Source of the DNA: an uncultured Clostridia bacterium
Lineage (GTDB): Bacteria > Bacillota > Clostridia > TANB77 > CAG-508
Length of the DNA stretch: 64,000 nt
Direction: 5' to 3'
NCBI GenBank assembly: GCA_944387505.1
Contig: CALXFG010000001.1
Location: 81,549-145,548 of the forward strand
Below are positions 1 to 64,000 of the stretch, piece by piece (position 1 is the stretch's first letter; every line of letters starts with the position of its first letter). The translations under genes were made by a program, and so were the position numbers. Below the pieces are notes generated by a model that was not told the origin of the DNA, ran no database searches, and saw nothing but the letters and a program-made list of their open reading frames with translations.

Positions 1-81
1 TTGTCTTTTGTCCCCATAAAAAATTAATTCTACACGCCCCTTATTTAAAGTCCGCACCTCTTTAATTTGTAATTTTTTCAT
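1..81 (-). CDS. Hypothetical protein, N-terminal 27 codons only (MKKLQIKEVRTLNKGRVELIFYGDKRQ...); runs off the left edge
   Basis: ATG at 79-81 on the minus strand, preceded by a GGAGG RBS (complement of 89-93). The frame is open to position 1. Too short for the supplied ORF track. Confidence 0.3.
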   Translation of the reverse strand, partial: MKKLQIKEVRTLNKGRVELIFYGDKRQ

Positions 82-259
82 ACGCTTACCTCCTGGTATT
101 ATTATCTTATAAATCATGTTAACACAAATGAAAACTGCATGCAAGGAAAAAAAATAAATTCATAAATTATTTAATTTTTAACATTCTCCTCTATTAAAAA
201 ATCCCTTTAAGAATAATTCTTAAAAGGATTTTTTGTTATAGAAACAATTTTCTTATTTT

Positions 260-2719
260 CTATGAATTTTCTACTTCCTTAATTTCTGGTGCTAATATCT
301 CCATACTAACAACCCTTCCACCGTCGCTTGTTCTCATTAATGTAACCCCTTGTGTTGATCTACCTAAAACACTAATATCTTTTACATTAATTCTAATAAT
401 TGTTCCTGTATCTGTAATTAACATGACATCATCTTCTTCAGATGCAATTCTAACACCAATTAGTTTTCCTGTCTTAGGTGTAATTTTATAAGTAATGACA
501 CCTTTTCCACCTCTATTTTGTACTCTATACTCATCTAATTCTGTTCTCTTTCCAAATCCGTTTTCTGTAATTGCTAATAGTGTTGCTTTTCCTCCGCTAA
601 TTACAGATTCCATTCCGATAACTTCATCATCTTCATCTAGTCTAATACCAATAACACCTTGAGCAACTCTACCAATTGGTCTTACATCTTTTTCATCAAA
701 TGTAATACACATACCATTTCTCGTAACTAAAACTACATTATCTTCTCCATCTGTTAATCTTACACCAATTAATTCATCATCTTCTTTTAGTGTAATTCCT
801 TGTAAGCCAGTTTTTCTAGTAGAATCATATTCTTTTAATGCTGTCTTTTTAATTAGTCCATTCTTCGTTGCCATTAATAAATATTTTCCTTCAGCAAAAT
901 TTTGAATTGGTATAACAGCAGATACTTTTTCTCCTGCATCTAGACTTAATAAATTTACAATAGCTGTACCTTTTGCTGTTCTTCCTGCTTCTGGAATTTC
1001 ATAACCTCTTAAATGATATAACTTACCTTTATTTGTAAAGAATAAAATTGTATCATGTGTTGAAGCTGTAAATATTTGTTTAACAAAATCTTCTTCCCTA
1101 GTTGAAATTCCTGTTATTCCTTTTCCTCCACGTCTTTGGCTCTTATATGTATCAATTGGCATTCTTTTGATGTATCCAAAATGTGTTAGGGCTACAACAG
1201 TTTGCTCTTCTTTAATTAAGTCTTCTACATCAATTTCACCTTCTGCTGCAACAATTTTGGTTTTTCTTTCATCACCAAATTTATCTTTAATTTCTAATAG
1301 CTCTTCTTTGATAATATCATACACTAATCTTTCACTATTTAAAATATCTCTTAAATGTGCAATTAATTCCATTAATTGATTATATTCTTCTTCAATTTTT
1401 TCTCTTTGCAATCCTGATAATGTTCTTAATCTCATATCCAAAATTGCTTGTGCTTGGATATCTGTAAGTCCAAATCTTTCCATCAATCTTTCTTTTGCAT
1501 CATCATAAGAGTTTCTTATAATATTAATAACTTCGTCAATATTATCTAATGCAATTTTTAATCCTTCTAATATGTGAGCTCTAGCTAAAGCTTTATCTAA
1601 ATCAAATTGTGTTCTTCTTAAAATAACATCTTTTCTATGATCTATATAACAATCTAAACATTGTCTTAATGTTAAGATTTTTGGAACTCCATTGACTAAT
1701 GCAAGCATGATAATACCAAATGTTGTTTGCATTTGTGTATGTTTAAATAACTGATTTAGCACAACTTGTGGGTTAGCATCTCTTTTTAATTCTATTACTA
1801 CTCTAACTTTATCTTTTCTATCAGATTCATCTCTACACTCTGAAATACCTTCTACTTTTCTTTCTTTAGATAAATCAGATATTGTTTTAATTAAGTTGGC
1901 TTTATTTACTTGATATGGTAAAGAAGAAACAATAATCCTTTGTCTATTTCCACTCATTTCTTCAATTTCTGTTTCTGCTCTTAAAGTTATTTTTCCTTTA
2001 CCTGTAGTATAAGCTTGTTTAATACCTTCAAGACCTAAGATAATCCCCTCTGTTGGGAAATCTGGTCCTTTAATAACACTCATTAATTCTTCATCAGTTA
2101 CATTATCTTCATCAATAATTTTAATAATTCCATCAATTAATTCTGTTAAATTATGAGGTGGAATATTAGTTGCCATACCTACAGCAATACCTGAAGAACC
2201 ATTTGCAAGTAATGCTGGTATTCTTGCTGGTAAAACAGTTGGCTCTTGTAATCTATCATCATAGTTTGGCATAAAATCAACTGTATTTTTCTCAATATCT
2301 GTTAACATATATTCTGCAATTTTAGACATTCTTGCTTCTGTATACCTCATAGCAGCTGCTCCATCACCATCAACAGAACCAAAGTTACCATGTCCATCAA
2401 TTAACATATATCTCATTGAGAAATCCTGTGCTAATCTAACCATAGCATCATATACGGAACTATCTCCATGTGGGTGATATCTACCTAAAACAGAACCTAC
2501 TGTATTAGCACACTTCCTATATGGTTTATCTGATGTAATACCATCTTCATGCATTGAATACAAGATTCTTCTATGTACTGGCTTTAAACCATCTCTTACA
2601 TCTGGAAGTGCACGAGAAACAATAACACTCATGGCATAGTCAATATATGCTTCTCTCATCTCTTTTTCGATGTCTTTTTCAATTATTTTTCCGTCTCTTC
2701 TTTCTTGTCTTTCTTCCAT
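260..2719 (-). CDS. gyrA: DNA gyrase subunit A
   Basis: 819-aa ORF with the GyrA N-terminal signature ([28 protein letters not shown]) and the C-terminal beta-pinwheel repeats. Confidence 0.95.
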
Positions 2720-2961
2720 TGTTTTCCCTCTCTTCCTTTATATTTCTACCTTTGTATTATACTAAAACAAACCTTATTTTGCAAGTAAAATGCTTAAAAA
2801 AACTAGGGAAATAAATATTTTAGCGTTTTCTTTAAAATACTTTACTTTTCTAGGTTTCTTTTATGAAAAAAATAGTAAAATTATTTTTTATTTTTAATAT
2901 AATTAAATTAATTTTTATATTATATTCTCTCTATATATTTAAATATTTAAATAATTGAATA

Positions 2962-3261
2962 TTAAATATTTGAATTTTCCAAACAATTTAGTATTAAATT
3001 TACACCATCAATAAATCCTTGTTTGTACATTTCTTTATTATATTCTGTTATTTTCATATTATAATTATCTTCTATTTTATTAAATATTTCATTTAATTCT
3101 TTTGCATCATTAGAATTTTTAATGATTTTTTCAAAGTCTATTTTTTTTAATTTATTATTTAAAGTTTCATCAATTTTTTTTAATATTTTATCTATTTTTT
3201 CATCTTGTAGTTGATAAATTATATTTATCATATTTTTTTCTTTATATTTCTTAAAATCCAA
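2962..3261 (-). CDS. Hypothetical protein, K/E/N-rich, predicted coiled coil
   Basis: 99-aa ORF lying within the gyrA-gyrB insertion. No recognisable motif. Confidence 0.3.
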   Translation of the reverse strand: MDFKKYKEKNMINIIYQLQDEKIDKILKKIDETLNNKLKKIDFEKIIKNSNDAKELNEIFNKIEDNYNMKITEYNKEMYKQGFIDGVNLILNCLENSNI

Positions 3262-3521
3262 TTCTTCTCTCCCCTGTTATTTACATGAATCTATACTATA
3301 TTCTTATTATTTATATTAAAGTTTCTTTTTATACTTAAATTTTGTTTTTTTATAAACATATTAAAATTTTATTATTTATTAACATAATATTGTATAATAA
3401 TTAGCAATGTTGTTTTTGTTGGCATTTGCTTTTTGCATATTTTCTTCATACGCTTTCGGTCTGTCGGTTTTTTTAGTTTTTTGTAATATAATGTAAATAA
3501 TATTTTTTTTGAGGTGACATT

Positions 3522-3860
3522 ATGCAAGAAGATTATAAGGTTGGAGAAAGAATTAGAGAAATACGTGAAGGTCTAAATATGAATAGGGAAAAATTTTCAG
3601 AAATGATTGATATTTCAAGCGTTTTTTTAGGTCAAATTGAACGTGGAGAAAGATCTTTAAGTATAAAAACATTATCTAAAATTGTTAAATTCACAGGAGC
3701 TTCTACTGATTATATTCTTTTTGGAAATGATAATACAAATTCAACGATAAATAAAATTAATCGAATTTTAAACAATTGCTCAAAAGAAGGATTAAACTTT
3801 ATTTATGAATTTACTTGTTCTATTAGCACATTTCTAAAAACTGAAAACAAAAAATTATAA
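3522..3860 (+). CDS. XRE-family helix-turn-helix transcriptional regulator
   Basis: N-terminal HTH_3-like segment (REIREGLNMNREKFSEMIDISSVFLGQIERGERSLSIKTLSKI). GAGGTGA RBS 6 nt upstream of the ATG. Confidence 0.7.
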   Translation: MQEDYKVGERIREIREGLNMNREKFSEMIDISSVFLGQIERGERSLSIKTLSKIVKFTGASTDYILFGNDNTNSTINKINRILNNCSKEGLNFIYEFTCSISTFLKTENKKL

Positions 3861-3976
3861 ATTAAAAAGAGGAAATTAAATTCCTCTTTTTTATTAAATA
3901 AAATAAATATATTAAAATTTTCAATAAATTAAATAATTTTTTAATTAAATTAAAATTTTTTATAATTATATTTCAT

Positions 3977-4696
3977 CTAAATTAATTTCTCTGCTAAAGC
4001 TAATTGTTCTTGATTTAAATTAAAATCTTGTCCATTATTTTTAATCAAGTTATGTAAATTTTCTATCGTTCTAGCTTGCGTTATTATTTTCTCTAAAGGA
4101 GCTAAATTATTTAGTACTTTTTCTATTTTACTATATTCTTGTTCCATTCCTTTAAAATTCTTATTATTAAAATTTTCTTTCCAATTATTCATATATTTTT
4201 CAATATTTTCTATTTCAGTATTTTGTTCATTAAATTTTTGTTCTATATTATTTTCTATACTATCTAATATAATGTTTTTCCCCTGTTTAATTGTGTTCGC
4301 AATATTATAATTTATAATTCCTTTTTCATTTACTTTATTAACAACTGTATCCAATAATGAAGAAATTCCATCTAATAAACCTCCTGCTTGTATAGCACTT
4401 TGCATTTGTGAAACATTTTCAAAATTACCTGTAAAAATTCCAATTGCGCTTTTTCCAAGTTCTATAGCATCATCTATTGATTTAGTAATTCCGTCTTTTA
4501 AACCGTAATTTAATAAATTATCTTTTATATTTATAATCTGTTCATCAATAAAGTCAGGTAATAAAGCTCTTATTCCAATATCTATACCTGCATTTATTGT
4601 TTTACCTAATGTAGTTTCTAAAAAATTGGTTTGATCATTATTATTAATCATTTTATTATCTAAATTTACTTCATTTTCAATTTTATTTATTTCCAT
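3977..4696 (-). CDS. Hypothetical protein (239 aa, N/I/E-rich, probably alpha-helical)
   Basis: Long ORF with normal coding composition, divergent from the XRE gene. No conserved motif recognised. Confidence 0.4.
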   Translation of the reverse strand: MEINKIENEVNLDNKMINNNDQTNFLETTLGKTINAGIDIGIRALLPDFIDEQIINIKDNLLNYGLKDGITKSIDDAIELGKSAIGIFTGNFENVSQMQSAIQAGGLLDGISSLLDTVVNKVNEKGIINYNIANTIKQGKNIILDSIENNIEQKFNEQNTEIENIEKYMNNWKENFNNKNFKGMEQEYSKIEKVLNNLAPLEKIITQARTIENLHNLIKNNGQDFNLNQEQLALAEKLI

Positions 4697-4699
4697 ATG

Positions 4700-7540
4700 C
4701 CACCTCTTTTTCTTTTATATTTTTTTATTTATATTTATAACTTACTATTTTAATTAAATTATTTTATTTAATTTATTTTATTTAATTTAATTTATTTTAT
4801 TTAATTTATTTTATTTTTAATTTTTTTATTTAATTTATTTATTATTTATTATTATTTTTTATTTGTTTTTATTTAATTTTTATATTAATTTAATATTTTT
4901 TTATATTTAATTATTTATTCAAGATTCTATTTTAAATATACTCTTAATCCATAAAGTTAATTCATATTTTTTACTCTTTATTTTTCTATTATTTTTGTTG
5001 TTGAATTATGTTGACTTTTAAATTTACAATATTATTTTCTCCCACAAAAGCTTTAATTACAGTCTTTTTTAAGGTTTTTATTTCTATTTAATTTTATTTT
5101 TTAAAATTACAAAACTAAATTTTTTCCTTAAATAAATATTTAAATTTTTCTTTATTAATATTAATTTTTTACAACACTATTTTTTAATATAAAATTATTT
5201 TAATTCATTTTTAAAATGCTGAATTATTTAATTTCATGGTTCGTTTTTTTATTTATATATTTTATATTGATTATTAGTTATTTTTAACTTAAATATTTAA
5301 TAATAACTTTTTCAAATTTTTTAATTCTTTTTATTATTTTTTTATTAAATATATTATTTTACTTAATTTATTTGATTTATTAATTTTTTACATTTTTAAC
5401 ATTTTATATTAATTGTTTTTTTGATATTAATTTTTAATATTTAATTTTTATAATAATTAATTTTTCCATTTCACATTTAATAATTTTTTATTTCTTTTTT
5501 TGATCTAAACTCAGAAATTTATTTCAGCATTTTTAGTCTTTTTAATTTTATATTATTTCAATTTTAATTTTTTAATTTATCCTTTATGTTAATTTTTAAA
5601 ATTACTAATTTAGAAATTCTTTTTCCTTAAAAATCCTTAAATATGCGATATATTTTTAGATTCTTCATTAATTTTTTGTAAAATTTTATTTGTTTTATAA
5701 AAAATACTTATTTTTAATTTTTAACTTATAAAATGTTTTTTCACTAAATATTTTTTTCTTCTTATTTTTAAATTATTTTACAAATTAATTTTGTTATATA
5801 AAATTATATTTATAAAATCTTTAAAGTTTATTTGTTATCATTAAGTTTTATTTTTTTATTAATTATTTAATTATTATTTTTTATTAATATTTATTATTAG
5901 TTTATTTTATTTTTTATTTTTTTATTTAAATTAAATTTTTTTTAATTATTACTTATTTTTTTATTTTATTAATATTTATTTATATTATTTTATATATTAA
6001 TTAAATTTTAATTTTTTTTTTATATTTTATTTTTATATTTTATTTTTATATTAAATTATTTTATTAATATTTATTTTTTATAATTTATTTTATTTAAATT
6101 GAAAAATTAATTTATTTTTCTATTATATTTTATAATTGTAATTTTGAGATAATTTATTTAAGTTATGTTGACTTTTATTTTTTCAAAACATCTTTAATCC
6201 TGCAATTTTCTGGTTCTTTTAGAATTTATTTTTAATTTTAAGCATTTTATTAAATAAGTTTTTTTATTAAAAATTTTTAAATTATTTATATTTAATTTCA
6301 TTTTTTTGAGATTTTAATATTAAATTTTATATTCGTTTAATTTTAAAATGTTTTATTTTCAATTTTCGTGTTAGCGTTTTATAATTAAATAATTTATTAT
6401 TTCTTTTGTCATTATTTTTTTATAAATTCTTTATAATTTTTACCTTTGTTTTTAATAATAATTATTAATTAATTTATTTATTATTTATTATTTATTATTA
6501 ATTTATTTTATTGTTTTTTTATTTAATTAATTTTTTTCTTTAATATTTTAATTTAATTAATTTTATTTTTTTATTTAAATTATTTTTTTATTTAATTACT
6601 TTTACTTTTTTTAATATTAATTATTTATTTTTTTACTTTTTATTATTACTAATTGATAATTTATTTTTATTTAATAATCTATTATTATCTAAGAATAAAA
6701 ATAAATTATCTATTTATACATTTATATTTTCTATTTTAACTCTTTATATAAATCTATTTTAGTTATGTTAACATTAAAAAAAATCTCTTTATTTCAAGCA
6801 TTCTCAATTACACAAATTTCTATGCTTATTTGTATTTTTTATTATTTTTATAATATAGTTTTACTTAAAAAATGAAAATTGTCCTTTTTTTATTATTATA
6901 TTTCATTTTTTTCTATTTTAAATTTATTTTATTAATTATGATAATTTATATTAATTTAATTTTAAAATGTTTAATTTTTGATTTTCGTATTTTGTTTTTT
7001 TGTATAAAATATTTTATATTTTGTTTTTACTTTTATCTTTAATTTTTATTAATTATTTTATTATTTAATTAATTTTATTAATAATTAATTTTTACAATTA
7101 AAAATCAATTATTATTTATAATATTTTATATATTTTTTATTAATTAAATTTTTAAAATTCTTATTTTTATTTTTAATATTTTTTAATAATTAAAATATTA
7201 TCTTTTTTATATATTAAATTATTACTAATATTCTATATTTTTTTATTATTAATTAATAATCTATTCTTAATAATTTTATTAAGTTAAATATTTTAAAATT
7301 TATTTACTTTTTTTCTTTGTTTGATTGAGTCTCTTGATCTATTTATTTTTCTTTATGTATACATTCCATTTTTCTTCTATAAAATCCCTAATCATTAATT
7401 TTACTGATTATACTAATCTTTATATAAATTTTTCACATATTTTTTATCTAGAAAATGTTAACTTTTAATTTTTTTATTCTTTTAATTCTTTTATTTTTTA
7501 TTTATTGGATTTATTTTATTAACTTTAAATTGTTTATTTT
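4700..7540. repeat. 2.8 kb of essentially A/T-only non-coding DNA made of degenerate ~600-bp repeat units
   Basis: The anchor AGTTATGTT(G/A)AC recurs at ~5008, ~5585, ~6163, ~6761 and ~7456. Each copy is followed ~200 bp later by AAAATG..TT..(G)ATTTTCGT(G/A)TT (at ~5215, ~6340, ~6965). Confidence 0.6.
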
Positions 7541-8556
7541 TATACTAAATTAATTATTTTGATTTTTTTAAATTTATTTTTCAATATTATTTTATAAAAA
7601 TATTTTGATATATTATTTTTATAATAATTTATTAATATTAAAGATATTTTTTTATTTTTTATTTTATTTTTATATATATTTAATAAATTTCTTTTATTAT
7701 TTTCTAAAATAAGATAATTTTTATTTTTCAATTTTAATGGAAGTATATTAATCTTTTTTATTGAATAATTAAGATTAAATATTATATAATAATTATTTTT
7801 TATATATTGTTTAATTATTTTTTTTATTATTTTTATTTTTACTAAACTATTTCTATTTTTTAATATTGAATTTATATTTATTATTTCTTTTATATTTTTA
7901 TCTATTATTTTTTCTTTTATTGTATAATTTTTTTTCATTATTAAATAATAAATATTTTTTGTTTTATTTATTTTCGATATTTTTTTATTTATTTTCTTTT
8001 TATTTTTTATTTTTAAATTAATATTTATTATTTTTCTATTTTTTATAATTAATTTTTTTTCAATTATTAATTTAATTATTTTTTTATTAATTTTGTCATC
8101 TCCAAAGATACATATAATATTATTTTCATCTTTGATTCGTTTTTGTTTTTTTAATTTAAATATTTTATCTTTTATCTTAACAATATTTCTTTTTAGATTA
8201 ATAATATTATTTCCTTTTTCTTTTAAACTTTTAATTAATTTATATGTACTAAATATATTATTGTAATAAATATCTGTTATATTTATTTTATTTAATTTTT
8301 CTTTTATTTTTTTATTTTCTAATATTATAATTATTTTTATTTTTTTATTTATTCTTTTAATATTTTTTAATAATTTAATTAAATTAATTTCTCCTGGAAT
8401 GCTTTCACTAATTATAATAATATTTATTTGTTTATCTTTTTTTATTGTATCTATAATTGCTTCTCTATATAAAATATTTTTATTATCTACTAATTTATTT
8501 TTTTTTATTTTTTTTAATATATTTTCTTCTGCTATAGCTGTTATAATTTTAGTCAT
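7540..8556 (-). CDS. Low-complexity K/I/N-rich ORF (338 aa); possible decayed gene belonging to the T4SS remnant
   Basis: Continuous ORF, but its composition mirrors the AT-only DNA it sits in. The N-terminus (MTKIITAIAEENIL...INIIIISESIPGEINLIKLL) looks protein-like, the remainder low complexity. Its start overlaps the upstream VirB4-like gene by 8 nt. Confidence 0.25.
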   Translation of the reverse strand: MTKIITAIAEENILKKIKKNKLVDNKNILYREAIIDTIKKDKQINIIIISESIPGEINLIKLLKNIKRINKKIKIIIILENKKIKEKLNKINITDIYYNNIFSTYKLIKSLKEKGNNIINLKRNIVKIKDKIFKLKKQKRIKDENNIICIFGDDKINKKIIKLIIEKKLIIKNRKIININLKIKNKKKINKKISKINKTKNIYYLIMKKNYTIKEKIIDKNIKEIININSILKNRNSLVKIKIIKKIIKQYIKNNYYIIFNLNYSIKKINILPLKLKNKNYLILENNKRNLLNIYKNKIKNKKISLILINYYKNNISKYFYKIILKNKFKKIKIINLV

Positions 8557-10318
8557 TCTTTATGTCTCCTTTTACAATTTCTAATTCTTTATCAGAACAT
8601 TCAATTTTTGTTAATATATGATCCTCACCTACAAACATTAAGCATTCTCCTCTTTTTAAAGATTTTATTTCTACCTTTTCTTTTTCTGATAAATTAGCAA
8701 ACTCTGATAATACTTTTATATTTTCTTCTTCTAATGCAAAGAAAGTTTTGATGCTAGAATTATTTAAAATACTTTTTCCATAAATTCCATCTTCTAAACT
8801 AAATAAATCTGAAATATCCTGCGTTATGGCTACACTACTTCCTCCATATTTTCTAATTGTTTTAAATATTTTATAAATAAAACTCGCTACATTTTTATTA
8901 GATGTTACCCCTATTAATCTCCATATTTCATCTAAATAAATTGCTTTTTTTTCCTTTCTATTTTCTTTTATTTTATCCCAAAAAATATCTGTAAATAAAT
9001 ACATTCCATATTTTAAATTTTCTTCTCCTAATTCATAAATATCTGCAATAATTAATTCATTTTTTAATTCTATGTTTGTATGATGATTAAAAAATTTCAT
9101 TGATCCTTTTACAAATGGAATTAATTTGATAGCAAATTTTTCTGTTTTTTTATCTTTTTTTAATTGTTCATATAAATCTTCTAATATTGGCATATCTTTT
9201 TTATGTTTAAATATCATTTTTTTATTTTCTTTTTTATATAAAGATTTATCATCAAAATTAATATTTTTTTCTTTATACGTTTCAATTAATTTTTCTTCTA
9301 TTAAGGCTTTTTCTTCTTCGTTTAATTCTCCAAAAATTAAATTAAAAAATCCAATTAATTTTGCAATCTTTGTTGCAAGATATCCATTTTCTCCATCTTC
9401 TATACTTTCTTTTCTAATCTCTAATATATTGATATATGTATTAGAATTCGGTCCTATAATAATTCTCGTACCTTTTAAATTATCACTTATGTTAACATAT
9501 TCTCTCTCTGGATCTATTATATATTGTTTAATTCCCATTAGCCTATATCTCAAAATTAATAATTTGGTATAAAAAGATTTTCCCGCACCACTTGTACCAA
9601 ATATACATATATTAGCATTTTTATATTTTTGTGTATCATATCTATCTATAAACACAAGTGAATTATTATATATATTTGTTCCAATAAATACTCCTTCTTT
9701 ATCAAATATAGAAGATGAAATAAATGGATATGTGGATACAAGACTAGATGTTAGAATATTTCTTTTTGCAACATTTTTTACTAGTGTATTATTTTCCATT
9801 ATTGGTAAACAACTTTTGAATAATTCTTCTTGTCTAAAATTTGCTCTTCTTGTTTGTAACCCTTTACTTTGTGATATCCCTTCAATTTTACTAATTAAAT
9901 ATTCTAATTCTTTTATATCTTCTGCATAAACTAATAGATATATATATAAATAATAAATCTCTTCATTATTTACTTGCATTTCTTTTCTTATGTATTTTGC
10001 ATCTCCATATATGGATGTAGCTATATCAATATCTTGCCTATTCTCATGATTATTTTTTACTTCTAATCCTACATTTCCTATATGATAAGTCAATTCTTTT
10101 ATGACTCTATACGAATCTTGTTTTTCATAAAACATAGAAATATTCAAATTTATGTTACTTTCTATTAAACTTTTTAATATGATATCAGTTTGTTCTCTAT
10201 AATAATCTATAATCATTATTCCTGTATAATATGTATTATCTATTTCTATATATTTTGGATTTTGAAAATTGATATATGATGGAGAAATTTTATCTTTTTC
10301 AAATATTGTTCCTTCCAA
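8549..10318 (-). CDS. VirB4/TcpF/TrsE-family T4SS ATPase, second divergent and shorter copy
   Basis: Walker A FGTSGAGKSFYTKLL and Walker B IYLDEIWRL. Collinear similarity to the 650-aa VirB4-like protein at 34000-35952, including the N-terminal region and the A/B boxes. Confidence 0.7.
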   Translation of the reverse strand: MEGTIFEKDKISPSYINFQNPKYIEIDNTYYTGIMIIDYYREQTDIILKSLIESNINLNISMFYEKQDSYRVIKELTYHIGNVGLEVKNNHENRQDIDIATSIYGDAKYIRKEMQVNNEEIYYLYIYLLVYAEDIKELEYLISKIEGISQSKGLQTRRANFRQEELFKSCLPIMENNTLVKNVAKRNILTSSLVSTYPFISSSIFDKEGVFIGTNIYNNSLVFIDRYDTQKYKNANICIFGTSGAGKSFYTKLLILRYRLMGIKQYIIDPEREYVNISDNLKGTRIIIGPNSNTYINILEIRKESIEDGENGYLATKIAKLIGFFNLIFGELNEEEKALIEEKLIETYKEKNINFDDKSLYKKENKKMIFKHKKDMPILEDLYEQLKKDKKTEKFAIKLIPFVKGSMKFFNHHTNIELKNELIIADIYELGEENLKYGMYLFTDIFWDKIKENRKEKKAIYLDEIWRLIGVTSNKNVASFIYKIFKTIRKYGGSSVAITQDISDLFSLEDGIYGKSILNNSSIKTFFALEEENIKVLSEFANLSEKEKVEIKSLKRGECLMFVGEDHILTKIECSDKELEIVKGDIKND

Positions 10319-10374
10319 AATTTTTAAATTTTTTTCATTATTTTTTCTATTCAGTATTTTTTTTAATTTAATTT

Positions 10375-10890
10375 TTATTCCTCCTCTAATTGATTATTTT
10401 TATTAAAATATTTTTTTGTATTAAAAAATGAAAAAAATATTTTTAATATTTCTTCTTTTTCATCAATATTATTTACTTTATTTCCACATCTAGATAAACA
10501 TTCTTTTATTTTTAAATATTTTTCATTTAATTCTTGTTTAATAATTTCTATATTTTTTTCTTTTTTATTAATTGGATGATTCTTGATAATAATATAAAAT
10601 TTTTTAGATGACGATTTTTTATTATTATTTAAATTAGAAATATATTGAATATAATTTTGAGTTAAATTTTTTAAATATTTATTTTCTTTTTTATTAATAT
10701 TTTTTTTTATTTTGGAAATATGATGAGTTAAATCTTCTTTATTACTTTGAATTAAAATTTGAATATCAAAATGACAAGTTTTAAAAAAAAGTTTATAGGA
10801 ATTTAAAATAGCTCCTTTTTCTAAATCTGATTTTAAATTATAATTTATGGGTGTAACTTCTAATATTTTTATATATGTATTGTTTTTCAT
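10375..10890 (-). CDS. Hypothetical T4SS-associated protein; truncated paralog of the gene upstream of the main VirB4
   Basis: Its segment ...IKILEVTPINYNLKSDLEKGAILNSYKLFFKTCHFDIQILIQSNKEDL aligns with IIRKKGKQFIMVIECQGVNYDLMSGLEKNSVEQGFLQFLNTLRYPIQLYIQTRTV in the 385-aa protein at 32830-33987. Gene order is the same, upstream of a VirB4. Confidence 0.4.
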   Translation of the reverse strand: MKNNTYIKILEVTPINYNLKSDLEKGAILNSYKLFFKTCHFDIQILIQSNKEDLTHHISKIKKNINKKENKYLKNLTQNYIQYISNLNNNKKSSSKKFYIIIKNHPINKKEKNIEIIKQELNEKYLKIKECLSRCGNKVNNIDEKEEILKIFFSFFNTKKYFNKNNQLEEE

Positions 10891-11880
10891 TTCTATAACA
10901 CCCTCATTAAAAATTTGGCTAATTGGTATCCATTCTTGGACAGTTTGATTTTTAATTTTTTACCACTCTCCTTTGAAAGCATTTTACAGTCTTTTTTTAT
11001 TTTTGTCAAGAAAAATTCATCGACATAATTCGACTTTTTTTGTTTATGTAATTTTTTAATATATATTTTTTTTACTAAATTTACAATTATTTTATTTGAT
11101 TTTTTTTTTATCTTTTGTTATTTATTATCTTATTAATTTATTTTTTATATTTTATTTAAAATTATTTTTTTATTTATTATTTTTTATTAATTTAATTTTT
11201 AATTAATTAACTTTTTTATTTCATATTTTTTTATTTATATTATAATAAATTATTATTTTAATTAAATTATTTTATTTTTTATTATTATTATTTTATTTTA
11301 TTTTTTTATTATTATTTTATTTTTTTTTATTATTATTTTATTTTATTTTTTTATTAATTATTTATTTAAATTAATTATTTTATTTTACCTTTTATTTTTA
11401 ATTATTTATTTAATCAATTTTTTTCGATTATTCTTTTTATATTTTTTTGAATATTTTTTTTATTTTTGAACATAATAAAAATGTAAGGTTAATAATAGTT
11501 AAACGAAGAATGATAATAGATGATTTTATTCATTTATTATCATTCGAGCAAAAATGTAGTATGGTGTTTTATTATATTGTACTATGTCGGCGATGTGAAT
11601 ATATTACTTGTTTGTATGCTGTATTTTTATTTTATTATATTTTTTAATTTATGGATTATGGTAAAATAATATGTAATATATTTTAGTTAAGATTATTCTT
11701 ATATTTTTTAATGATTAATACTAGTCCATTTATTGGATGAATTTAGTTGTTAGTAGTGTATTAATGGTCGAGTGAATGATGAATATATGTGGTCGAAAGT
11801 TTATGCATATAGTAATATATGCTAGATTTGAAAATTATGTATATTTGTTTTAGCAGAGATTATTATTAGCTTTATTGATT

Positions 11881-11920
11881 AAAGGCAGATAATATTTTTA
11901 TTATCTGCCTTTAAATTTTT
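11881..11920. terminator. Rho-independent terminator hairpin directly downstream of gyrB
   Basis: AAAGGCAGATAA-TATTTTTA-TTATCTGCCTTT followed by an A/T run. The gyrB stop is at 11924 on the minus strand. Confidence 0.6.
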
Positions 11921-11923
11921 AAA

Positions 11924-13852
11924 TTAAATATCTAAGTTTCTTACATATTTTGCATTTTGTTGAATAAATTCTCTTCTTGGCTCTACTTCATCTCCCATTA
12001 ATAATGTAAAAATTTCATCAGCTTTTTGAGCATCGTCCATTGTTACTTTTATAAGAATTCTTGTTTCTGGATTCATTGTTGTATCCCATAATTGTTCTGG
12101 ATTCATTTCTCCTAAACCTTTATATCTTTGTAGTGATAATGAGTCTCTTGTAATTCCTTTTTCTTCTAATTCTTTATATGCTTTTTCCAAATCGTCATCT
12201 GTATAACAATATCTATCTTCCATTCCTTTTTTAGACAATTTATATAATGGTGGTTGTGCTAAGTAAACATTTCCATTCTCAATTAAAGGTCTCATATATC
12301 TAAAGAAGAATGTTAATAATAAAGTTCTAATGTGTGCTCCATCAACATCGGCATCTGCCATGATGATAACTTTTCCATATCTAATTTTTGTAATATCAAA
12401 TTCTGCACCAATTCCAGCTCCAATGGCAACAATAACTGGATTTAATTTGTCATTTCCATATATCTTATCTGCTCTAGCTTTTTCTACATTTAACATTTTT
12501 CCCCATAAAGGTAAGATTGCTTGGAATTTTCTATCTCTACCTTGTTTTGCACTACCACCTGCAGAGTCTCCCTCAACAATATATACTTCACATTCATCTG
12601 CATTTTTACTACTACAATCAGCAAGTTTTCCTGGTAATGTAGATGTTTCTAAATTACTTTTTTTTCTTACTAATTCCCTAGCTTTTCTTGCAGCTTCTCT
12701 AGCTCTTGATGCACTAATACATTTTTCTAATATTGCTTTTGCAACTGATGGATTTTCTTCTAAAAATGTAGATAAAGCTTCATTTACCATACTTTGTACA
12801 ACACCTGTTACTTCACTATTTCCCAATTTGGTTTTTGTTTGTCCTTCAAATTGAGGTTCTTTTACTTTTACAGATACAACGGCTGTTATTCCCTCTCTTA
12901 TATCTTCACCTTGTAAATTACTATCTTTTTCTTTTAATATATTGTGGCTTCTAGCATAGTCATTCATAACTTTTGTTAAAGCTCTTTTAAATCCTTCTAA
13001 ATGTGTTCCACCTTCAATTGTATTAATATTATTTACAAACGTATATATATTTTCTGAATAACTAGATGTATATTGTATAGCAATTTCTACTGGTACTTCT
13101 CCATCTTTTTCTATATAAATTGGTGTTTTATGTAACTTTTCTTTATTTTTATTTAAATATTCTACAAAAGATACTAAACCACCTTCATAACAAAATTCAG
13201 ATTTTTTAGGTGTTTCTTCTCTTTGATCTTCTATTGTAATTTTTAAACCTTTTGTTAAAAATGCTATTTCTCTAAATCTCTTTTCTAATACTTCAAACTC
13301 ATAATCTAAACTTTCAAAAATAGTATCATCTGCTAAAAATCTAACTTTTGTTCCTGTTCCTTCTGCATCGCCTATTCTTTCCAATTTTTTAACAGTCTTT
13401 CCCTTTTCAAAAGACATTTGATAAAGTCCGCCATCTCTTTTAATCGTTACTTCTGCCCATGTAGATAATGCATTTACTACAGAAGCACCAACTCCATGTA
13501 ATCCTCCTGATACTTTATATCCACTATCTCCACCAAATTTTCCTCCAGCATGTAATACTGTATATACAGTTTCTGCTGTTGATATATGTGTCTTTGGATG
13601 TATTTCTACTGGTATTCCTCTACCATTATCTGTTACACAAATAACATTTCCTTTTTCTATAACAACATTAATTTCTGTACAATATCCTGCTAATGCTTCA
13701 TCTACACCATTATCTACAATTTCATAAACTAAATGATGAAGTCCTCTAATAGATGTACTTCCTATATACATTCCAGGTCTTTTTCTTACGGCTTCAAGTC
13801 CTTCCAATACTTGTATTTGTTCTGCGCCATACTTATGATTATATTTTTCCAT
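11924..13852 (-). CDS. gyrB: DNA gyrase subunit B
   Basis: 642-aa ORF with the GHKL ATPase N-terminus and the TOPRIM/C-terminal motifs ([32 protein letters not shown]). Confidence 0.95.
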
Positions 13853-13864
13853 TTGTGTCTCCTC

Positions 13865-14947
13865 CTAAAACTCTTGATTTTCTTTTCTAACTTTTCCGTC
13901 TTTTACATTATATATTAAAATATTTTTATTTTCAAGCTTTATTTTATCTGTACAAGTGATAATTACTTGTATATTTTCAATTTTTTCTAATAAATGTTTT
14001 CTTCTTTTTTCATCTAATTCTGACATAAAATCATCTAATAATAATATTGGATACTCTCCAATTTCATCATATACGATATCTAGTTCAGCCATTCTTAAAG
14101 ATAAAATTGCCGTTCGATGTTGTCCTTGAGATCCATATGTCCCTAAATCTTTATTATTTATAGATATTGTAAAATCATCTCGATGAATTCCTTTTGTTGT
14201 ATATCCTTTTATAATATCTAACTTTCTTCTTTCTTTTAATAGTTTCCTATACTTTTCCTTATCTTCACAATCTGTTAGATACTCTATTTTTAATTCTTCT
14301 TTATTATCTGTTATTTCTTTATGGATTTTTATGATTTTTTCTTGTATCTTTTTTATAAACGCTTTTCTATACTCACATATTTTTTCTGCATATTCTATTA
14401 ATTTTTCATCCCAAATATCTAATAAATCTTCATTTTTATTTTTTTCTCTAATTTGTCTTAAATAATTATTTCTTTGTTCAATTGTTTTTAAATATAAATT
14501 TAAATTGTACATATAATTTGGTTTTAATTGACTTATCATAATATCTAAAAATCTTCTTCTATTTTGAGGTCCACCTTTTAAAATATGAATATCATCCGGG
14601 GTAAAAATAACGACATTTATGTTTCCTAATAATTCACTTAATTTTTTTAATTTAATTCCATTTAAAAATATATTTTTTTTCTTTGCTAAATCAATTTTTA
14701 TTTTTCCACATCTATCAGATTTTTCGTAAAAAATTTCTACACTCGCATTTTCTTTTCCAAGTCGTATCATCTCTATATCTTTTTTAGCCCTAAAGGATTT
14801 TCCCATACTAGATAAAAAAATACTTTCGATTATATTAGTTTTCCCTTGTGCGTTTTCACCATAAAATATATTTAAATTCTTATTTAATTCAATCTCTTCG
14901 TTTTCATAATTCCTAAAATTGTTTAAAATTATTTTACTTATCCACAT
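13865..14947 (-). CDS. recF: DNA replication and repair protein RecF
   Basis: Walker A GENAQGKTNIIESI and the C-terminal LLLDDFMSELD signature. The probable true start is the MWISKI methionine; the listed ORF extends 4 codons further upstream. Confidence 0.9.
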   Translation of the reverse strand: MWISKIILNNFRNYENEEIELNKNLNIFYGENAQGKTNIIESIFLSSMGKSFRAKKDIEMIRLGKENASVEIFYEKSDRCGKIKIDLAKKKNIFLNGIKLKKLSELLGNINVVIFTPDDIHILKGGPQNRRRFLDIMISQLKPNYMYNLNLYLKTIEQRNNYLRQIREKNKNEDLLDIWDEKLIEYAEKICEYRKAFIKKIQEKIIKIHKEITDNKEELKIEYLTDCEDKEKYRKLLKERRKLDIIKGYTTKGIHRDDFTISINNKDLGTYGSQGQHRTAILSLRMAELDIVYDEIGEYPILLLDDFMSELDEKRRKHLLEKIENIQVIITCTDKIKLENKNILIYNVKDGKVRKENQEF

Positions 14948-14959
14948 ATTCTTCTCCAT

Positions 14960-15846
14960 TTGTGTATAACTTTATTATTTTTTTATTTTCTTTTATTTCT
15001 ATTTTATTCTTTTTTTTACTATTTTTTCTAAATTTTCTTCTTATTTTTTTATATAAAATTATATTAATAAAAAATAAAAATGGCTTATTTTTGATTTTCG
15101 TGCTTTGTTTTTTTTTATTTTTTATTATTTTTTTATTATTTTTAATTTATTTTTTTTTTCTTATTTATTTTTAGATATAAAATTATATTATAAAAAAATA
15201 AAAATGGCTTATTTTTGATTTTCGTGCTTTGTTTTTTTTATAATTTTTATATTTTTTATATTTTTTATATTTTTTTATTATTTTTTATATTATTAATTTT
15301 TATAAATAATAATTAATATTTATTTTTATGAATATTAATTATCTGTTTTTGTAAAATATTTTTTATTATTTAATATTAATTTTTTAATTAATTAATTTTA
15401 TATTTATAGAATTTTTTATTAATCGAATTATTTATTTTATTTTTTAATTAATTAATTTTTTACAATTTTTTTTTATTTATTAATTAGATTTTTTCTTATA
15501 AATTTTTTGATTCTTTTCTAAGTAATTATTTTTCTATTTTTATATTTTTTTCAATATTACTTTATCTCTTTTTTTCTATTTTATTCTTTTTTTTACTATT
15601 TTTTTCTATTTTTTTCATTTTTCTATTTTTATTATTTTTTATTTTTATTCAAATTCTTTTATATTCTTTTTTTTACTATTTTATTCTTTTTTTTACTATT
15701 TTTTTCTATTTTATTTAAATTTGCTTTTTTTGTGATTTTTATTTATGTTAAAAGGTTTATCTTTTTATTTTATATTCTTTATCCACAATCTTTTCATAAA
15801 AAGTGGATAACTATAAAAAATATTAAAGGTAGAAATACTTCCACCT
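14960..15846. repeat. AT-only repeat-rich spacer between recF and dnaN
   Basis: Contains a ~124-bp tandem duplication (15049-15240) with core ATAAAATTATATTA.AAAAAATAAAAATGGCTTATTTTTGATTTTCGTGCTTTGTTTTTTT. The motif ATTTTATTCTTTTTTTTACTATTTTTTT occurs four times (about 14996, 15575, 15640, 15670). Confidence 0.6.
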
Positions 15847-16965
15847 TTAATCTTCTTTTAATCTAATTGGTAAAATCATATATACATAATCATTATTTTC
15901 CACTGATTTTATTAAACATGGAGATATACTACTTCCAAATTCTATATACACTTCTTCATCATCAATTGCTTTCAAACTATCTAAAAAATATTTTGGATTA
16001 AATCCTACTTCTAAGTTCTTTCCTTCTGTTGAAACATATAATTCTTCTTTTGCATCTCCCGTTTGGTTTGTACATAATATTGTAACTTTTCCTATATCTA
16101 CCTGTACTTTTACAGGATATTTCTTCTCTTTTTCTACTGAAGATGAAGAAATTAAACTAATTCTTTCAAAACTATCTTGTATATTATTTTTATTTACTTT
16201 TATTCTTGTTTCCCAAGTATTTGGAATAACATTTTTATAATTTAAAAATTCACCATCTAAAATTCTTGTAACAATTTTACAGTTATCCATTTCAAATAAA
16301 GCTTGATTCTTTGAAACTCCCATTTTTATTGGTTCAAAAGAATCTGTAATAATTTTATTTAATTCTATTAATGTCTTTCCTGGAATAACAGCACTAAAAT
16401 CATTACTTTGCTTTGTTAAAAAAACTTTTCTTAAAGCTAATCTAAAACCATCTACAGCTACTAAACTTAATTTATTATTTTCAATTTCGAATAAACATCC
16501 TGTAAAAATAGGTCTACTTTCTTCAGTACTTGCTGCAAAAATTGTTTTTCTAATCATATTTTTTAATACATTTTGATCAATTTCAATAGAATTTTCTACT
16601 TCTATCTTTGGTAATTCTGGAAATTCTTCAGGATTCATTGTAGCTAATTTATATAAAGAACCTTCACATTCAATTTCTAATAAATTATTTGAATTTAAAG
16701 ATATTTTTATTTCTGTATCTGGTAATTTTCTGATGATTTCACTAAACATGATAGCATTTACAACTGTACTTCCTTGATCTAATACATCACATTCCATTAC
16801 ATATTCTATTCCTATTTCTAAATCATAGGTTGTTAATTTTATTTCATTATCATTTGTTTGAATTAAAATTCCTTCTAGTATAGGCATTGTTGTCTTAGAA
16901 GCAACACCTTTTACTACGGAATTCAAAGCTTTCATAAGTTTGTCTTTATAACAAACAATCTTCAT
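15847..16965 (-). CDS. dnaN: DNA polymerase III beta sliding clamp
   Basis: 372 aa with the three-domain DnaN architecture, located immediately downstream of dnaA. Confidence 0.93.
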   Translation of the reverse strand: MKIVCYKDKLMKALNSVVKGVASKTTMPILEGILIQTNDNEIKLTTYDLEIGIEYVMECDVLDQGSTVVNAIMFSEIIRKLPDTEIKISLNSNNLLEIECEGSLYKLATMNPEEFPELPKIEVENSIEIDQNVLKNMIRKTIFAASTEESRPIFTGCLFEIENNKLSLVAVDGFRLALRKVFLTKQSNDFSAVIPGKTLIELNKIITDSFEPIKMGVSKNQALFEMDNCKIVTRILDGEFLNYKNVIPNTWETRIKVNKNNIQDSFERISLISSSSVEKEKKYPVKVQVDIGKVTILCTNQTGDAKEELYVSTEGKNLEVGFNPKYFLDSLKAIDDEEVYIEFGSSISPCLIKSVENNDYVYMILPIRLKED

Positions 16966-16989
16966 AGCGATTCCTCCTTATAAATATAT

Positions 16990-17330
16990 ATAATATTTTT
17001 AGTAGTAATAGTATTAGGCATTGTGGAAACTGTGGAAAACTATGTTGATAGTTACAATCCCTAGTAAAATTACTGTTTATAATTTAGTGGAAAACTTAGA
17101 AAATAATCCACATCCTTTTGTAACAATTGTGTAAAAATGAGTTATAAACAAATTCTTAACAGCTTATTAACAGGATGCTGTGGATATTCTTTTTAGCTAT
17201 TCCGTAAGAATAGAAAGATTCTTTTTTTAAGAACAAACTTTCTATCAAACATAAATTTTAAAAATGTATTTTCAATGTGCAAATTTCTTATTGTTTTCCA
17301 TTTATAATTATATTTTTCACACTATCCACA
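16990..17330. promoter_or_regulatory. oriC part 2: DnaA-box cluster between dnaA and dnaN
   Basis: TGTGGAAAC/TGTGGAAAA at ~17023-17040, GTGGAAAAC at ~17091, TGTGGATAT at ~17175 and TATCCACA at ~17311, with AT-rich flanks. Confidence 0.6.
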
Positions 17331-18640
17331 ATTAATTTGGTATTGCTTTTTTCTTTTACTTCTTTTTCTATTTTTTTACAAGCATGCATAACTGTAGAAT
17401 GATCTCTTCCCCCAAAGTCTACTCCTATCTGAGGAAAAGACATGTTGGCAATTTCTCTACAAAGATACATGGCAATTTGCCTTGGAAAAGCAATATCATT
17501 TGAACGTTTATTTCCTGACAAATCATCTTTGTTAATACTAAAATATTTTGCAACCGTTTCTTTTATAAAATCACAAGAAATGACTTTTTCACTTTCATAT
17601 TTGAATTCATTAATAATATTTTCTGCAAGTTCTATAGTGATTGGACTATGTATTAAAGATGCTCTTGCAACAATCTTATTAAATACACCTTCCAATTCCC
17701 TAATGTTTGAATCAATTTTATTAGCTATATCAGATAAAATAAAATCATCAATTAAAATGTTTTCGTCTTGGGCTTTCTTTCTTAAGATAGCTAAACGTGT
17801 TTCATAATCTGGGCAAGAAATATCAGCCAATAATCCCCATTCAAATCTAGATTTTAATCTATCTTCTAAAAATTGAATATCTCTTGGTGGTTTATCACTA
17901 GATATGATAATTTGTCTTCCATCTTCATATAAAGAATTAAATGTGTGGAAAAATTCTTCTTGAATACGTTCTTTTCCTGCTATAAATTGAATATCATCTA
18001 TTAAAAGAACATCTATACTTCTGTATTTATTACGAAAAACTTCGTTTTTATTATCTTTTATGGCATTTACTAATTGATTGGTGAATTTTTCTGAAGTGAC
18101 ATATAATACATTCATTTTATTATTGTTTTGTAAAATTCGATTTCCAATAGCATGCATTAAGTGTGTTTTTCCTAGTCCAACACCACCATATAAGAATAAT
18201 GGATTATAAGCTTTTCCTGGTTCATTTCCGACAGCTAAAGCTGCTGCATGAGCAAAACGGTTACTATTTCCTACAACGAAAGTTTCAAAAGTATATTTTG
18301 GATTTAATGTAGATTTATTGAGTTCTACTTCTTCAGGTGAATTAGAATTAGATTTATCTTTAATCACAACTTCATCATTTTGTTCTTCTTTTGATAAATC
18401 AATAACAGAAAAAGTCCAATCTTTATTGGTTATATAACGTAATGTATTAAAAATTAAACTTCTATATTTATTTTCTATAAAATCTTTTTGAAATTCTGAA
18501 ATTGTTGTAAAAACAATATTATCACCATCAATACTTCTTATGTCTAAAGGCAAAATCCATGTATCATAAGATATTTTTGTTACTTCTGGTTTTAATAGTT
18601 CTTTTATTTTTGCAACTAATTCTTCTTTATCGATTGCCAT
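17288..18640 (-). CDS. dnaA: Chromosomal replication initiator DnaA
   Basis: AAA+ Walker A GGVGLGKTHLM and the C-terminal DNA-binding domain. The true start is most likely the MAIDKEEL methionine at 18640. The listed 15-codon N-extension (MWITLWITL) is a read-through of two TTATCCACA DnaA boxes. Confidence 0.93.
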   Translation of the reverse strand: MAIDKEELVAKIKELLKPEVTKISYDTWILPLDIRSIDGDNIVFTTISEFQKDFIENKYRSLIFNTLRYITNKDWTFSVIDLSKEEQNDEVVIKDKSNSNSPEEVELNKSTLNPKYTFETFVVGNSNRFAHAAALAVGNEPGKAYNPLFLYGGVGLGKTHLMHAIGNRILQNNNKMNVLYVTSEKFTNQLVNAIKDNKNEVFRNKYRSIDVLLIDDIQFIAGKERIQEEFFHTFNSLYEDGRQIIISSDKPPRDIQFLEDRLKSRFEWGLLADISCPDYETRLAILRKKAQDENILIDDFILSDIANKIDSNIRELEGVFNKIVARASLIHSPITIELAENIINEFKYESEKVISCDFIKETVAKYFSINKDDLSGNKRSNDIAFPRQIAMYLCREIANMSFPQIGVDFGGRDHSTVMHACKKIEKEVKEKSNTKLIVDSVKNIIINGKQ

Positions 18641-18659
18641 TTCATCATCCCTTCTTTTT

Positions 18660-18900
18660 AAAGTTATCCACAAAGTTATCCACAAATGTTGATAATATTG
18701 TAATATTTCTGTAATGAATCCGGTTTTTTATACGAACAAAAATTTAAGTATTTTCAACAAAAAATGAATATTTTTTATGCTTTTCATATCATAACAAAAT
18801 TATATAAAATAAGTCAATACAATTGTGGAAAAAAATTTTTAATTGTGGAAAACGATATAAAAAACTGTGGAAAACTAAGGCTTTTTTACAAAAATATTAC
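18660..18900. promoter_or_regulatory. oriC part 1: DnaA-box cluster upstream of dnaA
   Basis: Two perfect TTATCCACA boxes at 18664-18672 and 18677-18685. Three TGTGGAAAA boxes at 18824-18876. Confidence 0.7.
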
Positions 18901-18975
18901 AAAAAAAGACAAAAATGTCGCATAGACAAACGAACTCAATGCGACATTTTAAAGTGAAAAAAAATGGAAATACTC

Positions 18976-19005
18976 TTGACAATTGCATTTATTTTAATGT
19001 ATAAT
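18976..19005 (+). promoter_or_regulatory. Sigma-A-type promoter of rpmH
   Basis: TTGACA at 18976-18981, an 18-nt spacer, then TATAAT at 19000-19005. Lies about 80 nt upstream of rpmH. Confidence 0.5.
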
Positions 19006-19084
19006 CGATATGCTTATTTAAAATTCAGCAAATATTTTCCAATTATGGAATTTATATATATAAAACAATAGGAGGTGCGAATAG

Positions 19085-19219
19085 ATGAAAAGAACTTATC
19101 AACCAAAAAATAGACAAGAAAAGAAAGAACACGGATTTATGAAAAGAATGAAAACAAGATCTGGACAAAATATATTAAAAGCAAGAAGAGCAAAAGGTAG
19201 AAAAAAATTGAGTGCTTAA
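19085..19219 (+). CDS. rpmH: 50S ribosomal protein L34
   Basis: Translates to [54 protein letters not shown] at 19071-19077. Too short for the supplied ORF track. Confidence 0.9.
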
Positions 19220-19341
19220 TTTAATATATTAAATTTATAATTTATTTTATTGAAAAAGGCCGCAAAAAGCGAGCCTTTTAAATATAAACCAGATGATCTT
19301 TTTTCATAATCTTTGCTTTTCTGAGAAGAAAGGACTAAAAA

Positions 19342-19689
19342 ATGAAAAAAACAAAAATGTTAAAGAAAAATTATGAATTTAAAAATGTTTTAAACAAAGG
19401 TAAATATTATTCAGGAAAATATATTGCAATTTTTGTGAAAAAGAATAATAAAAATATTAATTTTTTAGGAATTGCTATCAGTTCTAAATTAGGAAAAGCA
19501 GTCAAAAGAAACTATGTAAAAAGAATTATAAGAGAAAATTATAAACAAATAGAAGAACACATAAGTACAGGATATGATATTGTTTTTATTTGGAAAAAGC
19601 AACAAGAGATAGGACAAGCTTGCTATGATTATGTGAAAAAAGATATTCAAAAATTATTTAAGGATGCAAAATTGTTTTTAGAGGGATAG
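19342..19689 (+). CDS. rnpA: Ribonuclease P protein component
   Basis: 115-aa basic protein with the RnpA motif ([12 protein letters not shown]), in the conserved position after rpmH. Confidence 0.9.
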
Positions 19690-19690
19690 T

Positions 19691-19909
19691 ATGAAAAAAA
19701 TACTTATTTTCTTAATTGATTTTTATCAAAAACACATTTCATACTGGTTAGAACAGAAAAATATTAAATGTAAATATTATCCTACGTGTTCAGAATATGC
19801 AAAGCAAGCAATAGAAAAATATGGTACAATAAAAGGTGGCTTTCTTGCAGTAAGAAGGATTCTCAAGTGTAATCCTTTCTCAAAAGGTGGATATGATCCA
19901 TTAAAGTAA
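19691..19909 (+). CDS. yidD: Membrane protein insertion efficiency factor YidD
   Basis: 72 aa with the conserved YYPTCSEYA...KGG.DP motif. Confidence 0.85.
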
Positions 19910-19926
19910 GTCTAGGAGGAAGCAGA

Positions 19927-20826
19927 ATGTTTCAATTTTTTGCAAATATTTTTGGCTATTTATTAGCTTTTATATATGGTTTTATAAATAATTATGGGTT
20001 AGCCATTATTGTTTTTACCATATTCATAAAGATTTTATTTATTCCATTTTCGGTTAAACAGCAAAGGACAATGAAGAAAACAGCTAAAATTCAGGAACAA
20101 CTAAAAGTTATTCAATTTAAATATAAAAATAATCCTGAAAAAATGAATCAAGAAATGATGGCTTTATATAAAACTGAAAAGATGAGTCCGTTTAGTGGTT
20201 GTTTAACAGCCATTATACAAATTATTCTTTTATTCTCAATTTTCTATTTAGTAAGATCACCATTAACATATATGCAAAATATACCTGAAGAGAATATGAA
20301 TAATTATATTACTCAATTACAGGAAAGTGGTAAAGCCGTAAGCACAGCTTATCCAGAAATTGATATTATTAGAGAATACGAATTCTTAAAAGAAAAAAAT
20401 CCAGAAGATGAATATATTGATAGAGCAAACCTAGAAATGAATTTCTTAGGATTAGACTTAAGTAAAGTACCACAACAAAACTTAACGGATTTCACGGTAT
20501 ATATTATTCCGGCATTGTATATTGCTTCTTCTTTTATATCAATAAAATTATCAACATCAATGCAACAAAAGAATCAAAAAAAAGCAAAAGAAAGTGTTCC
20601 AATAGACGGAACAACAGGAAAAGAATTAGTCCCAGAAGAAGAGAAGAATGAAATGGATGCTGTAATGCAAACAAATAAAATGATGTCATGGTTTATGCCA
20701 TTAATGTCTGTATCTGTTGCAATGATTGCACCATTAGGATTGGCTTTATATTGGTTAACAAATAATATTTTGATGATTATGGAAAGATTGATTTTAAATA
20801 AAGTAATTAAAACTGAGGAGGAATAG
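19927..20826 (+). CDS. yidC: Membrane protein insertase YidC/OxaA/SpoIIIJ
   Basis: 299-aa polytopic protein in the conserved rnpA-yidD-yidC-jag order. Confidence 0.85.
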   Translation: MFQFFANIFGYLLAFIYGFINNYGLAIIVFTIFIKILFIPFSVKQQRTMKKTAKIQEQLKVIQFKYKNNPEKMNQEMMALYKTEKMSPFSGCLTAIIQIILLFSIFYLVRSPLTYMQNIPEENMNNYITQLQESGKAVSTAYPEIDIIREYEFLKEKNPEDEYIDRANLEMNFLGLDLSKVPQQNLTDFTVYIIPALYIASSFISIKLSTSMQQKNQKKAKESVPIDGTTGKELVPEEEKNEMDAVMQTNKMMSWFMPLMSVSVAMIAPLGLALYWLTNNILMIMERLILNKVIKTEEE

Positions 20827-20830
20827 CAAG

Positions 20831-21529
20831 ATGGAAAAAACAATTATTTCAGAAGGAAGAACGACAAAAGAAGCAATAGAAAATGGACTAAAACAATTAA
20901 GAGTTTCAAAAGATAAAGTAGAAATAAAAGTATTAGAAAATGAAGAAAAAAGAAGCTTTTTTAGTATTTTAGCACCAAGAGTTGTAAAAGTAGAGATGAC
21001 ATTAAAAGAAGAAAAAGCAGACAAGAAAGAAATAAAACCTAAAAAAATCATTGAATTATCTGAAGAAGAACAAGAAAAAGCAGAAGAAAATGTTAGAACT
21101 TTTATGGAAGAAATCAAAAAAGAATTACCTGAAAATACAACTTATGAAATTCATAAGGACAAAACAGGGTTAAATGTTGAAATATCAAATGAAAACTTAG
21201 GCTTTCTAATCGGATATAGGGGAGAGACATTATATGCTTTCCAAAATATTTTATCCGCAATTGCAGGCAAAAAAATAGATAAAAAAGTTAGAGTGATTTT
21301 AGATATCGAAGGATATAAAGCTAAAAGAGAAAAAACATTGGAAGAACTTGCAGAAAAGGTAGCAAAGACAGTAATAAAAACAAGAAAACCAGTTAAATTA
21401 GAACCTATGCAAGCATATGAAAGAAAAATTATTCATAGTAAATTACAACAAAATGATAAAGTACAGACAGAAAGTATAGGGGAAGAGCCTAATAGAAGAA
21501 TAGTGATTTCTTTAAAAAAAACAAAATAA
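20831..21529 (+). CDS. jag: Jag/KhpB RNA-binding protein (KH and R3H domains)
   Basis: 232 aa, located downstream of yidC. C-terminal R3H-like segment (ERKIIHSKLQ). Confidence 0.8.
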   Translation: MEKTIISEGRTTKEAIENGLKQLRVSKDKVEIKVLENEEKRSFFSILAPRVVKVEMTLKEEKADKKEIKPKKIIELSEEEQEKAEENVRTFMEEIKKELPENTTYEIHKDKTGLNVEISNENLGFLIGYRGETLYAFQNILSAIAGKKIDKKVRVILDIEGYKAKREKTLEELAEKVAKTVIKTRKPVKLEPMQAYERKIIHSKLQQNDKVQTESIGEEPNRRIVISLKKTK

Positions 21530-21701
21530 AATAAAAATTTGAGGTCAAAGGTCAAATTTTATACGGAATGTGTATAAATTGCCTATGACCTCATTTTTTG
21601 GCTTTTTGTAACGACAAAAACAGATAAATTTTTCATAAGTATTTTAAAAATTGACATAATGTGATATAATCATGATTGATAAAAAAAGAGAGGTGAATTT
21701 C

Positions 21702-23073
21702 ATGAGTACAATTGCTTCCATATCTACGGCTCCTCGGAATTGGGGGAATCGGGATTATTAGAATGAGTGGAAAAAATTGCTTTGAAATATTAGAAAAAAT
21801 ATTTCAACCAAAGAAACCAGAAAACATAGAAGATATAAAAGGATATACTATGAAATATGGACATATTATAGAAAATGAGAAAATAATTGATGAGGTATTG
21901 GTTTCTTATTTTAAAGAACCAATGAGCTACACAACAGAGAATATGTGCGAAATTAATTCACATGGTGGTAATATTGTCATGAAAAAAATATTAGAATTGT
22001 GCTTGAAGAATGGAGCACAACTAGCAGAACCTGGAGAATTTACCAAAAGGGCTTTTTTAAATGGTAGAATTGATTTAACACAGGCGGAATCTGTTATTGA
22101 TGTCATAAATGCTAAAAGTGAAAAGGAAGTACAAGCAGGCATCAAACAATTAGAAGGTGGCTTATCTAAAGAAATTTCTACTATTAAACAAGAAATATTA
22201 GATGTTATGGTGAATATAGAAGTAGCTATTGATTATCCAGAATATGATGTCGAAGAAGTTACCAATAATGAAATTATGAATATGTTAAATCGTGTAGAAA
22301 TCAAGCTAAATAAACTAGAAAAAAGTTTTGACAATGGAAAAATATTAAAAGAAGGAATAAAAACAGCGATCATAGGAAAACCAAATGCGGGAAAATCTTC
22401 ACTATTAAATAGGATTTTAAAAGAGGATAGGGCAATTGTAACCGAATTTGAAGGAACAACAAGAGATACCATAGAAGAATTTGTAAACATTAATGGAATT
22501 CCTTTAAAACTAATTGATACAGCAGGCATTAGAAATGCAAAAGATGAAGTCGAAAAGATAGGAATTCATAAATCAAAAGAAATCGCTAAAAATGCAGACT
22601 TAATTATTGCTATTTTTGATGCATCTAAGCATCTATCAAAAGAAGATAAAGAAATTTTAGAGATTATAAAAGGCAAAAAAGTTATCATTTTACTAAATAA
22701 AATAGATTTACAGCAAAAATTACATAAAGAAGATAAAGATTTTCAAGAGGTGACAGATAGTATTTTAGAAATATCTGCACTAAATAATATTGGGATTGAT
22801 GATGTATATGCAGAAATTACAAAATTATTTGAAATTAATGAGATTAATATAGATAATGATTTGGTTATTACAAATATTAGACATAAAAATTTGATTCATC
22901 AAGCAATTGAAAGTATTCAAAAAACAAAAGAAACCATACAAGAAAAAATGCCAATTGATATTATTGCTGTTTATATAAAACAAATTTTGGAAGATTTAGG
23001 AAATATTACAGGAGAATTTGTAACAGAAGATATTATTAATGAAATTTTTTCAAAGTTCTGTTTAGGAAAATAA
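21702..23073 (+). CDS. mnmE: tRNA modification GTPase MnmE, apparent N-terminal frameshift
   Basis: G-domain motifs (GKPNAGKSSLLN, DTAG) and the C-terminal CxGK. ATG at 21702 with an AGAGGTGA RBS encodes the conserved MSTIASISTAP but hits a stop after 20 codons. The conserved GIGGIGIIRMSG continues in the +1 frame, which the ORF track starts at TTG 21712. Confidence 0.8.
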
Positions 23074-23552
23074 TGTTGTCAACGATAAACGAGAATCAAA
23101 AATAAGCAAAAAATAATTACAAAAAGTATAATTTTATACTAAAACGCAAAAATAAGCTTAAAATTGATTTTAAAGACAAATAAAAACAAATAACAAAAAC
23201 ATATGTAAAATAAAATATAAAACTACGAAAAACCATTAGGCAAAAGAAAAAAAGAATAAAAAATAGTCGTAAAGAAAATAAAAAAGTAAAAAAAGAACAA
23301 AAAAGTTTAAAAAATTTACTCATTAATCAATGTAAACAAGGGGCGAACAAAAATTGAGCAACATCAGTAAAATAGCAAACTTTAGCACATCGATACATAA
23401 AGAATAGACTTTATGTATACAATGTTCGCAAAACAAATGATTGATAAAAAGGCAATGTATGAAAAATGGTTTTACTAAAAAGTAAAATTAAAAACAAAAA
23501 AAGAACAAAACAAAACTTTCTGTTTCACACGGAATGAAAAAGGAGAGAAAAA

Positions 23553-25433
23553 ATGGAATATAATGCAGGAGAATATGATGTAGCTGTTGTTGGTGCAGGA
23601 CATGCAGGATGTGAAGCAGCACTTGCAGCAGCAAGATTAGGAATGAAAACTTTAATTTTTTCAATTAGCTTAGAAGCAATTGCCAATATGCCATGTAATC
23701 CACATATTGGAGGAAGCTCTAAGGGACACCTAGTAAGAGAAATTGATGCGTTAGGTGGAGAGATGGGAAAAAATATTGATAAAACAATGATACAAATCAA
23801 AATGTTAAATACTTCAAAAGGACCAGCCGTTCATTCTTTAAGAGCACAAGCTGATAGAAAAAGATATCAAGCAGAAATGAAACATACATTAGAAAAACAA
23901 GAAAATTTAGAAGTGAAACAAGGAGAAATTGTTGATATCATTGTTGACAATGGAACAGTAAAAGCTATAAAAACAGATGTTGGCGCTGTTTACCATGTAA
24001 AAACAGTTATATTAGCAACAGGAACATATCTTAAAGGAAAGATTTTTATTGGAGAATTCTCAAAAGAAAGTGGACCTGATGGTGTAGCAGCAGCTAATAA
24101 ATTGTCAGACGTTTTAAAAAGTTTAGGAATTCCTTTGGTAAGATTTAAGACAGGAACACCAGCAAGAATCAATAGAAGAAGTATAGATTTTAGTAAAATG
24201 GAAATCCAAAAAGGAGATCAAGGAATAGAAGCATTTTCTTTTGAAGACGAACCAAAAGATTTTAAACAAGTAGATTGTTATTTAACATATACAAATGAAA
24301 AAACACATGAAATTATAAGAAACAATTTACATAGATCACCATTATATGCAGGAAAAATTGAAGGAACAGGACCTAGATATTGTCCATCAATAGAAGATAA
24401 AGTTGTCAGATTTAGTGATAAACCAAGACATCAAGCCTTTGTAGAACCTGTGGGATTGGACACAGAGGAAATGTATATACAAGGAATGAGTTCTTCACTT
24501 CCAGAAGATGTACAAATTGCTCTTTATAGAACAATACCAGGTTTGGAACATGCAGAATTTACAAGACCAGCATATGCAATAGAATATGATTGTATAGATC
24601 CATCAAACTTGAAACTATCACTAGAATATAAAGGAATTAGCGGACTGTTTATGGCAGGACAAATTAATGGAACTTCAGGATATGAAGAAGCAGCTGCACA
24701 AGGATTAATTGCAGGAATTAATGCTGTACAAAAAATAGAAGGAAAAGAACCGTTAATATTGGATAGGTCTCAAGCATATATTGGTGTTTTAATTGATGAT
24801 ATAGCTACAAAAGGAACCAATGAGCCATATAGAATGATGACCTCTAGAGCAGAATACAGGCTACTTTTAAGACAAGATAATGCTGATTTAAGATTAACGG
24901 AAATTGGACATAAAATAGGATTAATATCTGATGAAAGATATGAGAAATTTTTAAAGAAAAAAGAGAATATAGAAAAAGAAAAAGAAAGATTACGTCATTT
25001 AGTTGTAAAACCAACAGAAAAAGTAAATAAATTTTTAGTAGCACAAGGAACGTCAGCATTAACCAATGGAACAAAAATGGCAGAATTATTAAAAAGACCT
25101 GAATTAAATTATCAAAATTTAAGTGAAATAGATGAAAATAGACCAAAACTTTCAAAACAAGAGCAAGAAGAAGTAGAAATTCAAATAAAATATGAAGGAT
25201 ATATTAAATTACAAGAAGCACAAGTAGAAAAATTTAAAAAACTAGAAGAAAAAATATTACCAGATGATGTAGATTATGAAAAAATTAAAGGAATTAGTTT
25301 AGAAGGAAGGCAAAAACTAAATAAATTCAAACCACATTCCATAGGGCAAGCATCTAGAATATCAGGTGTTTCACCTGCTGATGTATCTGTACTTTTAATC
25401 TATTTACAACAATTAAAAGAAAAGCAAGATTAA
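23553..25433 (+). CDS. mnmG: tRNA uridine 5-carboxymethylaminomethyl modification enzyme MnmG (GidA)
   Basis: 626 aa with the FAD-binding N-terminus ([23 protein letters not shown]). Confidence 0.95.
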
Positions 25434-25440
25434 TAACAAA

Positions 25441-25537
25441 GTTGCCAAAGGGGACGGGGCATTTTGGCAACTTTTATAAAATAGATTTAAAATTATAAAA
25501 AAAGAGGTTGCCAAAATGCCCCGTCCCCTTTGGCAAC
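25441..25537. repeat. 31-bp element present twice in inverted orientation (25441-25471 and 25507-25537) between mnmG and rsmG
   Basis: GTTGCCAAAGGGGACGGGGCATTTTGGCAAC and its exact reverse complement GTTGCCAAAATGCCCCGTCCCCTTTGGCAAC. Each copy is itself terminally palindromic (GTTGCCAAA...TTTGGCAAC). The element is GC-rich relative to its context. Confidence 0.8.
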
Positions 25538-25554
25538 TAAAGAAAGGAATAAAA

Positions 25555-26277
25555 ATGGATATTAAAGAATTTTCTGATTTAATGATAGACTATGGAAAAG
25601 AAATCAATATTGTGTTTACAGAGGAACAATTGCAAAAATTTTGTCAATATATGAATTTATTAATTGAATGGAATGAAAAAATCAATTTAACAGCCATTAT
25701 TGAGCCAAAAGAAATTATCTTAAAACATTTTATTGATTCTTTGACAATTATGAAATATATTGAACAAGATAAATCTGTTATAGATATTGGAACTGGAGCG
25801 GGATTTCCAGGAATTCCGATAAAAATAGTGAGACCAGATTTAAAAGTTACATTATTAGATTCTTTAAATAAAAGGATAAATTTCTTAAATGAAGTCATAA
25901 AGCAATTAGAATTAGAAAATATAAATGCTGTACATGCTAGAATTGAAGAGTATGCAAAAAACAAACAATATAGAGAAAAATATGAAGTAGCGACTTCAAG
26001 AGCTGTGGCAAATTTAACGACTTTATCAGAATATATGTTACCTATGGTAAAAATAAAAGGAATGGCAATATGTATGAAAGGTTCTGAAGTTAGTGAAGAA
26101 ATTTCTAAAAGCAAAAATTCTATAAAAATATTAGGTGGAAAAATTACGAAGATAGAAGAATTTACACTTCCCAAAAGTGAATATAAAAGGAATTTAATTT
26201 TGATAGAAAAAACAAACCAGACACCTGGAAAATATCCTAGAAAGCCTGGAATTCCTTCAAAAGAGCCACTTTATTAG
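25555..26277 (+). CDS. rsmG: 16S rRNA (guanine527-N7)-methyltransferase RsmG (GidB)
   Basis: SAM-binding motif DIGTGAGFPGIP. The true start is probably MDIKEF at 25555 (RBS AAGGAA). The listed 13-codon extension reads through the inverted repeat. Confidence 0.9.
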   Translation: MDIKEFSDLMIDYGKEINIVFTEEQLQKFCQYMNLLIEWNEKINLTAIIEPKEIILKHFIDSLTIMKYIEQDKSVIDIGTGAGFPGIPIKIVRPDLKVTLLDSLNKRINFLNEVIKQLELENINAVHARIEEYAKNKQYREKYEVATSRAVANLTTLSEYMLPMVKIKGMAICMKGSEVSEEISKSKNSIKILGGKITKIEEFTLPKSEYKRNLILIEKTNQTPGKYPRKPGIPSKEPLY

Positions 26278-26424
26278 AAAAGGAAAAATGAGAAAAAAAT
26301 GAAAGAAAAAAAGTCAAAAAAATTGTGAAATTTTATTGACTTTTTTTTTATATTTATATATGATAATAATAGAATATAAACAAACTAAAGAGTAAATATT
26401 AACTAAAAATGGAGGCGAAAGATT

Positions 26425-27213
26425 TTGGGAAAAGTTATATCAGTTGCAAACCAAAAAGGAGGCGTTGGTAAAACAACGACAACCGTTAATTTGAGCACAA
26501 TATTAGCAAAAAAAGGAAAGAAAGTTCTATTAATAGACGCTGATCCTCAAGGAAATGCGACAAGTGGGTTAGGAATTGAAAAAGAAGTGGAGTTTTCTAC
26601 TTATGATATTTTAGTAAATGATACAGAAATAAAACAAGCACTTCAAAAAACAGTTATAAAAAATTTATTACTATGTCCATCAAATATGAATTTAGCAGGT
26701 GCGGAAGTAGAATTAGTATCTATGATGTCAAGAGAACAAAGATTAAAAGAAAAATTAGAAGAAGTGAAAGATGTTTTTGACTATATCTTTATTGATTGTC
26801 CTCCATCATTAGGACTTATCACACTAAATGCTTTTACAGCTTCAGATAGTGTATTAATACCTGTACAATGTGAATATTTTGCATTAGAAGGATTAGGACA
26901 ACTGTTAAATACTGTAAATTTAGTAAAAAAACATTTAAATAAGACCATTATGATTGAGGGTGCATTACTAACGATGTATGACATAAGAACCAATTTGTCA
27001 AATCAAGTCGTAAAAGAGGTAAAAAAATACTTTAATGATAAAGTTTATAAAACAGTCATACCAAGAAATGTAAGATTAAGTGAAGCACCAAGTTATGGAA
27101 TGCCAATTACAGAATATGATCCTAGATCAAAAGGGGCAAAAGCATATATGAAATTTGCAAAAGAATTCTTAAAGATAAATGAAGAAGAGAAAAAAGCAAA
27201 ACATATGATGTAA
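26425..27213 (+). CDS. soj: Chromosome partitioning ATPase ParA/Soj
   Basis: Deviant Walker A KGGVGKTTT. TTG start with a GGAGG RBS 9 nt upstream. Confidence 0.9.
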   Translation: MGKVISVANQKGGVGKTTTTVNLSTILAKKGKKVLLIDADPQGNATSGLGIEKEVEFSTYDILVNDTEIKQALQKTVIKNLLLCPSNMNLAGAEVELVSMMSREQRLKEKLEEVKDVFDYIFIDCPPSLGLITLNAFTASDSVLIPVQCEYFALEGLGQLLNTVNLVKKHLNKTIMIEGALLTMYDIRTNLSNQVVKEVKKYFNDKVYKTVIPRNVRLSEAPSYGMPITEYDPRSKGAKAYMKFAKEFLKINEEEKKAKHMM

Positions 27214-27304
27214 AAAGAATAAAACAGTAAACATAAAACAATATTATTAATGGAATATAGAAGGTAGAAAAAATATAGAAATTGAAAAAAGGGAGGAGAT
27301 ATAT

Positions 27305-28144
27305 ATGGCAAAAATGTCAGGCTTAGGAAAAGGACTAGATGCGTTATTTGGACCTGCACCAGAAGAAGAACAAATGCAGGAAAATGATATATTAAAAAAT
27401 TTAAAAGTAACAGAAGTTGAACCAAATAGAGATCAACCAAGAAAGAATTTTGATCAAGAAGCTTTAGAGGAATTGGCAGAATCTATTAAAGAATATGGAT
27501 TAATCCAACCAATTGTTGTAACAAAAAAGGATGGATATTACGGAATTGTTGCAGGAGAAAGAAGATGGAGAGCATCTAAAATAGCAGGACTAACAGAAAT
27601 ACCAGCAATTATAAGAGAAGATGATGAAAGAATTAATTCTGAAATCTCATTAATAGAAAACATGCAAAGGGAAGATTTAAACCCTTATGAAAAAGCTTTA
27701 GGTGTAAGAACGTTAATTGATAATTATGGGTTATCACAAGAAGAAGTTGCTAAAAAACTAGGAAAAGGAAGAAGTACCATTGCCAATATTGTTAGAATTC
27801 TAAATCTAGAACCAAGAGTATTAGAAATGGCAAAAGAGGGAAAATTAACAGAAGGACATTGTAAAGCCTTACTTGCCATTACAGACCCAGAAAAACAATA
27901 TAAAACAGCTATACAAATGTTAGAAAGAGGAGCAACTGTAAGACAAGTTGAGAAAAAAGCAAGAGTAAAAGAAACAAAAGAGGAGTCAGATAGAAATCAT
28001 ATATTATATAAAAGTATAGAAGATAACTTTCAAAGCTTCTTTGGATCTAAAGTAAGATTAGATCCAGGAAAAAGAAGGGGAAAAATCATCATTGAGTATA
28101 CTTCTAATGATGATTTAGAAAGGATATTAGGCTTAATAAAGTAA
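27305..28144 (+). CDS. spo0J: Chromosome partitioning protein ParB/Spo0J
   Basis: ParB box GERRWRA and an HTH region, located downstream of soj. Confidence 0.9.
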   Translation: MAKMSGLGKGLDALFGPAPEEEQMQENDILKNLKVTEVEPNRDQPRKNFDQEALEELAESIKEYGLIQPIVVTKKDGYYGIVAGERRWRASKIAGLTEIPAIIREDDERINSEISLIENMQREDLNPYEKALGVRTLIDNYGLSQEEVAKKLGKGRSTIANIVRILNLEPRVLEMAKEGKLTEGHCKALLAITDPEKQYKTAIQMLERGATVRQVEKKARVKETKEESDRNHILYKSIEDNFQSFFGSKVRLDPGKRRGKIIIEYTSNDDLERILGLIK

Positions 28145-28157
28145 GGAAGGTGATTAG

Positions 28158-28679
28158 ATGGAAGCAATAATAGAATTTTTAAGAACAGATACTTTTCTAA
28201 TAATAAATGTTATTCTAGTATGCATTCTTTTTATAGGATTTTTTATTATACTAGCTAGAATTCACTCTATTCATAAATATTATAAAACTTTTTTGAAGAA
28301 ATTAGGCAATGGAGAAAATATAGAAGAAGATTTAGAAAATTACATGTATAGAGTTGAAAGGGTTGAAAAACAAAATGCAGAGATTAAAAATTTAATAGAT
28401 GTCATAGATGCCAATATGGACAGTTGTATTCAAAAGATAGGAATTGTTAGGTATAACGCATTTAAAGACACTGGAAGTGATTTGAGTTTTGCACTTGCTA
28501 TGCTAGATGAAAAAAATAATGGAGTTGTATTAAATGGTATTTATTCAAGAGAAATGTCTAATATTTATGCAAAACCTGTAGAAAATGGAAAATCAACTTA
28601 TACAATTTCAGAGGAAGAAAAAGAAGCGATACAAAAAGCCATAGAAAATAAACAAATATATAAGGTTAGAGAACAATGA
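28158..28679 (+). CDS. DUF4446-family protein
   Basis: N-terminal TM helix plus a conserved C-terminal region (GIVRYNAFKDTGSDLSFALAMLD). This is the usual gene found downstream of spo0J in Clostridia. Confidence 0.6.
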   Translation: MEAIIEFLRTDTFLIINVILVCILFIGFFIILARIHSIHKYYKTFLKKLGNGENIEEDLENYMYRVERVEKQNAEIKNLIDVIDANMDSCIQKIGIVRYNAFKDTGSDLSFALAMLDEKNNGVVLNGIYSREMSNIYAKPVENGKSTYTISEEEKEAIQKAIENKQIYKVREQ

Positions 28680-30145
28680 AGAATATAATTAATAAAATAA
28701 AAGAAAAAGATAATTTACCTGCTTTTATATTATTTTTTCTTATATCCTTAGGGATTAGTTTAAATATATATTTAGAATCAAGTGATGAAATATGGAATTT
28801 TCAAAATGTATATAAAATGTATAATGGATTTAAAATATACAAAGAAATAAATGTTATAATAACACCTTTCTTTTTTTGGATAAGTGAGGCAATATTTCAC
28901 ATATTAGGAGCAAATTTATGTATTTTTAGAATCAGTCATTGTATTTTTATGTCCATATTGTTCTTAATTACTTATGAAATGTTAAAAAAACTAGAAATAT
29001 CAAAAACTTTTTCTATGTTAACAGTATTAATGATAATTTTACAACAATTTTTTTTACTAATCAGAACAAGTTTTAACTACAATAATACGGCTTTGTTATT
29101 TTTTATAATAGGTACTTATTGTTTAATTAATGATAAAACAAGAAAAAATATACTAATTCAATCTATTATAACAAGTTTAATACTATTAACTAAACAAAAT
29201 ATAGGATTATATTATCTATTAGGTAATATACTATATTTAAGTATTTCAAAAAATGATATAAAAAATAAAATAAAAGAAATATTTAAATATATAAGTATAA
29301 TATTCTTAGTGGGAATGATCTTTATAATATATTTAATAATAGATCATAATTTAAATAACTTTTTAAACTATACTTTAGGTGGAATATTTGAATTTGCAAA
29401 TGAAAACTTGATTTTTGATTCTTCTGCTATTGTACTTATGATAGGCATTATGATTGTTAATATAGGAATGAGTATATTTTTTATAAAAAAGAATTTCTTA
29501 CTAAAAGAACAAAAGGAAAACATAAAAATATTATTTATATTTTCTATTATGCTTTCATTAGTGTGTTACCCAATTTTTAATTGGACACATATTATCATTG
29601 GAACATATTTGATGATAATAAATGTAGTATATATGGTATATCTATTGTTCAAAGATTTTAAAGATGGAATAACTAAAATATTAAAAGTAGTCAATGGAAT
29701 GATTATTTTGGCAATGATCATTTTCTCTTGTTTAAACATGTACACCTGGATTAAAGCTATAACAAGTGATGATTATCCATATTCATGGGAGAATCCTTTT
29801 TTTGGTGGTATGTTAGGAAAAGAAGAATATGAAGAAAATGAAAAAATTATTAAATATATAGAAGAAAATGAAAAAGATGTAATTGTACTATCTAATAGGG
29901 CTGCATTATATATGGTACCATTGAAAAGAAATAATGGCGATTTTGATTTGCCATTTAAAGGAAATTTTGGTATTAATGGGGTTGATGGATTAATAGAAAA
30001 AATAGATAATATGCAAAATGTACAATTTTTGATTTATAAAAATGAAGATAAAAGTATTTATCAGGAAAGTGATAGAGTAAAAGAACATATAAAAAACACC
30101 AAAAGCTATGTTGGAGAAATAGAAGGATTTGACATATATGAATAG
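28676..30145 (+). CDS. Polytopic membrane protein, possibly a GT-C-fold glycosyltransferase
   Basis: Ten or more predicted TM helices. An SSDEIW acidic motif sits in the first extracytoplasmic loop, as in GT-C / PMT_2-like enzymes. Confidence 0.4.
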   Translation: MKNIINKIKEKDNLPAFILFFLISLGISLNIYLESSDEIWNFQNVYKMYNGFKIYKEINVIITPFFFWISEAIFHILGANLCIFRISHCIFMSILFLITYEMLKKLEISKTFSMLTVLMIILQQFFLLIRTSFNYNNTALLFFIIGTYCLINDKTRKNILIQSIITSLILLTKQNIGLYYLLGNILYLSISKNDIKNKIKEIFKYISIIFLVGMIFIIYLIIDHNLNNFLNYTLGGIFEFANENLIFDSSAIVLMIGIMIVNIGMSIFFIKKNFLLKEQKENIKILFIFSIMLSLVCYPIFNWTHIIIGTYLMIINVVYMVYLLFKDFKDGITKILKVVNGMIILAMIIFSCLNMYTWIKAITSDDYPYSWENPFFGGMLGKEEYEENEKIIKYIEENEKDVIVLSNRAALYMVPLKRNNGDFDLPFKGNFGINGVDGLIEKIDNMQNVQFLIYKNEDKSIYQESDRVKEHIKNTKSYVGEIEGFDIYE

Positions 30146-30234
30146 CTATAAGAAAAAATAATTCATAATAAATTTAAATTAGTATTGACAAATCCCTAGA
30201 AAATATGTTAAGATAAAAAATGTCTTTGAGACAT

Positions 30235-30326
<92 letters not shown>

Positions 30327-30386
30327 ATAACATAAGAGTTAGATAATGTAATAATATCTAACTTTTATTTATAAATAATTATATAT

Positions 30387-30476
30387 GGAGATGTACCCAA
30401 GTGGTGAAGGGGACTGTTTGCTAAACAGTTAGGTCCCGAAAGGGGCGCGGAGGTTCGAACCCTCTCATCTCCGCCA
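30387..30476 (+). tRNA. tRNA-Ser (anticodon GCT)
   Basis: Acceptor stem GGAGATG/CATCTCC, anticodon loop TTGCTAA, long variable arm, GGTTCGAACC T-arm and an encoded CCA. Confidence 0.85.
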
Positions 30477-30673
30477 AAACAATATAAAGTATCAGCACTT
30501 TATATTATTTTTTTGTCAAAATTAATCGAATGTATATTTACAAAAATAATTTTTTGTATTAAGATAGAAGTGGTTTATTATAAAATGTATTGAAAATTCT
30601 AAAAAAACAAGGTATAATTAAATTATATAGTAAATGGAATAAGATATATTTTATAATGATAGGGGGTTGGAAG

Positions 30674-31039
30674 ATGAAAATCAATAAAAAGAAGTTAATT
30701 GTGCTAATGATTGTTTTTATGTTATGCATTCTTTTAATAAATCAAGTACAAGCAGCAACGTTTGACCCGAATCTTTATAAACCAGGTTCAACCTCTAGTG
30801 TAATTGGAGCATCAAAATTGGAGAAAATAGGAAATAAGGTTATTGGAGTTGTACAAGTTATTGGATCAATATCTTCTGTAGTAGCAATAGTAGTTATTGG
30901 TATAAAATATATATTAGGAAGTGTTGAAGAAAAAGCAGAATATAAACAAACATTAAAACCATATCTTATTGGAGCAATATTAGTTTTTGGAATATCAAAT
31001 GTTTTAAGTATTGTTCAAAATATCATAGGAGAGTTCTAA
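30674..31039 (+). CDS. VirB2/TrbC-like T4SS pilin, paralog 1
   Basis: Signal peptide followed by two hydrophobic helices. Shared core VIGSISSVVAIVVIGIKYILGSVEEKAEYKQTLKPYLIGAILVFG. Start is the ATG at 30674 with an AGGGGG RBS; the listed ORF starts upstream of that. Confidence 0.7.
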   Translation: MKINKKKLIVLMIVFMLCILLINQVQAATFDPNLYKPGSTSSVIGASKLEKIGNKVIGVVQVIGSISSVVAIVVIGIKYILGSVEEKAEYKQTLKPYLIGAILVFGISNVLSIVQNIIGEF

Positions 31040-31063
31040 AAAAGAAATGGAAGGAGGAAATAT

Positions 31064-31462
31064 ATGAGAAAAATAATAATCTTTATATGTATCTTAAGTC
31101 TATTTCTTGTCGTGATATATCCAAAAAATGTATATGCTATGTCATCATTGGATGATATATTGACCAAAGCAGATGACTTTTTAAGAATAGATGGAGGAAC
31201 GCAATCAACAGGGAATAATACACTTGGAGTACTTGCAGATCCAGATTTAAAAAATACATCTGATTTTTTATATAATACATTACTAGGAATTAGCATGATT
31301 GCAGCAGTTATTGTAGGAATGGTGTTAGGTATTAAATATATGTTAGCAACTTCAGAGGAAAAAGCTGATTTAAAACAAACATTACCAGCATATATTGTAT
31401 CTTGCATTGTTGTATTTGGAGCTTTTTCAATATGGAAACTGCTTATAAATATTATTCAATAA
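31064..31462 (+). CDS. VirB2/TrbC-like T4SS pilin, paralog 2 (most divergent)
   Basis: Signal peptide; core GIKYMLATSEEKADLKQTLPAYIVSCIVVFGA. Confidence 0.65.
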   Translation: MRKIIIFICILSLFLVVIYPKNVYAMSSLDDILTKADDFLRIDGGTQSTGNNTLGVLADPDLKNTSDFLYNTLLGISMIAAVIVGMVLGIKYMLATSEEKADLKQTLPAYIVSCIVVFGAFSIWKLLINIIQ

Positions 31463-31475
31463 GGAGAATAAATAA

Positions 31476-31832
31476 ATGAAAAACAGAAAATGTTTAAAAA
31501 TAATATGTATCATTGTTATATTTAGTATAGTATTATCAATGATTTTTTCAAAAGAAGTAGATGCATTTGCTTTAAGTGATTTAACTGGAAATACACATGG
31601 AACATCAGAAATAAGCGATATGGGAAATAAAGTTGTACAAATTGTTAGTACAATAGGTTCTATATTATCTGTAATTGTTATTATTGTTTTAGGAATAAAG
31701 TATATGACGGGGAGTGTTGAAGAAAAGGCAGAATATAAGAAAACAATGCTACCATTTCTAATAGGCGCAATATTTATATTTGCTGCATCACGTATAGCAA
31801 ATATGGTTTATCAAGTTGCAATAAATATGTAA
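31476..31832 (+). CDS. VirB2/TrbC-like T4SS pilin, paralog 3
   Basis: Core IVSTIGSILSVIVIIVLGIKYMTGSVEEKAEYKKTMLPFLIGAIFIFAAS. Confidence 0.7.
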   Translation: MKNRKCLKIICIIVIFSIVLSMIFSKEVDAFALSDLTGNTHGTSEISDMGNKVVQIVSTIGSILSVIVIIVLGIKYMTGSVEEKAEYKKTMLPFLIGAIFIFAASRIANMVYQVAINM

Positions 31833-31909
31833 ATGTGCTATAATAAAAAGGAAAGGAAAATATACGAATCCTAAACTACAATCGAATATTAATAAAAGGA
31901 GGAAGGGGT

Positions 31910-32263
31910 ATGAAAAGAACTATAAAAATATTATCAGTTGCAATCATGTTATTAATAGCATTAACAGTAACAGTTGATGCTGCATCATCAGGAGTAGCGC
32001 CAGGAACATATACTGGTGGGGGAGCTTCTGTTGATTCTATCAACTCAATAGGTAACCAAGTTATCCAAATCGTAAGTACTATTGGTTCAATCGCATCTGT
32101 TATTGTTTTGGTTGTTTTAGGTATAAAATACATGATGGGAAGTGCAGAAGAAAAAGCAGAATACAAGAAAACATTATTACCATACATTATAGGTGCAGCA
32201 TTCGTATTTGCAGCTTCAACAATTGCAACAGTTGTATTCAACTTTACAACAAACTTGGGATAA
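31910..32263 (+). CDS. VirB2/TrbC-like T4SS pilin, paralog 4
   Basis: Core IVSTIGSIASVIVLVVLGIKYMMGSAEEKAEYKKTLLPYIIGAAFVFAAS. Codon usage is unusually GC-richer than the rest of the genome. Confidence 0.7.
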   Translation: MKRTIKILSVAIMLLIALTVTVDAASSGVAPGTYTGGGASVDSINSIGNQVIQIVSTIGSIASVIVLVVLGIKYMMGSAEEKAEYKKTLLPYIIGAAFVFAASTIATVVFNFTTNLG

Positions 32264-32489
32264 TAAAAATAAGGAAAATAGAGCATGGTTGTAAAAACCA
32301 TGTTTTATTTTTTTATTTTGTTTCTTCCTTTTTTAGAAATTACATAATGCAAAAAAATATTACAAAATCATTACAGTCAAATTACAATATAATTAAAAAT
32401 GTTTTTTTTTGTATATATATGTACTTTTAGGGCGGTTTTATGTTATAATTATATATAAGTGGAATTGTATGTAAAGGAGTGAAAAACAA

Positions 32490-32837
32490 ATGAGAACATA
32501 TGAGATACCTAGAAATTATAAAGGTGAAAGTAGAATATTATATATCTTTTCTACAAAAGCATTAATTTATACAATTATTGGTATGGGAATAGGCTTAATA
32601 TTTTACTTTATATTAAATGCAATAGGTATGCAATTTATAGGAATTTTATTTGATGTTATTTGTGGTTCTATAGGTTTTGCAATAGGAACTTTTAAAATAC
32701 CAGACAATAAGAAATTTGAATTTACAAGAAAAACTGGTGGAGAAAATATTGATGATGTTGTTAAAAGATGGATAAAATTTAAGAAGAAAAAAAATAAAGT
32801 ATATATATGGAAAGAGGAGGACATGAACCATGAGTGA
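32490..32837 (+). CDS. TcpE/VirB3-like small T4SS membrane protein
   Basis: 115 aa with two TM helices and a basic C-terminal tail. It sits at the usual position before the VirB4 module. Confidence 0.5.
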   Translation: MRTYEIPRNYKGESRILYIFSTKALIYTIIGMGIGLIFYFILNAIGMQFIGILFDVICGSIGFAIGTFKIPDNKKFEFTRKTGGENIDDVVKRWIKFKKKKNKVYIWKEEDMNHE

Positions 32838-33987
32838 TAATCAAATCAGTAGCTTTTTAACGATTAGTTTAATTTTGTTAGTATGTGTATTCTTTGTATT
32901 ATTAGTTATACTTGTTGTATTAATGCTTAAAGAAAAAAGTTCTCAAAAAAGAAGTTATACAGGAAATAAGGATTTACCAGATGAAGACAAGAAAGTAAAA
33001 AAAGATGTTGAATATAATAAAAATTCCATCTTTGATTTTATGGAGTTTGACAAAGTTGAAGATAATATGATTATTAGAAAAAAAGGAAAACAATTCATCA
33101 TGGTTATTGAATGTCAAGGTGTCAATTATGATTTAATGTCTGGTTTGGAAAAAAACAGTGTTGAACAAGGCTTTTTACAATTTCTAAATACATTACGATA
33201 CCCAATACAATTATATATTCAAACAAGAACTGTAAATTTAGGAAGTAGTATCAATAGATATAGAGAAAAATTGAAAGTAATAAGAGATGAATATCTGAAA
33301 AAACAAATGGAATATAACTCAATGGTGAATTTAAATGATGAATATAGTGCAAAAGAAATTAATAATGCTAGATATGAACTAATAAAAGCACAAAACTTGT
33401 ATGAATATGGTTTAGATATTGTTAATAATACGGAAAAAATGAACCTTAATAAAAATATTTTGAAAAAACATTATTATGTTATTATATCCTATATTCCAGA
33501 AGAAAATAATAATACCGTATATGATGAAGAAGTAAAAAATATGGCTTTTTCTGACTTATATACAAGAGCACAAGCATTAATTAGTTCTTTGAGTGTATGC
33601 GATGTATCAGGAAAGGTATTAGATAGTGAAGAATTAGCAGAATTATTATACATAGCATATAACAGAGATGAATCTGAAACCTATCAATTAGATAATGCGC
33701 TAAAAGCAGGAGTAGATGAATTATATTCAACAGCTAAAAATGTATTAGATAAACGAATGGAAGAAATTAATGCAGAAATTCAGGCAAAAGCAAATATTGA
33801 AGCAAATGATGCTGCTGTGGAAGCTATGATGAATCAAGATAAACTAAGAAGAGCAAAACAAAAAGAAGAAAGAATGAACCAGCTAATTGAAGAAGTGGCC
33901 AAAGATTTATTAGATGAAAATGAAGAAATATTAGGTGAGGATGTTGTAAAAGAGGCTAAAAAAATAGTTAGCAAAAAAGCTAAATAA
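32830..33987 (+). CDS. T4SS-associated membrane-anchored protein (385 aa)
   Basis: N-terminal TM helix, then a region that resembles a VirB4 N-domain and is paralogous to the protein at 10375-10890. Coiled-coil C-terminus. Confidence 0.45.
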   Translation: MSDNQISSFLTISLILLVCVFFVLLVILVVLMLKEKSSQKRSYTGNKDLPDEDKKVKKDVEYNKNSIFDFMEFDKVEDNMIIRKKGKQFIMVIECQGVNYDLMSGLEKNSVEQGFLQFLNTLRYPIQLYIQTRTVNLGSSINRYREKLKVIRDEYLKKQMEYNSMVNLNDEYSAKEINNARYELIKAQNLYEYGLDIVNNTEKMNLNKNILKKHYYVIISYIPEENNNTVYDEEVKNMAFSDLYTRAQALISSLSVCDVSGKVLDSEELAELLYIAYNRDESETYQLDNALKAGVDELYSTAKNVLDKRMEEINAEIQAKANIEANDAAVEAMMNQDKLRRAKQKEERMNQLIEEVAKDLLDENEEILGEDVVKEAKKIVSKKAK

Positions 33988-33999
33988 GGAGGAAAGAAA

Positions 34000-35952
34000 A
34001 TGTTTGGTAAAAAGAAAGAAACGGCTAAAGTAGAGACAGTAGAAAAAGAAAAAGTAAATTTCTTAAGGAAAAAAACAATTAAAGAAATCATTGCACCATC
34101 AGGAATCGATGCTAGTAATATAGATCATTTAGAAATAATCTCTAATACAAAAAGATATGCTAGAAGCTTTTTTGTTTCACAATTACCAAGAATGTGTACC
34201 TTTCCAGAGTTATTTAGAGATTTATATCTTTTTGGAGATATTAATACTTCTATATTTATTAATCCAGTAAAAGAAGAAAGATCTCAAAATGAACTAAATA
34301 GAGTGATTAATGAATTAGAGACAGAAAGAATTGTAGCAATGGATAAAGGAAATATCAATAGAGAGAGTACAATCACACAAAAAAGATTAGAAGCAGAACA
34401 ATTAAGAGATGAAATTGCAGCAGGATTTAATAAATTATATGAAGCTTCCATTGTAGCAACACTTTTTGCATATAACTTAGAGGATTTAGATAGAGATACA
34501 AAAATGTTGACTTCAGAAATGTCAAAAACCTTAGTAAATATAAAAACAGCATGGGGAATACAAGAGGAGGCATTTCAATCAAATTTACCATTATTAGAGG
34601 ACAAAGTAAAAAAGATTCATACATTTGATAGAAACTCAATGGGAACAGTTTTTCCGTTTACAACTTCAGAAGTAGGTCACGCTAGTGGAGTTCCTATTGG
34701 ATTCAATAAACAGACGGGAACGCCAATTCTGTTTGATAATTTCCATCCTTCATTAACCAATTATAATATGGTTATATTTGCTAAATCTGGTGCTGGAAAA
34801 TCTGTTACTATGAAAACATTAGTATCCAGATCTTCTGTTCTTATGGGAATAGAAAGTTTGGCACTTGATGCAGAAGGTGAGTATACAATTGTGGCCGAGA
34901 GCTTAGGCGGAATCAATGTTGTTATTAGCCCAAACTCTAAAACAGTTATCAATTTATTTGATGTAGAAGTAGAAAGAGTAAAAGATGAAATTACAGGAAA
35001 AGAAAGAACAGTATTAAATATTGAAAATAAAGTGGAAGATGTTACGCAAGCTTTACTTACAATGGCAAAAGGAAGTACAAGAAGTACAGAAGTAAATGAG
35101 CTTACAAAACAGATTATTGCTGAATCAGTAGCAGAAGAATATGCAAGTTTAGGAATTACGAATAATCCTAATAGTTTATATAAAACAGTTAACATGGGAT
35201 TAAGAGGTGATAATTTATTCCAGAAAGAGAAGAAAGAGATGCCAACAATAGGCAGTTGGTATAAAAGAATTCAAGAAAAAGCTAGGGATAATAAGAATCC
35301 GGATTATCAATTTCACTATAGTTATTTATTAAAAGTAATGAGACAATATGTTAGAGATTTTGATGGTCAAATGGCATATTTTGATGGACAATCTACTTTT
35401 GATTTATTGGAAGGAGCACCATTTATCAATTTGGATATTTCGCAATTAGAAGAAAGATTTGCAAGACCACTTGCACAACAAATTTTACTTTCATGGATTT
35501 GGGAAAAATTTGTTAAGAAAAATAGTGAAGATAGAAGAAAAGCTACACAAAAAAGAGTTTTAGTAGATGAAGCTTGGATGTTACTTCCATATCCAGAAGC
35601 AGTAGACTTTTTAAATAAAATGGCTAGACGTGCTAGAAAAAGAAATGTATCATTGGCAATTATCTCTCAAAGATTCCAAGATTTTTATGAAAAACCAGAA
35701 GCACAAGCAGTTTTAACATCATCAGATACAAAATTATTTTTAGCACAAGATAAATCAGAAATTCAATATTTAAAAGAAGTATTTAAATTATCAGAGGGAG
35801 AAGCCAACTTTTTAGTTACATGTCAAAAAGGTGAAGGCTTACTAAAAGTTGGAGCAGATACAGCCATATTAAAAATTGTACCAACGAAAAAAGAATTTGA
35901 ATTTGTGGAAACAAATTTAAATAAATTAGCTCAAAGAAAACAAGATAGATAG
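34000..35952 (+). CDS. VirB4/TcpF/PrgJ-family T4SS ATPase
   Basis: Walker A IFAKSGAGKSVTMKTL, Walker B VLVDEAWMLL, and the C-terminal AIISQRFQDF motif. Confidence 0.85.
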   Translation: MFGKKKETAKVETVEKEKVNFLRKKTIKEIIAPSGIDASNIDHLEIISNTKRYARSFFVSQLPRMCTFPELFRDLYLFGDINTSIFINPVKEERSQNELNRVINELETERIVAMDKGNINRESTITQKRLEAEQLRDEIAAGFNKLYEASIVATLFAYNLEDLDRDTKMLTSEMSKTLVNIKTAWGIQEEAFQSNLPLLEDKVKKIHTFDRNSMGTVFPFTTSEVGHASGVPIGFNKQTGTPILFDNFHPSLTNYNMVIFAKSGAGKSVTMKTLVSRSSVLMGIESLALDAEGEYTIVAESLGGINVVISPNSKTVINLFDVEVERVKDEITGKERTVLNIENKVEDVTQALLTMAKGSTRSTEVNELTKQIIAESVAEEYASLGITNNPNSLYKTVNMGLRGDNLFQKEKKEMPTIGSWYKRIQEKARDNKNPDYQFHYSYLLKVMRQYVRDFDGQMAYFDGQSTFDLLEGAPFINLDISQLEERFARPLAQQILLSWIWEKFVKKNSEDRRKATQKRVLVDEAWMLLPYPEAVDFLNKMARRARKRNVSLAIISQRFQDFYEKPEAQAVLTSSDTKLFLAQDKSEIQYLKEVFKLSEGEANFLVTCQKGEGLLKVGADTAILKIVPTKKEFEFVETNLNKLAQRKQDR

Positions 35953-36138
35953 TTGGAGGAAAAAATGAAATTTTTTGAAAACAAAAAAACTTTAAAGAAA
36001 ATAGCGATAATGATACTTATGGTATTGCTTTTCCAATTTGGTTTTGCAACACCAGTAAAAGCGGATGATGAAGGAAATGGGGGAATATTACTCAGTCCGA
36101 TTGTTGCTTTAGTTGTTGCATTAGCTGATCGGAGCTAA
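35953..36138 (+). CDS. Small secreted or membrane protein (61 aa)
   Basis: Signal peptide MILMVLLFQFGFATPVKA followed by a hydrophobic helix. Start codon is adjacent to the VirB4 stop. Confidence 0.4.
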   Translation: MEEKMKFFENKKTLKKIAIMILMVLLFQFGFATPVKADDEGNGGILLSPIVALVVALADRS

Positions 36139-36145
36139 TACTATT

Positions 36146-36427
36146 TTGCATGAAGTCATTATGGGCCAAAGTGAGATAGGTATCGATGTGGATTTAGATC
36201 CAGATACACCTTGGTGGCAAACCTTATTAAAAGTTCTCTTAGTAGTGGCAGCAGCTGTTGCTGTTGTGGCTTTGATTGTAACGTTTACACCAGCTACTCT
36301 TTCAATAATATGGGGAGCTGTTAAAACAGCAGGAACTTTTCTGGCTGCTACTGGTTTAACATCTGTAATTGCAGTAGGAGGAACAGTAGCGGCAGCCTCA
36401 TCTTTACTGGCGAGTCGGATATTCTGA
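36146..36427 (+). CDS. TcpD-like small Ala-rich membrane protein (93 aa)
   Basis: Two Ala/Val-rich TM helices. Locally GC-rich, so the antisense ORF 36121-36459 is an artefact. Confidence 0.45.
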   Translation: MHEVIMGQSEIGIDVDLDPDTPWWQTLLKVLLVVAAAVAVVALIVTFTPATLSIIWGAVKTAGTFLAATGLTSVIAVGGTVAAASSLLASRIF

Positions 36428-36431
36428 TAAT

Positions 36432-38966
36432 ATGTTTTTACCCTTATTTTCATTTTCACCAGAGGAAATATTTAAAGGAGATATTTTATTATTTGATGTA
36501 AATTTCTTTAATCCTCAAAAGGAAGTTTATGCTAGAACAGAAATTACAACAACAACTTCAACAACAAGCACATCAGTTGACGGAGTGACTACACCTCCGA
36601 CAGACCAAACAGATACCACAGAAAGAGATATTTTAATTACAAGTGATACAGATTTACAAAAAGAACTAGACCATAGTGATGAATCATCAACAGATAGTAA
36701 TAATAATGGACTAGCATATACGACAACATCAACGAAAGTAGAAGAAAAAGTAAAATATTATTATTATATAAACGATGATGGAGAAGAAGTTGTTACTTCA
36801 AGACAAAATATGGCTTTAGAATTACAACCATTAGTTAGTCAATGGTATAATGCCATAAGAAATATTGCGATTGTAGCATCTATGTCAGTATTACTATATG
36901 TAGGAATCAGAATGCTATTATCTTCAGTATCACAAGAAAAAGCAAAATATAAGCAAATGCTAATTGATTGGGTAGTAGGCGTATGTTTATTGTTTTTTAT
37001 GCATTATATAATGGCCTTTTCAGTAGAAATTGTGCAAGCTTTTAATAAAATTATTAGTACAACAACAAGTGCAGTGGATATGGAAGATACTATAAAGAAT
37101 GGTAGCAATGGTTCAGCAGGACATCTTCAAGGTATGGATCAAATTGTATTAATGGAAGATGATGAGGAAGGGTATATTTCAGACAAATTAGAAGAATTAG
37201 GTATGAGTGAAGAATTGGTAGATGATAGTACAGATCCAGCTCAAATTATGTGGCCAACGAATTTAATGGGAATGCTAAGATTAAAAGCACAAGTTAGTTA
37301 TGGAGATATGGCCTTTGTGGGATATGGAATATGTTATGTTATTTTAGTATTGTTTACAGTATATTTCACATATGTATATTTAAGAAGGGTATTATATATG
37401 GCGTTTCTAACAATGATAGCTCCACTAGTTGCCTTAACATATCCTATAGATAAAATCAGCGATGGACAGGCCCAAGGATTTAATAAATGGTTAAAAGAAT
37501 ATATATTTAATTTATTAATACAACCATTACATTTACTATTATATACTTTATTAGTAACATCAGCTTATGAATTATCATCAACAAATCCAGTATATTCTTT
37601 AGTAGCAATTGGATTTATGATACCAGCAGAAAAATTAATGCGTAGTTTATTCGGATTTGAAAAAGCAAGTACGCCAGGTTCAGTTGCAGGTGCAGCTGCA
37701 GGTGCTGCTATGTTGAATTCAGGACTACAAAAGCTTTTACATAAAGAACCAGGCGGAAAAAATGGAAAAGGAAAAAATGGTGGTGGAGATGCAGATGGAG
37801 GAGATGAAGGAGCACCACCTAGAATAGGATATAATGCTAATGAGGAAGAAGATGAGGAAGAAGATGAGGCAGAACCTGGAGGTATAGATGCAGGTGGTGC
37901 ATCTGCTGCCGATGCAGCTCTTTATAATAATGAAGATCCTAGAACTAGAATGGAAAGAGAAGCATTAGAGGAGCAAATTGCGAATGGGGAGATAGACGAA
38001 TCAGAATTAACTAATGAGCAAAAAGCTTTATTGGAAAGGAATAATGTAGAAAATCAAGCTAATAATGAGGCAGAAGATCCAGGAATTAGAATGGAAAGAG
38101 AAGCATTAGAAGAACAAATTGCAGATGGTCAAATAAACAAAGATGAATTAACAGATGAACAAAAAGCTTTATTAGGAATGCCACAAAGTTTCAAAAGTAG
38201 ACTAAAAAATAGAGCTAAATCAAATACTTCAGCTAATAAGGATTTCTTACGTAGGGCAGGAAGTGCTGCAAGATATACACTACGACAAGGTGGTAGAAAA
38301 TTAACAAAAATGGCACCAAAAGCAATCAGAACAGGTGCAAAATTGGCAGCAGGAGCAGCATTAGGAGCAACAGCAGCAGCAGCAGGAGCAACAATTGGTA
38401 TAGCAACAGGAGACCCAAGTAATGCATTTACATTTGCAGCAGGAGCAGGTGTAGCAGGGGGAGCTTTAGGAACTTCAAGAGTCAATACAAATCCATCACA
38501 AACAAAATCAGCAGCACAAATTGCAAGAGAAAGAGCTTTTTGGGGAGAGGACTATGATAAACATGTAGCAGAAGAAAATATGAAGAAGTGGAAAAAAGAT
38601 GTTGATAAGAGAGACAATCTAGAAAGATACTTAGGAAGAGAAAAAACGAAAGAATTATATGATAATGGAACAATTGACAAATACTTAAAACATGAGATTA
38701 CAAGTGAAAAAGATATTGCAGCATTGGAAAGATTGCAAGAGAAAAATTCGGATATAAACTTCAAAGATGCTTTATTAGTATTTGATGCATATGATAAATA
38801 CGGAGATATAGACAGACAAAAAGACAAAGATAAAAAAGACATAAGAGGAGGATATGCAGAAAAATTCCAAAAAAGTGGTGCAAGTGAAAAAAGAGCTAAA
38901 GAGAAAGCAGAAAGAATTACAGGCTTAACAACAGATTTGGATAGTATCAAGAAAAATTTCCGTTAA
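36432..38966 (+). CDS. VirB6/TrbL/TcpH-like polytopic T4SS channel protein with a long repetitive C-terminal domain
   Basis: Thr-rich N-terminal segment and at least six central TM helices. The C-terminus has a Gly/Ala-rich low-complexity stretch and a ~46-aa internal direct repeat (DP.TRMEREALEEQIA.G.I...ELT.EQKALL). Confidence 0.7.
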   Translation: MFLPLFSFSPEEIFKGDILLFDVNFFNPQKEVYARTEITTTTSTTSTSVDGVTTPPTDQTDTTERDILITSDTDLQKELDHSDESSTDSNNNGLAYTTTSTKVEEKVKYYYYINDDGEEVVTSRQNMALELQPLVSQWYNAIRNIAIVASMSVLLYVGIRMLLSSVSQEKAKYKQMLIDWVVGVCLLFFMHYIMAFSVEIVQAFNKIISTTTSAVDMEDTIKNGSNGSAGHLQGMDQIVLMEDDEEGYISDKLEELGMSEELVDDSTDPAQIMWPTNLMGMLRLKAQVSYGDMAFVGYGICYVILVLFTVYFTYVYLRRVLYMAFLTMIAPLVALTYPIDKISDGQAQGFNKWLKEYIFNLLIQPLHLLLYTLLVTSAYELSSTNPVYSLVAIGFMIPAEKLMRSLFGFEKASTPGSVAGAAAGAAMLNSGLQKLLHKEPGGKNGKGKNGGGDADGGDEGAPPRIGYNANEEEDEEEDEAEPGGIDAGGASAADAALYNNEDPRTRMEREALEEQIANGEIDESELTNEQKALLERNNVENQANNEAEDPGIRMEREALEEQIADGQINKDELTDEQKALLGMPQSFKSRLKNRAKSNTSANKDFLRRAGSAARYTLRQGGRKLTKMAPKAIRTGAKLAAGAALGATAAAAGATIGIATGDPSNAFTFAAGAGVAGGALGTSRVNTNPSQTKSAAQIARERAFWGEDYDKHVAEENMKKWKKDVDKRDNLERYLGREKTKELYDNGTIDKYLKHEITSEKDIAALERLQEKNSDINFKDALLVFDAYDKYGDIDRQKDKDKKDIRGGYAEKFQKSGASEKRAKEKAERITGLTTDLDSIKKNFR

Positions 38967-39076
38967 TATAAAAGGGAGGAACTATATGATTATCTGTTAC
39001 ACAAGTGAAAATTTGTGATCATATAGTTTTTTCTTTAATAAAAACAGATGAAAATATCTATATCAAGGAGGATTTT

Positions 39077-40462
39077 GTGAAAAATTCAGGAAAGTTTAAT
39101 AAAAAAATAATGATTATCGTGCTACTTGTTATTTTTCTTATCATGATAGGAATAATAGGTGTCCTTCTTTTTCAAGAACAGTCTAAAGACGTAAACAATA
39201 CAGATTCACAACAAACGATAAACGAAACTGTAGGAACTGATTCACCACAAACATTTGAAGAAGTAAGTAATTATAATATATATTATACGGTAAAAGGTAT
39301 ATTAAATAATTATATAACAATGATAAGAGAAACAAATGGGGACGAGTATATTGATTTTGAAAGATTACAACAATCTAGGGACGAGGCAATTGCGGGATTA
39401 ATAGATGATTCAGTAAATTCAATATATAATATGCTTGATAGTAGTTATATAGAAGAAAAGAATATTACAGAAGAAGATATAAGAACTTTGGCAGAACAAT
39501 ATAGACAACAAGGAGATTATAGTAAAAATGTTGTATATAATCTAAAAATTAATGGAATGTATATGGCAGATATATCAACAGATATAAAGTTTATACTAGT
39601 AGAATTTAGTATAAATGGAAATGAGAACAATATGTTAATAAAACTAGATTTTCAAAATAGTACATATTCTATGTTTGGAGAAGAATATTTAAGTAGTAAG
39701 GGATATAACAAGGATACAGAAATTTCAAAGATAGAAATTAGTACAGATGCTATTGATTCTAATAATTATAATAGTTTTAATTTTGTAAATACAGATGATA
39801 AATATATCATTAATCAATATTTCTCAGAATATCAGACAAAATTATTAAATAATGTTGATTTTGCATATGAATTGCTAGATCAACAATATAGAGAAAATAA
39901 ATATGAAAATGCTCAAGAATTTAGCCAATATGTAGAGGAAAATTATGAATCTTTACAAAACGCATATTTAACAAAATATCAAATCAACCAATTTGATGAA
40001 TACAAAGAATATGTATGTTTGGATGAAAATAACAACTATTATATTTTTATTGAAAGAAGATTAACAGATTATAGTGTTATTCTAGACACATATACAGTTG
40101 ATTTAAAAGATTTTACAGATAAATATACTGTAGCAGATGTATCAACTAAAGTGGGAATGAATGTAGAAAAGGTGATAGATGCTATAAATGATGGAGATGT
40201 AAGATATGTTTACAACAAATTAGATGAAACATTCAGAAATAATACTTTTGGGAATATAGAAAATTTTAGAACATATGTAAATGAAAATTTCTATGACGAA
40301 AATGAAGTGGAATATTTAGAGTTTGCTGAAGAAGGAGATACATATATTTATAGTGCTAAAATAAAAAATGCACAAGAAGAAAATTCAGAAGGAAGAGAAA
40401 TTACACTTATCATGAGATTATTGGAAGGAACAGACTTTGTTATGTCATTTAATATGGAGTAA
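39077..40462 (+). CDS. TcpC/VirB8-like protein with an N-terminal TM anchor and two NTF2-like repeats
   Basis: GTG start at 39077 with an AAGGAGG RBS. One TM helix, followed by two repeated acidic, Tyr-rich domains of about 150 aa each. Confidence 0.5.
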   Translation: MKNSGKFNKKIMIIVLLVIFLIMIGIIGVLLFQEQSKDVNNTDSQQTINETVGTDSPQTFEEVSNYNIYYTVKGILNNYITMIRETNGDEYIDFERLQQSRDEAIAGLIDDSVNSIYNMLDSSYIEEKNITEEDIRTLAEQYRQQGDYSKNVVYNLKINGMYMADISTDIKFILVEFSINGNENNMLIKLDFQNSTYSMFGEEYLSSKGYNKDTEISKIEISTDAIDSNNYNSFNFVNTDDKYIINQYFSEYQTKLLNNVDFAYELLDQQYRENKYENAQEFSQYVEENYESLQNAYLTKYQINQFDEYKEYVCLDENNNYYIFIERRLTDYSVILDTYTVDLKDFTDKYTVADVSTKVGMNVEKVIDAINDGDVRYVYNKLDETFRNNTFGNIENFRTYVNENFYDENEVEYLEFAEEGDTYIYSAKIKNAQEENSEGREITLIMRLLEGTDFVMSFNME

Positions 40463-40478
40463 ATAAAGGAGAGGTCAA

Positions 40479-41447
40479 ATGAATAGATTCATTAGATGGT
40501 ATAATCAAAATAGAAAATCAATCTGGGCAACGATAGCGATAATAGTTATTATCATTGGTGTTATACAATTGATTAACTATTTTTATAAAGTAAGAAATGA
40601 AGAAGAATTAAGTAATTTAGGAAACCAAATTCAAAATACAACTATAAATTATAATTACAATAATGTAAGAATAGAAGACAATCGCTCTGGTTTAACAGGT
40701 GAAGTAATTTCAGAAAATCAAGAAACAGAAATAGGCGTAATAGATGATTTTATAAATTACTGTAATGAAAATAATCTGCAAAGTGCTTATGATTTGCTGA
40801 CAGATGAATGTAAAGAAGAAATGTATCCTACATTAGAAGATTTTCAAGAAAGTTATTATAATCAAGTATTTAATAACGTAAAGAAAAATGTATCAGTGGA
40901 AAATTGGATAAAAAATATATATAAAGTAAATTTCAATGAAGATTTTTTATCAACAGGTAGATATTCTAAAGAAAATACAATTCAAGATTATATAACTGTG
41001 GTAGCAGTGAATAATCAATATAAATTAAATATAAATGGATATATTGGAAGAGAAGAAATTGCAAAATCAAAAGAAGATAATAATATTACAATAGAAGTAG
41101 AGACGACAGATATTTATATGGATTATCAATTTTATAAAATAAAAGTGACAAATCACTCAGAAAATACAATTTTACTAGATGATGGGGTTAATATCAATGC
41201 TATGTATATAGAAGATGAAAATGGAAATCAATATTCTGCATATACGCATGAATTAAATGAAGGACAATTAATTGTTAGTCCAAGAGAAACAAAAGAATTA
41301 GAAATTAGATATTATAGTAAATATGCCTCTGAAAAGAAAATAGATAAAGTTGTATTTTCAAGAATGATACTAAATAATGAAACATATACAACATTTCAAA
41401 ATAAAAGCTTATATCGTAATTATGGTAATTTTGAAATACCAATTTAG
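40479..41447 (+). CDS. Membrane-anchored T4SS accessory protein, possibly VirB8/PrgL-like
   Basis: N-terminal TM helix (WATIAIIVIIIGVIQLI) followed by a globular Y/N-rich domain. Confidence 0.4.
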   Translation: MNRFIRWYNQNRKSIWATIAIIVIIIGVIQLINYFYKVRNEEELSNLGNQIQNTTINYNYNNVRIEDNRSGLTGEVISENQETEIGVIDDFINYCNENNLQSAYDLLTDECKEEMYPTLEDFQESYYNQVFNNVKKNVSVENWIKNIYKVNFNEDFLSTGRYSKENTIQDYITVVAVNNQYKLNINGYIGREEIAKSKEDNNITIEVETTDIYMDYQFYKIKVTNHSENTILLDDGVNINAMYIEDENGNQYSAYTHELNEGQLIVSPRETKELEIRYYSKYASEKKIDKVVFSRMILNNETYTTFQNKSLYRNYGNFEIPI

Positions 41448-41468
41448 TACAAGTAATAGGAGAATTGT

Positions 41469-44400
41469 ATGGATGAAGAAGTAAAAAATCAATTGAAGCG
41501 TAATTGGAGAATAATATCAAAACGATTATTAAGGGTAGGAATTGTAGTTCCTCTTATAGTGATCATTATTTTGGCTGCGTCGGTTTATCAAATAAAAGTA
41601 GAAGATGGAACATTTGAAGAAGATGACTGGTCAAATACACAGTATGGTGCTAGTCAATATACAAGTAGTGTTTCTATTGGAACAGATGGAAGTATGACGA
41701 CGAATATGACGGCACAGGAATTATGGGACAAGTTAAGAGAGGAAAATGGTAGAGTCAATTTATATCTTGATGGACCAGAAAAATTGCAAAAACTAATGAA
41801 TGCAGAACTGGTAACACAATATTTAGATACAAGAGGAGAAGACGAAATAGATGATCCAATTGATTGGGATAAAATATCAGATGTTAATTCTAATGAAGTG
41901 CAAGGAATTATAAAATTAAAAAGAGCACAAGCTGATGGAACTACCATAACCATGACGTATAAGGATCCAGAGACTTTCCAATCATATATTGATGCGTATA
42001 ATAGTAGTGGTTCAGAAAGTGATAGAAATAGAGCATTAAGTTATTTTACATTAGAACAATCAACAATTGCGAATGGTTCAGCAACACCAATACAGGCAGG
42101 TGAAACCATCTATATTCCAGATGGATTAGGATCTTCACACACGTATATGGGATGGCAACAGATAACAGCAACTGACTCCAATCAATATAAACTAAGAGAA
42201 CAAGCGGGGATGAATTTTGATGAGGAAGGTTTTGGACGAATTAATGGTCGATATGTGATTGCTTGTACAACAACATTTGGTGAAGTAGGAGATTATGTGG
42301 ATTTTTATCAAGCAGATGGAACTATTATACCATGTATTATAGGAGATATAAAAAATCAAACGGATGATGGATGTACAGAATGGGGACATGATAATGGTTT
42401 AACAGTTGTTGAATTTGTCGTAGATTATGATTCTTGGTATAACCCAGACCATGTTAATCCAGGTACACCAAATTGTCATCCAGAATGGCATCAGAACCTT
42501 ATAAAAGCAGTAAATGGAGGAAGTTATTTTGACAATCCTAATTTTGGAGAGGAAGATATTAAACCAAATGAAGATTCTGATCCTGGTTCAGGAACAAGTG
42601 GAAGTGAATTATATTGGCCAACAGATGGAACTAATGTAACATCAGAATTTGGGCCAAGAACTTCAACATCAAGTGTTGTATCAAGTGATCATAGAGGAAT
42701 TGATATAGGTGTATCGACCGGTACAAATGTATATGCATGTGAAGCAGGGACGGTAACAACTGCAGGATGGAGTGATTCCGCAGGAAACTGGGTAGTAATT
42801 GATCATGGTAATGGTTATGTGACAAAATACATGCATAATAGTCAACTTTTGGTTTCAGCAGGAGATACAGTAGAAAAGGGACAAACAATTGCAAAGTCAG
42901 GTAATACGGGAAATTCAACAGGACCACATCTTCATTTCCAAATAGAATATAATGGAACAGCTGTAGATCCATTAAACTTTAAATATAATAATGGTATGGG
43001 AAGTGGAACAGGAGGAATTGGAAGTAGTACAGGAGGAAGTTCAAATTCAACAACAACTACATATTATGCAAAAGTGGCAACGTGGAATCAAGTAACAGAT
43101 ACGGTAGAGTCAGATGACCCAGATGTTGAAAGTTATTCAACCACAACATATAATATGACAACTACAAACATTAACTATCAAGAATTTGTAAAAGGATATA
43201 CAATGCCATTTGATTATTTATGGGTTTTATTAGTTATGAGTGAAGATCAAGATTTTGTATTAGACTTAGCAGATTTAGTTTTAAATAGTGATATAGAAAT
43301 TACCGTACATGATAATTTATCAGTTAATACAAATGTTAATACATATACCTATACAGAAAACGAAAAAATTATATCAAGAGATGTAAGAATTGTAGGAAAT
43401 TCACAAATTAATGGATTAAAAATTGAATATCCAGCAGATTCTGCACCACATGTTAATTCAGTAGATAGAACAGTGGTACATACAGTTATTACAACAACAA
43501 ATACATTAGATATATCTTTAACAAAAGCAAATGTATGGATTGTAAATTATACAAAAGAATATACATATGAAGTTCCAGAAGATATAGTATCAGAAGGTGG
43601 TGCAGGTGCACTAGAAGATATAGCCTATACTGATGAACCAGATCACACAACACAAACTGATGATATTGGCTATGGAGAATCACAAAGGCAGTTGTATCAT
43701 AATCAGTGGGTACAAGCAAGTCCAGATATTGTTACAACACTAGAACGTGTTTATTCTGATTATTATTATTCTACAACCAATAGAAATGAGTCAATAACAA
43801 ATACTTTAGAAAGAAACACATATGTAGAACCTCCAAAAGCAGACATAATTGAAAAAACAAACAAAAATTCTACTGAGCCTAATTTTGTAACAATCCTATT
43901 AGATGGTGGTAATCGTAAAGCAAAACATGCTATTTTGGGTGCTTCTGAATGGTTATTTGATTTATTAGAAAAAAATGAAAATAGAATAGACCCAGTCATG
44001 ATTGATTTGACAAAATACTTACTATATAAAGCATCAGGAAATGAAAAGTATTGGGATCCAGATGAACCATTTGACTTTAGTATATTTGATCCAGATAATT
44101 TTGCAAGTAATGATAATGGTTCAAGTGGTATAGAAGGTGTACCTGGACAAATCTATGATTACTTACTTAAAAAAGGAGTACCGCCAGTAGGAGCAGCGGC
44201 AATATTAGGAAATATGGATGGAGAAACAGGAGGTACATTTGATACAAGTTTGGTAAATGGTACTGGCCATTCTGGTTTATGCCAATGGGGTGGAGGAAGA
44301 TTACAAAACTTAAAGAGATTGGCAAATAGTAAAGGAAAAGATTGGACAGATGTAGAAGTACAATTAGATTTTCTATGGCAAGAATTGAATGATTCGTATT

Positions 44401-53643: not shown

Positions 53644-54189
53644 ATGAATAGAAAAATAGTGATTATTTTTACCGTTTTATTAATTATTATATTAGTAGGA
53701 GGATATTTTATTATTAATTATTTTAAAGGGCAACAAGAGGAAACAGCTATAGAAGAATATACACCAGAGGAAGAAATTACAGAAGAACAAAATAGACAAA
53801 CCATTGTGAGTCTATATTTTTTAGAGAAAGAAACAAATGAATTAGCTCCTGAAGCAAGATTAGTAGATATTAAAGAAATTATGAATACACCTTATGATAA
53901 ATTGGTAAATATGTTAATAGAAGGTCCAAAAAATGAAAAATATGCGAAATTAATTCCTGAAAATACAAAATTAAATCAAACATATAAAGAGAAAGATATG
54001 GTATATTTAGATTTTTCAAGTGAATTTTTAAATTTTAATAAGGAAGATCCAACTGTAAAACAAAATATCATTGATAGTTTAGTAAAAACGTTAACTCAGT
54101 TAACAGAGGTAAATTCTATTAAAATTTTAATTGATGGTGAGGAAAATGAAGAATTTAATGAGGTGTATAGTTTAAATGTAAGTGAATAA
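53644..54189 (+). CDS. GerMN-domain-like lipoprotein/secreted protein
   Basis: N-terminal TM/signal sequence. The C-terminal region matches the GerM/Gmad2 pattern (VSLYFL.....L......V...I..........L..L..GP, ..Y.DFS.EF). Confidence 0.45.
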   Translation: MNRKIVIIFTVLLIIILVGGYFIINYFKGQQEETAIEEYTPEEEITEEQNRQTIVSLYFLEKETNELAPEARLVDIKEIMNTPYDKLVNMLIEGPKNEKYAKLIPENTKLNQTYKEKDMVYLDFSSEFLNFNKEDPTVKQNIIDSLVKTLTQLTEVNSIKILIDGEENEEFNEVYSLNVSE

Positions 54190-54332
54190 TTAGTAAAACA
54201 ATATTTACCTTCAATGAAGTAAATAAAATTAGTTTACGAATACAAAATAAATAAAATACGTTTGGTGATGGAGAATTAATAGAATAGGTTTGTATAATAT
54301 TTGAAAAAACAGGGTATATAAAATATTAAAAA

Positions 54333-54515
54333 TTATTTTAATATTTTATATAATTTAACATATTTAATAAATCGATGAAAATGATTTAAAAAATATTCAA
54401 CTTCATGTAAAGATTGAATGGTATTATCTTTACAACATTTAAAATTAAATTTCTTTTTAGGGGGTGGACATTTTCCGCCTCTATTTTTAATTGGTTTTAT
54501 AATTCTTTTATCCAT
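54333..54515 (-). CDS. Small basic Cys-containing protein (60 aa)
   Basis: ATG at 54513-54515 on the minus strand with a GAGGTGA RBS 5 nt upstream. The listed ORF starts one codon earlier, at a TTG. Confidence 0.35.
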   Translation of the reverse strand: MDKRIIKPIKNRGGKCPPPKKKFNFKCCKDNTIQSLHEVEYFLNHFHRFIKYVKLYKILK

Positions 54516-54722
54516 CAAATCACCTCAAAAAATATCTATATAATTAGTATATGAAATATTTATAAAGATGTTATGAAAAGAAATATTTACAAATATTATG
54601 TAAATGTGATACAATGTAAAACATAAATAACTATTATAAATCATTAAACCTTAGAAATAGGCCTAATGGTTGTAAAGGGATTTTATAGATGACAAAATAT
54701 AAAATATTAAAAGAGGAGATAT

Positions 54723-55472
54723 ATGAAAGAAAATATAGAATTAAAAGAAAATGAAAGAATTGATGATTTAGAATATAAAGGGTTAAAAATCATTCAAAAT
54801 AAAGATGGATTTTGTTTTGGAATTGATAGTATATTGCTTTCAGATTTTGCTAAAAACATAAAAAAAAGGGCAAAAGTATTAGATTTAGGAACGGGAACAG
54901 GAATTATTGCCACTTTATTATGCGGAAAAACAGAATTGTCTGAAATTATAGGTATAGAAGTTCAAAAAGAAGTAGCGGAAATGGCAAAAAGAAGTATACA
55001 GTTAAATCATTTAGAAGATAAATTTAAAATGATACAAGATAATATACTAAATTTAAATAATTATTTTGAAAAAAATACATTTGATGTGATTGTGACAAAC
55101 CCACCTTATAAAAAGAAAGAAACGGGAGTGCAAAATGAAGACACAAGAAAATTAATTTCTAGACATGAAATAGAAGCAAATTTAGAAGATTTTATAAGAA
55201 TTTCTAAAGATATGTTAAAAGATAAGGGTGAATTTTATATTGTTTACAGACCAGAAAGATTAGTAGACTTGTTAACTTTGATGAGAAAATATAAAATAGA
55301 GCCTAAGAAAATACAATTCGTGTATTCGAATATTTATGCTGTGTCTAAATTAGTATTAGTGCAGGGAGTAAAAAATGCAAGACCATTTTTAAAATTAGAA
55401 CCAAATTTATATATTTATGACGAGAAAGGAAATTATACAGAAGAAGTTTTAAAAATATATAATAAAAAATAA
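54723..55472 (+). CDS. tRNA1(Val) (adenine37-N6)-methyltransferase-like (YabB/TrmN6 family)
   Basis: SAM motif LDLGTGTGII and the N6-adenine MTase motif VTNPPYKK. Confidence 0.75.
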   Translation: MKENIELKENERIDDLEYKGLKIIQNKDGFCFGIDSILLSDFAKNIKKRAKVLDLGTGTGIIATLLCGKTELSEIIGIEVQKEVAEMAKRSIQLNHLEDKFKMIQDNILNLNNYFEKNTFDVIVTNPPYKKKETGVQNEDTRKLISRHEIEANLEDFIRISKDMLKDKGEFYIVYRPERLVDLLTLMRKYKIEPKKIQFVYSNIYAVSKLVLVQGVKNARPFLKLEPNLYIYDEKGNYTEEVLKIYNKK

Positions 55473-55506
55473 ATGTAAATAAAATAGTGAAAGGCGAAAG
55501 ATAATT

Positions 55507-55770
55507 ATGAAAAATAAAAAATGGAAAATAATTTTAATAGTAACAAGTATTATTTTAATAATTTGTGTATTAAGAATCATTATTGATGCAATTTATTGTT
55601 ATACTTTAGATATAAAATATCCATATCCTGCACTTGGAATTGATATACACAATTGGCATGAACAATTTAGATTAGATATGGTATTTTTCTTTTATATTAT
55701 TGGAATCCCATTAATAGTTGATATAATTTTATTGGTTGTATCTATTATCAAATTAAAAAAGAAAGGATAA
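55507..55770 (+). CDS. Small membrane protein (87 aa, two TM helices)
   Basis: ORF with hydrophobic helices, located between the trmN6-like gene and rsmI. Confidence 0.35.
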   Translation: MKNKKWKIILIVTSIILIICVLRIIIDAIYCYTLDIKYPYPALGIDIHNWHEQFRLDMVFFFYIIGIPLIVDIILLVVSIIKLKKKG

Positions 55771-55774
55771 AATT

Positions 55775-56620
55775 ATGAAAGAAATCAATCAAAAAGAAAT
55801 AGGAACATTATATATTGTTGCAACACCAATAGGAAATTTAGAAGATATCACATTAAGAGCAATCAACATATTAAAAGAAGTAGATTTAATAGCAGCAGAA
55901 GATACAAGACATACCTTAAAATTATTAAATCATTTAGAAATATCAAAACCATTAATTAGTTATCATAGACATAATGAAGATGTTAAAACAGATATATTAA
56001 TCAAAGAATTAAAACAAGGAAAACAGATAGCGCTTGTTTCTGACGCAGGAACACCAGGAATTTGTGACCCAGGGGAAGAGGTTATAAAAAAATGTATAGA
56101 AGAGGATATTCCTGTTGTGTCAATTCCAGGAGCATGTGCAATGATTAATGCATTAATTTGTTCAGGATTAGATACAAAAGAATTTATATTTATCGGATTT
56201 TTACCATTAAATAAGAAAAATAGAAAAGAAAAATTAGAAGAAATCAAACATACAACAAAAACCATGATTCTTTATGAAGCACCACATAAATTGGAAACAA
56301 CGTTAAAAGATTTAAAAGAGATTATTGGAGATAGAAAAATTGTATTAGCAAGAGAATTGACCAAGATTCATGAAGAATATATTAGAGAAAATATAGATGT
56401 ACTAATTGAAAAAGCAAAGGATTTAAAAGGAGAAATTGTTTTACTGATAGAAGGTGCAGAAAAGAAAGAAGAAAATGATTTATTAAAATTGTCTTTACAA
56501 GAACATTATGCATATTATGCAGAAAAAGGTTTGAGTAAAAAAGAGATTATTAAACAAATAGCAAAAGACAGAAATGTCAGTAAAAATGAGATATATCAAC
56601 AATTTATAGATAAAGATTAA
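55775..56620 (+). CDS. rsmI: 16S rRNA (cytidine1402-2'-O)-methyltransferase RsmI
   Basis: Tetrapyrrole-methylase fold N-terminus GTLYIVATPIGNLEDITLRAI and the VSDAGTPGISDPG motif. Confidence 0.85.
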   Translation: MKEINQKEIGTLYIVATPIGNLEDITLRAINILKEVDLIAAEDTRHTLKLLNHLEISKPLISYHRHNEDVKTDILIKELKQGKQIALVSDAGTPGICDPGEEVIKKCIEEDIPVVSIPGACAMINALICSGLDTKEFIFIGFLPLNKKNRKEKLEEIKHTTKTMILYEAPHKLETTLKDLKEIIGDRKIVLARELTKIHEEYIRENIDVLIEKAKDLKGEIVLLIEGAEKKEENDLLKLSLQEHYAYYAEKGLSKKEIIKQIAKDRNVSKNEIYQQFIDKD

Positions 56621-56730
56621 ATAAAATATTGAATACCACAATGTTAAAAAGCGGATTTATAGATTATATAAATTATTAAAGAAAAATAATATGCAAAAAT
56701 AAACAGACCAAGCAAATAAGAGCTTTGCTC

Positions 56731-56985
56731 TTATTTGCTTGGTTTTAATTTACTTATTTTTTTTGAACAATCTTCACAAATTAATTTATCATTATAATTT
56801 ATTAAATTCTCGGTATTTCCACAAAAAATACAATTTGGTTCATATTTTTTTAATACAATTGATGAACCATCAACATATATTTCAATAGGATCTTTCTCAG
56901 CAATGTTAAATTGATTTCTGATTTCGATTGGAATAACTACTCTTCCTAGTTCATCTACTTTACGAATAATTCCGGTTGATTTCAT
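56731..56985 (-). CDS. abrB: Transition-state regulator AbrB family protein
   Basis: N-terminus MKSTGIIRKVDELGRVVIPIEIRNQFNIAEKDPIEIYVDG is near-identical to the AbrB N-domain. Conserved synteny beside rsmI. Confidence 0.85.
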   Translation of the reverse strand: MKSTGIIRKVDELGRVVIPIEIRNQFNIAEKDPIEIYVDGSSIVLKKYEPNCIFCGNTENLINYNDKLICEDCSKKISKLKPSK

Positions 56986-57106
56986 AAGTTTATCCCCCCT
57001 TAAAAAGTTAATTTACAATCCTATATACATTGTTACTATATCATAAATACAAAGGCAGGTCAATTAAAAAGTAATAAAAAGTTGATAATAGAATAAAATT
57101 ATTTAG

Positions 57107-57709
57107 GTGGTAAATATGTTAAATTTAGTTTGGCCAATTTTCATAATAATATCATTTTCTTATGCAATTTTTTCAGGAAATTTACAAAATTTAAACTCAA
57201 GCATATTTGACAGTGTAGAAAGTGCTGTGAATTTAAGCATTACGATGTTAGGAACCATGTGCTTATGGAGTGGAATTATTCATGTTGCAACAAATACTAA
57301 TATTATGAAAATAATGAATAGATTATTAAAACCAATTATCAGATTTTTGTTTCCAGAAATAAAAGAAAATATAAAAGCACAAAATGAAATTTCAATGAAT
57401 ATGATAGCAAATATTTTAGGATTGGGGAATGCGGCTACACCTTTAGGGTTAAAAGCAATGGAGACATTGCAAAAAGAGAATAAAAATAAGCAAGAATTAA
57501 GTAATTCTATGATTATGCTAATTGTCATAAATACTGCATCTATTCAAATCATCCCCACAACAATTATTGCCATAAGAAGTTCTTTAGGAGCCCAAAATCC
57601 AACTTCGATTATTGTACCTGTATGGATAGCAACAATTTGCGCAGCAATTGTTGGAATAACTGTAACAAAATTATTAATAAGATATTCTAATAAAAGGGAG
57701 AAGATATGA
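57107..57709 (+). CDS. spmA: Spore maturation protein A
   Basis: Nucleoside-recognition (Gate) domain membrane protein. The spmA-spmB pair shows overlapping ATGA coupling. Confidence 0.75.
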   Translation: MVNMLNLVWPIFIIISFSYAIFSGNLQNLNSSIFDSVESAVNLSITMLGTMCLWSGIIHVATNTNIMKIMNRLLKPIIRFLFPEIKENIKAQNEISMNMIANILGLGNAATPLGLKAMETLQKENKNKQELSNSMIMLIVINTASIQIIPTTIIAIRSSLGAQNPTSIIVPVWIATICAAIVGITVTKLLIRYSNKREKI

Positions 57710-58236
57710 TAAACTTTATCAATTTTTTATCAAATTTAGCAATGCCACTTATTATATTACTTATTGTTATATATGGCGTCATAGAAAAAAAAGAAGTTTT
57801 TGATAAATTTATTGAAGGGGCAAAAGATGGGATAAAAATTGTCATCAATATTTTTCCAACTTTAATAGGTCTTTTTTTAGCAGTAGGAACATTAAGAAGT
57901 TCGGGTGTAATTGATATAGCAATTAAATTGATAGAACCGTTATTAAATATTGTGCATTTTCCAACAGAAATTATGCCATTAGCACTTTTAAGACCAATAT
58001 CAGGAAGTAGTTCAATAGCGGTTGCAACAGATATTATGAAAACTTTTGGAGTAGATAGCCAAATTGGAATTATGGCAGCTGTTATTATGGGAGCCACAGA
58101 AACAACGTTATATACCATTGCCGTATATTCATCAAGTGTAAAAATAAAAAAGACTAGATTTGTTTTAATAGCAGCTTTAACAGCAGATTTAGTAGGAATT
58201 ATAACAAGTATTATAGTATGTCGTTTTTTGTCGTAA
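57706..58236 (+). CDS. spmB: Spore maturation protein B
   Basis: 176-aa polytopic partner of spmA, translationally coupled to it. Confidence 0.75.
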   Translation: MINFINFLSNLAMPLIILLIVIYGVIEKKEVFDKFIEGAKDGIKIVINIFPTLIGLFLAVGTLRSSGVIDIAIKLIEPLLNIVHFPTEIMPLALLRPISGSSSIAVATDIMKTFGVDSQIGIMAAVIMGATETTLYTIAVYSSSVKIKKTRFVLIAALTADLVGIITSIIVCRFLS

Positions 58237-58581
58237 AGTTTTTCTTGACAATGATTTACATATATTGTATAATTATGGAAATTAGATTAATAAGGATATT
58301 CAAATCAAATGTTATTAAAAATCATATTATTTATTTCAATATTTTTGATAGTAAGAGTTGTGATTGTAAAAATATTATTTTATAAAATGTTAAATTCAGA
58401 AATAAATTCAAAATAATCAAGTTTTTAATTTTGTAGAGGAAATAACAAATCCCCCATAATTAGTATTTAAAATTTTTTGCCCCTATATTCTTTTAAATAT
58501 TTTTTTCTATGTTATTTTCTCTACAATATAATATATAATTTTTTAAATATACAAAAATATAGTAGTATTCATTTATTATAT

Positions 58582-59061
58582 TTATCTATGATAAGTTTCA
58601 CCATTCGATATTTTAAATCCTCTAAAGATTTGTTCTAATAAAAAGACACGAATTAACTGATGAGGAAATGTCATTTTAGAAAAACATATCTTTTGGTGAG
58701 CTTTTTTTAATAAATCAGAAGAAAGACCTAAAGAACCACCAATCACAAAAGAAATATTGCTGGTTTGTAAAGATAAGTTTTCCAAATTTTTCGAAAACTC
58801 TTCAGAAGTGAGTTCTTTACCAGTTAAATCTAAGCAAATCATGTAAGAATCTTTTTTGATATGATTTAATATATTATTAGATTCTTTATTTTTTATTTCA
58901 TTAGAAAGACTATCATTTAATTTATCAGGTATTTTTTCATCAGGTAATTCTATGATATTTAATTTACAATATTTACTTAATCTTTTAGAATACTCTTTTA
59001 TGGCGTCTTTTAAATAGGTTTCTTTTATCTTTCCAATACAAACAATATTGATAGTAAGCAT
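58582..59061 (-). CDS. rlmH: 23S rRNA (pseudouridine1915-N3)-methyltransferase RlmH
   Basis: 159-aa SPOUT protein: MLTINIVCIGKIKE...LICLD..GK...SEEFS, with the C-terminal GSLGL motif. Confidence 0.85.
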   Translation of the reverse strand: MLTINIVCIGKIKETYLKDAIKEYSKRLSKYCKLNIIELPDEKIPDKLNDSLSNEIKNKESNNILNHIKKDSYMICLDLTGKELTSEEFSKNLENLSLQTSNISFVIGGSLGLSSDLLKKAHQKICFSKMTFPHQLIRVFLLEQIFRGFKISNGETYHR

Positions 59062-59112
59062 TTTTGATTCCTTTCTAAAATTTTATATGAATGTTGCTAC
59101 TAGTAAGTATTA

Positions 59113-59326
59113 CTTAAGTTCAAGTCCTTATATATTTATATCTTATAAATTCCTCGGCTCAATACAAATGCCAAGAAATTCTAAAATAATTTTATGGCAC
59201 CCTTTCACTTAGTCCTCGCTACGCTCGACGCGAACATTTTCCATAAAATAATTTAAAAATTTCTAATCATTTTCCAATCACATTCGTCATTTATTCGATA
59301 TAAATATATAAGGACTTGAACTTAAG
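59113..59326. mobile_element. MITE-like element: perfect 30-bp terminal inverted repeats flanking a ~154-bp core
   Basis: CTTAAGTTCAAGTCCTTATATATTTATATC at 59113-59142 and its exact reverse complement at 59297-59326. The internal core is GC-richer (CTCGCTACGCTCGACGCG). Confidence 0.5.
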
Positions 59327-59332
59327 CTATAT

Positions 59333-60122
59333 TTAAATTGTAACTAATTTACTATGTGTATCTCTACCTGCAACAGATAATGCTAAAGAATTTTCATTAT
59401 AATTGTTTGCAATTAATTCTTCAACTACTGTTTTATAGGCAAGCTCTGGAAAATTACTTTCTTTACTTAAATGACCAAGCATTGCATTTTTTAAACCTGA
59501 TTTTAGTAGAAAAGAAATCGTTTTTCCTGCAATTTGATTTGATAAATGTCCGTGATGGTCCAGCAATTCTAGATTTTAAAGAAAATGGATATGACGAACA
59601 TTTTAATACTTCTGGATCATAGTTAGATTCTAACATAACAAATAAGCTTTCTTCTAAGTTTTTTAAAATATCATTTGTCATATGTCCAATGTCTGTTGCA
59701 ATACTAATTTTTTTATTTTCATTTAGTATAGTAAATCCACAAGGGTTTGCTGCATCATGTGGAATAGAAAAAGGATTAATATCCAAATCTCCTATTGAAA
59801 ATTTTTCTGCAACTTTAAATTTTTTAATATTTTTATCTGCGATTTTATCTCTTTGTTTTGGCATAGCATCTAATGTTTCTTGGTTCACAAAGACAGGTAA
59901 ATCAAATTTTTTAGAAAAAGTTCCTAGCCCTTGTACATGGTCAGAGTGTTCATGCGTAACTAAAATACCATCTAAGGTAGAAGGGTCAACATCTATATCA
60001 TTTAAGGCTTTTTCTATTTTTTTGCTACTTACACCGGCATCAATTAATAATTTTGTATTATCTGTTTCAACAAATAAGCTATTTCCGCTACTTCCACTAT
60101 ATAAACTACAAAAATTTAGCAT
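59333..60122 (-). pseudogene. yycJ: MBL-fold metallo-hydrolase YycJ/WalJ-like, split by a frameshift
   Basis: The N-terminal 219-aa ORF (59463-60122) has HEHSDH and runs to ...SLKSRIAGPS. The conserved continuation DHHGHLSNQ... is in another frame (ORF 59333-59566). The frames switch near 59555-59565 with no homopolymer at the site. Confidence 0.65.
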
Positions 60123-60154
60123 AATTTTCTCAATCTCTTTCCTTTGTTTATTCT

Positions 60155-61429
60155 TTATTCTGTTACTCTTTCGATTTTGGCACCTATTTTTCTAAACTTT
60201 TCTTCTATATTTTCATATCCTCTATCAATATGTTCTAGATTATAAATTTCTGTTATACCTTCAGCAGCAGTACCTGCAATAACTAAAGCCGCTCCAGCTC
60301 TTAAGTCTGAAGAATAGACAGGTGCACCTGATAATTTTTTAACACCTTCAAAAAAGGCGGTTTTTCCATGAGCAGTAATTTTTGCTCCCATTTTATTTAA
60401 TTCTTCTGTATATTGGAATCTAGAATCCCATATACTTTCATTAATGGTACTTGTCCCATTGGCAAGTGATAAAACAACTCCCATTTGTGGTTGTAAATCT
60501 GTAGGAAAACCAGGATATGGCAATGTTTTAATGGTTGCTTTATTAGGTCTTTTATTGCACCAAACACGAATACTATCTCCATTGTCTTCTACATTACCAC
60601 CAATTTCTAATATTTTAGCAGTAATCGATTCTAAATGTTTCGTAATACAATTTTTGATTAATAAATCTCCTTTTGTTGCGACTGCAGCAAGCATAAAAGT
60701 ACCTGCTTCAATTTGATCAGGAACAACAGAGTAAGTAGCATTTCCATGTAGTTTTTCAACTCCATTGATTTTAATCACATCTGTACCTGCTCCTCTAATA
60801 TCAGCTCCCATAGTGTTTAAGAAGTTTGCTACATCTACAATATGTGGTTCTTTTGCAGCATTGTCAATAATGGTGGTTCCTTTTGCAAGTACTGCTGATA
60901 ACATAACATTAATAGTAGCCCCAACTGATACAATATCCATATAAATAGGACAACCTTTCAGTTTTTTTGCCTTTGCATAAATTTTACCTTTTTCTACAGT
61001 AACATTTGCTCCTAATAATTCAAATCCTTTAATGTGTTGGTCAATTGGTCTTGCACCTAATTTACAGCCTCCAGGCATACCAACTTCAATTTCACCTTTT
61101 CGACTAAGCATAGCTCCAATAATATAATAAGAAGCTCTAAATTTACTTGTTAAATCTAAAGGTGCTTTTGTTGTTGTTATATTAGTTGTATCAATTGTGA
61201 TACTGTGGGCATCATTCCAGGTGATTTTTGCTCCTAATTTTTCTAATATTGTACAAGATATTTTTATATCACTAATATTTGGTAGATTTTCTATTGTACA
61301 TACACCATCAATCAAAAGAGTTGCTGGCAAAATCGCAACGGCAGCATTTTTTGCACCGCTAATGGTTACCTCTCCTTTTAGTGGTGTGGGTCCTTTTACA
61401 ACTAATTTTTCCAATTTATATACCCCCAA
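60155..61429 (-). CDS. murA: UDP-N-acetylglucosamine 1-carboxyvinyltransferase
   Basis: 424 aa with EPSP-synthase-fold MurA motifs (GPTPLKGEVTISGAKNAA; GGCKLGARPID). Confidence 0.93.
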   Translation of the reverse strand: MGVYKLEKLVVKGPTPLKGEVTISGAKNAAVAILPATLLIDGVCTIENLPNISDIKISCTILEKLGAKITWNDAHSITIDTTNITTTKAPLDLTSKFRASYYIIGAMLSRKGEIEVGMPGGCKLGARPIDQHIKGFELLGANVTVEKGKIYAKAKKLKGCPIYMDIVSVGATINVMLSAVLAKGTTIIDNAAKEPHIVDVANFLNTMGADIRGAGTDVIKINGVEKLHGNATYSVVPDQIEAGTFMLAAVATKGDLLIKNCITKHLESITAKILEIGGNVEDNGDSIRVWCNKRPNKATIKTLPYPGFPTDLQPQMGVVLSLANGTSTINESIWDSRFQYTEELNKMGAKITAHGKTAFFEGVKKLSGAPVYSSDLRAGAALVIAGTAAEGITEIYNLEHIDRGYENIEEKFRKIGAKIERVTE

Positions 61430-61530
61430 TTAAATTTATATATTATGTTTTTTAAAACAAAAGAGAGTGTATATTATTTTACACTCTACTTTTTCCTATA
61501 AACTATATCATAAACCAATTTAGATTGCAA

Positions 61531-62199
61531 CTATTTTTTAGCAGTAATTAGACCTGTATCATTTAATATTTCTAATATTTTAAACTTTACTTTAAATGTA
61601 AGATTTTCTTCATTGTCAGATACAATAGAAAATTCTTCATCAGTTAATGAATTTTGTAAGTCTTCTTTTGATTCTTCAGGGACAATTCCAGAAGAGGCAT
61701 CTACAAAACATAAAGGAGGAAACATGACACACCACCAATTTTGGCCTTTTGCTTCACCAATTTCCACTTTTAAGGCATCATAATATCCTGCCGGAAGAGA
61801 AATATCCCCATAGTGTTTTGTAGGAAATTCAAAATTTCCGATATGCACATTAACAGAATAGTTAAATCCTTCATCTTTTATAGTATCTAAAGCAATTTCT
61901 TTAAATTTGTCAATATTTTTATTAGCAAGCGCAATTGCTTCTTCTTTAGAAGTACAATTTGCGCATAATGTATTCATATATTCTAATAAATGATCTCTAA
62001 CAATATATTTTAAATTTTGATCAGCTTCAGAATCACTGTTTGCAATAACATGTAAACGAAAAACAGAATCTGCAATGTCAGTAGAAACATCATTGGCGTA
62101 AGATATGGCACAAATAGTCGTGTAAGCAAAAAATAGAAATGTTAAAATGATTACCATTTTTACCTTGGAATGATTACATAATTTTAAAAATTTTTTCAT
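61531..62199 (-). CDS. spoIIR: Stage II sporulation protein R
   Basis: Signal peptide followed by the conserved FRLHVIANSDSEADQNLKYIVRD core. 222 aa. Confidence 0.75.
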   Translation of the reverse strand: MKKFLKLCNHSKVKMVIILTFLFFAYTTICAISYANDVSTDIADSVFRLHVIANSDSEADQNLKYIVRDHLLEYMNTLCANCTSKEEAIALANKNIDKFKEIALDTIKDEGFNYSVNVHIGNFEFPTKHYGDISLPAGYYDALKVEIGEAKGQNWWCVMFPPLCFVDASSGIVPEESKEDLQNSLTDEEFSIVSDNEENLTFKVKFKILEILNDTGLITAKK

Positions 62200-62354
62200 A
62201 AGTTACCTCCAATAAACTTTTTTTCTAAAATATTCTTTAAAATAAGTATTAACAAAAAATGAAAAAATATACATTGTCGAAAAAAAACGAAGACTTTCTT
62301 TGAAATATGATTGACATATTTGTAATAAAATGGTAAAATTTACCAGTAAACAAA

Positions 62355-62864
62355 ATGAAGAAATTAACAATTCCGTATGGTTATATAAATTTGAAAGGAA
62401 TGTTTGTGATGGAAAATTTAACAAAAGAAAAAAGTTGTGCATTTTATGCAAGTGATTATCATTTTGAAATGATTAGTTTACCATACATTAGTAAAAGTAT
62501 GGACGAAAACAAAGAAATCATCATATTAACAGAAAATAATTTAAAAGATACAGTAGATACATTAATATCAAAAATGAATTTAAAAAAAGAAAAACAAGAA
62601 AAAATATTATCATTAGATTGGAACAACAATGATTTAAAAAAATTCAAAGAAATTAGTAAGAAAAGTAAAGAAGATGCAGATATGGTTATCTTTATTAAAG
62701 GAAAACAAAATTATATTCAAAATATAAATAAAAATATTGAGAAATGGGTAAGTACTGATAAACATGTAAAAATTATTGATTGTTATGAGTTTTTTGAAGT
62801 AGAAGAAACGATAGAAGAAATTGCTAAAAAATATGATAAAGTCTTAGGGACATCTAGGATATAG
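62355..62864 (+). CDS. Hypothetical protein (169 aa)
   Basis: Protein-like composition, no motif recognised. The start could equally be one of the internal methionines (MFVMENL). Confidence 0.4.
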   Translation: MKKLTIPYGYINLKGMFVMENLTKEKSCAFYASDYHFEMISLPYISKSMDENKEIIILTENNLKDTVDTLISKMNLKKEKQEKILSLDWNNNDLKKFKEISKKSKEDADMVIFIKGKQNYIQNINKNIEKWVSTDKHVKIIDCYEFFEVEETIEEIAKKYDKVLGTSRI

Positions 62865-62990
62865 AGAAAATAAAAAAACAAAAATAAGAAGTAAAATGGC
62901 AGGTAAATTTTTTACCTGCCAATAATTGACTAATATAAAATTATGGTGTAATATAAGTGTGGTTTTAAAATTTTAGAAAGGATGAATTTT

Positions 62991-64000: not shown

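Follow-up and report, generated by a model that had tools for sequence, protein, structure and literature searches.

In conjugation systems of the monoderm type, VirB4 can be split between two genes: in TrsD+TrsE of pGO1/pSK41, TraD+TraE of pIP501 and the CD1110 family, a small homologue of the VirB4 N-terminus is encoded ahead of the ATPase body. Secretion ATPases also occur next to ParA-like proteins in Tad pilus systems, where the TadZ/CpaE-type ParA has a receiver-like N-terminus followed by a MinD/ParA ATPase domain. Duplicated and diverged VirB4 proteins are reportedly encoded by the Rickettsiales vir homolog (rvh) T4SS, which is said to be distributed over several chromosomal islets in a reduced genome. 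A further parallel comes from Patescibacteria, for which the relevant passages of PMC12102498 describe chromosomal, relaxase-less and origin-proximal MPF-FATA T4SS; one experimental study cited there found the T4SS cluster to be essential for epibiotic growth. Where the same source deals with the pGO1 subclass, TrsD is given as a remote homologue of the VirB4 N-terminus.

A split VirB4 of this kind was detected between gyrB and gyrA of an uncultured gut Clostridia bacterium, in a continuous stretch of 64 kb (the window). These two genes are, as a rule, adjacent in other Clostridia and Bacilli. The original prediction that this adjacency is broken here was confirmed, and all of the features that it listed for the interval were found at the positions given. 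Two independent metagenome assemblies were 100 % identical over 11.4-12 kb, indicating that the interval is real and not an assembly artefact. Its features are as follows.

260-2719, minus strand: gyrA, flanking gene
2756-2784, minus strand: gyrA's own promoter, TTGCAA-17-TATAAT, identical in L084
2801-3976: species-specific 1.2-kb XRE+99-aa insertion between the p239 stop and the gyrA promoter
2962-3261, minus strand: 99-aa ORF within the 1.2-kb insertion, divergent from XRE
3522-3860, plus strand: XRE regulator (HTH_3, E 5.5e-12)
3864-3891: hairpin terminator of the XRE+99-aa insertion
3977-4696, minus strand: p239, a 239-aa protein
4697-7539: A/T-only low-complexity spacer (7-9 % GC)
7540-8556, minus strand: p338, a degenerate ParA/MinD-like protein of 338 aa
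8549-10318, minus strand: p589, a VirB4-type ATPase of 589 aa (P-loop_TraG, AAA_10, DUF87)
10375-10953, minus strand: TrsD-like protein (ATG ORF 10375-10890, 171 aa)
11009-10981, minus strand: cluster promoter, TTGACA-17-TAAAAT (element with repeat spans 10981-11034)
11034-11020, minus strand: direct repeat GTCGAATTATGTCGA just upstream of the cluster promoter
11035-11440: second A/T-only spacer (4.4 % GC)
11482-11917, plus strand: candidate structured non-coding RNA of ~435 nt, convergent with gyrB
11924-13852, minus strand: gyrB, flanking gene

The 589-aa ATPase covered positions 188-730 of the 752 in the NCBIfam conju_CD1110 VirB4 model (E 4.7e-91) and matched the VirB4 C-terminal domain of PDB 4AG5 (E 1.5e-42). 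It has the C-terminal FtsK/HerA-type P-loop domain of a VirB4, with a Walker A (GTSGAGKS) and a Walker B (YLDE) motif, and matched Pfam P-loop_TraG (E 9e-19) and AAA_10. Alone, p589 scored 306 bits against a model cut-off of 325, and the first 180 model positions sit on the separate TrsD-like protein, whose L087 orthologue covered positions 1-180 (39 bits). This orthologue also matched the NCBIfam TrsD/TraD model NF041427 (E 3.4e-10) at 40 bits, below the 200-bit cut-off, and the window protein carries a precomputed PF26593 TraC-like annotation. The TrsD-like gene lies 56 bp upstream of p589, so that a small homologue of the VirB4 N-terminus directly precedes virB4, as in the plasmid systems. 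In all relatives, the 21 residues before its ATG are conserved in frame, and translation likely starts at an ATT at about 10953 to give a protein of ~192 aa. The 171-aa ORF had been taken for a truncated paralogue, a reading that does not hold: its orthologues are 165-205 aa long and 56-90 % identical (dN/dS 0.25-0.35), as for an ordinary TrsD-like piece of a split VirB4. Judged by sequence, p589 is the C-terminal three quarters of a CD1110-family VirB4 and forms, with the TrsD-like protein, one predicted split VirB4 of the monoderm conjugation type (CD1110 / pGO1-TrsD subclass). Matches of p589 to mad8 (E 6e-22) and DndH in PADLOC reflect the shared P-loop only and were far weaker than the VirB4 match, and no PADLOC defence model matched its partner genes in the cluster. 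More than 120 homologues of p589 had 78-100 % identity. The VirB4 of L104 lies in two frames, through either a real loss or an assembly error.

The proposal that p589 is a second VirB4-like ATPase was upheld, as it was 26 % identical over 521 residues (E 1e-42) to the 650-aa VirB4 of the main T4SS elsewhere in the window. The upstream proteins of 171 and 385 aa are also related (28 % identity over 97 residues, E 1e-9), and the same kind of upstream protein precedes VirB4 in both copies. In contrast to the split VirB4 of plasmids, the cluster occupies a fixed chromosomal place between gyrB and gyrA, has no adjacent relaxase, coupling protein, VirB3, VirB6, VirB8 or hydrolase, and adds a ParA-like protein and an unassigned helical protein that are absent from those plasmids. 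Domain searches of 2720-11923 found none of the mating-pair-formation partners VirB3/PrgI, VirB6 and hydrolase, and no relaxase, coupling protein or integrase domains.

The p589 and p338 genes overlap by 8 nt, an arrangement kept in L084-L086, which suggests translational coupling of the ATPase and ParA-like genes. The p338 gene has only 8.8 % GC and its product, which has a receiver-like N-terminus, consists of 65 % I+K+N residues. Pfam gave no match for the window protein; orthologues in L028 (398 aa), L098 and L104 (417 aa) matched CbiA/ParA/AAA_31 and keep GxxGxGKS, whereas the window protein has GDDKINKK at this site and lacks a deviant Walker A motif. The view that this K/I/N-rich ORF is dissolving was correct in that Walker A is lost and a dN/dS of 0.37-0.54 indicates partly relaxed selection, but the reading frame is still maintained, at 338 codons against a maximum of 97 in 5000 shuffles. 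Among relatives, the gene encodes 197 to 417 aa. In this sublineage p338 is best described as a putative ParA/MinD-like protein without Walker A, eroding but with its frame kept. A receiver-like N-terminus and a MinD/ParA domain beside a secretion-type ATPase recall TadZ/CpaE; here, however, the partner is VirB4 and not a CpaF/VirB11-type ATPase, the MinD matches are weak (E about 0.002) and Walker A is missing from the window copy. The last gene, p239, encodes a conserved all-helical protein found in relatives always immediately upstream of gyrA, a position kept in L098, L102 and L104 at 29-33 % identity. Almost all of its best 120 matches are exactly 239 aa long, and the family forms 476 clusters at 50 % identity. 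No match was found in Pfam, PHROGs, PADLOC or PDB, and the AF2 model was poor (pLDDT 54), giving no usable structure. By eye, p239 has no clear transmembrane segment.

Synteny and intactness were compared among relatives (L002, L028, L081-86, L087-93, L098, L102 and L104). In every relative for which sufficient sequence was available, the TrsD-like, VirB4 ATPase, ParA/MinD-like and p239 genes were present between gyrB and gyrA, even where identity falls to 42 % for VirB4 and 29 % for p239. The cluster is present in L102, in which VirB4 is 42 % and the gyrB C-terminus 61 % identical; in more distant Clostridia, gyrB and gyrA are adjacent and the cluster is absent. The dN/dS of the ATPase was 0.05-0.13, comparable to recF and dnaA (gyrB 0.03-0.08 and recF 0.08-0.21 in the same comparisons), and that of p239 was 0.09-0.24, values that point to strong purifying selection on both. 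The direct repeat GTCGAATTATGTCGA keeps its position in L004, L005, L081 and L087 and was not found upstream of the main T4SS; together with the conserved cluster promoter it has the character of an operon signal. We infer that the ancestor of a very A+T-rich uncultured clade of gut Clostridia would have gained an operon of four genes between gyrB and gyrA, in the order TrsD-like, 589-aa ATPase, ParA/MinD-type protein with receiver-like N-terminus and, last, the 239-aa helical protein, and that this operon would since have been inherited vertically in the clade. The XRE+99-aa cassette, the A/T-only spacers and, in a subclade, the ~435-nt RNA gene would be later additions. This history, combined with a role as T4SS motor, is an explanation that we consider fairly probable as a whole.

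The spacer at 4697-7539 is low-complexity and tandem-repetitive, is rich in A on the gene strand and contains some G+C in four short islands. Within the 64-kb window, runs of 150 bp or more in which 100-bp windows fall below 10 % GC are confined to 2826-15731. In L002, L028, L084-86, L102 and L104 the p338/p239 spacer is absent and the flanking genes are 10-334 bp apart, and on this ground the spacer appears to be a lineage-variable addition and not ancestral. At the same junction, L081 has a spacer of 2.2 kb and L088 one of more than 4.5 kb, each having only two or three trivial G+C-containing 12-mers in common with the window spacer. Strain-level indels fall inside the A/T-only spacer. For the second spacer (11035-11440), L004 has no equivalent. 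These are probably kilobase-scale spacers that expanded in intergenic gaps, fast-changing and unconstrained. Down to 4 % GC, strain-variable and confined here to the dnaN-gyrA stretch, they provide a natural case of how far unconstrained DNA drifts in such genomes.

The original prediction had read the whole interval as what is left of an older conjugative or T4SS element decaying by neutral drift. The cluster does lack a channel, relaxase and coupling protein, its ParA-like gene has lost Walker A and varies in size, extreme A/T-only DNA surrounds it and the nearest plasmid relatives of the ATPase are conjugative-type, which makes an ultimate origin in a mobile element likely. Relatives carrying the same insert with intact genes had been named beforehand as the observation that would overturn this reading, and with regard to intactness this is what was found: frames are intact and the marks of pseudogenes (dN/dS near 1, frameshifts, stops) are missing. 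The low dN/dS of the ATPase and p239, a gene order shared across lineages down to 42 % VirB4 identity, intact motifs, conserved overlaps and A/T-only DNA without a pseudogene trace all make decay highly unlikely. Nor does the cluster behave as a mobile element, being at the same site in all relatives examined, with only the XRE+p99 cassette variable. The gyrB-gyrA interval is better read as an old, inherited and still-selected gene cluster than as decaying foreign DNA, and illustrates that a break in a textbook gene pair can signal an ancient, selected acquisition instead of junk. A narrower version, in which the 2.8-kb A/T-only stretch is made of dissolved inserted genes or a mobile element and did not arise by slippage-driven expansion of unconstrained intergenic DNA, is less easily dismissed but still rather unlikely. 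The residual-G+C islands at about 5000, 6160, 6760 and 7450 have the motif AAAGTCAACATAA in common, a genuine insertion (XRE+p99) adjoins the stretch, and island 1 resembles the cluster's -10/RBS (GACTGTAA...GCTTT...GGAGA) and its upstream repeat; the motif match is not significant alone, being equalled in 6/100 shuffles. The pseudogene traces expected in such DNA did not materialize when tblastn was run with all cluster and T4SS proteins (best 52 bits, against 44-66 bits in shuffled controls), and no frame on the gene strand stays open for more than 39 codons. Relatives' spacers at the same junction have almost no common sequence, strain-level changes are indels inside the spacer, and similar spacers of varying length among relatives occur at the dnaN-recF and gyrB-TrsD junctions.

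Between the second spacer and gyrB lies a conserved block (11482-11917, plus strand) that folds as a closing stem and five long hairpins, with GAGC(N)AAGA in front of each hairpin. It has a promoter (TTGAAT-17-CATAAT, 11448-11476) and a terminator hairpin (11879-11914) that is common to gyrB. The block was absent from the features originally listed. RNAalifold gave -135.6 kcal/mol with 149 pairs, 55 of them compensatory, on the plus strand and -25.9 kcal/mol with 51 pairs on the minus strand. Pairing was possible in 97.2 % of cells, compared with 88.3 % in shuffles (0/500) and 34-47 % in slid registers. One copy per locus was found, in each case following gyrB, in the window and 16 loci (17 sources), in L104 and in 7 further metagenome loci. 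In the subclade whose gyrB is ~84 % or more identical, the candidate gene lies between gyrB and the operon. Rfam scans of the window and four relatives, at gathering thresholds and by E-value (E up to 5), gave chance-level matches only. We regard the block as a well-supported candidate for an undescribed large structured RNA. Like the large 'ornate' RNAs of Rfam (OLE, ROOL, GOLLD and raiA), it is long (~435 nt), non-coding and clade-restricted, with many helices and covariation; it differs from them in matching no Rfam model, in its G+C content of only 22 %, its wealth of G-U pairs and its five similar hairpin modules, and in having a single fixed locus after gyrB. It would be a new large structured RNA with a fixed genomic address.

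The main T4SS (30.6-45 kb) lies ~20 kb from the cluster on the other side of oriC, adjoining dnaA, rpmH, gidA and parB. It encodes four VirB2-like pilins, PrgI/VirB3, its own TrsD+VirB4, a VirB6-like protein and a cell-wall hydrolase; no relaxase was seen in the module. It is not an ICE or mobile element: it is relaxase-less and syntenic in a relative, and its VirB4 is 88-100 % identical in the 120 best matches. In a relative, the main T4SS and the cluster probably share a contig, the longest one listed being 155,838 bp for P0068 as well as for P0484. The pilin array, PrgI/VirB3, TrsD, VirB4 and VirB6-like protein resemble the Patescibacteria MPF-FATA T4SS as described in the relevant parts of PMC12102498, and both systems are chromosomal, relaxase-less and origin-proximal, whereas the window organism groups with Clostridia by gyrB. 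Neither a second TrsD-VirB4 pair in the same clade nor a gyrB-gyrA insertion was found in the passages of PMC12102498 reached by term searches. Within that scope, Patescibacteria are the only described parallel found for this very common uncultured gut Clostridia clade, which carries relaxase-less T4SS genes to either side of oriC. The rvh T4SS reportedly differs in being a diderm P-type system, unrelated in sequence and without a ParA-like or p239 partner. The split VirB4 would serve this relaxase-less, origin-proximal apparatus as a second ATPase for motor or assembly work, with positioning or adaptor roles for the ParA-like protein and p239. The link between the cluster and the main T4SS is one of co-occurrence only, because the cluster has no membrane or channel component and the main T4SS has its own split VirB4. 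No homologues of the ParA-like protein or p239 were found next to the closest plasmid VirB4, and these two may not be T4SS parts at all. An orphan second TrsD-VirB4 pair with two unassigned partners nevertheless offers a handle on what repurposed T4SS do.

The cluster could instead be a self-contained machine apart from the main T4SS, in which a VirB4/HerA-type motor, a ParA-type positioning ATPase and p239 serve a chromosome-linked task (DNA handling, segregation or import near oriC) and are co-expressed with gyrase. Its invariable place between gyrB and gyrA, with p239 directly before gyrA, would agree with this, as would its own promoter and conserved upstream repeat, not common to the main T4SS, and the lower identity between the two VirB4s (26 %) than between p589 and a plasmid VirB4 (36 %). 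Known monoderm T4SS are without ParA/MinD-type parts, and none adjoins the nearest plasmid VirB4. However, no VirB4 is known to work in the absence of membrane partners of the VirB3/VirB6 type, and the cluster encodes none; p239 does not supply a clear transmembrane segment by eye, and the ATP-binding loop of the ParA-like protein is gone here while the ATPase gene is retained. We think such a machine unlikely and keep to a second T4SS motor as the inferred function. For the 435-nt block, a DNA-level or leader element (protein-binding repeats, or a minus-strand 5' leader of the operon) is suggested by the five copies of the GAGC(N)AAGA-type motif, the position upstream of the operon and a minus-strand promoter-like match at 11599-11571. 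This is very unlikely, given a consensus fold five times more stable on the plus strand, where the many G-U pairs would become C-A mismatches on the other strand, 44 compensatory pairs outside the terminator, indels located in hairpin loops, and conserved -35 and -10 blocks that, with the terminator, bracket the block on the plus strand. A structured RNA remains the preferred reading. More speculatively, and with little expectation that it will hold, cluster and RNA might both be parts of a single apparatus near the origin. This would be a T4SS derived from conjugation that a clade of gut Clostridia with reduced genomes has turned to a lifestyle dependent on a host or partner, in convergence with Patescibacteria, and in which the second TrsD-VirB4 motor would handle a distinct substrate or direction (e.g. 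import) and the RNA would be scaffold, regulator or cargo.

No family and no phage match was found for the 99-aa ORF of the XRE+99-aa cassette. In L084-86, p239 is joined to gyrA by 82 bp without the cassette and both flanks align to the window, which identifies the cassette as an insertion that this species carries ahead of the gyrA promoter.

The minus strand carries dnaA, dnaN, recF, gyrB and gyrA in this order, and the GC skew of the window turns at about 19 kb, so the region represents the replication origin.

17288–18685, minus strand, dnaA, first in the order
11924–13852, minus strand, gyrB
260–2719, minus strand, gyrA, about 9.2 kb beyond gyrB

All ORFs listed in the original prediction are present in the window, and the 9-kb interval is no assembly artefact, since two contigs from other samples are 100 % identical over 11.4–12 kb. 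None of the four proteins of the cluster between gyrB and gyrA (a TrsD-like protein of 171 aa, the VirB4 ATPase p589, the ParA/MinD-like p338, and p239) is named in the source records. The 112-aa protein was identified as an XRE/HTH_3 regulator by domain search.

The best matches to gyrB came from metagenome-assembled genomes of uncultured gut 'Clostridia/Clostridium sp.' (83–92 % identity), followed by other Clostridia at no more than 69 %. In more distant Clostridia, gyrA usually starts 10–100 bp past gyrB, and the cluster was found at none of the gyrB–gyrA junctions of those genomes. In all close relatives with enough contig, the gyrB–gyrA interval held this set of genes in unchanged order, with proteins of 191, 608, 370 and 242 aa at locus L002 and of 165, 611, 398 and 239 aa at L028. 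The same cluster occurs at L081–83, L084–86 and L087–89, and at L090–93, which are conspecific with the window. Searches that started from remote members of the p239 family recovered three further loci with the arrangement: L098 (p239 30 % identical, ParA-like Walker A motif intact, gyrA directly after), L104 (gyrB 84 % identical) and L102, where the cluster is fully compact (identities of 42 % for VirB4, 32 % for the TrsD-like protein, 29 % for p239 and 61 % for the gyrB C-terminus). The presence of the same cluster in close and distant relatives shows that the insert is ancient and was inherited vertically. The original prediction had read the interval as the decaying remnant of an older T4SS element; as far as intactness is concerned, relatives that carry the same insert with intact genes speak against this reading. 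The VirB4 orthologue of L104 (6758–8519, a short-read Logan assembly) is split over two frames with a break near 7117–7149, which represents either a genuine pseudogene of the L104 lineage or an error of assembly. L084 is a long-read contig containing frameshift errors, and the apparent disruption of its TrsD-like gene was discounted because the gene is intact in L085 and L086.

dN/dS (Nei–Gojobori) between the window and its relatives
589-aa ATPase, 0.05–0.13
p239, 0.09–0.24
TrsD-like, 0.25–0.35
p338, 0.37–0.54
gyrB, 0.03–0.08
recF, 0.08–0.21
dnaA, 0.04–0.07

By these ratios, the 589-aa ATPase evolves at the pace of a housekeeping gene. The cluster is very probably a conserved functional operon and not a decaying remnant.

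Domain searches of p589 returned P-loop_TraG, AAA_10 and DUF87; the protein covers positions 188–730 of the 752-position CD1110 VirB4 model (E=4.7e-91), and its C-terminal domain matches the solved VirB4 domain 4AG5 (E=1.5e-42). The orthologue of the 171-aa ORF in L087 has matches to NCBIfam TrsD/TraD and to positions 1–180 of 752 in the CD1110 model, and PF26593 (TraC-like) is the precomputed Pfam match of both the small protein and the 385-aa protein of the main T4SS module. Given this coverage and the common PF26593 match, each TrsD-like/VirB4 pair therefore corresponds to one VirB4 cut at the same point, as is VirB4 of pGO1/pSK41. PMC12102498 describes TrsD as remotely homologous to the N-terminal part of VirB4. 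Pairwise alignment bore out the similarity proposed for the two VirB4-like proteins (26 % identity, E=1e-42) and for the TrsD-like pair of 171 and 385 aa (28 % over a 97-residue stretch, E=1e-9). The description of the 171-aa protein as a truncated paralogue did not hold, with orthologues of 165–205 aa and conserved coding sequence upstream. The 21 codons 5′ of the ATG in the window (KNQTVQEWIPISQIFNEGVIE) are kept in frame in all relatives, and a stop lies two codons above this stretch; because of these two features, the true start is probably an ATT at about 10953, 9 nt past GGAGAG. The operon promoter is near consensus (TTGACA-17-TAAAAT), and a direct repeat just upstream of it, GTCGAATTATGTCGA (11020–11034, minus strand), recurs in relatives. 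An overlap of 8 nt between the genes for p589 and p338, present in L084–86 as well as the window, suggests coupled translation.

Identity between p589 and plasmid VirB4s of Oscillospiraceae was 33–36 %, above the 26 % to the main-module VirB4, so the two motors are either long-diverged paralogues or were acquired separately. The nearest plasmid encodes a PrgI–VirB4 fusion and VirD4, and no counterpart of the ParA-like protein or p239 was found among the neighbours of its VirB4. A reading of the cluster as a defence system was rejected, as searches gave nothing beyond generic P-loop matches.

The p338 gene has 8.8 % G+C and its product is 65 % Ile, Lys and Asn. It had been predicted to be a gene dissolving into A/T sequence, which was correct in that the Walker A loop is gone but not for the reading frame, which is still kept at 338 codons (at most 97 codons when the same bases were shuffled 5000 times). 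The p338 family spans 197 to 417 aa. Its members in L028, L098 and L104 match CbiA/ParA/AAA_31 and MinD structures and have the GxxGxGKS loop, which is missing from the window and L002. In the window, p338 has lost its ATPase function and is still retained as a protein. Nearly all of the best 120 matches to p239 are exactly 239 aa long, and its family comprises 476 clusters at 50 % identity. The p239 family had no match in Pfam, PHROGs, PADLOC or PDB profile searches, and its longer members, which are possible fusions, contained no informative domain. Modelling of p239 with AlphaFold2 on 15 sequences gave an all-helical structure with a pLDDT of 54, too poor for a fold search.

The main T4SS (30590–45089, plus strand) comprises four VirB2/TrbC-like pilins, PrgI/VirB3, the 385-aa TrsD-like protein, a 650-aa VirB4, an 844-aa VirB6-like protein and a 1206-aa M23 peptidase with lysozyme, and is preceded by gidA-gidB-parA-parB-DUF4446 and two tRNA-Ser genes. 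No relaxase was seen among its ORFs (30.6–45 kb). The system occupies an equivalent site in a relative with a VirB4 of 93 % identity, and the best 120 matches to the main VirB4 are 88–100 % identical; it is a core chromosomal system and not an ICE. Its parts list, architecture and proximity to the origin match those reported for the Patescibacteria T4SS in PMC12102498. In a sister lineage (L084, 8771–13965; L085, 7441–12723), DnaI-like and DnaB_2 genes past gyrA are followed by a TraG/VirD4-like coupling-protein gene; the genes past gyrA in L081 are different. Judged from L084 and L085, coupling-protein genes may also lie near the origin.

At the level of sequence, these comparisons established an intact split VirB4 motor under selection, with its own promoter and a fixed position, and a complete relaxase-less T4SS nearby. 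The motor may act as a second energizing or assembly ATPase of the main T4SS, with the ParA-like protein and p239 as its possible positioning or adaptor partners. This specific link is tentative and rather doubtful, the main alternative being that the cluster has an independent, chromosome-linked role. The overall reading is fairly probable, as a blend of the very probable conserved operon and this much less certain link. TrsD-type split VirB4, ParA/MinD and XRE proteins are of known kinds. To our knowledge, the arrangement, in which an orphan motor and two partners are fixed between gyrB and gyrA of a clade of Clostridia whose origin is flanked by a T4SS like that of Patescibacteria, is new relative to the searchable literature; searches for orphan VirB4 and TANB77 returned nothing useful.

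Between gyrB and the operon lies a further conserved element.

11482–11917, plus strand, candidate structured RNA (about 435 nt) running convergently to gyrB, with strong strand-specific covariation, conserved in the clade at this single locus

Directly past gyrB, 11434–11915 showed 71–80 % identity across relatives (blastn), and the alignment of the candidate consists of long invariant blocks and length-variable loops. The minus strand folded with −25.9 kcal/mol and 51 pairs and the plus strand with −135.6 kcal/mol and 149 pairs, 55 of which had compensatory changes. In the proposed structure 97.2 % of cells were paired, compared with 88.3 % in shuffles (0 of 500 reached the observed value) and 34–47 % in slid registers, a contrast that is inflated by derivation of the structure from the same sequences; the covariation score was 0.336 versus 0.167. 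The strand asymmetry and 44 compensatory pairs outside the terminator are independent of this derivation. The plus strand is bracketed by a conserved, promoter-like TTGAAT-17-CATAAT (11448–11476) and a hairpin terminator (11879–11914), which also serves gyrB from the opposite side. A closing stem (11483–11500 with 11858–11875) encloses five long hairpins, and GAGC(N)AAGA comes before each of them. A search with a sequence profile gave one copy for each locus in 17 sources (the window and 16 loci), L104 and seven further metagenome contigs, in every case between gyrB and the TrsD-like gene. The element was absent from L028 and L102, the profile had no match in viral contigs, and no Rfam family matched the RNA, which is proposed as a candidate new family. 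A group II intron, raised by a 21-bit domain V match, was dropped because the match is on the minus strand, opposite to the RNA.

Two kinds of DNA add to the length of the interval. In L084–86 gyrA lies 82 bp after p239, and the window carries an insertion at this junction.

2801–3976, 1.2-kb insertion holding the XRE gene, a divergent 99-aa ORF and a terminator; the window flanks align on both sides to the p239–gyrA junction of L084–86

The insertion point of the XRE gene (3522–3860, plus strand) and the 99-aa ORF (2962–3261, minus strand) is precisely between the stop codon of p239 and the promoter of gyrA; gyrA retains this promoter of its own. The 99-aa protein matched no family and no phage; the pair could be a small regulatory or toxin–antitoxin-like cassette.

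The second kind is A/T-only spacer DNA, chiefly at 4697–7539 between p338 and p239 (7–9 % G+C, strongly A-rich on the gene strand, with many imperfect short-period tandem arrays). This gap is 10–334 bp in L002, L028, L084–86, L102 and L104; L081 has 2.2 kb here, and L088, whose ATPase is 91 % identical, has more than 4.5 kb. The L081 and L088 spacers each have only two to three trivial G+C-containing 12-mers in common with that of the window, and the A/T-only DNA at this junction is not ancestral. A third contig of the same species differs only by a few substitutions and indels within the spacer. A second spacer, between gyrB and the operon (11035–11440, 4.4 % GC), is absent in L004, and its size, like that of the dnaN–recF spacer, varies among relatives. 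A search for pseudogene traces in the main spacer had been suggested; tblastn of 25 proteins (cluster, ParA-like and T4SS) against 4697–7539 gave 52 bits at best, within the 44–66 bits of shuffled controls. We read the spacers as fast-expanding, unconstrained intergenic DNA under extreme A/T pressure, although they could also be leftovers of a lost insertion. Comparison of the four short G+C-holding islands with relatives by blastn gave low-complexity noise only, and their interpretation as copies of the TrsD 5′ region was rejected on an unconvincing alignment. Island 1 holds a copy of GTCGAATTATGTCGA with two mismatches in the opposite orientation (5000–5014, plus strand), beside a sequence like the operon −10/RBS; the match is not significant on its own and could have arisen by duplication of a promoter fragment or by chance. 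The dnaN–recF gap (14960–15846) is also A/T-only (8 % GC), with a 124-bp unit repeated 2.3 times at 15033–15320, and reaches 2.4 kb in L081. The longest spacer seen, in L088 (3536–8105, 12.5 % GC), runs for at least 4.5 kb without a called gene after the ParA-like gene. Within the window, no stretch of 150 bp or more with under 10 % GC lies outside 2826–15731.

What the first reader, a model, noticed from the sequence alone, without database searches (positions are those of the whole stretch)
30674..32263. Array of four tandem VirB2/TrbC-like pilin paralogs with a conserved C-terminal core and divergent mature N-terminal regions
All four ORFs have a signal peptide and two hydrophobic helices. 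They share the core GIKYM.GS.EEKAEYK.TL.PY.IGA..F.A.S. The predicted exposed region between the signal peptide and the core differs strongly between copies. Paralogs 3 and 4 are nearly identical in the core. Paralog 4 uses noticeably GC-richer codons, which suggests recent acquisition or gene conversion. Conjugative T4SSs normally carry a single VirB2 gene. A four-gene array suggests antigenic or functional diversification of a surface filament, which would be host-facing if this organism is host-associated.
Basis: seen in the sequence. Interest (0 to 1): 0.6.

Follow-up and report, generated by a model that had tools for sequence, protein, structure and literature searches.

The report
Four-gene pilin array of chromosomal T4SS
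Four neighbouring genes for VirB2-type pilins open a type IV secretion gene cluster that sits beside the replication origin in hundreds of uncultured gut Clostridia species, an arrangement so far described only in Patescibacteria and stated to be absent from Gram-positive systems.

Summary
Window 30674-32263 holds four co-oriented genes with strong ribosome-binding sites. Each encodes a signal peptide, a variable segment and a two-helix hairpin, and all match Pfam TrbC/VirB2 and T4SS_pilin.

The "recent acquisition" reading of paralog 4 is not supported. Its extra GC comes from amino-acid composition, and it has positional orthologues in every related species.

The array heads a Gram-positive-type T4SS cluster: VirB3-like, TrsD-like, VirB4, VirB6-like, VirB8-like and a wall hydrolase. 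It lies just after parB and two tRNA-Ser genes, next to the origin. No coupling protein, relaxase or integrase occurs in the 64 kb.

At least 527 species-representative genomes of uncultured gut Clostridia encode a close VirB4 relative. In 63 loci with intact upstream sequence, every array has three or four pilins, always including exactly one paralog-2 type.

VirB4 is as conserved as ParA/ParB, while the pilins evolve fast but with dN/dS below 1. Relatives fuse two to five pilin modules into one protein.

Best reading: ancient, specialised pilin classes that are co-expressed and co-assembled by a domesticated T4SS. The closest known analogue is the Patescibacteria pilin array.

The parts
30235..30326 (+). 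tRNA-Ser (UGA). With the next tRNA it marks the upstream edge of the T4SS cluster and is an insertion hot spot.
   Evidence: ARAGORN and Rfam tRNA at 53.5 bits. The same tRNA pair precedes the array in all origin-context loci scanned. In L003 an integrase island is inserted here, with window 30176-30261 duplicated.
30387..30476 (+). tRNA-Ser (GCU)
30590..30618 (+). Promoter-like site (TTGAAA-17-TATAAT) upstream of paralog 1.
   Evidence: Consensus scan, 11 of 12 matches. This is a consensus match only.
30674..31039 (+). Pilin paralog 1 (121 aa), class A. Putative signal-peptidase site VQA|AT.
   Evidence: Pfam TrbC 34.5 bits and T4SS_pilin 32.5 bits. SD sequence GGGGG upstream. Positional orthologues in relatives. 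The cleavage site is inferred from the AxA rule.
31064..31462 (+). Pilin paralog 2 (132 aa), class B. This is the divergent type with a longer exposed segment and the loop SEEKADLKQTL.
   Evidence: T4SS_pilin 26.4 bits against a 26.6 cut-off, TrbC 22.8 bits. Exactly one member of this class in each of 63 complete loci.
31476..31832 (+). Pilin paralog 3 (118 aa), class C'. A duplicate of the paralog-4 type that is present in only about half of the species.
   Evidence: TrbC 44 bits, T4SS_pilin 39.9 bits. Three-gene arrays lack it.
31816..31844 (+). Extended -10 promoter-like site (TTGCAA-17-TGcTATAAT) directly before paralog 4.
   Evidence: A similar motif precedes the last pilin in 24 of 73 related loci.
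31910..32263 (+). Pilin paralog 4 (117 aa), class C. The most conserved copy and the proposed major subunit.
   Evidence: T4SS_pilin 44.4 bits, TrbC 41.8 bits. Core dN/dS 0.05. AlphaFold2 pLDDT 77.8: signal helix, flexible residues 28-41, hairpin H42-76/H79-116. Exact protein found on 23 contigs.
32272..32314 (+). Terminator-like hairpin plus T-run after paralog 4.
   Evidence: 2 sites found against 0.3 expected. A hairpin plus T-run follows the last pilin in 52 of 73 related loci.
32490..32837 (+). PrgI/VirB3-like small membrane protein (115 aa).
   Evidence: Pfam PrgI 25.7 bits against a cut-off of 27. Conserved position in all loci.
32830..33987 (+). TrsD-like protein (385 aa), resembling the N-terminal part of VirB4.
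   Evidence: Precomputed Pfam PF26593 TraC-like. Weak NCBIfam match to the N-terminal part of VirB4_plasma. TrsD is described in PMC12102498.
34000..35952 (+). VirB4-like ATPase (650 aa).
   Evidence: Pfam P-loop_TraG, DUF87 and AAA_10. NCBIfam CD1110-family VirB4 at 208 bits, below the 325 cut-off. dN/dS 0.02-0.03.
35953..36427 (+). Two small ORFs (about 57-61 aa secreted, 93 aa membrane), also called in other assemblies.
   Evidence: Function unknown.
36432..38966 (+). VirB6-like polytopic membrane protein (844 aa). It carries an N-terminal pilin-like hairpin at residues 133-190 with the loop SQEKAKYKQML.
   Evidence: Pfam T4SS_pilin 26.5 bits. My pilin HMM gives 33 bits. Weak NCBIfam hits to MMCAP2_0566, pLS20_p028 and TraJ.
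39074..40462 (+). VirB8-like bitopic protein: an N-terminal membrane helix and three NTF2-like domains.
   Evidence: AlphaFold2 pLDDT 90.1. Foldseek hits to NTF2-like folds, including VirB8-like OrfG of ICESt3 (7pkw/8s7l, E about 0.01).
40479..41447 (+). Conserved bitopic protein (322 aa) of unknown role.
   Evidence: Present in nearly all related loci at 30-78% identity. No family match.
41469..45089 (+). Cell-wall hydrolase (1206 aa): Peptidase_M23 plus phage-tail lysozyme. VirB1-like role.
   Evidence: Its domain content differs between species.
45123..45548 (+). Small ORF (141 aa) at the end of the cluster.
   Evidence: Searches give no family. Found in only some loci.

Best explanation
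The four genes are the pilin module of a chromosomally fixed, Gram-positive-type (MPF_FATA-like) type IV secretion system. The system is inherited as part of the origin-proximal chromosome in a large clade of uncultured, low-GC gut Clostridia.

The array is old and structured rather than recently duplicated. It holds three long-lived pilin classes: A (paralog 1), B (paralog 2) and C (paralog 4). Paralog 3 (C') is a lineage-specific duplicate of C.

Proposed mechanism, all inferred:
1. All four are exported through Sec and cleaved after an AxA site.
2. They sit in the membrane as helical hairpins, with the conserved EEKAEYK loop inside and the variable N-terminal segment outside.
3. The adjacent VirB3/TrsD/VirB4/VirB6-like machine extracts them.
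4. They form one heteromeric VirB2-type fibre or wall-spanning conduit.
5. Paralog 4 has its own promoter-like site and terminator, and is the major subunit. The others are lower-abundance, specialised subunits.

The system lacks a relaxase, coupling protein or integrase nearby. I therefore take it to be co-opted for cell-cell contact or exchange rather than for self-transfer, as proposed for the Patescibacteria T4SS pilin arrays.

Shown here: family assignment, gene order, conservation, paralog classes, evolutionary rates and gene fusions. Inferred: co-assembly, which copy is the major subunit, and the non-conjugative function.
For: Family and anatomy:
- Pfam TrbC and T4SS_pilin matches.
- The only PDB sequence match of the pilin profile is the VirB2 homologue TrwL of R388, which is weak at E 0.31.
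- The AlphaFold2 model shows a signal helix, a flexible segment and a helical hairpin.

The machine next door:
- PrgI-like, TrsD-like, VirB4, VirB6-like, triple-NTF2 VirB8-like and M23/lysozyme hydrolase genes follow the array.

Chromosomal and fixed:
- Gene order is dnaA / rnpA-yidC-jag-mnmE-mnmG-rsmG-parA-parB-DUF4446, then tRNA-Ser x2, then the array.
- GC skew switches at about 19 kb.
- The same synteny occurs in dozens of species-representative genomes, and at least 527 species encode a close VirB4 relative.
- No integrase, relaxase, coupling protein or att repeat was found in the window or in the flanks inspected.

Constraint:
- VirB4 dN/dS is 0.02-0.03, like ParA/ParB at 0.01-0.02.
- All-against-all median identity is 84% for VirB4, 87% for ParA, 81% for ParB and 63% for RsmG.

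Ancient classes:
- Of 63 complete arrays, 34 have three genes and 29 have four; none has fewer.
- Each has exactly one class B gene, and same-position orthologues are more alike than cross-position pairs.

Joint use:
- Spacers are 24, 13 and 77 nt, with a single terminator-like site after paralog 4.
- This layout is conserved across species.
- Natural fusions of 2-5 divergent pilin modules sit behind a single signal peptide, including one in the same chromosomal context.

Precedent:
- Patescibacteria T4SS clusters are MPF_FATA-derived and have TrsD. They carry VirB2 arrays of 2-11 genes, mostly lack relaxases and often lie near dnaA/rnpA.
- In Southlakia the array and the downstream peptidase and lysozyme genes are essential (PMC12102498; PMC12857230).
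Against: - No expression or protein data exist. The promoter and terminator calls are consensus matches only.
- No pilus has been shown for any monoderm T4SS.
- A coupling protein or relaxase could be encoded elsewhere in the genome. Only 64 kb plus 10-kb flanks were seen.
- Divergence of the T4SS block tracks housekeeping divergence poorly (Spearman 0.28). Species with 96-99% identical ParA/ParB carry blocks with 82-83% VirB4 and 49% TrsD identity. The locus therefore does move or recombine between lineages, which a purely domesticated picture does not predict.
- Foldseek could not discriminate the pilin hairpin from other helical hairpins.
- Three or four classes do not map simply onto the five-fold layers of known conjugative pili.
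Confidence: 0.55

Rival explanations
1. Alternative pilins. The paralogs would be interchangeable variants of one exposed subunit, used one at a time or in changing proportions. Their purpose would be to escape host antibodies or phages, or to fit different target cells. This has been proposed for the virB2 paralogs of Anaplasma and Bartonella.
For: - The exposed N-terminal segment is the most variable part.
- Pilins evolve 10-20 times faster at non-synonymous sites than VirB4 or ParAB.
- Whole-locus alleles differ sharply between closely related species.
- The pilin family is extremely diverse, with 6222 clusters at 50% identity.
- PMC12102498 cites this idea for other arrays.
Against: - dN/dS is below 1 in the exposed segment (0.33-0.67).
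- The classes are ancient and retained position by position, with exactly one class B per locus.
- There is no sequence variation among six contigs that carry this array.
- No invertible DNA or silent-cassette structure was found.
- Spacing is operon-like, and natural fusions into one polypeptide force equal co-expression.
Confidence: 0.2
2. Conjugation module. The cluster would be the mating-pair-formation part of an integrative conjugative element, or of a chromosome-mobilising system. It would have entered at tRNA-Ser. The pilins would serve donor-recipient contact, and the relaxase and coupling protein would be encoded elsewhere.
For: - The cluster begins right after two tRNA-Ser genes, a classic integration site.
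- The nearest relatives outside the clade are plasmid-borne (43% VirB4 identity) with the same gene order.
- The T4SS block is incongruent with housekeeping genes.
- Mosaic contigs L003 and L006 show abrupt identity switches.
- In about 25 species the cluster sits in a second context, prs-YqeY-M16-M16.
Against: - No integrase, relaxase, coupling protein or att repeat was found in the window or flanks.
- The same chromosomal site is occupied in dozens of species.
- VirB4 is under housekeeping-like constraint.
- No relative was found on IMG/VR viral contigs, and no near-identical DNA in PLSDB plasmids.
- The mosaic contigs could be assembly chimeras.
Confidence: 0.15
3. DNA-uptake or DNA-release machine. 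It would be a coupling-protein-less T4SS working like Helicobacter ComB (import) or a secretion-only system. The pilins would form a short wall-spanning channel rather than a long pilus.
For: - The composition (VirB2, B3, B4, B6 and B8-like, without VirD4 nearby) resembles ComB as described in PMC12857230.
- Signs of frequent recombination at the locus would fit a naturally transformable clade.
Against: - Nothing in the cluster points to DNA handling.
- In Patescibacteria the analogous T4SS stays essential even though the comEC competence gene is dispensable.
- The large, shuffled wall hydrolases and multiple pilin classes are not features of ComB.
Confidence: 0.1

Closest known systems
Patescibacteria (CPR) chromosomal T4SS with VirB2-like pilin arrays, e.g. 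Southlakia epibionticum ML1 and Nanosynbacter lyticus TM7x (PMC12102498, PMC12857230)
   Same: - Monoderm host.
- MPF_FATA-like VirB4 with a separate TrsD-like gene, PrgI/VirB3 and VirB6.
- Tandem arrays of sequence-divergent VirB2-like pilins matching PF04956/PF18895.
- Peptidase and lysozyme genes just downstream.
- No relaxase nearby.
- Chromosomal position close to dnaA/rnpA.
   Different: - The host is a spore-former-type Clostridia lineage (SpoIIR and Germane genes in the window), not a CPR bacterium.
- Arrays are smaller (3-4 against 2-11) and fall into fixed classes. Within-array identity is 34-50% over full length, against about 25% on average in CPR.
- A clear VirB8-like protein and a VirB1-like hydrolase are linked to the cluster here.
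- Whether the VirB4 belongs to the Patescibacteria clade was not testable here.
- Essentiality is unknown.
virB2 paralog families of Anaplasma and Bartonella (as cited in PMC12102498; the Ehrlichia case is from my own recall)
   Same: Several tandem VirB2 paralogs with variable exposed parts, in a host-associated bacterium with a non-conjugative T4SS.
   Different: - Those are diderm MPF_T systems that deliver effectors into eukaryotic cells.
- Here the system is of the monoderm type.
- The paralogs form conserved classes.
- dN/dS gives no sign of immune-driven positive selection.
Conjugation-type cluster of Clostridium botulinum 134-144 kb plasmids (e.g. NZ_KT897276.1)
   Same: - Closest relatives in the plasmid collection: VirB4 43% and TrsD-like 30% identical.
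- Same gene order: pilin-like, PrgI-like, TrsD-like, VirB4, VirB6-like, hydrolase.
   Different: - One pilin-like gene rather than four.
- Plasmid-borne.
- The pilin is annotated only as hypothetical.
Helicobacter pylori ComB DNA-uptake T4SS
   Same: A T4SS with VirB2-4 and VirB6-like parts but no coupling protein or relaxase next to it.
   Different: - Diderm, with VirB7-10.
- Single ComB2 pilin.
- No homology closer than the superfamily level was shown here.
Tad-type pilus cluster of the uncultured gut order TANB77 (PMC11680825)
   Same: Also a conserved 'pilin' gene cluster reported from uncultured low-GC gut Clostridia.
   Different: It is a different machine, with a CpaF/TadA ATPase, TadB/C and type IV-like pilins. 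That paper does not mention a T4SS or VirB2. Whether the present organism belongs to TANB77 could not be verified.

Membership tests
VirB2/TrbC pilin family (Pfam PF04956; PF18895 T4SS_pilin) | Profile match above the curated cut-off | tested here: met
   Paralogs 1, 3 and 4 exceed both cut-offs. Paralog 2 is marginal: T4SS_pilin 26.4 against 26.6 bits, TrbC 22.8 against 27.9 bits.
VirB2/TrbC pilin family (Pfam PF04956; PF18895 T4SS_pilin) | Signal peptide followed by two hydrophobic helices joined by a short charged loop | tested here: met
   Seen in the sequences. The AlphaFold2 model of paralog 4 gives H2-27, a flexible segment at 28-41, and the hairpin H42-76/H79-116.
VirB2/TrbC pilin family (Pfam PF04956; PF18895 T4SS_pilin) | Gene linked to virB3/virB4 | tested here: met
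   The PrgI-like gene starts 226 nt after paralog 4 and VirB4 1.7 kb after it. This is conserved in 80 loci.
VirB2/TrbC pilin family (Pfam PF04956; PF18895 T4SS_pilin) | Structural match to a solved VirB2-type pilin | tested here: inconclusive
   Foldseek against PDB returned only non-specific helical hairpins with E above 1. The profile-against-PDB sequence search found only TrwL, at E 0.31.
VirB2/TrbC pilin family (Pfam PF04956; PF18895 T4SS_pilin) | Polymerises into a pilus or channel (with phospholipid) | not testable with these tools
   Needs purification, cryo-EM or cryo-ET.
Gram-positive (MPF_FATA-like) T4SS | VirB4 ATPase | tested here: met
   Pfam P-loop_TraG, DUF87 and AAA_10. NCBIfam CD1110-family VirB4 at 208 bits, below the equivalog cut-off of 325.
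Gram-positive (MPF_FATA-like) T4SS | VirB3/PrgI, VirB6-like, VirB8-like and VirB1-like partners | tested here: met
   - PrgI: 25.7 bits, just below the cut-off of 27.
- VirB6-like: weak family hits only.
- VirB8-like: triple NTF2 fold, with OrfG of ICESt3 among the hits.
- VirB1-like: M23 plus lysozyme hydrolase.
Gram-positive (MPF_FATA-like) T4SS | Coupling protein (VirD4/TcpA type) | tested here: not met
   None was found among the Pfam-scanned ORFs of the 64-kb window or in the flanks of related loci inspected. The rest of the genome was not available.
Integrative conjugative element / conjugative plasmid | Relaxase, integrase or replication module, and att or oriT boundaries | tested here: not met
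   - No relaxase or integrase in the window.
- No repeat of the tRNA-Ser 3' ends.
- No near-identical plasmid DNA.
- No relatives on viral contigs.
Patescibacteria-type chromosomal T4SS with pilin array | Tandem array of divergent VirB2-like pilins next to TrsD/VirB4/PrgI/VirB6, without a relaxase, often near the origin | tested here: met
   compared with the description in PMC12102498.
Patescibacteria-type chromosomal T4SS with pilin array | VirB4 falls inside the monophyletic Patescibacteria VirB4 clade | not testable with these tools
Patescibacteria-type chromosomal T4SS with pilin array | Essential for growth on or with a partner cell | not testable with these tools
   The organisms are uncultured.
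Antigenically varying virB2 paralog families (Anaplasma/Bartonella type) | Positive or diversifying selection on exposed parts, and differential expression of paralogs | tested here: not met
   Pairwise NG86 dN/dS is 0.33-0.67 in the exposed segment. Arrays are identical in six contigs. No inverton was found. Expression itself was not testable.

The most novel reading that the evidence does not exclude
This clade of uncultured, low-GC gut Clostridia may depend on a Patescibacteria-like T4SS with a heteromeric pilus for obligate physical interaction with other gut bacteria, for example contact-dependent uptake or exchange. The fast-changing pilins, VirB6-like proteins and shuffled wall hydrolases would set partner specificity. 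That would help explain why the clade resists cultivation. It would also place the origin of, or a parallel to, the CPR system inside Bacillota.
Probability: 0.15. Interest if true: 0.9.

Novelty: new variant of a known kind. Interest (0 to 1): 0.65.

Why it matters
A 2025 review states that VirB2 pilins are not found in Gram-positive T4SSs, with Patescibacteria as the single exception (PMC12857230). Here a bona fide Bacillota lineage carries VirB2-like pilin arrays in a chromosomal, origin-proximal T4SS cluster that is as conserved as its housekeeping neighbours. The lineage is common in human and animal guts, and at least 527 species-level genomes encode a close VirB4 relative. Related Clostridium plasmids carry a single-copy version.

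This matters in three ways:
- It gives a second, independent place to ask what such arrays do.
- It offers natural polypilin fusions as a handle on how different pilins assemble together.
- It raises the testable idea that some uncultured gut Clostridia rely on T4SS-mediated cell-cell contact.

It also shows that "hypothetical protein" annotations hide pilins in Gram-positive conjugation clusters.

Tried and rejected
- **Foldseek of the paralog-4 model against PDB.** Only non-specific helical hairpins with E above 1, so uninformative.
- **Megablast of 12 kb against plasmids.** No real match.
- **tblastn of paralog 4 against plasmids.** No match at E 1e-3. The plasmid pilin was found only with my HMM.
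- **IMG/VR viral contigs.** No VirB4 relative.
- **Rfam on 30000-32900.** Only the two tRNAs, with no riboswitch or known regulatory RNA.
- **Inverted repeats.** Only AT-rich chance pairs, and no inverton.
- **Search for att-like repeats of the tRNA 3' ends.** None found.
- **"Recent acquisition of paralog 4".** Rejected on codon-position GC and on orthology.
- **Region-wise dN/dS.** No value above 1 for any exposed segment. Pairwise NG86 is a blunt test and does not exclude a few selected sites.
- **Tying the organism to GTDB order TANB77.** The attempts failed: no supplements were held and the MAG names were not found. That assignment therefore remains my recollection only.
- **The published 'TANB77 pilin'.** It belongs to a Tad pilus and not to this system.
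Full report
**1. Observation**

Window 30674-32263 contains four + strand ORFs of 121, 132, 118 and 117 aa at exactly the stated coordinates. Each is preceded by a strong Shine-Dalgarno sequence.

All four match Pfam TrbC/VirB2 (PF04956) and T4SS_pilin (PF18895). Three score above the curated cut-offs. Paralog 2 is 0.2 bits short of the T4SS_pilin cut-off.

The alignment shows the invariant core G-I-K-Y ... E-E-K-A..K.T ... F. Identity between copies is 36-68% in the core and 22-38% in the segment between the signal peptide and the first helix.

An AlphaFold2 model of paralog 4 (pLDDT 77.8) gives a signal helix, a flexible stretch at residues 28-41, and a helical hairpin at 42-76 and 79-116.

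The GC claim holds only superficially. Paralog 4 is 34.2% GC against 26.6-28.6% for the others. The excess lies at codon position 2 (0.42), reflecting an Ala/Gly/Ser/Thr-rich protein. GC3 is 0.195 against 0.13-0.16, and two other cluster genes are also 33-34% GC.

**2. Surroundings**

The window is a chromosomal origin region.

- On the minus strand lie dnaA, dnaN, recF, gyrB and gyrA.
- On the plus strand lie rnpA, yidC, jag, mnmE, mnmG, rsmG, parA, parB and DUF4446.
- GC skew changes sign at about 19 kb.

After a PMT_2-like membrane glycosyltransferase come two tRNA-Ser genes, and then the four pilins. The genes that follow are:

- a PrgI/VirB3-like gene;
- a 385-aa TrsD/TraC-like protein resembling the VirB4 N-terminus;
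- a 650-aa VirB4 ATPase;
- two small ORFs;
- an 844-aa VirB6-like polytopic protein that itself carries a pilin-like hairpin;
- a bitopic protein predicted with pLDDT 90 to hold three NTF2-like domains, whose Foldseek hits include the VirB8-like OrfG of ICESt3;
- a conserved 322-aa bitopic protein;
- a 1206-aa M23 plus lysozyme hydrolase.

This is the minimal Gram-positive T4SS set plus pilins. It lacks a coupling protein, relaxase or integrase anywhere in the Pfam-scanned ORFs of the 64 kb. No repeat of the tRNA 3' ends marks an element boundary.

**3. Distribution**

The exact paralog-4 protein occurs on 23 metagenome contigs that were read, with the same layout.

A scan of one genome per species found at least 527 genomes encoding a VirB4 relative. 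The 80 best are 81-98% identical. All are MAGs labelled uncultured Clostridia or Clostridium sp., from human, chicken, rabbit, mouse, sheep and goat guts.

My ORF, HMM and BLAST table shows two chromosomal contexts:

- mnmG-rsmG-parA-parB-DUF4446-(PMT2)-tRNA-Ser x2-pilins-PrgI-TrsD-VirB4-VirB6-like and onwards, in dozens of species.
- prs-YqeY-M16-M16-pilins, in about 25 others.

Of 63 loci with intact upstream sequence, 34 have three pilin genes and 29 have four. None has fewer.

**4. Structure of the array**

- Every complete locus has exactly one paralog-2-type gene.
- Same-position orthologues are more similar than cross-position pairs. For position 4 the median is 0.56, against 0.43-0.48 for cross-position pairs.
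- Three-gene arrays lack the paralog-3 type, which is closest to paralog 4.

The array therefore consists of three ancient classes plus one lineage-specific duplicate. It is not a recent amplification.

The last pilin is typically set apart by a 60-130 nt spacer. An extended -10 promoter-like motif precedes it in the window and in 24 of 73 loci. A hairpin plus T-run follows it in 52 of 73 loci, before the machinery genes. This fits a highly expressed major subunit, but these are consensus matches only.

**5. Rates**

These values compare the window with three close species (dS about 0.5).

| Gene | dN/dS |
|---|---|
| ParA/ParB | 0.01-0.02 |
| VirB4 | 0.02-0.03 |
| Paralog 4 | 0.13-0.23 |
| Paralogs 1-3 | 0.21-0.49 |
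| VirB6-like | 0.38-0.44 |
| Hydrolase | 0.35-0.71 |

Split by region, the exposed segment gives 0.33-0.67 and the core 0.05-0.22. The pilins are fast-evolving but not measurably under positive selection by this blunt test.

All-against-all median identities among 30 species are 84% for VirB4, 87% for ParA, 81% for ParB, 63% for RsmG and 49% for the last pilin.

**6. Incongruence**

T4SS divergence correlates weakly with ParA/ParB divergence (Spearman 0.28). Species with 96-99% identical ParA/ParB carry clusters with only 82-83% VirB4 and 49% TrsD identity, and the reverse also occurs.

Two contigs show abrupt identity switches:

- L003 is 75% identical on the left. It then has an integrase island inserted at the tRNA-Ser site, and is 99.5% identical on the right.
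- L006 is 100% identical over 4.75 kb, then falls to 84-89% and then about 55-65%.

These could be recombination events or assembly chimeras. The cross-species pattern suggests allele replacement at a fixed locus.

**7. Fusions**

A profile search of the pilin family found 6222 clusters at 50% identity. Many top hits carry two to five divergent pilin modules behind one signal peptide, joined by short linkers and with no internal signal peptides. One di-pilin sits in the same origin-proximal context, next to a paralog-4 type and a paralog-2 type gene.

Such fusions force equimolar co-expression. They argue that array members work together in one structure.

**8. Comparison with what is known**

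The nearest plasmid relatives are C. botulinum plasmids, with VirB4 43% identical. They have the same gene order but one pilin-like gene, annotated as hypothetical.

A 2025 review states that VirB2 is absent from Gram-positive T4SSs except in Patescibacteria, where a six-gene pilin array is essential in Southlakia.

The Patescibacteria survey describes MPF_FATA-derived VirB4, abundant TrsD, and PrgI and VirB6 homologues. It reports 441 VirB2 arrays of 2-11 genes, and relaxases in few genomes. It also notes frequent proximity to dnaA/rnpA, and essential peptidase and lysozyme genes downstream of virB4 in Southlakia. The present cluster matches that description feature by feature, but in Bacillota.

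I found no paper describing it. The published 'TANB77 pilin' is from a Tad pilus.

**9. Verdict**

The T4SS-pilin assignment is sound. The "recent acquisition" and "antigenic variation" readings are not supported.

The best explanation is a set of ancient, specialised pilin classes, co-expressed and co-assembled by a domesticated, origin-proximal T4SS. Still open are the function (contact or exchange, DNA transfer, or DNA uptake), the existence of a fibre, and the relationship to the Patescibacteria system.

Noticed in passing
window 2720-11900: About 9 kb of extreme AT richness lies between gyrA and gyrB, with 8-10% GC at 5000-8000. It holds a second VirB4-like ATPase (8549-10318, minus strand, 26% identical to the main one). 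It also holds a Lys/Ile/Asn-rich 338-aa ORF, a 171-aa ORF, an HTH regulator and nearly 3 kb with no ORF. It looks like a decaying T4SS-bearing island or an odd low-complexity insert.
   Followed up: partly
P0241, P0242-P0245, P0061, P0068; L088 8001-8591: Natural 'polypilins': single proteins with two to five divergent VirB2-like hairpin modules behind one signal peptide. One of them lies in the same parB-proximal context.
   Followed up: partly
window 30176-30476; L003 3700-8255; L081 3766-5925: The tRNA-Ser pair in front of the array is an insertion hot spot. L003 carries an integrase/HTH_17/S24-repressor island there, with an 86-bp duplication. L081 has a sulfatase gene between the two tRNAs, and an extra pilin-like ORF (2821-3297) lies just upstream of the first tRNA.
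   Followed up: partly
window 41469-45089; L062 9333-12884; L081 15866-20185: The large wall hydrolase of the cluster changes its domain set between species. It is M23 plus phage lysozyme in the window, NlpC/P60-CHAP plus beta-lactamase-fold plus glucosaminidase in L062, and GDSL plus beta-lactamase-fold plus amidase_3 plus 3D in L081.
   Followed up: partly
window 36432-38966; L035, L083, L086: The VirB6-like protein starts with a pilin-like hairpin (residues 133-190). It is present in two or three tandem paralogs in some species, which recalls the VirB6 duplications of Rickettsiales (that comparison is my recollection).
   Followed up: no
L006 versus window 30693-37442; L054 and L073 versus window: Abrupt identity switches occur inside the cluster: 100%, then 84-89%, then about 55-65% nucleotide identity. 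Very different cluster alleles occur in species with 96-99% identical ParA/ParB. This may be recombination between lineages or chimeric assembly.
   Followed up: partly
window 28676-30145: A PMT_2-like (GT-C) membrane glycosyltransferase lies between DUF4446 and the tRNAs. It is detected in only about a dozen related loci and is very divergent (36-81%). A role in glycosylating the Ser/Thr-rich pilin N-termini is conceivable but untested.
   Followed up: no
L087 (NZ_KT897276.1) 9225-9641: C. botulinum plasmids carry an unannotated VirB2-like pilin gene upstream of PrgI-like, TrsD-like and VirB4 genes. Single-copy VirB2-like pilins therefore do exist in Gram-positive plasmid T4SS clusters.
   Followed up: partly
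window 45630-47991: An ABC ATPase plus a large membrane partner directly follow the T4SS cluster. The ATPase recurs after it in many species at 62-86% identity. Whether it belongs to the system is unknown.
   Followed up: no
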